Shown here piece after piece: positions 1-64,000 of a DNA stretch of 64,000 nt. Position numbers and translations under genes: made by a program. Source of the DNA: Cyanidioschyzon merolae (lineage: Eukaryota); assembly GCA_000091205.1 (NCBI GenBank), contig AP006499.2. One strand, given 5' to 3'. The notes beneath the pieces are model-generated. The model did not search any database. It saw nothing but the letters and a program-made list of their open reading frames with translations, and was not told the DNA's origin. Every line of letters begins with the position of its first letter. Within the stretch, counting starts at the first letter, position 1.

Positions 1-901
1 GCACATACTCACGCTTCTCACGGCATTGAATCATCTCAAGAAGCCACTTCGCTGCGCGCCCCTTGTCCCATTTGACTGCCGGTCGTAGTTCAAACACACA
101 TTTTCCGCGGGTTTTTCGGAGACCGTACTTGTACGCAATAGAATCCACAATTTTCTCGATTGTTGGCACATGCGCTGGGTCGCAGCGTCGATAATGGATC
201 GAAATCGAAAGAAGGTTATCCTCTATGCCGATGCCCCGAACAGCGTATCTCTCGGTAAGCAGCCGATCGACCTGACTCAGAAAACTTGGATCGAAAACAG
301 GCGGTGACGACGGCTCTGGCTGAATCGGCAGCGGAGGCAGCAACATGCTCCCCGGTGCTCCACAGTCGTCAATGTTACTGCACGCCATCTGCTTTGGAGC
401 CTGAACATTGGCGGTAACTGTTTCTTGTCCATCTACTCGCCGTTCGGGCTCAGGCAGATCCGATGCAGGCTCTTCGAGGCCGAAAATAGATCGCAAATGC
501 CTCGCGGCTTCACGTAGAACCGGTATGACTTCTTCCGCTATATGATAGCGGAAATATGCATCCTCTGGATCTTTAGTCTGCATCGCATCTGCAAGGGCGC
601 TGATCTCTCCATTCTCCAAAGAACTACCATTTGAAGGACGCGATTTTCGAAGAGGTACTTCTATGTCAAACCCATGCGAACCTGCATAGTATACGCCTTT
701 GATTCCAACAAGTTGTATAATTTTCTCCCGCGATCTACCTGTGACGATGGCGACGGGATATAGTCGCGCTAGCTCTTGTAAAATGCCGCGAACGCGCTCG
801 CCAAGCACAGCGCCATTTGGATCTTCTACGATGGCTGTTAACGTTCCATCATAGTCGAGGAGAAACGCGAACGTGTCTGCACGCTTTAAAAGACTATCCA
901 T
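1..901 (-). CDS. Trehalose-6-phosphate phosphatase (HAD-superfamily TPP domain) protein. N-terminal part only; the CDS runs off the left edge of the window, so it is absent from the ORF track.
   Basis: Reverse-complement translation starting at the ATG at 899-901 gives MDSLLKRADTFAFLLDYDGTLTAIVEDPNGAVLGERVRGILQELARLYPVAIVTGRSREKI...YYAGSHGFDIEVP...CVFELRPAVKWDKGRAAKWLLE. These match the TPP signature blocks: LDYDGTL (HAD motif I), VAIVTGRS, YAGSHG, and the ELRP...WDKG block. There is no stop codon before position 1. Confidence 0.75.
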   Translation of the reverse strand, partial: MDSLLKRADTFAFLLDYDGTLTAIVEDPNGAVLGERVRGILQELARLYPVAIVTGRSREKIIQLVGIKGVYYAGSHGFDIEVPLRKSRPSNGSSLENGEISALADAMQTKDPEDAYFRYHIAEEVIPVLREAARHLRSIFGLEEPASDLPEPERRVDGQETVTANVQAPKQMACSNIDDCGAPGSMLLPPLPIQPEPSSPPVFDPSFLSQVDRLLTERYAVRGIGIEDNLLSISIHYRRCDPAHVPTIEKIVDSIAYKYGLRKTRGKCVFELRPAVKWDKGRAAKWLLEMIQCREKREYV

Positions 902-3900
902 ATGGTCTAGAGCACTTGGTAGGGACTCAGCGCGTCTGCTGATTCGGGGACTTGGTCGACCTCTGTCGAAGCTCCGGGTAGGCTCCATGTTATTGCCAGA
1001 GGAACACACAAGCGCCTGTCCAGAATCAGCGAATACCTTTCGCAGAAGCACACAATTGAAGTCCAAACGTGTAGCGATTCGAAATTGGCACGAAAGCTCC
1101 ACCAGTTTCACAGGGCGCGCACAGTTCAGACGGGTGCTAGACGTGTTCCCAAATGCAAACGACTCGATGCGAGGCAACCGTTCTCAACGATGCCCCAGGT
1201 GTTCCTCACCGCGGATAGAGAAACAGAAGCACAGTTTGGAGACGGCTGCTCAAAAAATTGCTCTCTGACTCCGAACACCACGACGGTACGGCAGCGGGCA
1301 ATCGTAAAAACGTGCTTCCGGAACGTTCCCTTGCTTGCCGGAACTAAAATAGTGTAGCCCGCGGCACTGCGTACAGCGCAGCGTAGCGATCGTTGCGATG
1401 GCGAGCGGCTCGTCGATCTTGGTTGAAGCCGCGTTCCGCTCATTTTCGTGACTGCGACGGTGGCGGATGTTACGGCCATGGCCATAGCCATAGCCATAGT
1501 AAAAGAGCGCTCCACTCGTGCCAAATTACGCTGGAACACTAAAGTGCTTCCAGTTTTCCTGGGTCTCGAATTTTAGGCCCGCTTTTAAGTAAAAAGCGCC
1601 GAATTTCCGAGAACACCAACGAGATCTTACGGAGTCAAGCATAGCACTAGGAATCCCGGTCCTCGATTCAGCGTGGCTTCCTGGGTTTTGCCGCTGGAAT
1701 TCGTTGTATCACTGGACTCAAGATGCTTCACGACGCCCTCGAACTAGGGATGATTAACTTCCTGTTATCATTATCCTGTATATGAGTGCAAGCCTCCACA
1801 CGTTTCCTTACCATATGTCTAGCGTGCTCAAGTCATGCATTCTCCAGGATTTCCATATTTCTGGTTCGAGGGGATTCATAGGCGCAGCGATTTGAGCCAC
1901 TGGATTAAAGACGAAAAATACTTGAAGCTATTCGTTAAAACCCTGTTCATCATTCCATGCCGAAAGTTCAGAAAATGTGGCATATGGAAAGATCAGTACC
2001 ATTTGAAACACCTATCCGCCTCTCTTTGTGGTCATCCACGCAAAGTCATTCCATAGCAATACCTTAGCGCTCACGAGCTACGTTGCAAGAGGCTCCCGTC
2101 CCATTTGTTTACATGAAGAAGGGTCCTGGACTCGGGATTCACGCATCGAATTGATCGCTTGTCTTCGTATATTCATAACAGATTTGCACGATGGAGGCGT
2201 AGACAAATCGAAATTGTCGACTTTTCTCCAGCCTGGTTTTTCCTTCCGGTAGGGTTTCGTCATCGACAACATCGCGTTCCCAGTCCTCTGTCAGGTGGAG
2301 CAGCGTGCGCTTGGGCGTGCCGCAGACAGAATATTCTCCGAGGGCATCGCTCGGGGCAAGCCCGAGCTCCCAGGGTACGGCGCCATACGCGGAAGCGGAC
2401 GGGAGTTTGGATCGCATTCTTCTCCGCCTCTCGGGGCCATGTTCGGCGACTTGAAGCAATTTTTCACGCCCCATATAGCGACGTCTGGAGGCGACGTTTT
2501 GGTTGACGTATGGGAAAATCTTTCCAGTGCAAAATTTTACCGTTGCGAAGTACGCATCGAGGATGTACATGAAGAATACGAAAATGCAGTTGAACTGTAG
2601 ATCTCCTAACCAATTGTGGATGAAATCTGGCCAAAATAGCCGAAATGAGCGAAATCGGATCTTGAACGCCACCGCCAGCATCCTTCGACTGCTGAGAACG
2701 GAGCCGGAAGGGCAGGAGAGACCGGAGTTTTCAAATCCCGAGACCAGAAAGAGGAAGAGAAACAGTTGCACAAAATCCCATTTATGCTGGAGTTAATGAT
2801 CGCACGAAGAGATCGACACTCAATAGTGCAAGGTAGAGTGAGATAGATGAATTCGTCGCATGTTAGTCTAGCATGGGTGTATAGGATGTTAATCCCCGCT
2901 ACACAAGTGAGTTGAGATACTCGGCAAGGCGTCAGCTCTCCTAGATGCAGACGCGAGACGTGCATTTGGTTCGGAGAAAAACCAGCTTTGCACGAATCTT
3001 GCTTGGTACGCTTCAGGGAGTCGAGTTTTGATGCGAAGAGGCTAGGTTATAGTCAACTGACCTCAACAGATTATTGCATACATCTAGAAAGGAGATCGAA
3101 TGCAAAAGGGTCCTAACATGTTGAAAAACCCCGCAAGCTAGCATGCATCAAGATCATTCGGAGATCCTCTCTAGGACGTCAGTGTGGGGCGGTGCAAACC
3201 GAATTGCTATTCCTGATTTTTCTTTGTTTCTGTGCATTTTCACGGACTGCAGTCGCGTTACCATCATGGGAAGGCTCTAAAATCCGCAAACGCGAAACAA
3301 GCGTGCTGGCATTAAATGCGAACCTGATCCACAGCTATTGCTCTCGCCCTTGTCCAGGATTCCACCATGGATTTCGCACTTAACATATGTGATGTCACCG
3401 CCTTTTCTATCTCCTACATCAAAAAGCGAACTATGTACATATTTTTCATAACATTGATCAATTATAAAAACTTTCGAAGTTAAAATCGGAATTATATGCA
3501 TTTTGAATGCGTAGTTACGTGATGTTTTCGGGCAAGACTCTTCTAATGCAGAGATTGCCTTCCGGAATGGATGCATTTTTGTGAAGCTCGCGCATCAGTC
3601 CTCCCACTCGAAGGACTCGTAAACGGAGCCTTGGTTGTTTGGTCTCGTCTTTTTAGACGAGATCGCGCTGCGTAGACGATATTCGAACAGCATTTTGCGT
3701 GAAAGATCTGGTTATCGCAAGTACTTGTATCAGAAAGAGTAGAACGAGAGCTCCCTTGAGACTCAATTTTACCGACTGATACGTGTGGACTTCGCAATTC
3801 TTCCCTAAACTTTGGAATTTCATGAGGGAGTTAGCTAGATTGACGGGTTCTTGAAGAATAACGCCATCTGACCTCGATATGTGCCTGCTCCTACGGAAAC

Positions 3901-5121
3901 TTTCCACGTGTTCGTTTGTTTTGCGCAGATGCCATCGCGGAAGTCCCTCACCGTGGACAAAATCTCTTCCATGGCCAACGTCTTTTCTAATATTTTCGAT
4001 GATCCGTTACCAGAAATGGTACTTGGTGGAAGCGAACTGGTACCGTTCTGCTTTTCGCCGGCGAATACGGTCAGGCGATGGCAAATACTTCGTTGTGAAA
4101 GAGATTCCTCTGGTTCTAAATAGGATGACACGTCGTGTTATCGATCAGCACAGCCTGAATGAGCATACAGAACACCCGCAAAAGCAACTCCGAACGCGGT
4201 CTGAGGATTCAAGGCATGGTTATTCTGGGCGAAAACCGACAGCAGCGCAATTCACGATGTGAGGTACCAGTATTATTTTCTGAACAGAACAACTCGAATA
4301 TTACTGGTGATGATCTGTACATATCCAAGCAACCTCCGAGTCCTGACTCGCGCTCCAGTGCGATGCATCAGTTGGCGACGAAGACACTGGCCTCGCAAGC
4401 TTGTACGAATCGTTGGATTCTCGCTTCCAATCGGGTCTCAGTTGCCACACGATGAAATTATCGAGCTTCTGTGGCAATCTCCGCAGAGCCCGGGCATTGA
4501 TCGCGGAGGAATAGCAAGTGCTTTGTGATGAGGACGTTTTGGGCGGACCAGTAGCAGCGTTATCCACGCGAATTCTATTACGCTGAGCTATTCCGTTCAG
4601 CACAGTCTCATTTTCCCTCTCGTCTACAGTTTCGAAAGGGCTATCAGACATGGTTCCAAAGCCAGACGGCAATACACCTCGCACGTTGTGCTTCTCCCCG
4701 CCGTGGTTCACCAAGAAAAGCTGTTCGTTACTCTCTTCCAGTTTCAAAAGCGTATCAATGGAAACGTCGTTGCCCTCTTCGCAGATAGCAGCAGCCAACT
4801 CGGAAGCTAGCATGCTCCCGCTTTCGGCCTCCGAGTAAACTAGAAGGAGCATTTCGCTCATAAATTCGCTGCATTTGGCGCATTCAAGAAATTATAGCTG
4901 TGCAGCTCGCTTTTCTTGACAGCCAGTCTTGCCTCTGCAACAGTTTACAGATGCTGAGAATATGGTAGCACGATCCCGATATGGCGATTGTGTTCGATGC
5001 GACTTCGCCCAAACGCACTTTTCGGGATTTGTGTCGATGGGAACTATGCATGCAGCGCTCGTCTGGAAAAGCGCCGCGTTTGTGCCCTCGCACCCAAGGC
5101 AACACAGATGACGGACAAAGC

Positions 5122-5770
5122 TTTTAAAGTTTGACAGAACGTTTACATTGACTATTGATTCCAGGTTGTGGGATGGATATTGGCATTCGGGAAAGAGCCC
5201 ACCATGCTGCGCCCTGCTTCGAAGTTGCATCACGCAGACTTATTCTTGGATATACTGGTCGTTTCATGAGCTCCATCGTTCGCCGAGCCTGCCCTAGTGG
5301 CCCACGGTAGCGCCCATAGCGTTTGCGCGGATGCATCGCCGAGACAGAGCGGCTTTGCCATACCGCTGGAGGCGTCGGCTTGAGGCGTGGATCATCCGAC
5401 ACGGGATCGGGATTCATCGTCATAACGTGAGCCTGCGAGCTGCGCAGAAAGACACACTGCCTGCCGGAGCGGAACGCGATATGCTACGAGTCCACCGCGA
5501 CCAGGGCGACGCCCAGACACAGTATACCCGCTCCTAGTCCCAGAATAAAGTGCGTTGCGGACGAGCTGCTCGGGTCTCGCCGCATCACGACTCGATGCAG
5601 AGGCGTATGGAGCGTCTACCAGACAGACTCGTTAGGCTCTAGGGACATTCCGCATAGAAGGTAAACTTTCGAAAATACGGAAAACTTTGCTCCTTCCAAC
5701 GTTTACAGTAGAGGGAGAAAGAAAATTTAAAAAGTTGCTATTTAATGGTTAGTTTCGCTTCCTTTATGGG
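5122..5770 (+). repeat. Copy A of a non-coding dispersed repeat family, lacking the 5' ~200 bp module. Shares conserved blocks with copies at 25941-26585, 37474-38290 and 51131-51985.
   Basis: Conserved blocks read directly in the sequence: 'tgacagaacgtttacattg', 'ggatatactggtcgttt', 'gctcctagtcccagaataaagtgcgttgcggacgagctgctc', 'ggtaaactttcgaaaatacggaaaac', and 'gttgctatttaatggttagtttc'. No conserved ORF. Confidence 0.7.
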
Positions 5771-7051
5771 CGACGCTTTGTCGTCCATCATGCAGGATCG
5801 GTATATCGCACCAAACTCGCTAGGGGTGCACGGAGGCTGGCAATGCTCCAAGCAAGGATCGAGATCTCTCACGTTGTTATTCCTAGTGATACGACATACA
5901 TGACTCTAGGGAGTCTTGCTGGAACGCACCGACGATGTGCGGAATCTGTATATGGACTGAGTGCTCCTGCAAAGATCTCTCGTGACGCAGGATCGATGCG
6001 CTTAACCAGACGCGCCGAAAGTGTCGATGCTGACAGTTGCCGGGCCATGGAATCTACTCTCTATCGGCATTATTGCAGTTCCTAGTTCAAGAATATCCTC
6101 ATAATCAGCACCGGTATCGCCCGAGTCCTGTTTTTGTGTTGATTGTGATCCTCGAATGATAGAGAACAGGGCAGCCTCGTAAATTCTCGTGGCAGTACTT
6201 GGAACGATAATGGGGACATACGCTCGTGCGGGGATCACTGTACTGTAAGCTGGAGCCGAGTCGACCATCGGCATTCACATCGCTGTGTGTTTCGAACACA
6301 GCAGTCGGCAAACACCACGTCAGTGCACTTATATAAGTATCATTGTAAACTGTTATGACCAGTCGGCAGCTTCCAGATTTCGCAATTCGAACGCTGTCGG
6401 CACTCGAGCTTCAATTGAGCAGATGAACACGGAAAGCAGTTTCAGAGTTCACGCACGATACAGTTTAGAATCTGCACTCACAGAGGTTTCAGATTTTTGT
6501 AAATGGTACATTATGTGGATATTTCAGGTACCATTGAGCGGATGCGCATTCGAAACTGACCGAAGCAAGGCCTACTTGCAGCGAATCGCTGAATCTGACA
6601 CAAACGCACGCGGAGAACGAGCGTTGAAACTTAATCATCCGCAGATCACGTGCTTAACTGCCCCGAAAAAGCCCGAAACGTGGTCTGCTCCAGCAATGCC
6701 TGACCGAGAGTGTGCGGTCAGGCATATGCCAGGGTTCGATTAGAGCGAATCGATGGCATACAGAATTGTATCGAGTCGACGAGATTATATTCTATCCAGA
6801 AGAGCAAATAGGATTATAGACGCTTTAGCAACGAGTGATACCGGTCATCACCAGCTCCTATCTTTGAAATGAGGGTTCATTGTACTGAAAAAGAGGCAAA
6901 ACTCTACCCGCGGCTCTCGAACTGCGAGTGAAACATTTTCCAACGCTGTAGTCCGACATCGAAATAGTTGACCAGCATCGCGTTGCCGGCACTGCGTTCG
7001 CTTGCTGTGCACAGCTTATGAGTAGACGACAGCTACCGGTTTTGCACAGAA

Positions 7052-10000
7052 TTGGTAGGTCGATACTGCATGAGTGATCCGTTCCGAAACAAGCCAAATG
7101 CAAGAGCAACTGTTGAACAAGACGATTTGAAAGCAGTGAACGCTTTCTTCCGTACGCTTGGTCACGTCTCGTGCGATCCGAGTGCGATCGTTGACATCGG
7201 ACATTCGTTACTCTCTCTTCTAGAGAGTTCCCTGACAGACGTGGATTTAGAAAGTGACCTTTTCGATCTCATAGGGAATCCAGAGGTTGCCGCGGAGCTC
7301 CTCAAACTACGTCCAAGCGTTCAAAGGCACAGTAGCTCCATAAGAGCAGAACTAACTGGCAGCTATGGACGAGAACGAACAAAAAAGACGAAGCAGCAGA
7401 GTCCGGAGAAGTTTCTACCCAGTTCGAGTCTGAGCGGCTTACAATATTCTTCTCCCTTCGAAGCAAAAGGCAGAACTCGCACGGATAGTGCCACCCATGG
7501 CGGGGCGTTCAGGCAACGAGCTCCTTTTTTATCCGGCTCGGTTACCTCAACCACGTCCGCGACTGCAGACTCCATCCAAGAGCTCTCGCCAGACTTTCCC
7601 GGCAGCGACAATCCTTTCGTTGCTAAGCCTACATATCCCGCACCGAAATCAAGCAACATCGAGTTCCGGTCAGAGGAGCTTTATAAGGAAATCTTTGTAC
7701 CGCCACCGCAGCCTTGCTCTGCGGCCCAGCAGCGGTTGAAGGTTGCGGAATGTTTGGACCCTCCGTTGCGAAGAATTTTCGAGCACACAGAGCATTTCAA
7801 CCCTGTACAGAGCACCGTGTTTTCTGCGGTCTACCACACGAGCGAGAACCTGCTCATCTGTGCGCCAACCGGAGCTGGCAAGACAAATATCGCACTTCTG
7901 GCTATTGGGAGGGAGATTCTCCACCGAATGCATGAGCGTGCATGGCGTTGCGTGTATATCGCACCCATGCGTGCTCTGGCCTCGGAGATCGTGCGGAAGC
8001 TTGCGAACTCGCTGAGATCGCTATCCGTCGAAGTGTTGGAATACACCGGGGATACGAATCCGACGCTTCCTAGCTTGAGACGAAGTCAGGTGTTAGTGAC
8101 CACTCCCGAGAAATGGGACGTTCTCTCACGAAATAGTGCGCATTGGCAATCGGGGCTCGCTGCTTCGATTCGTTTGCTCGTCATTGATGAGATCCACCTT
8201 CTACACGATAATCGAGGTCCGGTACTCGAAGCTGTGGTTGCAAGAACGTTACGCTTAGCGGAAATTCAGCAAACGAGAGTTCGCATCGTCGGATTGTCAG
8301 CAACGCTGCCGAATTATGTGGATATCTCGGCGTTCCTCCGGGTGACTCCCGAAAAAGGGCTTTTTTACTTCGACGCTAGCTATCGACCTGTCCCCTTGGG
8401 TCAACGCCTCATTGGAATGCGAAAAAGGCGAGATCGAGGTTCCGAGTCTGCCCTTATCGAGGTCTGTTACGAAAAAGCTCGCTCATTCGTTACATGTGGG
8501 CACCAGGTCATCATCTTTGTCCACTCACGAAAGAAGACCAAACTCCTTGCCGAGGACCTGCTGAAGATGGCACGGGAGCGGAACGAGGCGTCTCTTTTCG
8601 TACAGTCAGAGCGCAGCCAAGATCAATTGCCTAGAACGATTCGATCAGCGGACCTGCGGATGCTCTTAATGCATGGCGTTGGTATTCACCACGCTGGTCT
8701 CGCTCGTTCAGATCGCATCGCGACCGAGACGCACTTCCGAGATGGGTCGATCACTTTGTTGGTAAGCACAGCCACTCTCGCATGGGGTGTCAATCTGCCT
8801 GCCAGGGCCGTCATCATCTACGGCACGAAAATCTATGATGCAAGTCGCGGGGGTTTTGTTGACATTGGCGTCCTCGATATTTTACAGATTTTCGGAAGAG
8901 CAGGTCGGCCGGAATACGACAGCTATGGAGAAGGAATCATACTGACGGAAGAGCAACGTCTTCCGTTTTTCTACCGACTCCTCAGCGTCCAGATGCCGAT
9001 CGAGAGTCAGATGTTGAACGGGTTCGCTCTTGTTGATCATCTGAATGCCGAAATCGCCACGGGGCACGTCACGTCGGAGCACGAAGCCCTGGCGTGGCTG
9101 GCATGTCTGTACCTTTCGGTACGCCTTGCCAAGAATCCACTTCATTATGGTATTGCTTGGGAAGACGTGCAGCGAGATCCAACGCTCTCAGCTTTTAAAT
9201 ATCAGCTGCTGAAGAAATCGATTGATGCTCTTGTTATAGCGGGCCTCGTTTCTGTTGATAGCGAGCTGTCGCAGCTGGAACCAACAGACTGGGGCATCGT
9301 AGCGAGTAGATTTTACGTATCGCACCAAACGATGCAGATCTTCAAAGAGAATCTGAGACAGGATGCGTCTGCGAGTCAAGTGATTCGATGCATCAGCTCG
9401 TCATCAGAATTCGAAAATTTGGCCTTACGAGAAGAAGAAATCCCTGAACTGGAAACCCTCTATGCTGACGCCTGCCCATATGAATATCCGCGGCATGCAA
9501 ACATCGCGATTAGATCCAAATTAGAGGATGAGTCGGAATATTTCTTGAATGGCTACACAGGCAAGGTATACATTCTTCTTCAGTCATATATATCACGAGC
9601 TACTGTGCATGATTTTGCATTGCTTTCAGACATGCGATATATCGAGGAGTCAGCAACAAGACTCTTCGGTGCAGTATTTGAGATTGCTCTCCGTCAAGGC
9701 TGGCCTGAACTTGCTCGAAACGCCAGTGAGTTGGCGCGAGCCGTTGAGCGACGTCTCTGGCCTTTTGAACATCCCCTTACACAAATGCAGAACGTTCAAG
9801 CCTCTGTTGTGGACCTTATCAAGAACAGGAATATACCGCATGATATTCAGATTTTGCGAAGACTATCGAACGAGCAATGGACGGATTTACTTGGTTCACC
9901 TTCTCACGTGCAAATCATGGCAGAAATAGTGTCGGAGTTTCCGTACTTAGAGGTATCTGGTCACCTGTCCGCGCTGGCGGAGCAGCTCTTTCGTATCCAA

Positions 10001-12646
10001 ATAAGCTGCACACCGTGCTGGAAGTGGGGATCCCGGCTACACAGTACACGCACGAGCGAAGCTGCACGGTACACGCTCATGATCAACGATGTGGATGCGG
10101 GTGTAATGGTCTATTCTCAGAGTGTCACATTCTCGAAGAAGCAAGTTCAAGAGCGCGAGACATCATTTTTCGAAATTTATCTGAGCCATGGCGGTCAATG
10201 GCCACAAACATTTGAAGCGGTGTTCCTGTCGGAGGAGTGGCTCGGGGCAGACCAGAAATACGTCCTCCAAACAGATGCCCCTGGTCCGCCACAGAGCCAG
10301 CTAATACGGACGCCACTTCTGAACCTGCGCCTGCTGGGCCGGGAGGCACTCGGATTCGGCCTCGGTGCAGCGTGCGACACATTATTTCCAGGTCTGTCGC
10401 ATCTCAACCCGATCCAGACGCAAATTTGCCACAGCGTTTTGCACTCGGACGCGAGCTTGTTCATTGGGATGCCACCGAACGCTGGGAAGGATCTTGTGCT
10501 GTTACTGTGCATCCTGCGTCAACTACGCGCCAAGCGCAGTGCCCACTGCCGAGTGCTCTACCTCAGTCTTGCTTCGAATAATATGGATGACATGGACGCA
10601 TGTCTCCGCAGGTGGCTCTCCGTGTTGGATGTTCGCCTGCTTGACCTGAGCGATGGCTGCAAGGCAGGGATTCATGACCCAATGGTCGTCTGTTGCGTGA
10701 CGCCCAAGCAGCTGCTCGACTGGCTCCTCGATAAAACAGAGTCAGCGATTGCGTTCTTTGACAGTGTGGATCTTGTGCTGGTCGACAACATGCACCACTT
10801 GAACGAGGACAATGGTGTACTCGCTGAGAGTGCTCTAGTTGCCGTGCGTGCCGTTACTCGAAGATCGACGCGACTGGTTGCCTTTGGGAATCTCATTGGT
10901 AACGCAATGGATCTGGCTTCATGGCTATCTACAAGTCGTATGTACAATTTCGCACTGGAGCATAGCCCTACGCCGATAGCGTTTAGTGTGATCCCTTTCC
11001 GAGAGCGGAACATCGCAGAACGTTTTGCGCGAATGGATCAAACCATTCGTAAGATCGTTCAACATCACAACGCGGAGCAAGTTATTGTGTTGGTGCAGTC
11101 GGATAGGGAATGCATCGAGACCGCTCGTCGGCTGCTGCACGTGGCTGCAGCTGACGGGACATCCCATAGAGCGGGCATAGAAGGACATCTACTAGATGTT
11201 TCTGTTCTGAATGCGGATATTGGCCAGTTCCTTGCTTTCGGGATCGGTGTTCTGGTAGGTGAAATGAATAACGTGCTTCAGAGCCTCATGCAAGATCTTT
11301 TCTCAGCCCGGAAACTTTCATGGTTAGCCGTAGCTTTTCCACTTCTAGATGAGCTGCGATGCAGTGCACCAGTTGTTGTTGTGAAAGGCACGGAGTGGCA
11401 CCTTACAGCTGGCGGAACATGGAAGCATTTGAGTCCAAGCGTACTATTGAAAATCCTGCAACGCTGCGGTTGCCAGGAAATACAACGCGGTTCATTTTAC
11501 CTCCTCGCTTCAGAATCGCGCAAGGCATACTTTCAGAAGCTACTAGAATGTGAAGTTCCCGTCGAGGCAGGCATTCGCACTGAGGAAGACCTTGGCTTGT
11601 TTCTGTGTCAGATGGTTGCAGGCGATCTTGTGTCGGAGCCAGAGGAGAGCTTTCAGCTGACGCGGGAAACGTATCTTTCGCGGCGTCTGGCCCAGAATCC
11701 GAGCTGGTATCCCTGGGTAACCGCGAACGACAATGAAATGCGAACAGTTGTGGAAACGTCTCTCTTGAGGATGGCCAGCATTGGTCTCCTTAGAATCCAA
11801 GCGAGTAGCTCAGCGGTGCTAACCCTCGAACCAACCACGCTTGGTAAGCTGGCTTGTTTCTTCTCTCTGAGACCAATTTTTTTCGAACGCATTAACAATT
11901 TACTGAGTGAGATGAATCAAGAAAAACGCGAGCAGAAAGCCCATGATTTGGCGCATGAAGACCATGCTTGTATGCCCGATTCTTGCAAAGTGGAGGATTC
12001 GATTCCAGACGCTGCAAAGGAAAGCGACAATGGCCCGGCGACCCAAGTGATTCCATATAATGTCGTCCGCTTCGAGACGGCCGCCAGAGAACTGCTCTAC
12101 ATAGGTCTGCGCGAGATAGCACCGCACTGCTCGAGCATGGAGCTGGCGGTGGCGGCGGCAGTCGTAGCGGCTGAAAAGGGTTTTGATCCAGCCGTGTCCC
12201 CCTTGCTAAGATTCGCTAAGGTAGAACGGAAGGAGCACAGGCGAAGCTCCCATGCGCGCCCAACCCCTCGAATTGCGCTGAACGTTAGCAGCGTTGAACG
12301 TGTTCAGCTGAACTGGATCCAGGTGAGTCTTTGCTTTCGGAAAATCGAGCTGGAAGGCATCAACAGGACTCAGCCCGAACGCATATACGCATCGGCACTA
12401 CCTGCTTCCTGCCCGGTTACCAAATTGGTCTGCTTCGCATTTTCTGCTGTGACTGAAGAACTCTTGGGATATGGGATTTCGGAAGAAACTGTTCTCCACG
12501 TAGATCTTGAACTACGGCGACATATTCCCGCTGGTGGCAAACTCAAGCTGAAGCTTTTCTGTTTTCCGGTGGAGCTGACGCATGAAATAGGTGTGAGCTT
12601 GAGCGACGAGCAAATGAGCGCGTCGTCTTCCACCAGAAAGCAGTAA
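7052..12646 (+). CDS. Ski2-like DExH-box RNA helicase with two tandem helicase cassettes (Brr2/ASCC3 family). The first cassette is canonical; the second is strongly degenerate. Single exon, 1864 aa.
   Basis: Cassette 1 carries motif I '[18 protein letters not shown]', motif II '[21 protein letters not shown]', plus SAT (LSATLPN) and the Ski2-type QIFGRAGRP motifs. Cassette 2 has a degenerate motif I '[10 protein letters not shown]' and a degenerate motif II 'LVDNMHHL'. Overall length and architecture fit the Brr2/ASCC3 family. The N-terminal region before motif I is only about 275 aa. Confidence 0.8.
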   Translation: [1864 protein letters not shown]

Positions 12647-13283
12647 GGCTACCATAAACCGCGCAAGGCACCCTACGGTGAGATCATCTGTTGGTGCACC
12701 TGTGCATGACTGCTGGTCCACGTCGAGTTGAGACTCTGATTCCGCGTAATTACGAAGAATCTCTCGGGCTGACGACGAGCATGGAAAGCAAAGCGTTCAA
12801 CTGCAGACGCTCCCAAACTCTGTGGATGCTCCCGGGTACATGCCAAGAGGTCACTCAGAAGTACTTGAGGTCGCAATTACTCTGCATACGAGACTCAAAG
12901 CCGACAATGGGAAGCAATCGCAAACTTGTCAGGGGACATGGCGATCATGAATGTAAAAGCACGCAGGTGCGGGAGAAAACTCTCGAGCGTGCCGAAATAA
13001 TTTTCTAGCATGCAAGAGATCCGAAATGCGGTATCCCTCACCGCAGGCTGCAGCAGGTACCAGCATCAAGCCAAGGGCATTTGGCATCCCTAATGACTAA
13101 TTTTCCTCGAGACGAATGCGTTGACGAAAACCCTGCGAATGCGAGTCATCTAGCGATTTGAACCGCATTCACTGCGCTGGTAAATGTGCGCATGCTCACT
13201 AGTCCCCACAGCGAAGTGCATTTTGTATACGGCTGCTATGGGCAAGTCTGCAATGACTCCGACTCCGGCCGAACGTCGCACTT

Positions 13284-14219
13284 TCAGACACTGGAACGCG
13301 CGCCAGCTTTCCGGTCATGTCCATGGCAATCTGCCGGAGAGTCCATGAAGCAATGAATATCCGGCGGAAACGAGGCATCTGGCCACTGATCATCGCCACC
13401 ATGGAGCCACTGATCTCGTTTCTCCGCGATGAGCGCGAAATACTTCCGATCCTCATCGGGAACATGCAGAATCTCTGCGAGCTTTAACCAGACGAGTTCG
13501 TCTTGAGGCCGCAATGGGTTTCGTGAGCTCGTCGATAATCCAGGAATGTTGGCGCCGCTTGAAGTATTCGTGTCTATGGGTCCACGGTGCACTCCATCGA
13601 GCAACGTTGCTGCGACGTCGTCAGGGCTGCATACCTGCTCAACCTCGGAGTCCGACGACCACGAATCAATGACGGATGTCGACCCTTCGGAATCAGTGAT
13701 GGTGGCGTCCTGGTCCGCCGAAGAAACGCTTAGAGCGAGCTGCGCAGCAGCGACAAACTCGACAGCCTCTACGGGCTGCGAGCGCTCCTCGGTACTCGTC
13801 TCCGGTTCCTCTATTCGAGTTGAGGCACTCGTTACACAGGTTAGTAAACCCTCAACTCTCGGTTCGAAATCATCGGAAGTTGCACCCTGAGCATATGAAG
13901 CTCTACCCTCTCGAAGGATGCTGAGCTCGCTAACCAGCCGGTTCCGCAACGTCACTGCGGACACATAATCTCCCTTTAAAGACTCTGACTCTTGCGCGAC
14001 TTCAACGCTCCCCTTGACTGATTTTTGGAACAGAAGCAGCCTGCCAAGCGGGCGATAAATGGATCCCGAACCAAAGGATCCCATTTCTAGACAGCACACT
14101 GCTTCGGTCTGATGCTGATAGGAACCGAAAGAAACAAGTCGGTAATGGACTTCGATGTGGAGGCTGTTAACGCGCACGTTAGGGACGAGCGGCCGATCGG
14201 ATGCTGTCGTTCGGTGCAA
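13284..14219 (-). CDS. Hypothetical acidic, Ser-rich protein (311 aa); no recognisable domain.
   Basis: Long ORF in a gene-dense stretch, lying divergent to the UBTD-like gene about 58 bp away. Composition is coding-like and low-complexity acidic. No family signature recognised. Confidence 0.35.
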   Translation of the reverse strand: MHRTTASDRPLVPNVRVNSLHIEVHYRLVSFGSYQHQTEAVCCLEMGSFGSGSIYRPLGRLLLFQKSVKGSVEVAQESESLKGDYVSAVTLRNRLVSELSILREGRASYAQGATSDDFEPRVEGLLTCVTSASTRIEEPETSTEERSQPVEAVEFVAAAQLALSVSSADQDATITDSEGSTSVIDSWSSDSEVEQVCSPDDVAATLLDGVHRGPIDTNTSSGANIPGLSTSSRNPLRPQDELVWLKLAEILHVPDEDRKYFALIAEKRDQWLHGGDDQWPDASFPPDIHCFMDSPADCHGHDRKAGARSSV

Positions 14220-14276
14220 GGCACGCGGACGTCCGAAACTTGAACGTTAAAGCGAATATCGCTGAGCGTTTCGCTC

Positions 14277-14831
14277 TTGGAGGTTTCTGACTCGTTTCGA
14301 GCAGAGCACTGCACCTCTGTGGATCTTGTGATAGAATATGGGGAAATGACACTTGAGAAAAAAGAGTACGGTGCGCCTGGTTTCTGGCCTGGGTCGATGA
14401 TAGGCAGGGTGCACGCGTTCGAAACGCCGGCCCCGCTGACGAGAGCACAGCTCGACCGGCTTCGCGACGAGTTCTTTGAGACCCGTACAGAAGGCCACCT
14501 GGAAATTTGGACTGCTATAAGGGCTGCTTCTCATGCACAAGAAGCGGGCGACGATGAGTTGGCATACGCAATTATCACGGCTGTTGGGATCCTGCCTGCG
14601 GAGGTGGGTCCTGCCGGTGAAGGGCTTGGCGAACGTATCCCCTTTGCTGAACAGCCTCTGGACCGTCTACTCGGGATGATATGCGGTTGTTGTTTTCCGG
14701 CTTTTACGCGTTACCGGACGTTGGAACGTGTATATGACCAGCGTGGTTTTCTGTACGAAACGCCGAAAGAGTGCATTGCGACACCGTCGAACGTGCTGCC
14801 AGATGAAAGCACTGAAGCCTCAGCACGCTAG
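14277..14831 (+). CDS. UBTD1/UBTD2-like (ubiquitin domain-containing protein) homolog. Only the N-terminal domain is present; no C-terminal ubiquitin-like domain could be found.
   Basis: 'LDRLRDEFFETRTEGHLEIWTAIRAASHAQEAGDDELAYAIITAVGILPAEVG' aligns with the human UBTD2 block '[54 protein letters not shown]'. 'ERVYDQRGFLYETP' aligns with UBTD2 'ECYDELGNRYQLPVY'. The ORF stops before where the UBL domain would be expected. Confidence 0.6.
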   Translation: MEVSDSFRAEHCTSVDLVIEYGEMTLEKKEYGAPGFWPGSMIGRVHAFETPAPLTRAQLDRLRDEFFETRTEGHLEIWTAIRAASHAQEAGDDELAYAIITAVGILPAEVGPAGEGLGERIPFAEQPLDRLLGMICGCCFPAFTRYRTLERVYDQRGFLYETPKECIATPSNVLPDESTEASAR

Positions 14832-15489
14832 AAAGCAAAATGGATGGCGGTCTCCTGCAAGGCAATATCGAGAGGCAGGTAGCCTGCTAAGTCGCGCGCC
14901 GTTTGCGCGGCGCGTTGCTTTCGCAGCGCATACGAGGCTCTTCACCGAGGCTATTTGTTAGTTGATCCGTCGCCTGCGAGCTTGCGCAGTTCTGAGGTTA
15001 CGGGCGAAACGCCTCCGACAGCATGATGGATACGAAAAGATTTTGCAGACGCTACTTTGAGAGCGAGATTGTTGCTCATGGCTCTTAGCAGAAACCGTGA
15101 AAATGTTCCTTGGCGCCGTTCGTTGCACCGATGTCAGACGATAGTCTTTCAGTTGAATTTTGTTTCAACCTCAATGCAGTGTATAGCAGTAGATCGAAAT
15201 TACTGTGCAATGTACCCTATAGATCGTGTACGATTTGTCTGTAGGATATATTCTTTATTAAACAGTGCAAGCAGATCTGCATTCCTCATTCAGCTCTATC
15301 ATACAACGGTGTTCAGAATGTTGAGGAACACCGAAAGGAAGAGTTATATGCGCTCCGCGCCGAAAACCGATCTGCCCAGAGCGTGCCTCCGGTCAAATGT
15401 AGAAAACGATCCTTTGATTACCTTTTACGGAAGGCAAAATCAACGACAGTAACAGCTGCGGGTGTCTCTGTTGCTCTACAGCTTGTTTT

Positions 15490-16048
15490 TTGGTTCTGAA
15501 ACCCCCGCGATACAGCCGCGAAAAAAGCGCCCTAGTTCATTCACGGCCAACTTGCACAGAAATCGCAATAACGGAATTCCTGGAACGTCGCGATCGATAT
15601 GGAGCACATCTACGTCGGTTTGATTTTTCAGTCGATGAGACTGCCTTCGGAAGAAGCTGTCGGAGCGGTTATGTGTATTTTCGGAGCGGAGCGCCTGTTG
15701 TATGTACGATCGAACTCGAAGAGAATGACGACATCATCATTTGTTCTAGCCGCCGTGGATTCATTAGGCGGCCTCAGTTTCGCTCGTAGAGAAGGCTCGT
15801 CCAACAGCGACCACCGCCTGGAGTCATTGAAAGCATTTCCCCTGACGTCTGGCGAAATACTTCTACTGGACCACGTTGCATTCAACTATCCCCAATGCGT
15901 CCGAGCCTTTGGTAAATCTATCGAAGTACAGCTGCTTTTCGTTCCCTCTTTCTCTCCGGGGTTCAACACCATCGAAGGGGAGATTTCAATCGTGAAACGT
16001 AATAATCGCTCCACTGGACGAATCGGTGGAGCCTTCAGCACACGGTGA
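15490..16048 (+). pseudogene. Tc1/mariner (IS630-Tc1-mariner, DDE_3) transposase relic, frameshifted.
   Basis: Two overlapping ORFs in different frames. The first carries the first-Asp region 'FDFSVDETAFGR'. The second carries 'ILLLDHVAFNYPQ' (the DNA-x-H block) and 'FVPSFSPGFNTIEGEISIVKR' (the LPPYSPDLNPIE...W..K block). Homologous peptide fragments recur at 17.1, 30.2, 45.6 and 47.3 kb. Confidence 0.7.
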
Positions 16049-16099
16049 CACGTCGGGACACATGTCGTCATGCTTCCGCGAGTCCTTCTCCCTCCGGGA

Positions 16100-16600
16100 A
16101 GGTCCTCACCAAAGGACATAAATAAGTGCATTCATTTTCTAAAATAAATTACCTAAAGAAAAAGCATGGATATGGAAGTTGAGGATCCTTGGGGGTCGTC
16201 ATCGGTGGCTGCCGGTAAAAAACGAAGAAAGTCACTTTTTCCCGATCATTGAGCACAGAAGAGAAAGTGAAGAACAAAAAGAAGAGGGCAGATAGGCGAG
16301 AAGAGGTATTTGCAGGACAGGACGACGACGAGACCCTGGTGACACGGAGGGCACAATTTCTAGCAATCCTTGCAATGATGAGTTCAACCAGCGGCAACTC
16401 ACGCAAGGAGTTTGTGAGCCGAGATTTCAATGTCGCCATCATTATCAGACGTTGTGTCGTGCTGAAGACGAGACCCGACGAGCTGCAGCGATCCTACTTC
16501 GCGAGGCAGCCTCTCAGGCTCTAAGTGTGCTGTGCAGAACTGAAGCCGAGAGCAGGTGGCCGGTCGAAAATGGCGGGGAGGCGTCTGTGAATGAGTATAT
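16100..16600 (+). mobile_element. Truncated 3' fragment of a TnpB/Fanzor-like element: the RuvC-III coding tail plus a conserved downstream non-coding segment.
   Basis: ORF 16249-16524 ends with 'FVSRDFNVAIIIRRCVVLKTRP', to be compared with 'FVNRDFNAAVNIRRYAVLENRP' at 53.6 kb. The downstream 'aggtggccggtcgaaaa...gaggcgtctg' is conserved with 53790-53850. The upstream 'gtgcattcattttc...gcatggatatggaag' is conserved with 31300-31350. Confidence 0.6.
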
Positions 16601-17099
16601 ATATACAGTTTTTGGCCGTGAGAAGTTTTTGCTTTACATGAAAATGTAAGATGAAATACTCGCTATGTTCCTATTTTGCGTTATTTTCGAACTGTTTGAT
16701 TAAATGCACAGTCTCGACATTCGAATTGCACCAGTAAATGCTTACGGATTCATAGGCAATTTTGGGATCCTCCGTCTCCCTTCCGGAGGATGTTCTTTGA
16801 CGCTTCGCAGCTGGAACTCTTGACGATCTCGGAATCGAGATGATTTGCGATGCACTCGAACAAGCAATCGTAAAATAGCTGATATGGTTATCCATTTCAT
16901 ACGTGCAAGCATATAGTCTTCTCCGTTCCGTATGTGCAGCAAGCTTACATCACGCATGTTTAAAGATTTTCTTGCTTCTATTTCAACGCAATTTGCTGGC
17001 GCAGCAATTTGCGTCGTTACATTGACGCAGAAAAATCATGATGTAGTTCCTTAACGACTTCTGCATTGGCTTACATAGAAAGTTTAATGAAACCATCAC

Positions 17100-17500
17100 G
17101 AAATATAATCGCATCCGTTCGAACGAGAAATCCTCCTTTCATGGTGGCCATCGACGAGACGTCTTTCGATATTAGCGAAATACCTTTCACGGGAAATGTT
17201 TTCAGAGACGTCGGTGCTTTCTGTTTGCGCGGAAACTGATTTTGAGCTCGCGCTCCAGTCAGAGCAATGATCGATTTCAGTGGAGAGATTGTCAGTGCTT
17301 CACACAAATGGAACGTAGACAAATCGAAAAGTCTCGATATTCCCACCGATAATTTTTTCATCAAGGACAACGCACCGTTCGACAAATCGTCTATTATACG
17401 GAACAGCATGCACTTGCACATGCAGCCGAAGGAGTACTTGCTAGCGGATCGCCAAGCTCAAGCCGATGATCGAACGGAAGGAGATAGGGCTCGCTAACGG
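17100..17500 (+). pseudogene. Tc1/mariner DDE_3 transposase relic, fragmentary and frameshifted.
   Basis: Plus-strand peptides 'MVAIDETSFDISEIPFTGNVF' (first-D block) and, in another frame, 'FFIKDNAPFDKSS' (DNA-x-H block). A conserved 'AIDILRLLTTELEGYERP' motif follows about 640 bp later at 17740-17830. The same spacing is seen at 30.2 to 30.9 kb. Confidence 0.5.
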
Positions 17501-18456
17501 AAAAGGTCACTCATGCTAGCCGCTTGTACCCGTCCAAAACATGGAGTGAACAATGAAGCATGCGTTTATGCGCGTCATGGTGGCTCTCGGAGGAGGTTTG
17601 GTGGATACACACGTAAACCTGAATAAAGCCATGTGTACCCGTAGAGAATGTCGCCACAAGGCTGGATACATGGATGCTGAAAATGACACGAGATGTGCAG
17701 ATCGCAGATACAATATGGCTGTGAAATGCATGAACAAGAGCCGGAAATTGCGAAATCAAGACAAACGCGCTGCCATCGACATCCTTCGATTGCTGACAAC
17801 GGAGCTGGAGGGGTACGAGAGACCACGAGTTTTTATAGCCAGAGATAGTAAAGTGGAAATGGAACAGTCACCGGAAAGCCCTCAAAAGCTGGTTTTCATG
17901 AGAGTTGGTAGACGCTCAACCTTAAGAGTATACTCCCGAGATAGCTGGGTGGACCAGTTCCATTTTAGTCTGCCATCGGTGCGAGGCCGAGTCAGGTGCA
18001 CTCAGATCTTACGAGTTTAAAGCTCCATCCAAAGAGGCAAATATCGGAAATGTTTCTGTTGTTTTCACTGTAAAACCAAGCTGAAAGCAGAAAATCTGAT
18101 CATTCCAGACACGATTCAGCATTTGAGGAGACGTACGTGATACGTGACGTGAACACTGGGCCTCGGACGGCAGGTCTACCGTTGTTAAAAATCGCGGACG
18201 AGTATCCGTGGGTCAGTTGCCAGCAGCAGCTTTCCCAGGTAAATACTCAGATCCATGAACACGATGTGTTACAGCTGGAGATTCGCTCAGAGCAGCTATG
18301 GATCATGGTCGTTGAAACGCAGTACAACTCTGCCTTCTGTTGCGTTGTCCGCGACGGCCCACCCAGTAGTTTCTAGAGGATTTTAGAAACTTACATTTCT
18401 CTATGTTGGATGTCAATGGTACCGCACAAGGTCTCCTGGGTCCAGAGGCTGTCTTT

Positions 18457-19302
18457 TCAGGGTGTCTTGGATACGTTTGGGTGTGACTCCTTTGCGGGTA
18501 ATGCCATGGGTGTCTTCCTGCGCAAAAGTCTCGAGAAATGCGCTGTACCACCTAGTCGTCCCACTGCAGCAGCTAGCGTCGATGCACCAAAGCGCTTCAT
18601 GGTTCTGTATGTTGGCGCTCGATCCGGTGGAAGGCGATGTGCGGCGATGAATGTTTTTAGCTCGACAAGGGTACGCCTCTTGTCATTCCAGTATCCATTG
18701 GGTCTCCGATGAGCTTTCAGTCCGAGTTGCTCAGCTACCTTGGGAAATCCCCCGTGTTTGCGGATCGCACGGATGAGATCTGAGCGATGATGAGCCGCCA
18801 GCTGCCCAGCTGTAGGCATCGTGTCCTTTGCCTCGAGATGTTCGGCGATGAAGCTTTGTAGTTCCTTGGCGAGATTATCAAAGTCTTTCCAGTAGTTGTG
18901 TGGCATCATGCGTCCACGCCGCAGATCGACCGCAAAAGTCACATATAAACTTCTTGGTTGAGAGACGCACGCAGGTTTCAGGTTCAGCTTCGCTGCTACG
19001 GCCTGCCAACCGCCGTGCAGTCGAATAGGGTAAAGTAGATCTGGTCGGGGAAAGCTTGCGGATATAAACTGTTGCTCGCTAGGTAGCTGGTTCAAATTAT
19101 CCCAACCGTTCAGGCGAAGAAACTCGCGGACTTCTTTCTCGAGGTTTGCAGCATCTTTCCAGTAACCCCGTGGTTTCCGTTTCCTCGTACCAGTCTCATT
19201 CTGCTCCCGTTGACTTTGAGGCGGTGTCAGTTCGCACTTGACCCCACACTTCAAGCGAGACGAAATCCTTGTGTGCGAGAGGTTCACGCTTGCTAACCAC
19301 AT
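18457..19302 (-). CDS. Unrecognised tandem-repeat protein with three ~70-aa repeats. Paralog of 61803-63110.
   Basis: The repeats are 'RKPRGYWKDAANLEKEVREFL...', 'PHNYWKDFDNLAKELQSFIAEHL...MPTAGQLAAHHRSDLIRAIRKHGGFPKVAEQLGLK' and 'RPNGYWNDKRRTLVELKTFIAAH...'. Consensus: P-x-GYW-x-D...N-L...E-L...F-I...LP(T/S)...L...R-x-DL-x-x-A-I-x-x-HGG...A...LGL. The same repeat architecture appears in ORF 61803-63110. Confidence 0.6.
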   Translation of the reverse strand: MWLASVNLSHTRISSRLKCGVKCELTPPQSQREQNETGTRKRKPRGYWKDAANLEKEVREFLRLNGWDNLNQLPSEQQFISASFPRPDLLYPIRLHGGWQAVAAKLNLKPACVSQPRSLYVTFAVDLRRGRMMPHNYWKDFDNLAKELQSFIAEHLEAKDTMPTAGQLAAHHRSDLIRAIRKHGGFPKVAEQLGLKAHRRPNGYWNDKRRTLVELKTFIAAHRLPPDRAPTYRTMKRFGASTLAAAVGRLGGTAHFSRLLRRKTPMALPAKESHPNVSKTP

Positions 19303-19469
19303 GAGAGCTTAGTCGGTCGCTTGTGACGTGGGATAAAATCCCGTACGAAAACGACGACTGGAGCGAATGGCTCTCGAGCCGACGCCCTCAACCGTGCGGC
19401 AATGCCATTCGGTCGCGGTGATGCATCCACACGGGAGCTACTGGCGCTATCGCGGGCGATCACTGTCGG

Positions 19470-19560
19470 CACTCGGGGCACGATGGAATGTATGAAGCGA
19501 CCAGTATATCCGAGAAGAAGTATGAGTTACGGAACTTGGAAGCAGGGAGTTTGATGGATG
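19470..19560 (+). repeat. Short ~90 bp conserved module 'ggcactcgg.gc..gat.g.a...tatccgagaagaagtatgRgttaYggaacttgga'. It is also the 5' module of repeat copies at 26398-26500 and 51131-51235.
   Basis: Direct sequence comparison of the three loci. Non-coding. Confidence 0.55.
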
Positions 19561-20810
19561 CTTCACTGCGCGCTGATATCAAGCACACTGTCGGGGAACG
19601 CATGCCTGTGTAGACGTTTTGCCCATTGTAAAAAACCTGTGCGAGGTTCCAAAGTCTACCATATGCGATGCCGCATTTATACTTCTTCCCAGCCTCGCTC
19701 GGTTGCGCTGGTGCGGCAGCAATTCTGCGTAGACATCGAGCACTAGTGTGCTATCTTTCCATCCTCACACGATCCGTGTGTGTGACCAAACTCCCAGGGA
19801 TCCGCGGATGCTGCCGGGAATCTTGGTATGGATCGGGCGCTCTTAGGGGATTTCTTCTAAAACTTAGGATTTGTACATATGACCAGACCTGCTTGGATGC
19901 GCACCTATCGATGACAACTTTGTCGTGGATCGAGCGCTCCATTGCGGGCAGGTCACGTACAGGCCATTGAACGAATCGATCCAAGGCGTTTCATACAAAA
20001 ATACGTTGAACTCGCCTGGATAGTTGCACAGTCGCCAAAATCATAACACAGAAATGCGCAGCCGCGAAGATTTTCTGGCGGTGTACAATCGGAGCAAGTC
20101 TGTCCATTATTGTAACGGCTGCGACTTCACGCGTACAGTTCATCCACATGGGTTCCAACCGTGTCGCGAGTCGCTGTCCTGGAGCGGAGCAGCAAAGCGG
20201 AACAGGAAATGCAACATGTACCGGCGAACAAGCAGTGCAGATTGCCTCGCGCAACACGATGATAGTGGTGAGGCTTTCGAGTCGTCCGGATTCGGAAAGG
20301 TGACGTCCCCCTCCCAGCAACTTCAGAGAATTTGCTCGCTGCTTGATCCAGCCGGCGATCATTTAGGAAAACGCGCATTCCGGATCCAGACCACTGGAAA
20401 TATAGCAAAAGGGACTGAGTTCAAGCTCTTCCACCACAAGACCGGCGGTTCACTCGAGCATAATCAAGCTAGATATGCTATTCGACAGAGAGCTCCATCA
20501 TTTTTAGGACTCAGGGAGACCAGCTGGAGGCTGCCTCTCTCTGGAAAAGCACCAGCACGCAGGACTGGTTCAAAAGCTACCCATGTCAAAATTCGCGTTA
20601 TGAAACTGAGCTGAAAATCAGCTCATCTGAACGAAGGTTTCCACGCTCAATTGGCCCATTCAGCAAGCCGCTCTGAGCAACCAGCTAACATTAAAGTCAA
20701 AAGTTGTACCATTTTCGTTGTAAACGCACACACGCCGCGAAAGCGAGTTCGTCACATGCGCCATTCGAGTGCTCACACACCGCGTCTCCTCCAGAACTGC
20801 AGTTGGCCCC

Positions 20811-22529
20811 TTAGTGCAACTTCTTGTCGAAATCATCCAAAAGCTCCTGGTTTTGCTCGATTAAACTCTTTGCCGTTGTGTACGTTATATCCTCTGCTTG
20901 GATCTTCCTCAGATTGGAGCGCAAATAGCGAGCGCTCTCCAGCTTACGAAGTACATTCGGGTCCCGCTTCTGTAAAAGCTGATACCAGGCCTTTCGGGCA
21001 CGATTTCGCCGCTGAATGCGCTCATTCTCTTTCCGCTGGCGATACCACCTTACAGCAGGAATGATCAGAAAAGCGAGCGCATAGGCCAAGAGCGGAGGGT
21101 ACAACCACTTCAGAAACGGAAGCGGTACTGCTCTCAGCTGAGCCATATACTCCCCAAGCGTCACTGCACCGAGCAGATTTAGAACTCCAAGACCTGCTGC
21201 CCCCAGAATCTGGCCAGATGAGGCCTTGGAAAACACATATTCCTGCTCCTCGATGTAGCCCTTGTCGTAGTGGCTCTGCTCACTTGACGCTGAACCGGAC
21301 GTGGAGCCACTTCCCGATACGGTATTCAGCAAATCAGGAAAAACGTACACAATATCGCCGTCGTCGGTTACTTCGGGTCTACCGCCGAACCTCTCAAGCA
21401 CTGGCAGCATGAAAGATTCGTCAACATAAACAGCGCCTCGCGACTCGGGCGGTTCAGGGACATCGAGCAACGGTGCGATTTGCTCTGCGGTGACGGCACC
21501 GCCCAGCCGACGAATCGTTTCTCCGATCCTCCTCCAGCGGTAGGTTTCCAGATCGGCGTTCGGGTTCCCGTCGCCGAACAGGAAAGAGAAGATGCTTTCG
21601 AGAAATGACATGCCCCCTTCGCGCCTGCGTCCCGAATATCCATGATTTGCGTAGAAGATAAGGTCAAATGGACTGGGGCCCATCCAGACGTAGAGACTAC
21701 CCCCACCGTAGCTGCGATTATAGCTCGAGCGGCGGTCATCCTCGCGACTTTGGACAGAGCTCGATATCGCAACAATACTGGTGTAGATAATGAAGATGGA
21801 CGCAATGAGTAAAATGCCAAACGATATGCGCACGAGATAGTTCAGGAACGGTGAGATCTTTTCCCAACGATTGCGCAGCGCAAAAATGATACTCTCTTGA
21901 AGAAGCACACGGCGAACGTTGGACGGAAATGCGTATACGAGCTCGCCATCACGCGATACTTCTAGGTGCCCACCAGCGACGTTTGCAAGCGCGACAAGGC
22001 AGCGCTGTGCGGTCGGGAGGCCTAACCCAGTGCGAGCCGCCACGTCTGCGACGGTGACCCTGCCTCCTAGCGACTCCACAGCTCCGAGAACACGATCATC
22101 AACGGCGTTCAGACCGAAGCTTTTTGATTCTTCACTCTGTTCATAGACACAGCGCAAGGCATGAGCAGAAGCTGCTGCTCCTGCTGCCACCGGAAACGAC
22201 ACACTGCGCCGCTCCGGTCGTCGTACTCTGTTCAAGACGAGCTCCCCGGGTGCGCACAGCCTGCGTAAACCCCGTGCCACCGAAGCGGATTCTGTACACC
22301 GCCCCAGAACTGTTACGCATCTCGTGCACGTACGAACGGTAGTGCGATCGTGTCCACCGGGTACCAAACAAAGCCACATGGGCAGTTTACCCCTGGTGCT
22401 CACAGAAACCAGCTCGAAGTCGTCCAGGTACAACGATGTGAAGTGGCCGGATGTGGGCGTTGCCCCTGGTCGACCGGCCATGATCTGAAGCATCGCGCAA
22501 ACGTCGCTGCCGCAACTAGCATCAAACAT
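20811..22529 (-). CDS. Polytopic membrane protein with winged-helix-like N-terminal region; conserved plant/cyanobacterial-type protein of unknown function. The true start is probably an internal Met.
   Basis: Hydrophobic segments 'ISFGILLIASIFIIYTSIVAISS' and 'ILGAAGLGVLNLLGAVTLG...LAYALAFLIIPAV'. The motif 'SIFSFLFGDGNPNADLETYRWRRIGETI' resembles the FVFGDGDPN motif of plant and cyanobacterial membrane proteins, but I cannot name the family with confidence. The N-terminus overlaps the divergent FAH gene with only 5 bp between the start codons. Confidence 0.5.
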   Translation of the reverse strand: MFDASCGSDVCAMLQIMAGRPGATPTSGHFTSLYLDDFELVSVSTRGKLPMWLCLVPGGHDRTTVRTCTRCVTVLGRCTESASVARGLRRLCAPGELVLNRVRRPERRSVSFPVAAGAAASAHALRCVYEQSEESKSFGLNAVDDRVLGAVESLGGRVTVADVAARTGLGLPTAQRCLVALANVAGGHLEVSRDGELVYAFPSNVRRVLLQESIIFALRNRWEKISPFLNYLVRISFGILLIASIFIIYTSIVAISSSVQSREDDRRSSYNRSYGGGSLYVWMGPSPFDLIFYANHGYSGRRREGGMSFLESIFSFLFGDGNPNADLETYRWRRIGETIRRLGGAVTAEQIAPLLDVPEPPESRGAVYVDESFMLPVLERFGGRPEVTDDGDIVYVFPDLLNTVSGSGSTSGSASSEQSHYDKGYIEEQEYVFSKASSGQILGAAGLGVLNLLGAVTLGEYMAQLRAVPLPFLKWLYPPLLAYALAFLIIPAVRWYRQRKENERIQRRNRARKAWYQLLQKRDPNVLRKLESARYLRSNLRKIQAEDITYTTAKSLIEQNQELLDDFDKKLH

Positions 22530-22534
22530 GCGTT

Positions 22535-23827
22535 ATGAATGAGGCAACTGCTATCGTGCCGATACAGGAGAACTCGGACTTTACACTTTATAACCTTCCG
22601 TTCGGTGTTTTTCGAAAGAAAGGGGAAGCTTCACGTGAAGCGCGAGTTGCTGTCGCCGTCGGACGAAATGTGCTCGATCTATGTGCGCTTGCTGAGACGG
22701 ACCTCTTCGAGGCTTGCAGTCCGGACACGCCGTTACGTGGCGCTGCGGCAGACGTTTTCGGACAGGAATCGTTGAATCGATTTATAAAACTTGGAGAGCA
22801 ATGTTGTTCGGAGACCAGACGTCTCGTTCAGCGCGCACTCTCAAGGGACAGCGGTCTCTGTCCGCAGCTGGAGCGAGCGTTGGAGAACTCGCGCGCAGAC
22901 GCTTTTCTCACCGCTCAAGACGTAGTAGACGTGCTACTGCCTGTAGAGATTGGTGATTACACGGATTTTTACGCGTCGAAAGAGCATGCATCCCACCTAG
23001 GCCAGATGATGCGCGGTCCTGGACATGAACTGACCCCGAATTATGTGCACTTACCGATTGGGTATCATGGACGAGCCTCTTCTGTAGTGGTTTCAGGAAC
23101 GCCGATCACTCGGCCTTGTGGGCAAATCAAACCTGAGGGGTCGGATTGTCCTGTGTTTAAGCCAACGGAACGCCTCGACTTCGAACTAGAGCTTGGCGCT
23201 ATCATCGGAAGGGATAGCATATTGGGCGAACGAATTCCCGTAGAGCATAGTCGACAGTACATCTTTGGATACGTGCTCGTTAATGATTGGAGTGCTCGCG
23301 ATATTCAACGCTGGGAGTATCAGCCTCTTGGCCCGTTCAACTCGAAGAATTTTGCAACGACGATTTCACCCTGGGTCGTGACACGCGAGGCTCTGGAGCC
23401 ATACCGCGTAGCGGCACCGCATCAGGATCCTCCTGTTTTGCAGTATCTGAATGAAGATGCGGGCCGAACGAACCTGGATCTGAATCTTAGCGTGATGCTG
23501 AATGGTATCACCATTAGCCAGTGCAATTTTCGGGGCATGTACTGGACCTTCGAACAAATGGTCGCGCACCACACCTCCACTGGCTGCAACTTGCGCTGCG
23601 GAGATCTCCTGGCGAGCGGCACAGTTTCTGGTGCAGAACCGAACACCTACGGCTCAATGATAGAACTGACCTGGGGTGGCAGACATCCGCTGAAACTGCC
23701 AAACGGAAAACAACGCACGTTCCTCGAAGACGGCGATGAAGTTGAGCTGCATGGGTATGCGGGAGCGGGCTCCCGCCGCGTCGGATTCGGACGCTGTCAC
23801 GGATGCATCCTACCTGCCGTCGTGTGA
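22535..23827 (+). CDS. FAH: Fumarylacetoacetase (fumarylacetoacetate hydrolase, tyrosine catabolism).
   Basis: N-terminus 'IVPIQENSDFTLYNLPFGVF...ARVAVAVGRNVLDL' matches the FAH N-terminal domain (canonical '[21 protein letters not shown]'). The C-terminal FAH fold blocks 'DFELELGAIIG', 'IFGYVLVNDWSARDIQ' and 'GDLLASGTVSG' are present. 430 aa, the typical length. Confidence 0.9.
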   Translation: MNEATAIVPIQENSDFTLYNLPFGVFRKKGEASREARVAVAVGRNVLDLCALAETDLFEACSPDTPLRGAAADVFGQESLNRFIKLGEQCCSETRRLVQRALSRDSGLCPQLERALENSRADAFLTAQDVVDVLLPVEIGDYTDFYASKEHASHLGQMMRGPGHELTPNYVHLPIGYHGRASSVVVSGTPITRPCGQIKPEGSDCPVFKPTERLDFELELGAIIGRDSILGERIPVEHSRQYIFGYVLVNDWSARDIQRWEYQPLGPFNSKNFATTISPWVVTREALEPYRVAAPHQDPPVLQYLNEDAGRTNLDLNLSVMLNGITISQCNFRGMYWTFEQMVAHHTSTGCNLRCGDLLASGTVSGAEPNTYGSMIELTWGGRHPLKLPNGKQRTFLEDGDEVELHGYAGAGSRRVGFGRCHGCILPAVV

Positions 23828-24089
23828 AACCCTGCAGCATGATGTCAAGACTGAGGATACGGAGTAGCAGCTCGGCGCAGGCCAGGTATGCTGCTAGGCA
23901 GTGCGGCTATGGTGATGCACTCGAGTCTGACGAGATCTAGTTTGCATTTCAGCTGCGGAAGCCGTATGGTGCTCGAAAATGGTACTCAGGCGCTCTGGAC
24001 TAGGCGGACTCGTAGCGGCCGATCTGGAGCTCTTTCGGGAATAAAGGGTCTTCGTTTCTAGCTCGCACGTCAGTTTCAGGTGGTCGTTG

Positions 24090-25610
24090 TCACACACTAA
24101 GCAGCGATAAGTATCCTCTCGTATCTGTGAGGGCGATCATGCTGAGTGCAAGGTGAAGATCTCCTTTGGCAAGCGTGGGGGAGCCCGGTATAAATGCATC
24201 CGGAGACGGCTCCGACTGGTGTTCACATCGGAAAGGATGCATGTGCCAGTCAGGGGCGAGTGTTGCCGTCTTCTCATCATAGCTCCACATAACCGCAGTC
24301 GGACTTCCAAAAGAGATGAATTGATGAGGTCCAACCGAACGAATATCGCCTACGGAAGCGAATGGGCTCTCTCTATAACGTCCAATTTCCCGGAACGTTC
24401 GGAAATCCAGTATGGACAAGAGACCGTCCGCATAGCCGAGCAAAACAACTGGTGCGTCACCTGCTTCATGATCATGAGCAAAGAGGCCGTCCCGTTTCGT
24501 CTCTAGTACGCAGATTGCCGCCTGCCAAGTTGGCATGCGCATGTCAACCAGGTAGAGCGCACCGTCATCGGTTGTTACCGTGCATGTCTCCTTGGATGAG
24601 CTATTCGTACACGTCGGGCGGACACTGCTCGTTGGGCGACCAATAGATACGCGACCGATCTCGGCACCATTAGAGACGGTGTCTGCGCTTGCCAGTGGCG
24701 CGCCAGATGCTTCGGCAAACAGCCTCTCAATCGAGGTCAGGAGTACTTGACCATCATGACTGATTGTGAACATGCAGTCATTTCCGTCTGTAAGAACTAT
24801 TTCACGGATGGCATCCCTGTGCAAGCGTGTCGTCCGCGGCGGCATATCTGGACCGAGCCCGAGGCTTTCCGCAGTCGTGTGCAGGGCAGCTACGTGCCCT
24901 GTGGAAAGCCCCAGCAGCACGGTATTCCTTCGTGCGTAGACCAAATCCTGCACGGGGTTGTTGAGGGCGCAGGCCCACCACTGGTATGTCTCATTGGCGC
25001 CTTGTCCGCAGGAACCCTGCTGGCCGCCGCCAGATGCGGCATCCATCGGGAGGGATTGTGAGCTCGGATCAGGCTGTAAACTCACATGAATGAGGCGATT
25101 GCCTTGGCTGTTCGACGAATCTGGTTCCGTGATCCCGAATACAACTGCATCCGCATCTGGTGACAGCGCCGGACGCGATAGTGCAGAACACCTGAACGGA
25201 TCGAGATTGCCTGTTCGCTGCCCAATGCGTGCAGCATGGATAACCAAACGGGGCGCCCGGCTTGGGGATATGGCGCAGAGATCACAGAGGCCATCCGGAT
25301 GATCCATGCGAAGCTCAATGTGTTCCTGGAAAGTCGATGAATGCAGGACGCCGCTGCAACTTGATGATTGCGCACAATGGGCATCATTGTCAGTGGTGCA
25401 GATCCCAATCTCAGGCATCGTTTCAAGCAAAGAAGCGCAGAAGATCTGGTCTAGACTTGGGTCGTTGTCAAAACGGTATCGTGAACGCACCCCAAACGAA
25501 GCGTGCTCAACTGCCGCTCTAGTTTGCGAGAGATCAGTGCATCTACTGTTGTTGCCTGCGGCATAAAGTGCGCCCGTGTGATTCTCAGAGTGTTTGTGAC
25601 TTTGCTCCAT
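24090..25610 (-). CDS. Hypothetical protein (506 aa), possibly a beta-propeller-like fold.
   Basis: Long ORF with repeated hydrophobic beta-strand-like segments 'DGQVLLTS', 'GALYLVDMR' and 'VVLLGYADGLLSILDF'. No family signature recognised. Confidence 0.4.
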   Translation of the reverse strand: MEQSHKHSENHTGALYAAGNNSRCTDLSQTRAAVEHASFGVRSRYRFDNDPSLDQIFCASLLETMPEIGICTTDNDAHCAQSSSCSGVLHSSTFQEHIELRMDHPDGLCDLCAISPSRAPRLVIHAARIGQRTGNLDPFRCSALSRPALSPDADAVVFGITEPDSSNSQGNRLIHVSLQPDPSSQSLPMDAASGGGQQGSCGQGANETYQWWACALNNPVQDLVYARRNTVLLGLSTGHVAALHTTAESLGLGPDMPPRTTRLHRDAIREIVLTDGNDCMFTISHDGQVLLTSIERLFAEASGAPLASADTVSNGAEIGRVSIGRPTSSVRPTCTNSSSKETCTVTTDDGALYLVDMRMPTWQAAICVLETKRDGLFAHDHEAGDAPVVLLGYADGLLSILDFRTFREIGRYRESPFASVGDIRSVGPHQFISFGSPTAVMWSYDEKTATLAPDWHMHPFRCEHQSEPSPDAFIPGSPTLAKGDLHLALSMIALTDTRGYLSLLSV

Positions 25611-25940
25611 AACACAACCTGTTGTGCTCGCTGTCTATTCTCGTTCTCCAGTCGAACTGAATGAAAGCTAAAAGGCATCGCGGATGACAGTCGGACAGGA
25701 AACGCTCGACAATGAACCCTACCGGCTGACCGCAGCGATGCGAAGCGGCGCATCAGCGTACAGGCGCGATCGATCCCCTGAGCGCCGCGCGCGGCAGCGA
25801 AGGGTTCATGCGCCGCTGCTCGCCGCGATGCTCGCATCCGATCCGTTCAGAACTGTGGATAGAAAGCATGATCTAGTTTGTGAATATATGTCTATTAATT
25901 GCATATTATGTACTGATTCTGGTTGATAAGTGGTTTTTTC

Positions 25941-26585
25941 GATGACAAAAAAATTCGTTTCCATTGGCTATGGATCCCTGGTTGCGCGATGGATAATGGT
26001 ATTTGAAAAAGCGTCGATGATGAAGCACCTATGCTCAAGTTCCATTACCCACACTTCCTCTCGGATATACTGGTCGTTTTTTACATGCTACCATGTGCTG
26101 AATGCCTGCCGTGAAAACCCTCCGTGGTGCTTACACCCCTGGAGCAGAGCCATCACGGAGACAGAACGGCGTTGCCATCCGACTAAAGGGCGTCGTCTGG
26201 AATTGTCGTTCACCCGACATATGGTCGGGATTCGGGATCATTCTGTGAGCCTGCATGCTGTGCAGACAGACGTACTGCCCGAGGCAGCGCGAAGCGATAT
26301 ATAAATAGCTCACTGCGACCAGGGCGATGTCCTCAGTCGGATGGCGCAGCTGTTCTGTCTCCGTGATGCTTCTGCTTTAGCGGTATGAGCGCTACGGCAG
26401 GTGCTCACGGCAGGTACTCGGCGCAAGATAGCATGTACAAAACGGACAGTATATCCGAGAGGAAGTATGGGTAATGGAACTTAAAGGTAGGTGCTTCATC
26501 ATGGACGCTTTCCCCAAGGGCATTATACATATGCCGAATTCTGGGAAGCATGTTCAATGTAAAAGTTTTGTCATCGAAAAATCAA
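25941..26585 (+). repeat. Copy B of the non-coding dispersed repeat family, rearranged.
   Basis: Shares the 'cgatgacaaaaaaattcgtttccattgg', 'ggatatactggtcgtttttta' and 'cattctgtgagcctgcatgctgtgcagacagacgtactgcc' blocks and the 5' module 'tatccgagaggaagtatgggtaatggaactt' with the other copies. It contains a perfect 19-bp internal inverted repeat, 'catcacggagacagaacgg' at about 26150 against 'ctgttctgtctccgtgatg' at about 26350. It ends with an inverted copy of the 'atgacaaaac.tttacattg' block at 26555-26580. Confidence 0.65.
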
Positions 26586-27149
26586 TCGGCGGCATATTCT
26601 AGCAAAACTGATTATCATGCACGCACACTTTTCATGGTCAAAATAGGCTCGCAGAGACTCGTTGGGGAATAAGAAGAGGACTCTCGATGAGTTCGTGGGA
26701 CCAACGGGCCATCGTTTCGGTATCTTTCTCGCCGGCAATGATGAGCTTACTATATCAACAGGTTGAAAAATCTCAGCGCAACGCGCTTCGTTTGCCGGTA
26801 TTCGAATCGGCCACGCAACCGCCGTCCTTAACTTTGCGTCCAAATTTCTAATCTTTTTCAGGTATCGCTATTCTGTTGAAATTTAGTTTCAGCGAACCTC
26901 TGCACTGTGAAGTCATCGGTGGTCGTGCAGGAAGCCCGGTGTATATAGGCTTGAATGTGAGGAAAGAGGTCGTTCTGGGATCAGCACCCAACGTGCACGA
27001 ACTATTCCGTGCGAGGCGCTTTTTGCTGCCGACGAGTGTTGTCGCACTCTTGCAGTGTAGCTGACAGACGGCTTTCGTGCCTAATTTTTTGAAACTTACT
27101 AAAGTGAGTCATCATCGACTTCAGAAAGCCTTAGTTTTCAGGAAAATCA

Positions 27150-29546
27150 GTGAGCATAGGCCGAAGAAGACGCGCTCCAGGGCGAAAAGCGCCCCACAAA
27201 ATTGATATGGTGCGCCGCAAAGACTGGAAACAGCGCAAACAAAGCAGCATACCTTCTCTTTACCGGGATGTCTTCGAGAGGGCCGAAAGGGAGTTTGCGA
27301 ATGAGCAGCGAGAATATGTGTTAGCGTTGGTCGCCGAAAACCGAGCACGGTTACAACGCGAGAGATCTGGGACGCCACTGCCTGTGGCCTCCGCAGAGAA
27401 CGAAATCCTTCGACGCAGAATCGACCAGTCACCAACCAGTCGCGACGATAATGGAAAGCTACGACTCCAGAGATGCCGGAAAATTGTTTTTCCGCATGTC
27501 GACCCTCTTCCGGACTCAACAGCGTATATTCCAATTAGAAGAAATTTCGCGGCATCGGACATTGTCACGAGCAACCTTTTCTTGCCCTATCTCGGGGACA
27601 CAAAGAGGAATATCGAGTCTGCATACCAAATTATTTCTGCGGTAGATGAAATTCGTCGACTGCAAGAAAACCAGCACGACGGGAGTGGTGATGAGATAGA
27701 CACCGGGTCGCTGGCTGCCTGGAGACGAGGATTTTCCCATGGAATACCAGTGCCGCAAAACTTGGGGCCAGTGTTAGAGTGCGGCTCGCTGTCCATAATG
27801 GAAGAGCGAGATTCTGTTGCGTTGTGGACCTGGATGCAGTCGCAGAAAATGGCGCTCTACTTGCTTCGAAAGACTGCGAGCCAATTCGGTGAAGTCCAGG
27901 AAGCGCTGCAGTATTTAAGCACATACACTTCAACTAGCCTCACGGATCTGAAGTCAGTGCTTGCCGAGCAAGAGATTCAGAACAGAGAACAAGTTGCACC
28001 AGTCCATGGTCGGTCGCCAAATCAACATTGTTCAAATGTATGTCTTGCCGAAGACAGCACGGATTCCCTGCTGGGTATCTGCGAGTCCGACACGATGCGC
28101 AGCTTGTTTTGTAGGCGATGCTATATGTACGACTGTGCAATGCACGGCTCACATCACCCACTGCCAAGAGTGAGAAGACCACGTTTAGGATTGTTCGAAT
28201 TCCCAAGTGCAGAGGTCACATTTTGTAGTGGTCGCTGCTTTCGACGACTCTGGCCGAACGGTATCGGTAGTATCGAAGGTGAGCTGCGCTCAGATGCCAC
28301 CCGAAGATCGGAGACACCAGAAAAAGCGGATCGTATCGATTTTGATCTCAATCAAGTGGTGTGTGCCGCATACGAGTTGCCCTTGCTCCAGACGGGTCAG
28401 GAAATATTTGATAATGATTTTTGTCGTATCCGGCAAGTTTGCCTTCCATGGCGATCATGCGTGGAATGTGCGATGCTCGCGATGAAATATTATCGTGAGG
28501 GCGGCATGCAGAAAAAGCCCTCTGGACAAGTGAAAAGCAACGACATGGTGCAGACTAACCATGAAGACGCTGCCTCTCACCAGACGATGAGTGCCGCTTC
28601 CGAACTGAGACCTAATGCAGTTCGGCACGTTACCAGTACTGCAGCGCCCGACCACAGGAATGACGCCAGCTCCAGTGGCCTTGTCAGCGATGTTAGCCAC
28701 TTCGCACTCGCAAACGGAAGTGTCGACCGCCTCCACGGACAGCAGAGACGCTCCTGTGATATTCGGCTGTGCAGGGCTTCGCGTCCTATGAACCAATTAT
28801 CTGCAGGACGCTCGTTCGTGTATCGCCCATGCGATCACGAGGGCGCTTGCTCGAAGGAAACCTGTGAGTGTGTCATCAAGGGGCGGTTCTGTGAAAAATA
28901 CTGTTGCTGTGCATCGGTTGTGATGGGTGAATCGTGTCCCAGGGCCTTTAAAGGCTGCAAATGTCGAACGAAATGTAACAACAAGAAATGTCCCTGCTTT
29001 GCGGCGGACCGCGAATGCGACCCGGACTCTTGCACCGGCTGTGGTGCTCGCGACCCGGAGGATAAGCACAGGACTTGTGAAAACATGAACTTACAGCTGG
29101 GCATCCAGAAACGACTTTTACTCGGTCGCTCAGATGTCCACGGATGGGGTATCTTTGCCAGTGCGGTCATTCCCAAAGGTGCCTTTATTGGAGAGTACTG
29201 TGGCGAAATTGTGAGCCAGCTCGAGGCGGAATGGCGAGGCCGGATTCATGATCATACAACTGGCGTATCATACCTTTTCGATCTCAACGACGAGCAATGC
29301 ATCGATGCCCATCGGGCCGGCAAGCGCACAAAGTTTATCAATCATAGCCGGATTCCGCCTCGAAAGAATTGCGTGGTGCGTTATCGGATTGTGAACGGGG
29401 ATATTCGAGTTGCGCTCTATGCAGATCGTCAGATCGAAGCAGGCGAGGAGCTATTCTTCGATTACGGCTATGAATCGGGTACGAACGCGCCATTGTGGGC
29501 GCGCGCTGAGGGCGGAAGCTCTAGCACGCTAGCGAAAGCCTCTTAG
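27150..29546 (+). CDS. Enhancer-of-zeste-type histone-lysine N-methyltransferase (PRC2 catalytic subunit-like; CXC + SET domains).
   Basis: Cys-rich CXC region 'CSKETCECVIKGRFCEKYCCCASVVMGESCPRAFKGCKCRTKCNNKKCPCFAADRECDPDSCTGCG', followed by the SET domain 'GWGIFASAVIPKGAFIGEYCGEIVSQLEAEWRGRIHD...YLFDLND...IDAHRAGKRTKFINHS...NCVVRYRIVNGDIRVALYADRQIEAGEELFFDYGY'. This is typical of the E(z)/EZH family. Confidence 0.9.
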   Translation: MSIGRRRRAPGRKAPHKIDMVRRKDWKQRKQSSIPSLYRDVFERAEREFANEQREYVLALVAENRARLQRERSGTPLPVASAENEILRRRIDQSPTSRDDNGKLRLQRCRKIVFPHVDPLPDSTAYIPIRRNFAASDIVTSNLFLPYLGDTKRNIESAYQIISAVDEIRRLQENQHDGSGDEIDTGSLAAWRRGFSHGIPVPQNLGPVLECGSLSIMEERDSVALWTWMQSQKMALYLLRKTASQFGEVQEALQYLSTYTSTSLTDLKSVLAEQEIQNREQVAPVHGRSPNQHCSNVCLAEDSTDSLLGICESDTMRSLFCRRCYMYDCAMHGSHHPLPRVRRPRLGLFEFPSAEVTFCSGRCFRRLWPNGIGSIEGELRSDATRRSETPEKADRIDFDLNQVVCAAYELPLLQTGQEIFDNDFCRIRQVCLPWRSCVECAMLAMKYYREGGMQKKPSGQVKSNDMVQTNHEDAASHQTMSAASELRPNAVRHVTSTAAPDHRNDASSSGLVSDVSHFALANGSVDRLHGQQRRSCDIRLCRASRPMNQLSAGRSFVYRPCDHEGACSKETCECVIKGRFCEKYCCCASVVMGESCPRAFKGCKCRTKCNNKKCPCFAADRECDPDSCTGCGARDPEDKHRTCENMNLQLGIQKRLLLGRSDVHGWGIFASAVIPKGAFIGEYCGEIVSQLEAEWRGRIHDHTTGVSYLFDLNDEQCIDAHRAGKRTKFINHSRIPPRKNCVVRYRIVNGDIRVALYADRQIEAGEELFFDYGYESGTNAPLWARAEGGSSSTLAKAS

Positions 29547-30129
29547 CAAGATCCGTGAAGAGAGACGCTACATTCCGGTATGGTTGGAGAGATACAATAG
29601 GATTTTGCTGGGAGCCGAGATGCCTGCAAAGGCGCCGCAAAGCTGCTCTGCGTCCATGTGAGAACTGCAACTGCAACGCATTCACCGTTGTAGCGAGCGC
29701 CCTGCGGAAGGCTCGACCCCCGACTGGGTCACTATACAAGTCTCAGATAAAAATGGAGCATTGAACTGCTAGCACTGTTGCTAGCGTTCAATTTTTAGCC
29801 CAATCATTTCTTAGATGCGCATCCTCCGCACTCAAACTAAAATAATAAAAGTTTACAGGTTCACTCGTGGTTTTTTTAGATTCTCGTTCGTTTTTCCGTG
29901 GTAGCTTGTTCGACTCTTTGTTGCTGGAATGCGTTTCTTTGTCGAAATCATAATGATTCACGACGCCATTGAACAAGGGTTCGTAAAGTACCCGATTATA
30001 TTATCCAGTTGATACGTCCAAGATTCCATTTTTCTCCTTTCTTTGCGTCTAGTACGATGAAACAGCGCATTCTTCAAGTGTTTGACCTTTCTGCTTCAAG
30101 ACAGCTGGAGCGCGTAGCAACTTGCACCG

Positions 30130-30400
30130 CTGGATTGACGACGACGAAGAAAATTCGACATCGTCCCTTGAATAGCGTTTCGTAAACGCACGCCAAACGC
30201 TCACTGAACCAATCACAGCAAGTAATCGATGCGGTTCGAAAAGCAAGTCCTTCCCTCTTGATCGCCATCGACGAAACGGGATTCCGCCGCAATTATAAGC
30301 TATCTCTCACGGGACACGCTCCCAGAGGCACCCATCTCATTTTCCGCGCGGAAAAGGTTCTTGGACTAGAACTAGAGTCGTCGCTGCGATCGCTTCCACT
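30130..30400 (+). pseudogene. Tc1/mariner DDE_3 transposase fragment.
   Basis: Plus-strand peptide 'LLIAIDETGFRRNYKLSLTGHAPRGTHLI' (first-D block). The motif 'MNILLLLKTELEGQEN' follows at 30890-30990, matching the same spacing seen at 17.1 to 17.8 kb. Confidence 0.5.
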
Positions 30401-31259
30401 CGGGATTCCGTCACCGCTTTGAGCCTGGGGGCGTACACGGATCGAGATCTCTCGAGCGCTTTCACAACCTGGAGCTTCCTTCTGGTACTTGTTTCAGCAT
30501 GGTCAACATAGCGTTCCGTGAATCCTCTATCGAATAGAACAGCGAGCACTCGGGCGCGCAGCAGACATAGTACTCGCCAAGTAGTCACCCAGCTCAAGCA
30601 CGTCATCGTAGAGTTCGCCGTCGGACCCGGAAACGGAGGAGCGAACGGACAGGACCCTTTTCTGGCTGTCAAATTGGCATGTGCCGAACGATGAAGAAAG
30701 GGTTCATGATCTGCAGGGCGACCCTTTGAGGAACAGTTTTCGGGTATATCGGGGAACACTTGACCACAATCAGATGTCATCGCCGCGATGAGCGCACCGC
30801 GACTTTACGCGAGGAAGACGCAAATGGCAAGCAAAGCGTAGATCGCCTCTCCCGTTCGAGCATTAAATGCGTGAGCAGCAGCCGGAAGCAGTGAAATGGT
30901 GGCTTTGACACTGCCATGAACATCCTTCTACTTCTGAAAACGGAGCTAGAGGGACAAGAGAATTCTGCGTTGCTACAGGCGCATATGAGAGAGACAAGGG
31001 AAGTAGTCAAACATCATGCCCACCAAGACTGGTATTGACGAAAGTGAGAAGCGACCCAAAGCCTAGTCTTTTCTCCCGAGTTAGAGGGTCGGTCCTCGTT
31101 TGTTCAGAAGTGAGTGTAGATCTGCCTCCACGTTGGGGGCCTATTAATGAAATGATTCATAATCCGCGTCCTCCTGCTGGCAAACCTGCTCTTTCTACTT
31201 ATGGTCTATCACCTCAATTTAGTTCCAATCTCAGGTGAGCGTCATCGAATGCTTTTTCG

Positions 31260-31700
31260 CAGTTTTCAGCAGGAGCATTGGAGTGCATTCATTTTGAAGG
31301 AATGAATAATCCAAGGTGAAGCCATGGATATGCAGGACAGAGATCCTGTTGTCCCAGTGTTGCCGTATACGACCAATAAAACGAAAAATCTATTTCACGC
31401 GAACCATCGAGCGAAAAGAGCATAGAACGAACAAGAAATAGAACTGGGGAGATGGGCGATAAAAGGTGTTTGCTGGACTGGACGATGCCGAGACTGAACT
31501 TGCACTGAATACACGAGTTCGATGAGTCCCTGCATTGATGAGTTCAACCTGGTTCAATCAATACAAGAGGTTCACGCAGCGTGACTGCAACGCTGCTAGC
31601 AGTATCAGACGATATTCGATGCTCAAGACGGGACGCGAGGAGCTGACACGATCCACACTTGTTGGACAGCCTCTCAGGATTGAAGTCTATGGCGAGATGC
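31260..31700 (+). mobile_element. Second truncated TnpB/Fanzor-like 3' fragment (degenerate RuvC-III tail plus conserved flank).
   Basis: The 5' boundary block 'gtgcattcattttgaagg...gccatggatatgcagga' is shared with 16113-16190. 'gcattgatgagttcaacctgg' is shared with 16375-16395 ('gcaatgatgagttcaaccagcgg'). The peptide is 'FTQRDCNAASSIRRYSMLKTGRE'. The downstream 'gacagcctctcaggattgaagt' matches 16503-16525. Confidence 0.55.
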
Positions 31701-34279
31701 TGCAATTGATAGCATACGGCAAGTCGATATGGGCTGAGATGCATCTCTCGGGTGGATGCTCATTGACCCTCTATGGTCGCGGAACGTTTGCGATGCATTG
31801 TGCATCCTGGGGATCGCTTGGCGTCTCGCTCGAGGAAACTTCGCCTAGCCTCCTTCGCATTGATGCAACTCGTCAGGCAACTATTTCCAGTCTCGAACGC
31901 GGGGTTGCGAGCGGTCCACATTCCCCTGAAATTTTTTTTACCAAACCTTCGTGAGACACGACAACTAATTTTGGGATAAAGTATGGGATCCGGCTTGATC
32001 CTCGGATCAGAGAATATGATACATACGCTACTCTGAATCCCTCGGCACGACGCCGTACCACGTCGCTAATCAAAGCATGTACTTCGCTGGTGCGAACAGT
32101 ATCAGACCGACCTAAAACAGCAATATTGCGTGCTCGTCAACGCCGAGCGTTACTTCAACCGCACCTTTTGGGTGCTGTAGCCCTACTTTACTGGCTCGGA
32201 AAATTGGAGACTGATGAAACGGAATCTTGGGATGGCGATGGAAGCAACTGACTAGCTCGTGGTGGAAGACATCGAAGTAGCAGAGAGTTCGGAACAGATG
32301 TCGCAACGATACTTAGCGTCCCGTCAAATCGTCGATGTTTGTCGTGATGATCTCGGCCACGGAACGACGAACCTCTTACTCAAAGGATGGTGAAAAGGTG
32401 ATGCACCCTTCATTGCATCTTGCGCTGCCATTCGTTCACGAATGGAGTTATCCAGAGCCAAGCTTACCCTCCCTTCGAATCAGAGCACACCAGCCGCAAC
32501 ACGCGTCTCTTTGGTGTGGTTCTCGTACGGTACATCAAGACCCAGAAAATAACTCAAGATATTTGCATAGTGTACTGAATAGCCTCCTTCGCGAGCTATA
32601 GCTCGAATTTGCGAGCAAGTATCAAGCATTCGAAAAAGTTCGCCAAGGCTATTGGGAAAGCTTGTCCAAGCATTCTGTTTCACAGAAAGGAATTAGATAG
32701 AGGATGAACGGGTGATGGAGACCAACGGAATACACATCTGAAAGAACCATGTGAAACTTTAGCCTAACTCGATCGCGGAGACTCATTTCCGACCGTAAAA
32801 GGTAGATGAAGCGCAAGAATTCGCGGTAAGTGGGAAACCCTGCTTACATTAAAAACGTGGTAGTCTCCATATCTCTCAATCGCCGGGAACGGAGCCAAAG
32901 ACCTGAACGGAAATCGGATGAAGCTGCTCATGTCTTGTAGGGCTCGGTATTATCGGGAGCCGGGCGTGATGTCCAACAGATGGCGTTCGAACAAATGGAG
33001 CACCAGCATAGTCGGAACCCGTCACGACGCTGCAAGCATCATATCAAGCTGAGTTGGATACATTTTGAGCCTCGCTCAGAGGGCATTTTAGCTCCCAGAT
33101 AGCTTATGAGCGGAATTTTTGGCGGGCATACATGAAAACGTGCTGGGGCCGCCAACAGATTCGGTTGTTCACAGGCCATAGGCTTGCATGAGCCAAAATT
33201 TTCAATCACTTTCAAAATGAAATGAGCGACAAATCGGGACGTTTGGTTGAAGCCTACGGCGCTGGACGTGATGAGGCGCACATGCGCTGCGCTTGTACTC
33301 CTTCGGCGAGAGCATGTAAAAATTGTGGGAATTTGATTCTGCATCGGTCCAATTGCCGTATTCAGGACGTCATACTCGAATCACGAGCACAGGTGTACGG
33401 TTGAACTGGAACAGAGGGAGAGAGTGAAGCAAAGCCGGATGCATGAGATGGTGTCCAATAAACTGACCCAAGCTCAAGTGGCGAGGCATTTGACGGTGAG
33501 ACGCTTGTGTCTTGTGATTCCACCAGCAGCAAATGCGCAAAATAAGTTGCTGCTCTGAGCCTTCAGCGTCTTGATCAACTTCCGCATTTGTCTCGTGCTT
33601 CTGAAGCGTCCAGTGGCTTTCTGTCGAGTAAACTTTTAGGGGAATGGAATAGAACTCAGCGTTGACATTCTGCAGAAATGCTGTAGGCTTCCAACGAAAA
33701 AATAGGTAACCAGAAGAGTGGAGACAGGATTATTGGGACGTGCATGGCGCTGTTGTGCTAGGGTCAGCAATTAGGAGAGGTGGGTGCTCCTTCTAGATGC
33801 ACTGGGACGGCTTTCCTCGGTAACTGGTGAACGATTATCATTTTACATGGCATTCATTACTGAGTATACTCAGTGTTGAAAATGAACCGGATTTCTACGT
33901 CCTCAGTTCAGAGAGTGAATCCAAAATCAGCCTTGCTCCCTAAGTGTTGTTATTCTTCAACGTCTTGATGCCGCCCCCGTAGCCACATACGACGTGCAGG
34001 ACAATCCCATCGAGTACTGGAAGCTGGCACCGGATCGCAGCAGCGCACGAAGCGATACACCAAGCAAGGAGACCTGCACCAGTAAATGCGGCTGGCGAGG
34101 TAATCAGGACAAGCTCGCCATAATGTGTATGAATGTCTTTCACAAAAGATACCTGCATAGGTGCCGAGCAAGGAAGCTGCCAACGCTTCTACTCTGTCGC
34201 TGCCTTCACGCTGTACATATAGAAGTCAATCGCCGGCATCCAGCGGCTTTCACGAGTAGAGCCCTGTCACGGATTCAGC

Positions 34280-35497
34280 TCATAAACGCGAAATATTGCT
34301 ATCGATGCTTGATATTCTCTTATTTGCCTTACGGTATCGGGCAAGCGCAAAGTGCGCATCCAGGTAAACATCCGCGTGTGCGTCAACGGACTTGGTAATC
34401 GGGTCTGCGTAGCCACCACCCATACAAATGACGATTCCTGCCTCAGATTCCTGAAGAATATAGTCGAGCACGATTTGATTTCGAAGTCGCAACCCGGCCC
34501 TCGTGAGCGCAAGGCGACCGAGCTTATCTTCAGCGAGTGCGTCGACACCTGCCTGGTAAAAGACGAGATCTGGATCATGCTTCGCCATGATACGTGGCAA
34601 CCAGACTTCTAGGATCTGTAGATAATCGGTATCATCGGTATTGTCCTCAAACTCAATATCCAAGTCGCTCTTTTGCTTTCTGAAAGGATAGTTGCCGTGC
34701 CCGTGAAATGAACAGGTAAACACGCGACTATCTCCTTGGAATATCGCAGCCACACCGTTCCCCTGGTGCACATCGAGATCGAGAACGAGTATTCTTCTAA
34801 CCTGTGCATAATCGCGGAGCGCTACTCGAGCTGCAATTGCGATGTCATTGAAGACGCAAAAGCCCTCTCCATGGTCCGGAAACGCGTGATGCGTTCCGCC
34901 AGCAATCTGAGCTGCACACCTGCTGCGACCCTCGACAACATCACGCATGCAGGCTACGGTGCCACCGACGGATGCCAGGGTCCTTTGCACAAGGGCTGTG
35001 CTCCACGGGAATCCGATACGTCGAACCTCTATATCGGAGAGTTTGCCCTTAATAAACCGGTCAACATAGTCCTTAGAGTGAACGAGCAGAATATCGTCTA
35101 ACTCGGCGAGTGGAGATACCAGAAAAGGTACTCCTTTGAAAGAGCTGTCCGCTTCGAGCTTCCTCCTGACTAATTCATACTTTGCCATAGGGAAGCGATG
35201 CCCGGCCGGCAGCTCTACCGCATATACGTCCGCAAAGTATACTCGCAGCGCTCCGGCGCTCCCTATCTCTGCCGCGTGAGCGCAGCGCGAGCTTCGGTGT
35301 CTGGGCCAGGTGGTGATTTTTGGGCGGAATGCGAGTTTTCTGTAGAAAGGATTAATCCAGCTACTTAACCGCGAAGCCTGCAAATACATAGCGTTCTGTG
35401 AAACTGGACAAGAAGACAGCGTGCAGGACGAGAGCTGTGTTCGCAGCACTGGAACGCAGCGGCACACCACGCACCGGGTGCAGGCGTGCCTCGGCAA
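34280..35497 (-). CDS. Class IV (HDAC11-like) histone deacetylase / arginase-deacetylase superfamily. The true start is probably an internal Met, because the ORF overlaps the divergent VPS36 gene.
   Basis: 'IGFPWSTALVQRTLASVGGTVACMR...QIAGGTHHAFPDHGEGFCVFNDIAIAARVALRDY...RILVLDLDVHQGNGVAAIF...RVFTCSFHG...YPF' and 'DLVFYQAGVDALAEDKLGRLALTRAGLRLRNQIVLDY...GIVICMGGGY' align block-for-block with human HDAC11: GFCAYADI, DLDAHQGNG, VVYNAGTDIL.GDRLG, SGGY. Confidence 0.85.
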   Translation of the reverse strand: MPRHACTRCVVCRCVPVLRTQLSSCTLSSCPVSQNAMYLQASRLSSWINPFYRKLAFRPKITTWPRHRSSRCAHAAEIGSAGALRVYFADVYAVELPAGHRFPMAKYELVRRKLEADSSFKGVPFLVSPLAELDDILLVHSKDYVDRFIKGKLSDIEVRRIGFPWSTALVQRTLASVGGTVACMRDVVEGRSRCAAQIAGGTHHAFPDHGEGFCVFNDIAIAARVALRDYAQVRRILVLDLDVHQGNGVAAIFQGDSRVFTCSFHGHGNYPFRKQKSDLDIEFEDNTDDTDYLQILEVWLPRIMAKHDPDLVFYQAGVDALAEDKLGRLALTRAGLRLRNQIVLDYILQESEAGIVICMGGGYADPITKSVDAHADVYLDAHFALARYRKANKRISSIDSNISRL

Positions 35498-36974
35498 TAG
35501 AGGACTTTTCAGGTCTATGGCGGTTCCCGCCAGTTCTGAGGCCTTGCAGTGCTTTGACTTGACAACTTCCGGTTTGCCAGTGTTGTGGGGTTCAGAGAAA
35601 CTTCAGGTCGTTGCGGAGAGAGTAACCGTCGACCTGAGTTCGACTGCAAGTGCGAGCGACTCTCGTCTAGAGGGCACCACCGTGTACGTCACTTCGCAGC
35701 GACTGCTCTTGAAACCGCAGCATCAACAGCAGCTATTTGGTACGGATCTCTCAGATGTAACCTTCATAAAAGCAAGCAAGTCGGGTAGTTTTCTGCTCTG
35801 TGGAGCCTGTGGGAGAACGAGTTCCGCGCTTGTTCGGGTTGGAAAGGGAACACTGCTACGCTTTCACTGGGCAGCAGACCCCAGCAGCGTGGCGAGCTTT
35901 CTCAACAACCTGCGTAGCGCTGTCGAGCTGCATAAGAACGCGAAACTTAGACAACAAGGCACTTTGCGTTGCAAAGATATTGCTGGAAATGACTTCGAAG
36001 CTCGCCCTGCAGGTGTAGCCGGCGTTCGGGCAGCGGAACAGCGCCTAAGAGACGAGCGTAAGCAGCTTCTCAACAGGGCGTTTACCGATATGAACCACCT
36101 TAGTGTCGATGCCGAGAACTTGCGCGCGATGAGTGAGGCGCTGGTTCGCGAAAGCCAGAGAATGAGACACGAAGCATTGAGTCAGGACCCGGAAGCGCTG
36201 CTCTCCGTGATGCTCCGTGACATGATGCGTTTCGCCGAGGATCGTGTTCGTATTGCTGCTGAACCGTCGGAACGCTCGAAGAGTTCAGAGTATTGTTCAC
36301 ACCTGGCGAGGGATCTTTACGATTTTTTGGAGCCGATTGTTGCGAAGAACGGTGGGCTTCTGCATATTTTCGACGCATATGTTCTTTACAACAGCACCCG
36401 ACCAGTCACAGATATTGTTCCAGCGGATGATCTATGCGATGCCTGTGCACAGTGGCCCATTCTTGGTCTCCGCCTTCGACTTGAAATGATGGAATCTCAG
36501 CTCGTCATCCGTACGACAGAAACGGTACCTGTTTCACAAAGATTACTCGAACGAATCAAGGAAGTTGGGTTTATGACCTCACTGCAGGTTGCAGATCAGT
36601 TCCATATACCTGTGCAAGTGGCAGCGTGGCAATTAGAGTCCGCAGAACGCGAAGGTTTTCTCTGTCGTGATGAAGAGGAAACCGGCTGCGTGCGGTATTT
36701 CCTGAATGAATTCGATGCAATCTATGCCGCGGAAATTGGTCGCGAGACGCCAGCAACCGGTACGGCTGGTAACGAATTGTTGCCTACGCCTCAGACAAGC
36801 GCAAATGAGCACATTCTAGAAACCGCTCGTGCTTTTACGCCACCTATTTTTCCAAATACAGCAAACATCAAATCAGATGCCATGAGTGTTGAGACGCTTC
36901 GTCGGAGACGAAGCGCTCAACCGGACCAAGACACCCCAAAGAGTCTTTCTGAGTGGGACGCGACTCCCCAATAG
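35421..36974 (+). CDS. VPS36: ESCRT-II subunit VPS36 (GLUE domain plus tandem winged-helix C-terminus), with an inserted coiled-coil region. The true start is probably the internal Met around 35517.
   Basis: N-terminal GLUE-like 'TSGLPVLWGSEKLQVV...TVYVTSQRLLLKP' matches human VPS36 '[21 protein letters not shown]...GTLLLSTHRLIW'. The middle 'LLHIFDAYVLYNSTRP...DLCDACAQWPILGLRLRL' matches 'IMSLTEVYCLVNRARG...[20 protein letters not shown]'. The C-terminal 'EVGFMTSLQVADQFHIPVQVAAWQLESAEREGFLCRDEEETGCVRYFLNEF' matches '[50 protein letters not shown]'. Confidence 0.8.
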   Translation: MQDESCVRSTGTQRHTTHRVQACLGNRGLFRSMAVPASSEALQCFDLTTSGLPVLWGSEKLQVVAERVTVDLSSTASASDSRLEGTTVYVTSQRLLLKPQHQQQLFGTDLSDVTFIKASKSGSFLLCGACGRTSSALVRVGKGTLLRFHWAADPSSVASFLNNLRSAVELHKNAKLRQQGTLRCKDIAGNDFEARPAGVAGVRAAEQRLRDERKQLLNRAFTDMNHLSVDAENLRAMSEALVRESQRMRHEALSQDPEALLSVMLRDMMRFAEDRVRIAAEPSERSKSSEYCSHLARDLYDFLEPIVAKNGGLLHIFDAYVLYNSTRPVTDIVPADDLCDACAQWPILGLRLRLEMMESQLVIRTTETVPVSQRLLERIKEVGFMTSLQVADQFHIPVQVAAWQLESAEREGFLCRDEEETGCVRYFLNEFDAIYAAEIGRETPATGTAGNELLPTPQTSANEHILETARAFTPPIFPNTANIKSDAMSVETLRRRRSAQPDQDTPKSLSEWDATPQ

Positions 36975-37473
36975 CGCAGTGCCACCATGTGCGACATTTC
37001 ACCGCATTGCACCCTACTGTTTTCGGTTGGAACACGAGTTCCCACGCCGGCTACCCGAAAACTGCGTGCCGAACGAGCCGTCAAGCGTTCGTAGACGACG
37101 AGACACTTTTCGGATCTCCAGACTAGAAAGTTCTTATTTTTTTGTAACAGTAAAACTACTTTGGCTGTTTCGTTTCGTCATCAGTTTCGCTGTTCTTGAA
37201 CGTAGATCGAATCCAATCATAAGGCTCGATGAACCAAAAAGCTGTCAGGCCCACTAGCAGACCCCAACGTGCTGCTGCTCCAACATCTACTGGACGTAGC
37301 CGACGGAAAAGCTGCTGCAAAGCTGGTACACCTCGAGGTCTCGCTGCGTTCATATCACAAACACAAGTGTCTATCCCCGGAGCACCTCGAAAACAACTCG
37401 TACAGCGGTCAGTCGTCCGGGATGCGCGATGTGCCCTGGCGGCCGCACGCGCTGCGCATTGTCCGTTTCTTTC

Positions 37474-38290
37474 TCGATGATAAAATTCGGTTGACCATGG
37501 ATCCCAGATTGCGGGACATATAATGATGATTGAAAACGCGTCCATCTTGATGCATCTTTCTTCGAGTTCCATTGCTTTCACTTTCTTTCGAATATACTGG
37601 TCGTTTTTTACTTTCTATCATGTACCGAGTGCCTGACTGCGCCCACAGTAGCGCTTATACCGGTGGAGCTGATGCAGCACGGATACAGAACAGCTGTGTC
37701 GTACCACTGAGGGTTTCGGATCGAGGAACGATTCACCTGATACGGAATCAGTGCGGACAATCATTCTGGGAGCCTGAAAAGTGGGCAGAGAAACCTGGTG
37801 CCTGCAGCAGCGCGGACCGATATGCTAGGAGATAATTGCAATATTGGCGACGCCCAGACGCAGTATCCTAGTACTTGTCTAAGAATAAAGAGTGTTGCCG
37901 ACAAGCTGTGCAGGTCTCGCCACAGCACCTGCCACTCGAGGGAGTATGAAGCACTAGCCCGGCAGACCCGTCCGGTTCGCGGGACCTTCCACACAGAAGG
38001 TAAAGTTTCGAAGATACGGAAACCTTTCCCCCTTCAACGCTTTCCATGAAGGTCGAAAGAACCTGTTATTGAGTTGCTATTTAGTGGTTAGTTTCTGTTC
38101 TTTCGACAGTGGATCGGGATTCGCTTTCATTCTGGGAGCCTGCAGACTGCGCAGACAGACCTACTGCCTGCGACAGCACGGAGCGATACGCAAGGAATCC
38201 ACTGCGACCCAGACGACGCTTAGACGCAGCATATCAGCTCCTAGTCCCAGAATAAACTGCGTTCCAGACAAGCTGCTCAGGCCGCACTAA
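37474..38290 (+). repeat. Copy C of the non-coding dispersed repeat family, carrying an internal tandem duplication of the ~190-bp 'cattctgggagcctg...tagtcccagaataaa...gacaagctg' unit (about 37737-37930 and 38125-38290).
   Basis: Shares the 'tcgatgataaaattcgg', 'cgaatatactggtcgtttttta', 'tgcctgactgcgcccacagtagcgc', 'ggtaaagtttcgaagatacggaaacc' and 'gttgctatttagtggttagtttc' blocks with copies A, B and D. The ORFs called here (37156-37581, 37229-37480, 37798-38049, 38069-38290) are not conserved between copies. Confidence 0.7.
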
Positions 38291-38666
38291 GCGCATTCCC
38301 TGCAAAGCCATGCCTTCTCTCGGAGTCTAGGATCGTTCACAGGAACCAGTTTATCCCAGCTACGCCATTGTTACCGGCAGCTGGACTATCATGCCCAGCG
38401 AACCTCATTGACAAACATTGTACATGTTCACGTCCGGATCTCGTCGACGTCTCGCGTACGCAAAGCGACGATTTCGCGCACGATCCCTGACTGCGTGTGC
38501 GTACGTCACCTCGTTACATATGCCGCCGCAGCTGCGCTGTCGCCACGTTAGCTGCAAGCACTTTGTTCTGTTAAGTTTGTGAAGTTTTAGTGCTCCAAGA
38601 AACGAGCAAGTTCCTGCCTGCGGAAACGTAACGCTAATCGAAGGGGCAGCGGTTAGGACTGAGGCA

Positions 38667-40484
38667 GTGTTTTCAGCAGCGCTGCAAAAATCGCAGAAGA
38701 ACTGCAGCACGCAACGGGAAATGAGTCCAACGATCAGATTGCTCGGAACTGAACCATCTTGTATGCTGTCCAGAACGGTATCCAAGCGCCTTGCGCGTCG
38801 AAATGTCAGATACATACTGTTGCTTGTCGTTCTAACCGGTGTCCTGTCAGGTTTTCTCTTCCTGCGTAGCACTTTCTCCACGTACTATGCGGGTGAAAAA
38901 CTGAGACAGTGTGAAGAACGGCTTGCGAAAGGAGAGGCTCTTCTGCTACAGCGGCGTGTATCAAATATGGACGAAAATACAGAACAGCCTCCTAGAAGGG
39001 TTGCGGCTAAACACTTCTTGCGATCTGTGCTTGTTTTCGATGCCGTGGAGCACTTCAGCTCGGTCATCAATACAAATGCTCCAGGACGAGCAACGTTCCT
39101 GGGAACTAGTTCCCGAGGACGAGGTAGACCAGGATGGGCATATGAACCACGTCCCTTACTTCTGAACTTGTCCAATGGCGCCTGGTATTTGCCTTTGGAC
39201 GGGGAACCGCCATCGATTCCGGCAGTATTGTTATGGTTAGACAGATCCAGGAATGAGCGAAGGCTGCTCGTATGGACGAGCACAACCGCGGGGATTGCGT
39301 ATAACCCTCCTCGTGAGTGCGCGGAAGCTGGATCCACCTGCCAACTGGAACTCATCACATCGAGTACAACCCTTGCGGGTTCCTGTAATGTTGAGAAGCG
39401 CAATCTGAGCCTTTTTCTGAGCGCAAATGGAGCAGCAGGCACCTCATGCCTAGCAGAGGTTCGAATGCAGGTTACACTTACAAGCACAAACGCGCAAGAA
39501 TGGGAACCAGAACCGTCTCTACAGACGCTCGCAATCGTGCGCCCGTTCACGGAGGACCAGATACCTAAGCTCATGCGATCTCTGGATCAATGGAATGATC
39601 CATGGCGCTTCCCGTGCGAACGAAGCGGAGACTTTGACCGCCCGGACCTCGTATTCTACGCAAACAATGAACAAGCTCTCGTGTCGGCTCGAGCCGTTTT
39701 TCAGCGCAATCATTCATGGTCTTCCTGTTTCCAACGGGTGCGCTGGATTGAAGCCAATGTTGAACCAACCGTCGACGTTCATCCAGATGGCACCTGCTTC
39801 CAGTTCTACAGCATCTTCGATGATCCGCGATTCCGGAACTACTATCAGTATTTCTTTCTGATGGAGCCTGACGTCCACCCGATACGGGCTTTTTGGTTGG
39901 ACTCGATTCAGAGACAAATCAAACTCAGTGCACCTCAGGCCACGTTCTGGATACGCGGCTCCACATCAAAGTGTGCCGGTTGGTACGCAGCGAACGACTT
40001 TCATATTAACGGAAATGCCCTATACAACCTCTCATCCCGACAGTTTCGCGATTATCTGATACGTGTGCAACGCGCGTTTCAGCCGCGAGGCCACGTTCGC
40101 CACGCTCCGGGCTGCTCTGGCGGCTATGGTGGATTCGATCATTCTATCTTCCATTATGCCGTAGAAATAGCTTCGAAAAATTCGCACAAGTGGAAAATGT
40201 ATCAAAAGCTGTGTTTCGACGATCGGAAATCACCTGTTTGGAATTTCTGCAAACACAGATTTCTGCCTTGGCGAGTATACACGGAGAGTAACGGAAGTGC
40301 GTCCCTCGTACACAGCAGCTGGGGTAATAACGTAGATTTTTGGGACCCAGCAGTTCACGGCATCAAACGGCTTGAAACTAGTATGCTTGAAATGATCCGC
40401 CTTTGGGAACAGGATCCTTTTCCACTACATCCTCGTTTTCGTGCTTTTGCGCTGCTACACTGTCGCAAAAGGCAGCTTTTTTAA
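38667..40484 (+). CDS. Type II (signal-anchor) membrane protein of the secretory pathway, possibly a glycosyltransferase-like protein; family not recognised.
   Basis: N-terminal basic stretch followed by the single hydrophobic anchor 'YILLLVVLTGVLSGFLFL', then a large luminal domain containing a candidate DxD-like acidic motif 'YFFLMEPDVHP'. 605 aa, single exon. Confidence 0.45.
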   Translation: MFSAALQKSQKNCSTQREMSPTIRLLGTEPSCMLSRTVSKRLARRNVRYILLLVVLTGVLSGFLFLRSTFSTYYAGEKLRQCEERLAKGEALLLQRRVSNMDENTEQPPRRVAAKHFLRSVLVFDAVEHFSSVINTNAPGRATFLGTSSRGRGRPGWAYEPRPLLLNLSNGAWYLPLDGEPPSIPAVLLWLDRSRNERRLLVWTSTTAGIAYNPPRECAEAGSTCQLELITSSTTLAGSCNVEKRNLSLFLSANGAAGTSCLAEVRMQVTLTSTNAQEWEPEPSLQTLAIVRPFTEDQIPKLMRSLDQWNDPWRFPCERSGDFDRPDLVFYANNEQALVSARAVFQRNHSWSSCFQRVRWIEANVEPTVDVHPDGTCFQFYSIFDDPRFRNYYQYFFLMEPDVHPIRAFWLDSIQRQIKLSAPQATFWIRGSTSKCAGWYAANDFHINGNALYNLSSRQFRDYLIRVQRAFQPRGHVRHAPGCSGGYGGFDHSIFHYAVEIASKNSHKWKMYQKLCFDDRKSPVWNFCKHRFLPWRVYTESNGSASLVHSSWGNNVDFWDPAVHGIKRLETSMLEMIRLWEQDPFPLHPRFRAFALLHCRKRQLF

Positions 40485-41028
40485 GCCTTTCCTGACCCTG
40501 CACTGCATCTAGACGAGAGCAGCTGTTCCGACGCATGGGCGGATGGAAGTTCATATTTATTTTGTATGTAAGAACCTCAGCAGCGGAAATCGGAATCCAT
40601 GGAAGCTCTCCGCTGCAGCCCACTGGAAGCATCCGGCACAAGAGACACCGAGGAGCTTTCTGCGGACCCCTGGAACGCAGCTCAGATCCTGGGAATTCCA
40701 CAATCATCAAATTGAAGCGTTCTGGTAAACCCCTTGCCTTCTTTGAATAAGGAAGAGTAGCCATGCGCCATGGGCGTCCAGTGTCTGCATCATCAAGGGC
40801 ACTGCCCTTTCGGAGAAGCGGACCCGCGGTGCCGGCGGGGCCCCCGTTCGGTATCCGTAGGGATTCACGGCTCCAGCGCATGCCACGCAGAGCACTGCAA
40901 CTGGTGGTGCATACCAGTCTAGTTGATCAGCAGAGCGCCACGCGATACATCCTCGAAGCGTACGAGCAATAATCTGGAACCTACGCCCGGTGCCTGCGAT
41001 GCACTTAGCACTCTACGATGCAGCTAAT

Positions 41029-42762
41029 CTAGCTCGTTTCCCGAGGAGCCTTCGTTAGCACTACGAAAGATCTCGTCGGCAAGCGCATCGAACAGCCTGG
41101 AATATAAAAGGCTCTGCAGAGGCCTCTCGCCTGATTCCTGTCGAGAAAAGTTGCAGTCGCCAGCAGCGTCCAGTTTCTGAACATTGCGGGTGGCGCCTTG
41201 ACGTCGTTCACCAAACCCGCGAAAAAATCACACTCCTCCGCAATGCTTGCAACGAAACGATCATCGTAGACAGGCGCATTCCTATCGTTCATGCCTTCTG
41301 GTACGATATTCGTGGATACGAACGGCTTCGGAAGAAGACTTGAAGCATTCATTCGTACAAAACGCAAGGTTGTATTTCCTGGAAGAAAAAACGATGAAGG
41401 AAAGTGGTGCCACTCATCGCCCATACACAACGTGCATGCAGATTGTGCACAGTGCATTTTCGCAAGGTGCCTGAACACCTTAAACGGTGCTGCGTAGAAA
41501 CGCTGCTGACCTATAATTCGAGACCAGCTGGCAACGACACCCAAGACCAGCAAAGCCCTCATCAGAAACCTGCCGATGCGTCTCGTTCCACGCTCAAAGC
41601 TGCGCCAAACGACTGTGCATCGAGCGGCGCCCCAGCACACAAGTGGATAGATCGGATAGAGAAATCGCTCCTCCTTGTGCGCTTGTGCCGAGAAAACAGC
41701 TAACCAGGAAAGAAAAGCGCCAAACACCAGGGCCTCTACCTTGCAGAGACGCCAGTCTGCTGAGGAAGCGAAACCAGTACGCTTTCCGAGGAGCCGCAAT
41801 ACGTGGAGCAACTGCACTGCGGCGTACCAAACTGCGAAGGCGAAAAGCAGAGGGAAATTCAAGTTACTGTTTTTGATATAGTACGACCAGGGCTCTGTGC
41901 CGAAAACCTCAGGTCCTCTGTCCTTGTTCGGGAACACATTGTACAACACGAGACGCATAGGTGCGACGACGATGCGGCCATAGTACGCGCTGTCTACGAG
42001 CGTCATGACAGCCAGAGTGCTAGCAGCATAGACTCCTGCTAACACAACGAATCGACCCGGTGGCAGCCGCCTTTCCACTGGTAGCAGAAGCGGAATCCCC
42101 AGGAGTCCGACGAACGGCCAGCCGACGAGCACCGCGTTGGCCACGAGCATCATGGAAACAAGTTGCTTGCCGCTAAGCCACGATGCGTACGCAAACATGA
42201 ACTGAATCATCGTGAAGCTGGAGGGCAGGACCGATGGACTTGCATAGAACATGCCAGCTGACATCGCAGACAGCAAAAGATACCAATTCCCCGTGTTCGA
42301 TGCCTGGTACAGCTGGTCCATACTGAAAGCAAGCGAGACCTCAGCAACGAAGCAGGAACCGGCGTTCACGATGCGGATTATCTGGAAAGCAGCTGTTTTT
42401 TCGGAGCCTAGGCCACGGCCGATCCAACGCCACCAAAGAACTGGAATCTTGAAGAGCAACAAATATAGATAGCTGCGAAGTGCATACTCTGGCGAGTACT
42501 CCCAGGTTTGCAATCCGCTTCCGTATAGGAGAAAGTGTAAGGGTTCCCAGTAGTTGAAGACTTCGTCGCAGTCCGTGATGACGGCAAGCTCTGCGGCTCC
42601 GATCCTCACAACCAGTAGCATCGCAATCAGTAGCAAGCGAGCACACCGCTGTCTGCTCCGAATACCTGCTTGGTGGGAGCTATCCTTCAGGTGGTGCGTC
42701 GTGGCAACGACGTTCCCGATCCCCAGGTTTTCTGGCGCTCGACGCCTAAAAGCACGGCGCAT
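41029..42762 (-). CDS. ALG9: ALG9 alpha-1,2-mannosyltransferase (GT22 family; dolichol-linked N-glycan biosynthesis).
   Basis: 'ITDCDEVFNYWEPLHFLLYGSGLQTWEYSPEYALRSYLYLLL' matches the human ALG9 signature 'ISDCDETFNYWEPTHYLIYGEGFQTWEYSPAYAIRSYAYLLL' almost exactly. Downstream blocks are also conserved: 'VGWPFVGLLGIPL' (LGWPFSAALGLPI), 'DSAYYGRIVVAPMRLVLYNVF' (DSYYYGKLVIAPLNIVLYNVF), 'HKEERFLYPIYPLV' (HKEERFLFPVYPLI), 'MGDEWHHFPSSFFLPGN', 'VPEGMNDRN', 'LCRAFYIP'. Confidence 0.9.
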   Translation of the reverse strand: MRRAFRRRAPENLGIGNVVATTHHLKDSSHQAGIRSRQRCARLLLIAMLLVVRIGAAELAVITDCDEVFNYWEPLHFLLYGSGLQTWEYSPEYALRSYLYLLLFKIPVLWWRWIGRGLGSEKTAAFQIIRIVNAGSCFVAEVSLAFSMDQLYQASNTGNWYLLLSAMSAGMFYASPSVLPSSFTMIQFMFAYASWLSGKQLVSMMLVANAVLVGWPFVGLLGIPLLLPVERRLPPGRFVVLAGVYAASTLAVMTLVDSAYYGRIVVAPMRLVLYNVFPNKDRGPEVFGTEPWSYYIKNSNLNFPLLFAFAVWYAAVQLLHVLRLLGKRTGFASSADWRLCKVEALVFGAFLSWLAVFSAQAHKEERFLYPIYPLVCWGAARCTVVWRSFERGTRRIGRFLMRALLVLGVVASWSRIIGQQRFYAAPFKVFRHLAKMHCAQSACTLCMGDEWHHFPSSFFLPGNTTLRFVRMNASSLLPKPFVSTNIVPEGMNDRNAPVYDDRFVASIAEECDFFAGLVNDVKAPPAMFRNWTLLATATFLDRNQARGLCRAFYIPGCSMRLPTRSFVVLTKAPRETS

Positions 42763-45539
42763 CTGACGAGGGCAAGCAAGCCTTTAGGAGCCTCCTCAGT
42801 AGGAGGCTCTCTATCTCGTGACGCAAAGATCAGCGGCGGAAACCCGAAAACAGAATCCGCCTGTTTGATGCGGTACAAGGCATCCGGTATTCTGGCGGTT
42901 GCCCGGCACACGCCTGCGCTACGTCCGAGATGCTTGTAATGCTTTCGCTGGGCAAGGAGGCTGTATTTTGAAAGCTTTCAATTTAAAGTGTACATTTACT
43001 AATTTTTGTACCACGTACCGCTAAACTTCGTGCAGGTTATCTTTTTCAAGCAGTTTGGTGTCAGATATGGCAGCTAAAGTGAGCAAACCTTCTATATGGA
43101 AGATGTTGGCGATCGTCGTTCCAGGAGAAAGTTTTTGATCGAGTTGCAACGGCGTAGTGGTGCTGGGAACGATAACTAACCGTTTCGCTTCGAACTTGAA
43201 CGGCGAAGTAACCACAGTGTTTCGTTTTGGGCGCTTGCATGGAATATTTTATGATTCAAGTTCCCATTGGAGGTGAGACTTTTTACTCAGTGGCAAAACG
43301 CAAGGAGGCCGAGCGGCGACTCGCGCGCTTGGCCTCAGAGTCACCAGGGAGCAGTGCCGATTCTTCTGTCCTCGGCTCCAACGTACCCGCAACGCCAGGA
43401 CTGGAACGAGCTGGAGACGTCTCGTTGAGTCATGATGAAGAGGTTTCTAGCGAAAAACCGAAAAAATGGCCCCGAGTATGAGAAGCTTGCCGCACGGAAA
43501 GCGCCATGCTTGCGGTGCCGTTCACATGGTAATATTAGGTGCTTTCGCGTGAACGCGGTTGCCCTGCCATGTTTTTCATAGTGGAGCATTCCTTAGTCAA
43601 TCAGGAGATACAAGGACACAAGAACAATGCTGGTACTCAGGGTGTGGGTTCCAAAGCGGCATATGCGCCGTTTGGATTGTATCACGTCACAACGGGACTG
43701 GGCGTATGCAGAGATTGCAGCATACATGAACGCTGCCGTTGACCAGAGATGAAACCTCAACTACCGACGAGTTATCGGAATGCAGCACCTGCTGCTGCCC
43801 TGAGCAACACGTCCTACCCCGTTGCTTGGTCAAATGTTTCGCTCGTTTGCATGAGGAATCCTATCTGGATTGCTCTTGTCATGCAGACATATTCAGCAAT
43901 ATCCAATAGCGGAACCCTAGTACAGCTCACCAGTTGTGCGGGAAGATCGTTCCCAGTACATACGTATGGTGCTGGAGCCTCACCAGAATCCTGAACGCAC
44001 CACGCGAGACTCCATTGCCCCCTTTCCTGACCACTGAGTTTTTTCCATCGGAAGTCGTTAGTGTTTCAACGCAATGCCGAAACTGGGAACTGAACGATTC
44101 CATAGAAACTTTGCTCGACAGAGCCGGTTAACGCTGTTTAGCCCCGAGAAATTTCCGGAGTTTACTCGATTTGTTCAAGTTTCGGTGGAGAGAGTGCATG
44201 CGCGCATGGTTGCTGGTGGAATCAGACCAAAGCATGCCACTCACCTTCGTTTACCTCACCATCTGAAGGTCGGTTGTTCTGGAGTGACGAAAAATGGCGT
44301 TGTCTACGAGCCGGGCAGCATAGCGTGGAGAGGAGAAGCCACGAAGTGTGTTTCTCCTCAGGATGAAGTCGTACGCGATCCTGCACATGTCGTATTTCGT
44401 AGGTGACCGCAGTATTGAATCGCCGTACGCGCAAACATTATCGGGAAACACACTTATCCCTTCTGTACGAACACCATTTTACTCTTCGTTGGCGACACAT
44501 ACATAGTTCTAAGCTTTCTCTCGAACCAAGTCTCATCGAACGAGAAGAGCATCCGTCCTTAACGTAACAAGAGTTCGCGCGTCAGAATCGAATCCACTGT
44601 GTATTGTTCAAGGCGCAACGCTCTCCCACAGACGCACTCTTTTTTTCCTCGGCCATCCATGTCTCTTCTTCACCGCTCGTATTGACAGTGCGAAAACCAC
44701 AAATCATGGAACTGGGTTTTTGATGTTTCTCAGAGAACGCACGAACAGGACTGGAATGACCTGGAGAGAGTCGTACAGAGAAAATTTGCTGAGTTCTATG
44801 TTGAGTGCGCGACGTTCAGACTAGGGACACAGCAAAGACTGCTTCAACTACTTGCTGAACATTAATTGGCTGACTTGGATAAGTAAACCCGTTTTTCGAT
44901 AGGTAGCGGTGATTCCATGACGTCTCCCCGCGATGTTTCTCCGCCCAAACGATACACCCTTTTCGAAGAATAGTCGGAAGAAAAAACAAAAACAGAAACT
45001 GCGTGCTTGTTCAAGAGTACTGGAATTCACTGCTCACCGAACATAGCAACGAGACTTGTCATGGCGAAAGAATCTAAGGGCGTGTCAGATTAAAACAGAC
45101 CACTGAACTGGGCGCTCTGTTCATCGCTTTCGATTTCCGAACTGTTTCATGTACAGCCCCGACATTTGATGCGCGGTTCGAAGAGCTTACGAATGCATAT
45201 ACTTTTAGAACTCTATGCTGACTTCTCGGAATGTTTACTTCGATGCTCTTCTACTGGAATTCGTGACATCAGTGTAATCAAGATGATTCGAAACGCCCCC
45301 GAACAATGGTTCGTGCACTAAGCAACGTCATTATCAAATGAATACGTACATGCCTCGACTGTTCTCCTTTGCTTACGTGTCGCCAGCTTCAATCAAGCAT
45401 ACTTCAAGGTTCGAAATTTTCGTTCCGAGCTAACTCCTGTACGTTGCGATTCTAGCGCCTGACTTGATGATAAGAGCGACTCAACGTCGTCCGCTGAGAA
45501 CTTTTCTGGAAGCTCATACGGAAAGTTCATTCAAGTTTT

Positions 45540-45620
45540 GACATCAAATTCTCGATTTCGCTCGAAAGACATATCCCTCCCTCTTGATGGCCATCGACGA
45601 GCCGGCATGAGTGAGCACGA
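45540..45620 (+). pseudogene. Very short Tc1/mariner DDE_3 first-Asp fragment.
   Basis: Plus-strand 'SLPLMAIDEPA', to be compared with 'LLIAIDETGF' at 30240 and 'MVAIDETSF' at 17130. Confidence 0.3.
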
Positions 45621-47179
45621 TGCTACATGTCAAGCAATATGATTCCAGAAACTCCCGTTTTTCTATCTGGATGGACAATTGGTCTTGGATTTGGACTTCA
45701 GTCATCACAGAGAACCGTTTCTATCCAAGGTACACCTCGGCTTTGCACGAAGAAGCTTAGGCTAATTAAAAAGTTCCCGGCACGGTCTCCAGTCTTTGTT
45801 TTCATTCTGATACCATTTTTAGGGAGAACAAGATCGAATTCCACGAATCCTTAATGGAAAAGAAGAGCGAGCGCTTCCACGTGCAACGGACATAGTCCTC
45901 CCCGAGCCAATCGCCCAGAAGAAATCAGGAATCTTAGAGTACGGTGCTGGACGCGAGAGCGGAGGAAACATCCAATGAAGCTTTCTGTGCCTATCAAGCG
46001 AACGCACCAACTGATGAAGAAAGCATTCACGTGCCGCAGCGCTGCGCTTCGATGAAGAGAAGGTGCGGTGGACGCATGGGAAACCGCACCCCAGCCCAGC
46101 GTGACCGGTGCGAAGGACACACCGAAGATGTACACAAAGCAGATGAAAATAACCAGAGGATCCCAGCTGGCAACGATCGTATATTTATGAAACGGACCGC
46201 CAACACCGGGACGCAGTGAATTCCGGATTTTGAGGCTGCCATCAATGTATCTCGACTGCTAAAATCGTAGCTGGAGGCACAGCAGAAACCAGCGCATTAG
46301 AAACTGAAGATAACAGAGTCGAAAAGGAAGCAGTGGTAGAAAGGATGCACAAATGCTAATGCTGATGGCAGTGGGAAAAGAATCAGAGTTTCAGACGAAC
46401 GCTAGACTTCGACAAGGCGATGCATTTCATTCGATCCAAACAGTTCAGTACAAAATATCAGTGAAATAGAAAATGTCCCGCGACCATGCAGGATCAATGA
46501 GCACCCACGGATAGATGCCTCCCAGGCTTTTTTGACCCGCTGTCTGCTATCGGTTTCAGCTTCTCACTGTACGCTTCGAGCGTGAGGGGATGTCCAACAA
46601 AATTTGGACCCCCAGCTCCTCGGGTCCCGTCTCCAGCACCGCATATCGTCTGATACTGATGGCGGCGTTGAAGTCTCGGTTCATAAACTCCATACGTTTT
46701 GATGCCTCTAGTTGATCTTATCAATGTGCGTATTCCCCGAGCTCGCGCTTTCAGTACCATTTGCTGCTCTGCCAACTCTCCGTGCGTGTCCAATGCCGAA
46801 GCGCTCCGTTGGCTTCTCTCCGTTACGGCCTTCTGAAGCGTACATTCCTGCTCTTTCCATAAGTTTGAACATGAACGCACTTCCTGACGCCTTTAGATGA
46901 TTACTTCCCCGGAGAGAGACGGACTTGCTGAGGGACTATGACATGTATTCCCCGTGTGTCACCGTGTGCTGAACGCATTAGCGATTCGCCCAATGGAGCG
47001 ATCACTGCGTACCAAGATAGAAAATACTCATAGGATGGGGTTGAACCACGGAGCTAACGGAGCAATGGAAAGCAACTGTATCCCTATAGAATTCGCAAAA
47101 GCTCGGGCGCAAGGGGAACGATGAAATGCAACGTTGTCCGATAGAATAGCGTCTCCAGACCTGCAGAGCAAAAGTCTTC

Positions 47180-47460
47180 AATTATTCCACAATGTGGAAT
47201 GGTGTTTTCTGAGCCTTCTATTCGAGTTCGATCGTACATTTAACAGGTTAACTGCTCTGCAAATACCCGGATAAGTTGTGACGGTTTCGTCCGAAGGACG
47301 TCTCATCGACCGAAAACATAAATGGACGTCCCTGTGTTTCATACCGATCGTAATGTTCCAGGAACGCTGTCGTTGCGATTGGAAGGAAGATGCCATTGCT
47401 TGAACGATGACTCTTTTTGAGATTGTATCCCAGTGTTTTCAGGATCATAGGCGCGACTTG
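47180..47460 (-). pseudogene. Tc1/mariner DDE_3 transposase relic, minus strand.
   Basis: ORF 47248-47448 (-) reads '...TAFLEHYDRYETQGRPFMFSVDETSFGRNRHNLSGY', which is near-identical in motif order to '...TEFLERRDRYGAHLRRFDFSVDETAFGRSCRSGY' at 15.5 kb. Confidence 0.55.
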
Positions 47461-48333
47461 GTGAGAAACAGAGACGCCTGTGGCGGCTATTATCGTCGCT
47501 GTTGCTTTCCGAAAATGGTGATCAACGGATCGTTTTCTAAGATCGACTGCAAGCGACCTCTATGAATATCGATCTCTGGCACGGAGTGCATCTACATTTT
47601 TCTTATAGTTTTCGCCAACCATCTGAGTACGTCGGTATGACTGTCCTAAACGAGGAATGCAGTCCTCCTTGGACTGTTCAGAAATGAATGTAAATGCTAC
47701 ATGCAAATCATCTACGATCTACACTATGCATTGCATTGCGATTTCGATCTCCTAGACATCGCAGCGGAAGTGAAACAGAATTTAGTACAAAGACTACAAG
47801 AACGGAAACCTCGGGCCTCTTTGATGGTAGCGTTCACGCATCCGATAGATGCCAATATGACACATCTGGTGAAAAAGCAGCTAAACATTCGCGTCGATTC
47901 GTTTTCTGGGTCTGTTCAGGGCATGGTGCTGGCATGTGCGTGCTGGCACTCACCAGCACTCACTGAACGTTGCTTTGCAGTCGCGAAATGCGAAAGCATC
48001 CCGCTCCAACGCGAGTTCGCGGTGATGAACTTGTCTTCAGCATCGCTTCCAAAGTCCGAATGCGACCAGCAAATGCCTCTTCATGGGAAGCTTGCGGCAA
48101 ATACCATCTCAGTTTGACATGGATGAATTCGTGCTCGACATTTCACGAGTGCAGCGCAAGAGGTCAATTCACTGTCCGCTTACACCTGTGCATGCGACGG
48201 CAACATAGAAACCGGAAACGAGTATTCTGCATTCACAGGAAATACCCTGCAGCATAGGCATCTGGATCCCATCCAATCGTTCAGAGCGCTTTTCCGCACG
48301 GCGCTGCTGAGGGCGCACTGATCCGTAAAACGC

Positions 48334-48690
48334 TTGGGATGTTTCGGTAGACATCTCGCTGCCTTTCGAGTCGAGCTTGTTGCGAGAGGAAAACCCAGCA
48401 GCCGGGGGACGTTCACGAGTTGCGTTTTTGCCATGAGCGCTGCGCGATCGTCTTCGACGAGCGTGGTGAGTCCGGCAGCGCCGGCGGACCCCTGTGCTAG
48501 GCTCAGGGAGGAGGCGCTGCGCTGCGTCGGGGAAGCCAAGCGCCAGCCTGGGGCACACGATACCTGCCGCGAAAAGAAAGAGTGCTATCGACGCTGTCGT
48601 GACCTTTGGCTGGCCGAAATACGCAAGGCACGACGTGAAGAGCGACTTCCGAACCCGGCGGTGACGGGCCAAACGCCGGACACCAGCTAA
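48334..48690 (+). CDS. Small twin Cx9C (CHCH-domain) protein; a candidate mitochondrial intermembrane-space protein.
   Basis: 'C-ARLREEALR-C ...13 aa... C-REKKECYRR-C' has exactly the Cx9C-(n)-Cx9C spacing. The N-terminus is Ser/Ala-rich. The overlapping minus-strand Arg-rich ORFs look like GC-driven artefacts. Confidence 0.4.
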   Translation: MGCFGRHLAAFRVELVARGKPSSRGTFTSCVFAMSAARSSSTSVVSPAAPADPCARLREEALRCVGEAKRQPGAHDTCREKKECYRRCRDLWLAEIRKARREERLPNPAVTGQTPDTS

Positions 48691-49675
48691 ACCTCGCTCT
48701 GGGTGGTAATCGTCCGCAACCTGTGCGGCCGACTGGGATGATTTCCACGTTGAAAGCACATTTGGACTTTGTTCGCTTTGGGGGAGTCTTCGCAGATCAG
48801 AGCTGTTGTCGTCGAGGCTACCCGCGGCCGCCAGCTCGCTGGTCGGCACTCGAGTCTGGGGCAGCCTGGTGCAGGCGACGTGCTGCGTTCGCTACAGACA
48901 GCGCGTTCTGCGGTGTCAGGACCTTTGTTATTCCAAGACCTCTTCTGGAGCGCAAGGCACCACAAGCGGTAACGAGCATCCAGTAGCAAGCAAGCAAGCT
49001 AGCATAGACGCGCCCCCGATAAAGTGCACATGTGCAAATATGCCTGCAGCGCTGCCGTCGACAACGGACTTGTCTATGTGCAGCCAGTGCATGACACCGA
49101 TATGCGTCCGTTCACGCTTCGTCTGCATCGGGCCAGCAACTGGTCTGATGATATTCTCCAGGCAGCGATTGAGATGAACCTGTCGTGGGGCTGTCTGTTT
49201 ATGGAAGCGCGCCATGTAGGTGTACCTGGCCAAGAGTTGGTCATGGAAACAAGGACGCCTCTCCATTCCGTCGTTTTGCGTCTCGTGTAGTACTCGAATC
49301 CGATATCCACCGGTGCATCCAAGGCGCTACGTTCAATGCCGTGGAGCGTGACCTGGAGACACTGCCGGGTTTCCGCTTCGTGCGTGCCCTTCCTGAGACT
49401 GTTTCGCACCGCGTTTCAACATGTATTCGGGAAGGACGCGTCTTTAACGCTGCTCCTCGGTTCCATCCATCACAGTCTGGTCATGAACAGACACGTCGAA
49501 CGTGCGCAGCAGAAACGGGAACCCCAAAAACATCTCGTTGCGAGGCCGTCTCCGCTGGCTCACAGGCCGTATGATCGCGCATTGCACTACGACCAAGTCA
49601 AGCTAAAAGCATGTCGTTTACCACTCGAGGTCTGTGCGACCGCGCTCTCCAACACACTAGGTATTTTACACAACA

Positions 49676-50398
49676 TCACTTCCACCAGGGCTTCTCACCA
49701 GTTCGAAAGTCGGTCTCCTTCCAGGGTTTGATCTGTACGAACCCGTCATCATCCACTTTGGTATGTGCCAGAGCGAGCGGAAGCGGAGCTGGACCGCGCA
49801 CCACCTTCCCTGTACGATCGTACTGCGAACCATGGCAAGGGCAAATGAACTTGTTCTGTGCTGCGTTCCAAGGCACCACGCAGCCGAGGTGCGTGCAAAC
49901 AGCATTCAGTGCGTAGGTTTCGAGCTCGCCGGCGTCGTTCACAACAAGATACGTGGGCTCCCCGTTCAGGCCTTGCACAAGATCACGAGAGCCGGGGGGA
50001 TGCGTCTTCAGATACTCCTCCTTCTTGATAGGCGTCCCGAGGGCGTCCTTGGCAATCGCGCCGCCTGAACTCTTGTTCTTCGACGGCGGCATGAAGTAGC
50101 TTGCGTATGTGCTCAGCATGATGCTTGCTGGGAGTCCAACTGAACCCAAGAGAATGAGGTTCAGCAGCGTGCGCTTCCCCATATCTGGTATGTAGTCGTC
50201 ATCGGAGCCCGAGGAGCCGCCACCGTCGCCACCGCTTCCGCTCCCTCCACGCGCGTTATCAACTGTACTCGGCAGCGCATACGTCATGCGCAGTGCCACA
50301 CGCTTCCTGCCCAGCGTTGTATGCTGACGTTCGACCGTACCAGGATAACACCGAGGCACCGTTCTAAACGTAAGGCTATTTGTTGTAAGCACGAACAT
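49676..50398 (-). CDS. petC: Cytochrome b6-f complex Rieske iron-sulfur subunit precursor (nuclear-encoded PetC with a transit-peptide-like N-terminus).
   Basis: '[72 protein letters not shown]' contains both Rieske boxes, CTHLGC and CPCHGS, and is b6f-type over the whole C-terminal domain. It also has the N-terminal membrane anchor '[20 protein letters not shown]'. The first ~70 aa are hydroxylated/basic with a Gly/Ser-rich linker, consistent with a plastid transit peptide. Confidence 0.9.
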
Positions 50399-51130
50399 TA
50401 TCCAGCGTTATACACAACAATGAAACTGCGAGTTGCAATCAAGTAAGAACGCAAACGTTCATGCAACACGAACGGAAAAATCGTTTCGTGATCATCGACG
50501 ATGGGCGGCAGCGTGCTCGCGATGCAGGGCTTCGAAGGATCGCGGCGTTCGGTGCAGCGGAATCGGGATGCCAGAGACGCCAGCACACTTAACCTTTCTG
50601 TGCCTGTGCTGGAAAAAAAGAACGCAGCTATCTCTTTGAGAGACATCAACATCTGGGAATCACTGTGGTAAATGAAGGCCAGCCACTTACTTTGAGTGTA
50701 GTGCTAGCAACTGATGGTCCCGTAACTGAGCTCCAGCACTCACCAGTTGTCAGCGAACTCATACTCTACCCCCTAGGTGGAAGGTCCAGCGAACCAGATG
50801 CGCACACGGGACCAGTGTTACGCGTACCTAATCACTGGTGGGTGCCAAGCACAGACCCGAGTCGCCAACCGACGGCAACGCTTTCCATGTACGATCACGC
50901 AGGAGAGAGGCGGCTCCCAGGATTCATCGTAACAGCCAAGTTTCTCCAATGTGTTGTGAAGCGAAAGCAAGTTTTGCATCCGCAGGCTGTCCGAGCACAA
51001 ACTGACAACGAGACCCAGTTCTACGTCAGGTGAAGCATGCCTCGAGCAGACGCCGTCTGCGGTACGGCAACGCCGTTCTGTTTCTGTGCTACGACAGCAC
51101 CGGCGCTACAAGCGCTATTGAGGCGGATGT

Positions 51131-51985
51131 TCACGGGCAGGCACTCGGCGCCCGATAGCACGTCTGAAACACCATTACATCCGAGAAGAAGTATGGGTTA
51201 TGAAACTTGGACGTAAGGCGTGGAATGACGAAAGTTCCACCGCGCGCAGGCATCAAGCGCACAGAGTCGCGGCACGCTCGCCTGTGTGAGAAGTTTTCAC
51301 ATGGAACAAAATCCGCTGCATTTGCTGTTGCCGCTGATTTTTCTCCAATGACAAAACGTTTACATTGTACTTGGATTCCAGATAGCGAGATGGATGGGTA
51401 TAGCTGATCGAAAAAGTGTCCATCATGATGCACTCTACCTCCATGCTCCGTTCCTTATACTTCCTTTCGGATGTACAGATCGTTTTGTGCGTTCTGTAGT
51501 GCGACCGAGTGCCTGCTTTGGGCACCCGCCTTAGCGCCTATACCACTGGGACGGATGCATCATGGAGATAGAACAGCGTTGCCATACCACTGAGGGCGAC
51601 GGATCGAGGAACGCTTTACCTGATACAGCGTTGGAGTCCAGAATAATTCTGGGAGCCTGTAGGCTAAACAGACAGAACTTTTGGCTGCGAAAGCACGAAC
51701 CGATATACTAGGAGTCTACTGCGATCTGGGCGACGACCAAACACAGCATCCCGCATCTAGTCCCAGAATGAACCGCGTTGCGGACGAGCTGCTCAGGTCT
51801 CGCCACAGCGCCCGCTACTGGGGGGAGCACGAAGCACGAGTCCGGGAGACTCGTCCGGCTCGCGGGACTTTTCGCCTAGAGGGAGGATTCTTCAGAATAT
51901 GGAAACCTTTTCCGCCTTTTCAAAGTTTATCGTAGAAGGGGAAAGAAATTGCCGTATCGTTGCTCGCTAGTCGTGAGTCTCTTTT
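51131..51985 (+). repeat. Copy D of the non-coding dispersed repeat family (the most complete copy). It lies immediately upstream of the TnpB/Fanzor-like reading frame.
   Basis: It contains the 5' module 'ggcaggcactcggcgcccgatagc...catccgagaagaagtatgggttatgaaacttgga'. Further blocks are 'atgacaaaacgtttacattg', 'ggatgtacagatcgtttt', 'cattctgggagcctgtaggctaaacagacag', 'tagtcccagaatgaaccgcgttgcggacgagctgctcaggtctcgccacagc' and 'ggaaaccttttccgcc'. It ends about 225 bp before the first in-frame codon of the Fanzor-like frame (52211). Confidence 0.7.
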
Positions 51986-52210
51986 CTTTGTTCAACATAG
52001 CGCAGTCGATTTGCGCACCAGGGAGATCTGTCAGTTTCGAGTCACGACGCGTATGCTGCCGTTGAAGGGAAACGCGATCCTGATCAATAGCGTGCTGCTC
52101 TAATGTGCAAGTTGTACTTGCGTTAAAGACGTGGCAAAGTACAGTTCTTCAGTTCATTTGTGTTTCAAACCTCAAACAAGTGTATTCAACTGTTTTTTCG
52201 CAGTATATAA

Positions 52211-53776
52211 CTGAAGCGTTCAAAGTCCGTTACAAAAAATAAAGAAGGAAAGTCATGGAAAACCAAGTCGACGATCCTGGAGGCCCAGTGTGGCTGGCCG
52301 CCAGAAAAAAAACAAAAAAATAGTGCCGAGTCCAGAAGAAAGCGAAGTGAAAAAGAAGCATTAGGGGAGGCTCTACGTCGAAGGCAGCAAGAAAGACGTC
52401 TGTACAACGAGATGGCGGTGAAAGCCTGTCTTCGTAAACATACCAAGGATCCGTACAAGGAAAAGTTGCGAGGCGCTATCAGAAACCGTGTCGAGTTCTA
52501 ATCCATGAGTATTATAAAGGCGTCATCAGTACGAATGCATTTGGTGTCGGAGATGTACGGAGACGTGACGCACATGGAAACAGTCGAGGTTCCGGATGCG
52601 TTTTCCGACAAGACTTCTATTCGTCACCTGATGCTTGGTACAGGGGAATCGTCGACGAAAAAAGAGCTAGTCCATGCCTTCCACGAAAACTTTGCAGATT
52701 TCCGCTTCGAGGGTACTCGATACAAGGGTGACGGAAGTATTTACACATACGGGGCGATGAAGTACATCACGAACCTGAGGAACCATTTGACTATGAACCC
52801 GGAGCGTTTCATGATACGCACCGTCTTTGCGCTGTACCCGGGACTGTCTCGCAAAGGAGTATGGGCGATTATCAATGGGATCACGAACGATCGCAAGCAT
52901 GAAGATGACAAGGAGGCGGATCTCGCGACGAAGAAAGTGCAGGATAACGACTCTGTCGTTCACGCGGACCCTGGGAATACGAATATCATAACCATCGCAG
53001 CACCCAAGCGTGGGGAAGATGGTACTGACGGTACCTTGCGTCAGAAAGATATGTGTCTTTTGAGGTTCTCGAGAGCAAGATACTATCGAGAATCCGTTAT
53101 AATGAATGCGAGAAAGAAAATCGACACATGGAATGCAGGAATGAAGGATCACCTGGAAGCTTTGAGGGAGGTGACGAGCCACGGGGCGGACTTTACAGCT
53201 TCTCGGAAATTCATGGAAGTTCGTGTTGCTCATTGGGATGCGCTGTAGAAAGAATATACAAAGCCCCGGCGGGCTCGTTTGCGTATGAATTTGTATTGTG
53301 GGAGGCAGCGTGCATTCGCAATCTTTTTCAATGAGTTGCGTGCCCTGAAGGAGGACGAGCGTCAAAGTCTCGTAGTAGCATACGGAGCAGGGCGCTGGAA
53401 GACCCAAAAAGGATGTACACCAGCTCCAACGACAAGAACGTACAAGGAGTGCGCACGGCGTTTTGTTACGGTGCCTGGAGATGAGTTCCGAACATCGTAT
53501 GTGCATCATGAACTGTGATGTACGCTTCAGAGAGTGGAGATGGAAAAGTGCCAGAGGAGCCCTGAGGATATAAAAAAGTACGGAGCGCTGACAGATGAGC
53601 AAATGGAAAGGAGGGCGAAAGTTCGAGGATTGCTTGCATTAGTAAGTACAACCAGTGATGGCAAGAAACGTATGGAATTCGTGAATCGTGACTTTAATGC
53701 CGCCGTCAATATAAGGAGATATGCGGTGCTGGAGAATAGACCTCCAAAGAAGACACAACAGGACTTAATTGGATAA
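52211..53776 (+). pseudogene. TnpB/Fanzor-like (OrfB_IS605-type RuvC RNA-guided nuclease family) gene, about 520 codons in one frame. It is interrupted by three in-frame stops: TAA at 52498, TAG at 53246 and TGA at 53516. It is probably a decaying element gene, though I cannot exclude very short introns.
   Basis: All three ORF-track segments (52505-53248, 53279-53518, 53534-53776) and an upstream segment (52211-52497, '...KRSEKEALGEALRRRQQERRLYNEMAVKACLRKHTKDPYKEKLRGAIRNRVEF') lie in the same frame. Motifs: RuvC-I-like 'VVHADPGNTNIITIAAP' (compare GIDxGxxN); RuvC-II region 'LVVAYGAGRW...YKECARRFVTVPGDEFRTSYVHHEL' (compare IvxEdL...YKA...V.VdE.yTSk.C); RuvC-III 'MEFVNRDFNAAVNIRRYAV' (compare D-x-N-A-A-x-N-I). 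The zinc-finger region is degenerate. Confidence 0.6.
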
Positions 53777-54140
53777 TCACTCAAGGTGGAATTATATGAG
53801 ACAATATTGGAAGCGGTAGTAGGTGGCCGGTCCAAAAAACTAAGAGGCGTCTGCACGTCAGCTGAAGATGTCTAGTCTAGGGCGGGTCACTCGCCGCTAT
53901 TGTACACGGCCGCTGGTGGCAACGTTTTTCGTTTGAAAGGCGTTTGCTGTCTGTCGATCGAAGCCACCATAGGCTCACACCTAACTAGAAGCCCCGGTTT
54001 GAAACTGCATAGGCAGCGTATAGAGATCCAAATCGTCGACAAGCCACTTCTTCTCAATGCTCGCGAGCGAGCAGTTGCAAGTATTTGGAGGACACACTCG
54101 CTCGAACTAACGCACCTGTCACTGCGAGCGGTTCCACATC

Positions 54141-55748
54141 ATGGTTGTTGTAGCGCACTTACTCTACGTGACGGTTTCCGTGCACGCAACTTTAGACGAG
54201 ATTCTTAGCGGTTGGGGTCGGAACTTAAAATGCGTCCTAGATCGGAGGCGCCCTGGCCTCGCAGGGCCTAGAGACACCCGGCCTCGACCAAGGTCAGGCG
54301 GGCACGTTCTTGACGCATTATTCGCACGCAAGCTTCCTTTTCCACCCAAGGACTCGTTTGATGGGTGGTGCACGGCGCCACTTCAGACGATGGCTTCGCT
54401 ACCTTCTCCGTGGCCCATCGTGGCGATAAAGAAGCGTCGGCGAATCGTCTTTGCAGGGTTCTCGGTGACGCGGGCAGTTTTCAAAAGGATAACTGAGTCG
54501 TTTCAGCAGCGCTGGCTGGCGAAAACCGGAGAAGATGTCGACTTCGGTCTGAGTTTTGCGGGATCTGGTATTCAGTCACGGGCCATTCGGGACGGTCTTC
54601 CAGCGCATGTATGCTGCTTGGCGCTCGTGGATGATATCGAAAAGCTCGCACGCGGGGGCTTCATTGACCAGGCGTGGCGGATGCGAACCCCCTACAACGG
54701 TATTGTTGCCCGCTCGCTGACGGTGGCTGGATACCGTCCTCAGTTGGACGCATCTCCGTCGACGGATAAGATATGCGAGTGCTTCTACGATATTTTGGCG
54801 AAGAATCTTGCAGTCATTACAGCGAATCCGAAATCAGCGGGAGCTGCACGGTGGAATTTTTTAGGGTTGTGGTCCGCGGCGCGCTCCGGAACTATGCGCT
54901 TCGAACCGACATTTATTCAGAATGCGCTGCAAGCGAGGGACTCGACAAAGAACGCGATCCTCCATCGAATGCTCGAGACGGAGAATGACTGGATTGCTTT
55001 GGCCTTTCTCAGAGAGGTGTATCTCCGGGCTCCGGTGCTCCCGCGGGACGGACGCGATGCCACCGATGTCTTTCTGCGCCAGGAGCTGGGTGACGTGCTA
55101 ATAACGTACGAGAATGAGGCCATTTTGGCTCAGATGCGGGGTCTTCCCCTCGCGTACAGCATACCATCAGCGGAAGCCAACTGTCTCATTGAGTTCCCCA
55201 TCAGCGTAGTGGACCGGAACGCAGACCGCGAGAAAGTTCGGGATGTCGCTGATGCTTTTGTGGAATATTGTTTCAGCGACGAAGCACAACAGATTTTTGC
55301 TGACTACGGATTTCGCCCGGTTTCTGAGCGAGTGTTTCAACAAGTTCGGGAAAGATTTCCATCCCCCAGTATTTTAGAGACTGTAGATGAACACTATGGT
55401 GGATGGAGTGCCGTCATGCAGAAATTTTTCGTCACCGGGGCAGTCTTCGATATTCTTTTAGAGCAGGTATCACTTGAGCTCTTGCGTAGAAGGAGAAGTC
55501 AGAGGCGATGGATCTTCGGTGGCAGGCGCGGCCGAGGTGCACAGCAGGGCAACATTCCACACCACAAGCACGCGAACCTGGTCATGGACTCTGACGAATC
55601 CGAGCAAAGCACCAACTATGCATCAATGCAAATCCCGAGAACGAATCTCGTCGTCGTCGAATACGAGCAGCAGCAGCAGCAGCAGCGTCTATGTCGAGAC
55701 GGGATATCTGACGAGCGTTGCATACGCGCGGCTTCTTGGCTGCAGTAA
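54141..55748 (+). CDS. sbp: Sulfate/thiosulfate-binding protein (Sbp/CysP-type periplasmic-binding protein) homolog. It has an N-terminal extension, possibly a targeting peptide, and a low-complexity poly-Gln C-terminal extension.
   Basis: 'VDFGLSFAGSGIQSRAIRDGLPAHVCCLALVDDIEKLARGGFIDQAWRMRTPYNGIVARS' and 'ITANPKSAGAARWNFLGLWSAA' match the E. coli Sbp blocks 'IRQSHGGSGKQARSVIDGL.ADVVTLALAYDVDAI..RG.ID.NW...LP.NSAPYTSTIVF' and '[22 protein letters not shown]'. The C-terminal about 100 aa are Arg/Gln-rich, and 'EYEQQQQQQRL' is encoded by (CAG)6. Confidence 0.8.
   Translation: MVVVAHLLYVTVSVHATLDEILSGWGRNLKCVLDRRRPGLAGPRDTRPRPRSGGHVLDALFARKLPFPPKDSFDGWCTAPLQTMASLPSPWPIVAIKKRRRIVFAGFSVTRAVFKRITESFQQRWLAKTGEDVDFGLSFAGSGIQSRAIRDGLPAHVCCLALVDDIEKLARGGFIDQAWRMRTPYNGIVARSLTVAGYRPQLDASPSTDKICECFYDILAKNLAVITANPKSAGAARWNFLGLWSAARSGTMRFEPTFIQNALQARDSTKNAILHRMLETENDWIALAFLREVYLRAPVLPRDGRDATDVFLRQELGDVLITYENEAILAQMRGLPLAYSIPSAEANCLIEFPISVVDRNADREKVRDVADAFVEYCFSDEAQQIFADYGFRPVSERVFQQVRERFPSPSILETVDEHYGGWSAVMQKFFVTGAVFDILLEQVSLELLRRRRSQRRWIFGGRRGRGAQQGNIPHHKHANLVMDSDESEQSTNYASMQIPRTNLVVVEYEQQQQQQRLCRDGISDERCIRAASWLQ
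55668..55685 (+). repeat. (CAG)6 microsatellite encoding poly-Gln inside the Sbp C-terminal extension.
   Basis: Read directly: 'gagcagcagcagcagcagcagcg'. Confidence 0.9.
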
Positions 55749-55831
55749 GCCGACGACGACGAACAGATACTGATTGCACGTATCCAACGAATAGGTCGCA
55801 GACGGTCCAACTGCTCGCTACGCAACCAGCT

Positions 55832-57838
55832 TCAATGTTTGCGTGTTGCGCTGCTTTTGGCGAGAAGCGCGTTGATAGCGCCGTAAAACTGTTTGGAAGC
55901 ATTCAAGTTGAGATCACGCGGAACGCAGACTCGTTGGCGAATATGCTCGAGAGCGCCCCTTGCAACAGGATCCGACACAGGAGGTGTGCCTTCAACGGTT
56001 CCGTGAATCAGCACCTGTGCAACACTGCAAAGCGCTACCTCAATGCTATCCGCATCCGGCGCGTTGTCTCGGCAATGCTTCCGCATATCGTTGACGATGC
56101 GAGAGAAATTACGAATGATCGCAGCTGCTGCCTCGAGTCGAGATTCACGGACAGTCGCGGGGCAGGTGCTCTCTGAGCTGTACTCGACCCAGGGTGTGCG
56201 TTCAGCTTCGTGCAGCACTTGCTCTTGGACGCGAGTAGCCTCTGCAGACTCGGAGCGCGCGGTGGTGCATCGTCCTATTTGCGGAGGTAGGTTCAGAACC
56301 GTTGAATACGCGTTTGCTTTCAAGTACGAGGGCCGCTCCTCGATTGCCTGAAACCATGCCTCTAATCGCGGCCAGCGAGCATTTCCTCGGATCTCTATTC
56401 CCTTCCAAAACGGTATGCTGTACTCGATACGCTCCAGAAAAGGAGCAATCGCACAGTCAACGAGGCCGGGTCCATGCTCGTTCCCCTCAGCGAGCACAGA
56501 GAGAAAAGGGAACCGCGGTGATTCACGAAGCGCGTACTCCACAGCATCCATTGTTTGCAAAAACTGCTCACGGAGGCGATCTGACAGGAACGTGGACCCT
56601 GTCAGATAACGAAGCCAGTCGGAGAAGAGCCGGCGCTCCAGCCTCAAAAGCTCCGTTTTGCGACGTGTTTCGGCTGGGGAGCGGGCGTAGGCGGCTGGAT
56701 ATTGGCTGAACATTGGATGCTCTTCAAAAAATTCCATAATATCCATCGACTCGGTGAGCAGGGCACCGGACGGCTGAAGTTTCACCGCTGGCAAGAGTCC
56801 GCTTGGGACCATGTCTAGGTACCATCGCGGTTTGGGGTTCTCCTCCGTCTCGTAACAGCGCATTGGTATATGGACAGTACGATAGGGAATCTTTCGTTCT
56901 TCCAAATAAAACTGGACTCGCTGGCAGTACGGACACCATAGCGCGGGGTCCCGGTACAGAACGACGGGAACCTCGTCATCACCGAGCCCCGAGTCGAAGA
57001 CCCGACAGACTTCCTCGAAAGAGAAGTGAACGAGTCGCTTCGCTTGCCTTCGGTCAGGTTGCAGGATCCCTTGTGGAACCTTTTGGGCAAGTTTCAAAAG
57101 ACGCTCAGCCAGAACGCTACGGGCCAGTGTGTCGCTCATCTTCACTGCAGCGGACCTGTTGCACTGCGCTACCTCACGTGGTGAACGACGGACTCCAAAC
57201 AGTTTAGATAGAGCGCCGTTTCCGAGACCCTCACAGCTCAATGAAAACAGTACCTGCATCGAAAGCTGGTCCGTTGCTCGTCTAAAAACCCGTATTTCAC
57301 CCAGTTTCCGCAGAGATACAGTGAACGTTTTAGAGATTTTGCTGTTCAAGCCACGCGCACAAAACTGGATGCTTTGCGTTGCCAAGGCACCTGATCGAGA
57401 ATGAACGCTTGTCCATGCCATGTCATTTGATCCATATTTGAGTCTACGAATGCCCAAGCAGGGACATGCAATATATCGGGTACAGTTGTCTTTCCTGTAG
57501 GCTGTACAGAGAGTCAAGTGGCGACTGTCGGAAGGTGTACACTTGTCGAGTTTCGACCAACACGCTCTCTCGAGAGCAAGCGACGTGTTTCTCGAGGCGC
57601 GGGTAGAAGTTTCCCGATAAAGAGTGCGCCGGTTTGATTGCATCGGGTCTCCGACGTTCTCACAGACGTGGCCTGAAGGAGTGTGCTGCTGCTTTATCGG
57701 TCGCCCTGGATTGTTGCACAGCCGCGACTCTGAAACACAACCCCTGGACAAGCGATCGCCAATGAGACGTGAGCCAAACAGGTTAAAATATTCCTCCCTT
57801 TTCGTCGACTTGCGAAGACGAGAAACTAATGGGAGCAA
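55832..57838 (-). CDS. Grx2-like glutaredoxin / GST-fold protein with long N- and C-terminal extensions (668 aa).
   Basis: 'VPVVLYRDPALWCPYCQRVQFYLEERKIPYRTVHIPM...DMVPSGLLPAVKLQPSGALLTESMDIMEFFEE' carries a CPYC active site in a thioredoxin-fold N-domain. It aligns with E. coli Grx2 'LYIYDHCPYCLKARMIFGLKNIPVELHVL...VPILQKDDSRYMPESMDIVHYVD'. A helical GST-C-like region follows. Confidence 0.55.
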   Translation of the reverse strand: MLPLVSRLRKSTKREEYFNLFGSRLIGDRLSRGCVSESRLCNNPGRPIKQQHTPSGHVCENVGDPMQSNRRTLYRETSTRASRNTSLALERACWSKLDKCTPSDSRHLTLCTAYRKDNCTRYIACPCLGIRRLKYGSNDMAWTSVHSRSGALATQSIQFCARGLNSKISKTFTVSLRKLGEIRVFRRATDQLSMQVLFSLSCEGLGNGALSKLFGVRRSPREVAQCNRSAAVKMSDTLARSVLAERLLKLAQKVPQGILQPDRRQAKRLVHFSFEEVCRVFDSGLGDDEVPVVLYRDPALWCPYCQRVQFYLEERKIPYRTVHIPMRCYETEENPKPRWYLDMVPSGLLPAVKLQPSGALLTESMDIMEFFEEHPMFSQYPAAYARSPAETRRKTELLRLERRLFSDWLRYLTGSTFLSDRLREQFLQTMDAVEYALRESPRFPFLSVLAEGNEHGPGLVDCAIAPFLERIEYSIPFWKGIEIRGNARWPRLEAWFQAIEERPSYLKANAYSTVLNLPPQIGRCTTARSESAEATRVQEQVLHEAERTPWVEYSSESTCPATVRESRLEAAAAIIRNFSRIVNDMRKHCRDNAPDADSIEVALCSVAQVLIHGTVEGTPPVSDPVARGALEHIRQRVCVPRDLNLNASKQFYGAINALLAKSSATRKH

Positions 57839-57999
57839 AGAAGCACCAAGTCCATAACTTCCTCTTTCTATATATCAGGATGATTACGAGTCCATCAGAG
57901 GCTCCAGCACGCCATCCGTACGGGGCTCTGAAGCCACGGAAACCGGGACCCCGAGACCAGTCGCTACTGTGGTCATGCCTGATGCGGGATATGTATCCA

Positions 58000-60900
58000 T
58001 TAAGCCTCGGCCTCAGGATACTGCGCGGCAAGAATAGACACCAGTTGCTGTGCGGCCGAGAGAGCCAGAGCGAAATCCGATTGAGCTTGTACGGAGATGC
58101 TCCGGCTGGTGAAGCGCTGTATCGCTGAACACTGAGCCCGAATTGCTTGCTCATGTTTCCGCAACGAGTTCACCGGGATCTTGCATAGACACTGCAGCAC
58201 ACGCGTAATCGTCGCCCAGGTGATGCCGCGGACCAGTTGAAGTGGCTCATGCTCGCGGGCAGTTCCCGGGGATTCTCTCCGACGGGCGTTTGTGCGAAGC
58301 GGCTGAGGAAGCAAGCGCGACATCGTAGCCCAGATCTTATCAGTGCGACTGCTTGCGAACCACGGCACGAGAATGAACGCGAGCTCGATCACATCACATG
58401 CAGCTATGCGCACATCCGCACGAGTTTGGAGCATGCAGCGCGGCACGTGATCGAGAACCCTGGCTACCATGGGCAGGAGCAACCTCTGGTTCGACGCGAG
58501 GCTCTCTAACAAGCCGTGCAGGAGCTGCAAGGCGGCGCGGCGGAGCTCTGGGCTCTGCCTCTCAGTGGCAGCGAGTGCAGCGCTCCCGACACTTTCGACG
58601 ACCTGTGCGAGACGGAGCAACGAGGGATCCTCTTCGACGTCATCTGCATCGGCGCGGTGCTCGCTGTCGCTCCGCAAGCATGGGTGTCGACCGAGCACTG
58701 CGCAAACCGTGTCCAGCAGTTCCAGGTTACGCAATGCACGCTCCTCAGACAGAAACGCGATGCCGCGACCGATATCCACCAGCTCATCCGAGACAAGTAC
58801 GAGAGACTCTGGCCCCGCGATCGAAAAGAAAAACCGTCTCGCCGATTCAGTTGATACAACTCGAATGAGGAAACTCAACTGCGCCCGAACCAGAGACTCG
58901 ACGCTGGCGAAGCCGGCGGCAGTTGCAAGAACCTGCAACGTTTGTGATGCCGCCGTCGCCAGGGCATTCGTGTCAGCAGCACTGCCGGAACCAGGTTCGA
59001 GTTCAGAATCTGCGGCAAGCGACGCATTCCGAGGGATCTTATCTTCTACAGGGGCAGTCATTTGGCTAGCTGAGGTTGCAACGGGCAAACTGACTGAGGC
59101 TACAAAAGCCATATACTTGTGCAAACAGCGACGCCGGAAATCCACAACGTCTCGCGCTGCCCAAGCAGCATATACCCGTATGCCCCGAAGGATCTGGATG
59201 AGAGTCGCGGGATCGTGTCGAGATTCCTCGCCGATTTCCAGATAGACAGAGAGAAGGTCGTCGCCATTCGATCGATTGGACACAGCCTGGCTTGCGTCCG
59301 GATGCTCTCGGGAAAGCGACCCCTGTAATAGGTTGTTAGCGAACGACAGCAGACTTTGTAAATGCTGGGCTTGGGCATCGCTTTTCCGACTATCAAGACG
59401 GCCGAGCATAGGGTCCAGAAGCGGGTCCATGGCTCCCGCATAGCCCAGCAACTGAACCAGATCACAGCGTTCCCCAGGGAAGAGGCGAGCGTTTGGCGGA
59501 GCGCCCTCGCTAGCGGCTTCCAGGATCCAAACCCCTGGGCTAGCAGGGCCCGCACGTGCATCACTGTCATGAATAGCTAGCAGAAGATCGAGGATATTCC
59601 TGCGCTCGTAGAGATACTGAACAAGGCGCGGCAGCGCAGACGCTCTTTGACACTGTCCCAGGTACACGAGAAGGCCAGCAGCGCACCTCATTCGCCTGCG
59701 ATGCCAAGGACGCTCCGGGTCGTCGGAGAATTCCCCCAAATCCTCGCCGATCCCGTCTAGCGCTCTTTCCGCTAATACGCTATCATAGAGCGCTTCGATA
59801 AATCGCAGTGCACGGGCAGCGAGCACAGCAACCTGGTGATGTTCGCTCGTGAGATATAGCGCCAGGTTTGCAAACAGCATTGGCACGTCATCTGCAAACG
59901 CATCCTGCATCCGAATGGATTCGAGCACTACAGTGCAAAGATACACACCAGCCGCCTGCACCAACGCCGACGGATGATGGTGCAGGGAGAACGCATTGCA
60001 GTTTTCGACGAGAATCCGATTGAGAAGCGCTTGCAATTTTGGAGCTACAGCGTGAATCCAGTGCTTTGTGTCCGCTTTGGAAGGCACCGGGGAAGCGTGC
60101 TCGGGAGAGACGATGCCCACTGCGGACTTGGTTTGTTGCCAGTTGCATCCGCTGGTGACTGACGCTGGCGCCGTCATCGATCCAGTTACCTCTGTTCCTA
60201 GAGAAGGTTCCAGTGCACGTGCGAACAGGGTCCCAAAGCATGTAGCAGCCTCTGCAATAACCAGCGCTCTTGTTTGGGCATCGCCTGCAATGACCGAGCA
60301 CAAACCCGAACTGATACCAGGTAAGCATTGGCGCAACTCGTCTTGAGGCAAGAATGCAATAAATCTGTGCAAGAGGCGAATGGCGCTGCTTCGCTGCTGC
60401 CATTGTGCTCTGGAACGAGACAGCTCCAAAAGGAACAAGAGAATACAAGAGATGGCACCGCGGCCTGCACGCTTCAAAGCCTCGGATAGAACTGCACACG
60501 GAAAACAATGTCTGCAGCCGGCCGTGAGCCTGCGCTGCGCACGAGGACCACCCTTGAGGCACGTCGCTTCCTTGAAAGCAGCATTCGCCTCCGCCGCTTC
60601 TCGTATAACTGGGCAGGCATTCTGCTTCGGCTCTAGTTTGCGTTGATTGTCGTGAGCAACGGCCCAGAGGCGGTCTACATGGCTGCTCTGTCCATTGGAA
60701 TCAGAGGCATGTTGCATCGAGTCATTGTTGGGAGGAGATGGATTCCGCGTTCGAACTACAGTATCCGGTATGAGCACGCCTCCCGCATTATCATGCTGCT
60801 CTGGCAGGTCCAGCTGCGCCAGACGCTTTGGTTCACCGGAAGCATCCCCTACATGAGAGTGAATCTGGCTTGCAAGCGGGCTGCTCAAATCGTCATCGAG

Positions 60901-61650
60901 CGCAAAGTTTTCATGATCGAGCCTGCCTGTTTCGAGCGTCACCTTCCTGGATGATAAGCTCTTCAGATTCTCATTGAATGTCGAGCTTCCATTGCCGAAC
61001 ATGCCTGACTCGAGCGACAGTTCCTGGGTTGACGGCTCGCGAGCCACGGGCGCTTCGATCCCGCGCGTTTGGTCAGTCCGAGCGCGAGCCCAGCTGGCTA
61101 CACAACGGAGTGCAACCTGCGCGGGCTCTGTGAAAACTTGCGAACAAGTGCCCGTTGTGTGCTTCCATACCTGAGGCGAAGACCCGGAAACCATATTAAG
61201 AGGAAGACTCTCGAAACGTCGCCAAAGTGCTGCCTCCAGCTGTGGAACGGAAGCGTCAACAACTTGCTCATCCAGAGGCGCGCTCTGAACCGAAAACGCT
61301 GTGCTCAAAGTTCGGATCAGCGTGTCGGCTAGGGCCGTTCTGGAGTCAACAAGTCGCTCTAGTACAACAGCAACGGAAAAGAAGAGTGCCGAGAGCACAG
61401 AAACACAGACTTCTGTGCTCCGCCCTAGGCACTGCGAATCAATTTGAACCCTCTGCAGCACCTCTGTGGTGTGCACAAGACTTTCGCGGACATCCGAAAA
61501 TGAAGTTTGCGACCGAACTCGCTGTAAATGAGAAGCCAGCTCGAGAAGCGTTCGGATGAACGCTGCGTTTCCAGGTTGCTCCGTAGAAAGCAGCAGCCGT
61601 GCTTTTTGCCGACAATTTGCTGGTTTCCGAGCACGTTCGTCTTGGTTCAT
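58000..61650 (-). CDS. Large alpha-helical repeat (HEAT/ARM-like) protein, 1216 aa. Function unknown; possibly a TTI1-like scaffold.
   Basis: Single uninterrupted 3.65-kb ORF, Leu/Ala-rich with periodic amphipathic helices throughout. No catalytic motif. Confidence 0.5.
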   Translation of the reverse strand: MNQDERARKPANCRQKARLLLSTEQPGNAAFIRTLLELASHLQRVRSQTSFSDVRESLVHTTEVLQRVQIDSQCLGRSTEVCVSVLSALFFSVAVVLERLVDSRTALADTLIRTLSTAFSVQSAPLDEQVVDASVPQLEAALWRRFESLPLNMVSGSSPQVWKHTTGTCSQVFTEPAQVALRCVASWARARTDQTRGIEAPVAREPSTQELSLESGMFGNGSSTFNENLKSLSSRKVTLETGRLDHENFALDDDLSSPLASQIHSHVGDASGEPKRLAQLDLPEQHDNAGGVLIPDTVVRTRNPSPPNNDSMQHASDSNGQSSHVDRLWAVAHDNQRKLEPKQNACPVIREAAEANAAFKEATCLKGGPRAQRRLTAGCRHCFPCAVLSEALKRAGRGAISCILLFLLELSRSRAQWQQRSSAIRLLHRFIAFLPQDELRQCLPGISSGLCSVIAGDAQTRALVIAEAATCFGTLFARALEPSLGTEVTGSMTAPASVTSGCNWQQTKSAVGIVSPEHASPVPSKADTKHWIHAVAPKLQALLNRILVENCNAFSLHHHPSALVQAAGVYLCTVVLESIRMQDAFADDVPMLFANLALYLTSEHHQVAVLAARALRFIEALYDSVLAERALDGIGEDLGEFSDDPERPWHRRRMRCAAGLLVYLGQCQRASALPRLVQYLYERRNILDLLLAIHDSDARAGPASPGVWILEAASEGAPPNARLFPGERCDLVQLLGYAGAMDPLLDPMLGRLDSRKSDAQAQHLQSLLSFANNLLQGSLSREHPDASQAVSNRSNGDDLLSVYLEIGEESRHDPATLIQILRGIRVYAAWAARDVVDFRRRCLHKYMAFVASVSLPVATSASQMTAPVEDKIPRNASLAADSELEPGSGSAADTNALATAASQTLQVLATAAGFASVESLVRAQLSFLIRVVSTESARRFFFSIAGPESLVLVSDELVDIGRGIAFLSEERALRNLELLDTVCAVLGRHPCLRSDSEHRADADDVEEDPSLLRLAQVVESVGSAALAATERQSPELRRAALQLLHGLLESLASNQRLLLPMVARVLDHVPRCMLQTRADVRIAACDVIELAFILVPWFASSRTDKIWATMSRLLPQPLRTNARRRESPGTAREHEPLQLVRGITWATITRVLQCLCKIPVNSLRKHEQAIRAQCSAIQRFTSRSISVQAQSDFALALSAAQQLVSILAAQYPEAEA

Positions 61651-61775
61651 CTAGACCGAAGGACTCTTAGAAGACGACGCTATGATGTTCACGTTGGATA
61701 CACGCCCACGCTCTCCTGTGCAAGCGTCAAACACCATACTCGCAATGCTTCGGCTCACGAGCACTCCTACGAGCA

Positions 61776-61800
61776 CTGCTGCTGCTGCTGCTGCTGCTGC
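61776..61800 (+). repeat. (CTG/GCT)n microsatellite, about 8 units.
   Basis: Read directly: 'cactgctgctgctgctgctgctgctgcg'. It lies in the promoter/5' region between two divergent genes. Confidence 0.9.
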
Positions 61801-61802
61801 GA

Positions 61803-63110
61803 TTGCATCCCTCGACTGTGCCGGAAGCCTGCCGCCAAACTCGTACCGGCAGTGATGGTACGCTGTCGTGCGCTTCGGGCAGGATCGACCGCTCTATGAG
61901 CGCTTTCTTGATCCTTTTTTTGAAGCAGCACGATCCAAATAAGAAAGCTGATGATGCACCGCATCGAGCGCGACAGAAAAGCGGTTACTGGAAGGACCTT
62001 GTCCTGGTAGCACAGCAAATTAGGTTGTTTCAGTCAAGGTTCGGGCTCCCGAACGATCGTCTTCCAACTGAATATGAGCTCCGAAGGCACGGATATAACG
62101 GAGGTCATACGATTCTCCGAGCACTTCGATTGCACGGTGGTAAACGGGCGTTTCTGCAGAAACTTGCGCGTTTAGACGATCCAGAGGCAAAGGCGCCGTT
62201 CGCCTCCTGGCAGGAGGCGAGTCCGCAGCGAAAAGTTTCAGATGCTCGTCGGGTCGCTCGGTCTCTGAAACCAGAGTTGGAAGGACTTGCTCGGAAGCTC
62301 GGGTTACCTGGAAAGACCCTTCCGAACTTGTCTTTGATCCGTGAATACGAGCCGCTTCTGGCCAACGTCATTTGCAGTACGCCGGGCGGCTATGCCGCTA
62401 TTGCTCGCGAACTGAACTGTTGCATTGAGCAGCAAAAGCCGGTCAGCTGGGCGAGCATGCGTAGATTAAAGCCTCTGCCTCTCCAAGAGCTGAAACGGGA
62501 GCTCTTGAAATTCATCGCGGAGCGAACGGTCACGCCGGGCGTGATGCCCCCGGAGCGTATCCTGGCAAAGGCTGGACGCTTCGACTTGATTATTTCCATA
62601 GAGTACCACGGCGGCAGTCGAGCAGTGGCTGAAATATGCGAGCTTCGTGACTCTGCCAGCTGGGAATACGTGCTGGAAATGCGTGATCTGTTGCGAGAAT
62701 TGCGTGCCTATTTGAACCTTGCCAATAAGGGCAACGAAATGCCGAGCATCGCTGAACTCCAGCGACAAGGCCGTGAGGATCTCGCACGACTCATTCGACG
62801 ACACGGGGGTCCGCTCGTGTTTGCAGCGAGGTTCGGGCTGTATGTGCCTCCTTCTCGCAGAAGGCGAGAGGCGGATCTGAAATGGGGCCCGTTCTCCCTG
62901 GCGCTTGCCGTCCGGCTCCTGGATGCCTGTTACCAGCGGGGCAGAGCAGTCGATGGAATCCCTGAACTCCCGCCTCTATCCGAGTTGGATCTTGAGCTGC
63001 AGACCGAGATTGCCGAGTACGGAGGACCAGATACGGTTGCCCGTCGCCTCGGATTGGCGTTTGCACGTCCAGACGGAGCGTCTGGCACCTTGCGTGAGGA
63101 TCACTGCTGA
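61803..63110 (+). CDS. Unrecognised tandem-repeat protein, paralog of 18457-19302, with at least four ~70-aa repeats (435 aa).
   Basis: Repeats such as 'RQKSGYWKDLVLVAQQIRLFQSRFGLPNDRLPTEYELRRHGYNGGHTILRALRLHGGKRAFLQKLARL', '...MPSIAELQRQGREDLARLIRRHGGPLVFAARFGLY' and '...ELPPLSELDLELQTEIAEYGGPDTVARRLGLAF' share the GYW / LP(T/S).EL / R.DL..AI..HGG / LGL signature with the 18.5-19.3 kb gene. Confidence 0.6.
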   Translation: MHPSTVPEACRQTRTGSDGTLSCASGRIDRSMSAFLILFLKQHDPNKKADDAPHRARQKSGYWKDLVLVAQQIRLFQSRFGLPNDRLPTEYELRRHGYNGGHTILRALRLHGGKRAFLQKLARLDDPEAKAPFASWQEASPQRKVSDARRVARSLKPELEGLARKLGLPGKTLPNLSLIREYEPLLANVICSTPGGYAAIARELNCCIEQQKPVSWASMRRLKPLPLQELKRELLKFIAERTVTPGVMPPERILAKAGRFDLIISIEYHGGSRAVAEICELRDSASWEYVLEMRDLLRELRAYLNLANKGNEMPSIAELQRQGREDLARLIRRHGGPLVFAARFGLYVPPSRRRREADLKWGPFSLALAVRLLDACYQRGRAVDGIPELPPLSELDLELQTEIAEYGGPDTVARRLGLAFARPDGASGTLREDHC

Positions 63111-64000
63111 CCCGTTGTGCGTGTGTTGCGCTTAATTCCATGTAAAATTTTGGTGTGCTTGTTCCAGATCGTAGAATGGTAGGTTTTGTTTGCATGAAGA
63201 CCGTCTAGAGTCGGAGGAAACACGCCGCGAGTCCGCAATCGTCTCATTCACTGAGGCTGGAGCACCGAATCTGCATCCTCTGGGTCGGATCTCCTGAGAA
63301 TACCCCAGAAAGCGGAATGGTTGCATCTTTTCGGGAAACTGGCGCGTGGAGCATCCTTCTTCTGCGTCGCATATCTTCAGAATAGCACAGAAATCTGAAT
63401 GCTTGAATCATGTTCGGAAGGAGGATGCTTCCGAACTGGGCGAACGAAAGCACTGTGCAGTGCACATGAGGTCATCGCGAGCGCTGCGATGCGCATAGCT
63501 CCACTCATGCTCCGTGCTGCCTTAAACACACAGGATGGTCAGACGAAACCATCGAGAACTTGCACAGTTTATGGCGCTACCAATGGAGCTACAAGTACAT
63601 GGAGTGACCAAACGAAACCGACAAGGCTTGGCACGAACTTTGCCGCTGCATCCGCTGCCTACTGATAAAGAGCGCTGCATTTGGCAGGCGCCCCGCTTCA
63701 AAAAGTCGCCTCGTTTTGCCCTGGGGCTCGTCGCTCAGAATCCGTCTTTAGAAGGTAAGTGGTTTACCCTGTGAGTTGCAGACGAAGACTCTGCCCCATC
63801 ACCGCGGCACGTAAGTGGCTTGAAGCAATTCCTCACTGGGCAATACAAGAGCTCCTCTGTTCTTCCTAACACAAGTATGCATCCGGCAAGTGCACGTGCG
63901 GAGCTAGCGCCAGCGTCGTGACCGACGGGTGATACGCAACACTCCCAAAGTGTATGTATTGGTTCAGCCGCTGCCACCGTTCTGTGGCAAGTCCCTAGCT

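Follow-up and report, generated by a model that had tools for sequence, protein, structure and literature searches.

Does the DNA between positions 52211 and 53776 hold a working gene for an RNA-guided nuclease, or the remains of one? The question concerns a window, by which we mean the whole 64,000-nucleotide stretch that was analysed, from Cyanidioschyzon merolae 10D; two ORFs of the window match the proteins BAM82058.1 and BAM82067.1 of this host exactly. C. merolae is a red alga of hot and strongly acidic habitats. Positions refer to the plus strand unless stated otherwise. Upon translation, 52211-53776 gave a single frame of 522 codons with three internal stops. The initial annotation had described a TnpB/Fanzor-type RuvC nuclease pseudogene in an intron-poor alga, with DPGNTN, GDEFRTSY and RDFNAAVNIRR in one frame that is broken by TAA, TAG and TGA. 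The frame, its motifs and the three stop types were confirmed by the translation, and the assignment was borne out by an identity of 83-87% to the transposon CMe-1A and by a fold match to Fanzor1 structures. A copy in an intron-poor algal genome had also been called noteworthy. As a discovery it is not, as the family was already published for C. merolae in 2013 (PMC3627910).

Identity and architecture of the CMe-1A copy

CMe-1A was described by Bao and Jurka (2013; PMC3627910) as a Fanzor1 element with about 150 copies, whose identity to the consensus of 3169 bp is about 80%. According to the same authors its 5′ 635 bp correspond to TE-N2_CMe, terminal inverted repeats are absent, some copies retain intact ORFs and CMe-1 falls within the Fanzor1 phylogeny. 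We took the CMe-1A consensus and the CMe-1 protein from the supplement of that study (Mobile DNA 4:12, Additional files 2 and 3). In blastn, consensus positions 3-1553 aligned with 51348-52903 of the window at 82.9% identity and positions 2124-3169 with 52895-53942 at 87.2%, and the copy thus contains both published ends (consensus 3 to 3169). These alignments identify the locus as a copy of CMe-1A, a known Fanzor1 transposon of C. merolae, that has decayed and lost an internal segment.

The 5′ module (51348-51985) is the non-coding TE-N2_CMe and aligns with consensus positions 3-636; further copies of this module stand alone at 5132-5764 and 37475-38103. It is preceded by a TE-N2-like repeat in inverted orientation, ~700 bp long and on the minus strand (50553-51318), which lies head-to-head with the module. 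This repeat was found with blastn, its right boundary was read from the sequence, and its core at 51025-51215 matches consensus positions 86-271 on the minus strand. In the metagenome loci L013, L019, L022 and L030, a repeat of this inverted type with 74-79% identity is located directly 5′ of the CMe-1 core. A conserved element at 51131-51985 had previously been taken as one unit directly 5′ of the gene. The TE-N2_CMe-like module from 51348 onwards accounts for most of it, and it also takes in part of the inverted repeat. Immediately before the start of the consensus, a T-rich run, GATTTTTCTC, occupies 51338-51347, and a similar run is found before most of the 16 listed TE-N2 5′ ends from the window and the metagenome loci. 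Either this run belongs to the element and has gone unrecorded, or it is the preferred target.

Downstream of the TE-N2 module, the leader of the CMe-1 core (51986-52254; consensus 637-905) extends to the ATG. Most environmental copies start within this leader, at consensus positions 648-690. At the other side, the 3′ non-coding end (53881-53942) stops sharply at ...GAAAGGCG, as established from an alignment of 57 distinct 3′ ends whose flanks diverge past GGCG. The window also contains five remnants that consist of the CMe-1A 3′ part only, and no conserved terminal inverted repeat was found in CMe-1A. A distance of 198 bp separates the end of the copy from the start codon (54141) of a downstream sulfate-binding-protein gene (BAM82067.1), which has the same orientation. 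When 71 metagenome loci were searched, none extended across the junction of the deletion or the flanks unique to this copy, and no orthologue with the same deletion was recovered.

Reading frame and lesions of the pseudogene

A tblastn search with the published CMe-1 protein gave one match for each half of the gene, with E values of 1e-172 and 1e-81. Residues 1-21 aligned in frame 1, and residues 30-236 (64.5% identity) and 407-721 (83.5%) both aligned in frame 2. Given these E values and 111 matching database proteins, the resemblance to the CMe-1 protein is, as scored by these searches, far above chance. Together with the block alignment, the tblastn matches delimit a Fanzor1 (CMe-1) pseudogene at 52255-53880, which is what is left of an ORF of 734 codons (consensus 906-3110). 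The frame of 52211-53776 is therefore real, but it does not describe the ends of the gene. The true family ATG is located at 52255, in a frame other than that starting at 52211. Between the two frames, the block alignment places a frameshifted stretch (52312-52365), with a 2-bp insertion at 52312-52313 and a 1-bp deletion at 52364/52365. The stop at 53774-53776, taken as the end of the gene, is premature and the ancestral ORF continued to about 53880.

The landmarks of the RuvC domain are still readable. The RuvC-I motif DPGNTN (52967-52984) has kept its catalytic Asp and aligns with DPG of GtFz1, and RuvC-III, RDFNAAVNIRR (53687-53719), has likewise kept its catalytic Asp in the translation and in the alignment with CRe-1 of Chlamydomonas reinhardtii. 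The RuvC-I Asp and RD-x-NAA-x-NI are invariant in an alignment of nine family sequences and align with GtFz1 and CRe-1. The RuvC-II of Fanzors is known to be rearranged: the canonical Glu site is occupied by Gly or Pro, and an alternative Glu stands downstream, before [TS][TS] (PMC10530073). The same arrangement was found here: the strand VVAYGAG (53372-53392), aligned with VVVGWGS of CRe-1, has Gly where the canonical Glu would stand, and 33 residues after it follows the alternative catalytic Glu of D-E-F-R-T-S, within GDEFRTSY (53477-53500; IDEYKTS in CRe-1).

The frame had been described as interrupted by exactly three stops. They are present, but the copy has at least ten disabling lesions. 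The ancestral frame contains six nonsense codons, and to these come three frameshifting indels and the loss of 193 codons. Comparing codons with the consensus, the first stop is TAC (Tyr82) changed to TAA at 52499-52501, one base from the position 52498 given earlier. The second (TGG, Trp524, to TAG; 53246-53248) and the third (GGG, Gly614, to TGA; 53516-53518) are at the positions given before. The third had been placed inside the expected zinc finger. It does lie in the degenerate former zinc-finger segment, but the C4 zinc finger itself is absent from this clade. The premature stop at 53774-53776 goes back to CAA (Gln700), changed to TAA. In the ancestral C-terminal tail (53838-53865), the block alignment revealed a further 1-bp deletion at 53838/53839, followed by a change of TGG to TGA at 53863-53865. 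The largest lesion is an in-frame deletion of 579 bp, corresponding to consensus positions ~1554-2136 and to residues ~217-409 of CMe-1; the missing codons fall at 52903/52908. Its junction (52895-52908) was located by overlapping BLAST segments and by blocks and contains a 9-bp microhomology, AAGCATGAA. The lost segment includes a conserved block directly before RuvC-I (RYFVFL, VVP.C.IK.HF.T.D and ETDG).

All stops are point substitutions of sense codons within a colinear, gap-free alignment to the consensus, which excludes introns and recoding. The very short introns proposed earlier are thereby refuted, while the argument against readthrough or recoding proved correct upon codon-by-codon comparison. 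That this is a pseudogene likewise stands, but calling its loss recent is not supported, given a divergence of 13-17% from the consensus and ten or more disabling lesions, among them the 579-bp deletion.

The divergence from the consensus at codon positions 1, 2 and 3 amounts to 9.7%, 9.8% and 20.2%, respectively, and at the sequence level this pattern shows a signature of past purifying selection on the family. Uninterrupted ORFs were found in environmental relatives, e.g. P0001 with 752 aa, which lacks its N-terminus. We also searched Pfam with three other ORFs of the region, an antisense ORF of 311 aa (52667-53602), an ORF of 122 aa within the upstream repeat and an ATG-initiated sense ORF of 247 aa (52505-53248). 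None of the three gave a match, and we take them to have arisen incidentally from a coding strand rich in purines.

Fanzor1 membership and the 3′ end

Searches with the stop-masked translation against Pfam-A, NCBIfam and the PDB (phmmer, single sequence) gave no meaningful match. The assignment to Fanzor therefore rests on relatives, profiles and fold. The initial annotation had proposed a profile search of the masked translation and counted the lack of a hit as a refutation. The search with Pfam-A and NCBIfam remained blank, and this way of judging would have misled, since homology can be traced only through relatives, profile comparison and fold.

For the fold we used an AlphaFold2 (AF2) model of the full-length relative P0051 (pLDDT 74.5, pTM 0.64) and not of the truncated window copy; P0051 shares 49% identity with the query across 52% of the query length. 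With this model, the seven best PDB matches in Foldseek were SpuFz, PpFz and GtFz, with E values from 5e-15 to 2.3e-13 and TM scores of 0.42-0.58 that vary with the match and the normalisation. The next match was Cas12f, with an E value of 3e-3. The CMe-1 family is thus predicted by the model to have the WED-REC-RuvC fold of the solved Fanzor1 structures. The only PDB profile match was GtFz1 (E 0.019), and hhalign aligned the family to CRe-1 with 86% probability (E 4.8e-6), pairing VVAYGAG with VVVGWGS, DEFRTS with DEYKTS and NRDFNAA with NRDVSAA. A precomputed match to DUF8286 (PF26935) exists for many of the relatives.

A C4 zinc finger (OrfB_Zn_ribbon/TNB, PF07282) between [TS][TS] and RD is part of the motif definition of Fanzor1 from 2013 (PMC3627910). 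It is absent in CMe-1 and its relatives. The CMe-1 consensus reads THHELGC...EKC in this region and has no second CxxC, and the relatives P0058 and P0107 contain no Cys there at all. Among eight full-length relatives, PF07282 stayed below threshold, with a best E value of 0.006 and 17 bits compared to a cut-off of 26.3. We treat the missing zinc finger as a lineage-specific loss, with CMe-1 staying in Fanzor1.

Fanzors are DNA endonucleases that use an omega-RNA (fRNA) as their guide, and the 3′ end of the element encodes this RNA (PMC10432273, PMC10530073). By analogy with other Fanzors, the CMe-1A 3′ end would be a candidate site encoding such a guide RNA. Its last 20 nt (53923-53942, CGTTTTTCGTTTGAAAGGCG) are able to form a hairpin of 8 bp. 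Hairpins are possible at 33 of 43 distinct 3′ ends, and their sequence is conserved. RNAalifold predicted no pairs of a conserved structure at the 3′ end. Two explicit structures, which differ in the register of the terminal hairpin, had 78-80% paired cells, but many of 500 shuffles scored as high as these structures or higher in covariation. An Rfam search of 50500-54500 gave nothing at E<=1. In the literature searched there was no report of RNA-guided, TAM-dependent double-strand DNA cleavage by CMe-1.

Competing explanations, mode of spread and known systems

Almost certainly, 51348-53942 is one old, non-functional copy of the CMe-1A element of Bao and Jurka (2013) and now inert intergenic DNA. 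The ancestral element encoded a 734-aa Fanzor1. By homology with characterised Fanzors, this protein would have been a single-RuvC endonuclease that found its DNA target with an RNA made from the element's own 3′ end, and it would probably have aided persistence or spread of the element. The present copy is unable to make the protein: 193 codons have been lost via a microhomology-mediated deletion, the N-terminus is frameshifted and several single-base nonsense mutations have accumulated.

A gene that still functions and gets past its stops through very short introns, through readthrough or by recoding might be suspected from the three catalytic motifs that are readable in one frame and from the intact ORFs in some CMe-1A copies (Bao and Jurka, PMC3627910). 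We consider this very improbable: the gap-free substitutions include nothing like an inserted intron, three different stop codons are used, the 193 missing codons are conserved ones, the N-terminus is frameshifted and the C-terminus has an additional frameshift and stop. Co-option of the remnant, with the 247-aa ORF (52505-53248) as a truncated protein or with the DNA as a regulatory or promoter element for the gene at 54141, is very unlikely. An ATG-initiated ORF does exist, and the element ends 198 bp before the ATG of BAM82067.1 in the same direction. However, the ORF crosses the deletion junction and lacks RuvC-II, RuvC-III and a Pfam match, the substitutions follow the family pattern plus decay with no copy-specific conservation found, and the 71 related loci include no orthologue with the same deletion.

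It is exceedingly improbable that the TnpB/Fanzor likeness arose from chance short motifs in an unrelated repeat-encoded protein (Pfam DUF8286). The blank curated profiles, the sub-threshold PF07282 in the relatives and the missing zinc finger would fit such a protein. Against it, the full-length P0051 model matches solely Fanzor1 structures in fold, the profile-profile match to CRe-1 covers all RuvC-II and RuvC-III landmarks, DPG of RuvC-I aligns with GtFz1, and the original authors placed CMe-1 in the Fanzor1 phylogeny.

The old CMe-1A copy at 51348-53942 is ordinary and belongs to a family known since 2013. The locus itself matters little, being one of about 150 decayed copies and unable to encode a working protein. 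Some public gene models appear, from weak partial matches (P0089 and P0109-P0111), to fuse CMe-1 fragments with real genes, and CMe-1 remnants in C. merolae should therefore be masked as repeats during annotation. The interest lies in the family, a zinc-finger-less Fanzor1 lineage with uninterrupted environmental ORFs, signs of past purifying selection and a host from an extreme habitat. For these reasons an intact member is possibly worth testing as a thermostable RNA-guided nuclease, a potential that concerns other CMe-1 copies and not the one studied here.

We also looked at the carrier class. As a candidate for the asymmetric terminal inverted repeat of Helitron2 type, a 10-nt inverse match was found in CMe-1A that links consensus positions 5-14 with a site lying 62 nt before the 3′ end, and none of 500 shuffles equalled it. 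The match falls within a hairpin loop that varies between copies, and no conservation was seen across 41 of them; a Helitron2 terminal repeat was therefore rejected. Replitrons have not been detected in red algae (PMC10288648). Upstream of the core, the 5′ modules seen were TE-N2, its inverted relative and at least two other sequences, T-rich motifs of the GTTTTTCTTT type occur at the examined TE-N2 ends and core 3′ end, and 3′ remnants truncated on the 5′ side are frequent. Tentatively, CMe-1 may be more than the simple 3.2-kb unit recorded in 2013 and consist of a constant Fanzor1 core with a sharply fixed 3′ end and interchangeable 5′ modules, arising by one-ended or rolling-circle-like copying or by site-specific cassette joining, with the last ~100 nt doubling as the guide-RNA gene of a zinc-finger-less Fanzor1 from a thermoacidophile; we rate this as possible, though rather doubtful. 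If true, a modular core with one-ended or Helitron2/IS91-style copying would classify a family that is still listed as unclassified.

The window copy is closest to the CMe-1A consensus, with which it shares the species, the TE-N2_CMe 5′ module, the protein motifs and 83-87% nucleotide identity; its divergence is also of the size reported for members of the family. It differs in its missing segment (~1554-2136), its frameshifts and its six nonsense codons in the ancestral frame. The solved SpuFz1, GtFz1 and PpFz (PDB 8gkh, 9cer-9cf1) resemble the CMe-1 family in fold (Foldseek E<=2e-13 at full length), and both sides have the RuvC-I Asp, Gly at the canonical RuvC-II site, Glu in D-E-x-x-T-S and RD-x-NAA. 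In contrast, sequence identity is only 11-16%, the CMe-1 clade lacks the CxxC...CxxC zinc finger and the window copy is dead. TnpB of IS200/IS605 and IS607 represents the ancestral RuvC nuclease family, an element-encoded accessory nuclease with a guide RNA at the right end. Unlike bacterial TnpB, CMe-1 has no TnpA partner, about 300 additional N-terminal residues, a rearranged glutamate and a eukaryotic host. CRe-1/2/3, the Fanzor1 proteins on Helitron2 of C. reinhardtii, retain the zinc finger that CMe-1 has lost, and CMe-1 differs further in that introns and conserved asymmetric terminal inverted repeats are missing and no RepHel partner has been noted. Both groups nevertheless leave many 5′-truncated 3′ remnants and copies with internal deletions, and they are also alike in their variable 5′ parts, their fixed 3′ end and a T-rich 5′ junction.

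Identity and decay of the element

When the locus was translated, the single 522-codon frame of the initial annotation was found at 52211-53776 (+), interrupted by three stops and closed by a fourth, and the quoted motifs DPGNTN (RuvC-I; 52967-52984, +), GDEFRTSY (53477-53500, +) and RDFNAAVNIRR (RuvC-III; 53687-53719, +) were all present. The pseudogene region has a distinctive skew (GC +0.11 to +0.21, AT +0.13 to +0.16), which is what a purine-rich coding strand should show. An antisense ORF of 311 aa crosses it (52667-53602, -); Pfam gave no match for this ORF, and the strong purine bias of the sense strand most likely accounts for its presence.

For C. merolae one Fanzor1 family has been listed, CMe-1A, with about 150 copies that are each about 80% identical to a 3169-bp consensus and a single-exon protein of 734 aa, CMe-1 (Bao & Jurka 2013, PMC3627910). 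The family was described as lacking terminal inverted repeats, with target duplications that could not be determined and of unknown class, and some copies retain intact ORFs (PMC3627910). The consensus DNA and protein from the supplementary files of that paper were aligned to the window. Consensus positions 3-1553 correspond to window 51348-52903 (82.9% identity) and positions 2124-3169 to 52895-53942 (87.2%), so that 51348-53942 is a copy of the published family.

Lesions were mapped relative to the consensus ORF (consensus 906-3110), and all those listed here lie on the + strand. The family ATG (MENQVDDPGG...) lies at 52255 in a different frame from the one annotated initially. Two inserted bases (52312-52313) and one deleted base (52364/52365) move reading into the annotated frame, so that the first ~35 codons of that frame represent untranslated leader or sequence read out of frame. 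Stop 1 (TAC>TAA, 52499-52501) was initially placed one base off; together with stop 2 (TGG>TAG, 53246-53248) and stop 3 (GGG>TGA, 53516-53518) it makes up the three stop types reported. The TAA at 53774-53776, taken as the gene end, is a fourth, premature stop where the consensus has CAA. It is followed by a 1-bp deletion (53838/53839), a further stop (TGG>TGA, 53863), the ancestral stop (~53880) and the 3' end of the element (53942).

Between stops 1 and 2, an in-frame deletion of 579 bp joins consensus 1553 to 2137. The flanking BLAST segments share 9 bp (AAGCATGAA), pointing to a microhomology-mediated event. CMe-1 residues ~217-409 were removed, including the nearly invariant family positions RYFVFL, VVP.C.IK.HF.T.D and ETDG; in the structure model of a relative, the equivalent region consists of helices and strands preceding RuvC-I. 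The right breakpoint coincides with the start of a unit of a 75-80-bp tandem repeat (25 aa, KHEEKKEADPATQEVQENDFVV-like) just upstream of RuvC-I (consensus 2117-2196; window 52895-52966), which varies from 1 to ~5 units among copies in the related metagenome loci L001-L071.

Very short introns had been proposed as an alternative to pseudogenisation. In the colinear, gap-free alignment every stop matches a sense codon of the consensus, which excludes both introns and recoding. The locus is thus a pseudogene, but the 13-17% divergence and the many lesions do not support the claim that its inactivation was recent. Differences from the consensus at codon positions 1, 2 and 3 were 9.7%, 9.8% and 20.2% (73 synonymous and 107 non-synonymous codon changes); the positional pattern indicates that part of the divergence predates the death of the copy, when its lineage was still under purifying selection. 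The locus is a thoroughly dead copy of a repeat family already published for the same species, and what remains of note belongs to the family: the class of its carrier element, its putative guide RNA and whether a Fanzor1 without a zinc finger would be active.

Relatives and Fanzor1 membership of CMe-1

The stop-masked translation had no match in Pfam-A or NCBIfam, nor among PDB sequences by phmmer. The profile check suggested initially therefore came back empty, yet as a test for refutation it would have rejected a true finding. A search of a large protein collection gave 111 relatives, of which most stem from JGI metagenomes, are 73-82% identical and cover only ~56% of the query; many carry the precomputed Pfam label PF26935 (DUF8286). 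Full-length relatives have 600-750 aa, which shows the loss of a large internal piece from the window copy. The clade is large: among 1.84 billion representatives, profile searching recovered 4068 proteins at E<=1e-3, of which 477 reached E<=1e-30. Four of the database proteins (P0089, P0109, P0110 and P0111) have unrelated domains, among them methyltransferase, carboxyltransferase and glycerol-3-phosphate dehydrogenase, and align with 11-31% of the query (69-79% identity), which suggests gene models running into CMe-1 fragments.

Three independent tests place the CMe-1 family in Fanzor1. A nine-relative profile searched against all PDB sequences matched only Guillardia theta Fanzor1, weakly (E 0.019) and with the DPG motifs aligned. 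The full-length relative P0051 was modelled with AlphaFold2 (pLDDT 74.5, pTM 0.64), and the model was compared to the PDB with Foldseek; its best seven matches were all Fanzor1 cryo-EM structures (SpuFz, PpFz, GtFz), over the whole length (E 5e-15 to 2.3e-13, probability 1.00), and the next was Cas12f (E 3e-3). Finally, hhalign of the family profile to C. reinhardtii CRe-1 (86% probability, E 4.8e-6) paired VVAYGAG with VVVGWGS, VDEFRTS with IDEYKTS and NRDFNAA with NRDVSAA. Together with the consensus alignment, these tests confirm the initial TnpB/Fanzor identification.

In CMe-1 the canonical RuvC-II position is occupied by Gly, and a Glu lies 33 residues downstream, immediately before T-S; this motif pattern fits the 'rearranged' catalytic site reported in Fanzors (PMC10530073). 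The C4 zinc finger, part of the 2013 motif definition, is absent from the CMe-1 consensus and the relatives inspected: the consensus has only THHELGC...EKC at this segment, relatives such as P0058 and P0107 lack cysteines in it, and PF07282 was found in relatives only below threshold in the Pfam search. CRe-1 is a zinc-finger-bearing Fanzor1 in the 2013 paper, whereas CMe-1 is without it, and we read this as a loss within the CMe-1 clade.

Modular 5' end and genomic surroundings

The 5' 635 bp of CMe-1A share 95% identity with TE-N2_CMe, a non-coding repeat in its own right with about 70 copies (PMC3627910). By alignment to the consensus, 51348-51985 (+) is this TE-N2_CMe-like module. The conserved element reported directly 5' of the gene (copy D, 51131-51985) takes in this module and part of a separate, inverted TE-N2-like repeat upstream (50553-51318), which directly adjoins the CMe-1 core in metagenome loci L013, L019, L022 and L030. 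Most environmental copies begin at consensus 648-690 without TE-N2, and the sequences upstream of them form at least three groups; the 5' part of 'CMe-1A' is therefore modular and the 3' end constant.

Consensus alignment also located solo TE-N2_CMe copies (5132-5764; 37475-38103) and partial ones (19373-19563; 25940-26327; 26325-26576). The last two, consensus 1-380 (+) and 1-248 (-), form a tail-to-tail near-palindrome (25940-26576). A GATTTTTnTTTC-type T-rich run precedes most TE-N2 5' ends examined, in the window (51338-51347; 5119-5131; 37465-37474; 25932-25939) and in related metagenome loci; TE-N2 terminates in GTTTCTGTTCTTT, and GTTTTTCTTTTG occurs within the 3' end of CMe-1, so that a similar T-rich motif bounds the module ends examined. 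This motif may represent a terminal sequence that has gone unrecorded, a target site or a site of recombination.

Two ORFs in the window exactly match C. merolae 10D proteins, BAM82058.1 (fumarylacetoacetase) and BAM82067.1 (sulfate-binding protein), which assigns the window to this red alga. The element lies upstream of BAM82067.1, a chloroplast sulfate ABC-transporter binding-protein gene in the same orientation, with 198 bp (53943-54140) between the element's end and the ATG (54141); the insertion thus occupies the presumed promoter-proximal region of that gene.

The 3' end and other Fanzor remnants

The Fanzor1 and Fanzor2 proteins that have been characterised cut DNA as RNA-guided, TAM-dependent endonucleases, with a guide RNA transcribed from the element 3' end that may overlap the last ORF codons (PMC10432273, PMC10530073). 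By homology, intact CMe-1 would act likewise; the window copy cannot. Guide-RNA signatures were sought in 71 related metagenome loci. CMe-1 has a sharp 3' boundary at ...GAAAGGCG, beyond which the flanks diverge, and a hairpin of at least 6 bp is possible in the last 20-24 nt in 33 of 43 distinct ends. RNAalifold predicted no consensus pairs at this end, covariation in explicit 3'-end helices was not above shuffle controls and an Rfam search gave no match. At window 53943-53950 and in the 3' flanks of 56 copies, the first bases past the end are non-random, most flanks opening with TT[T/C/G]G (TTTG, TTCG, TTGA) or GTGG. The element may in fact extend a few bases further, or the target may be constrained.

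A second, far more degraded Fanzor1-like relic lies in three frames at 31490-31726 (+) and 31815-33678 (+). It is only 24-47% identical to family members, aligns with relatives (P0051, P0058 and P0060, for example) from ~residue 90 onwards to the C-terminus, and may be an older or separate lineage, with only one C. merolae Fanzor1 family listed in 2013. Solo fragments at 16264-16596 (+), 44119-44292 (-) and 46503-46853 (-) match only the CMe-1 C-terminal or 3' end (consensus ~2739-3083); the first and last have 69% nucleotide identity, and 44119-44292 was found only by tblastn. Such a surplus of 3'-only remnants is reminiscent of the 5' truncation reported for the Fanzor-carrying Helitron2 elements of Chlamydomonas.
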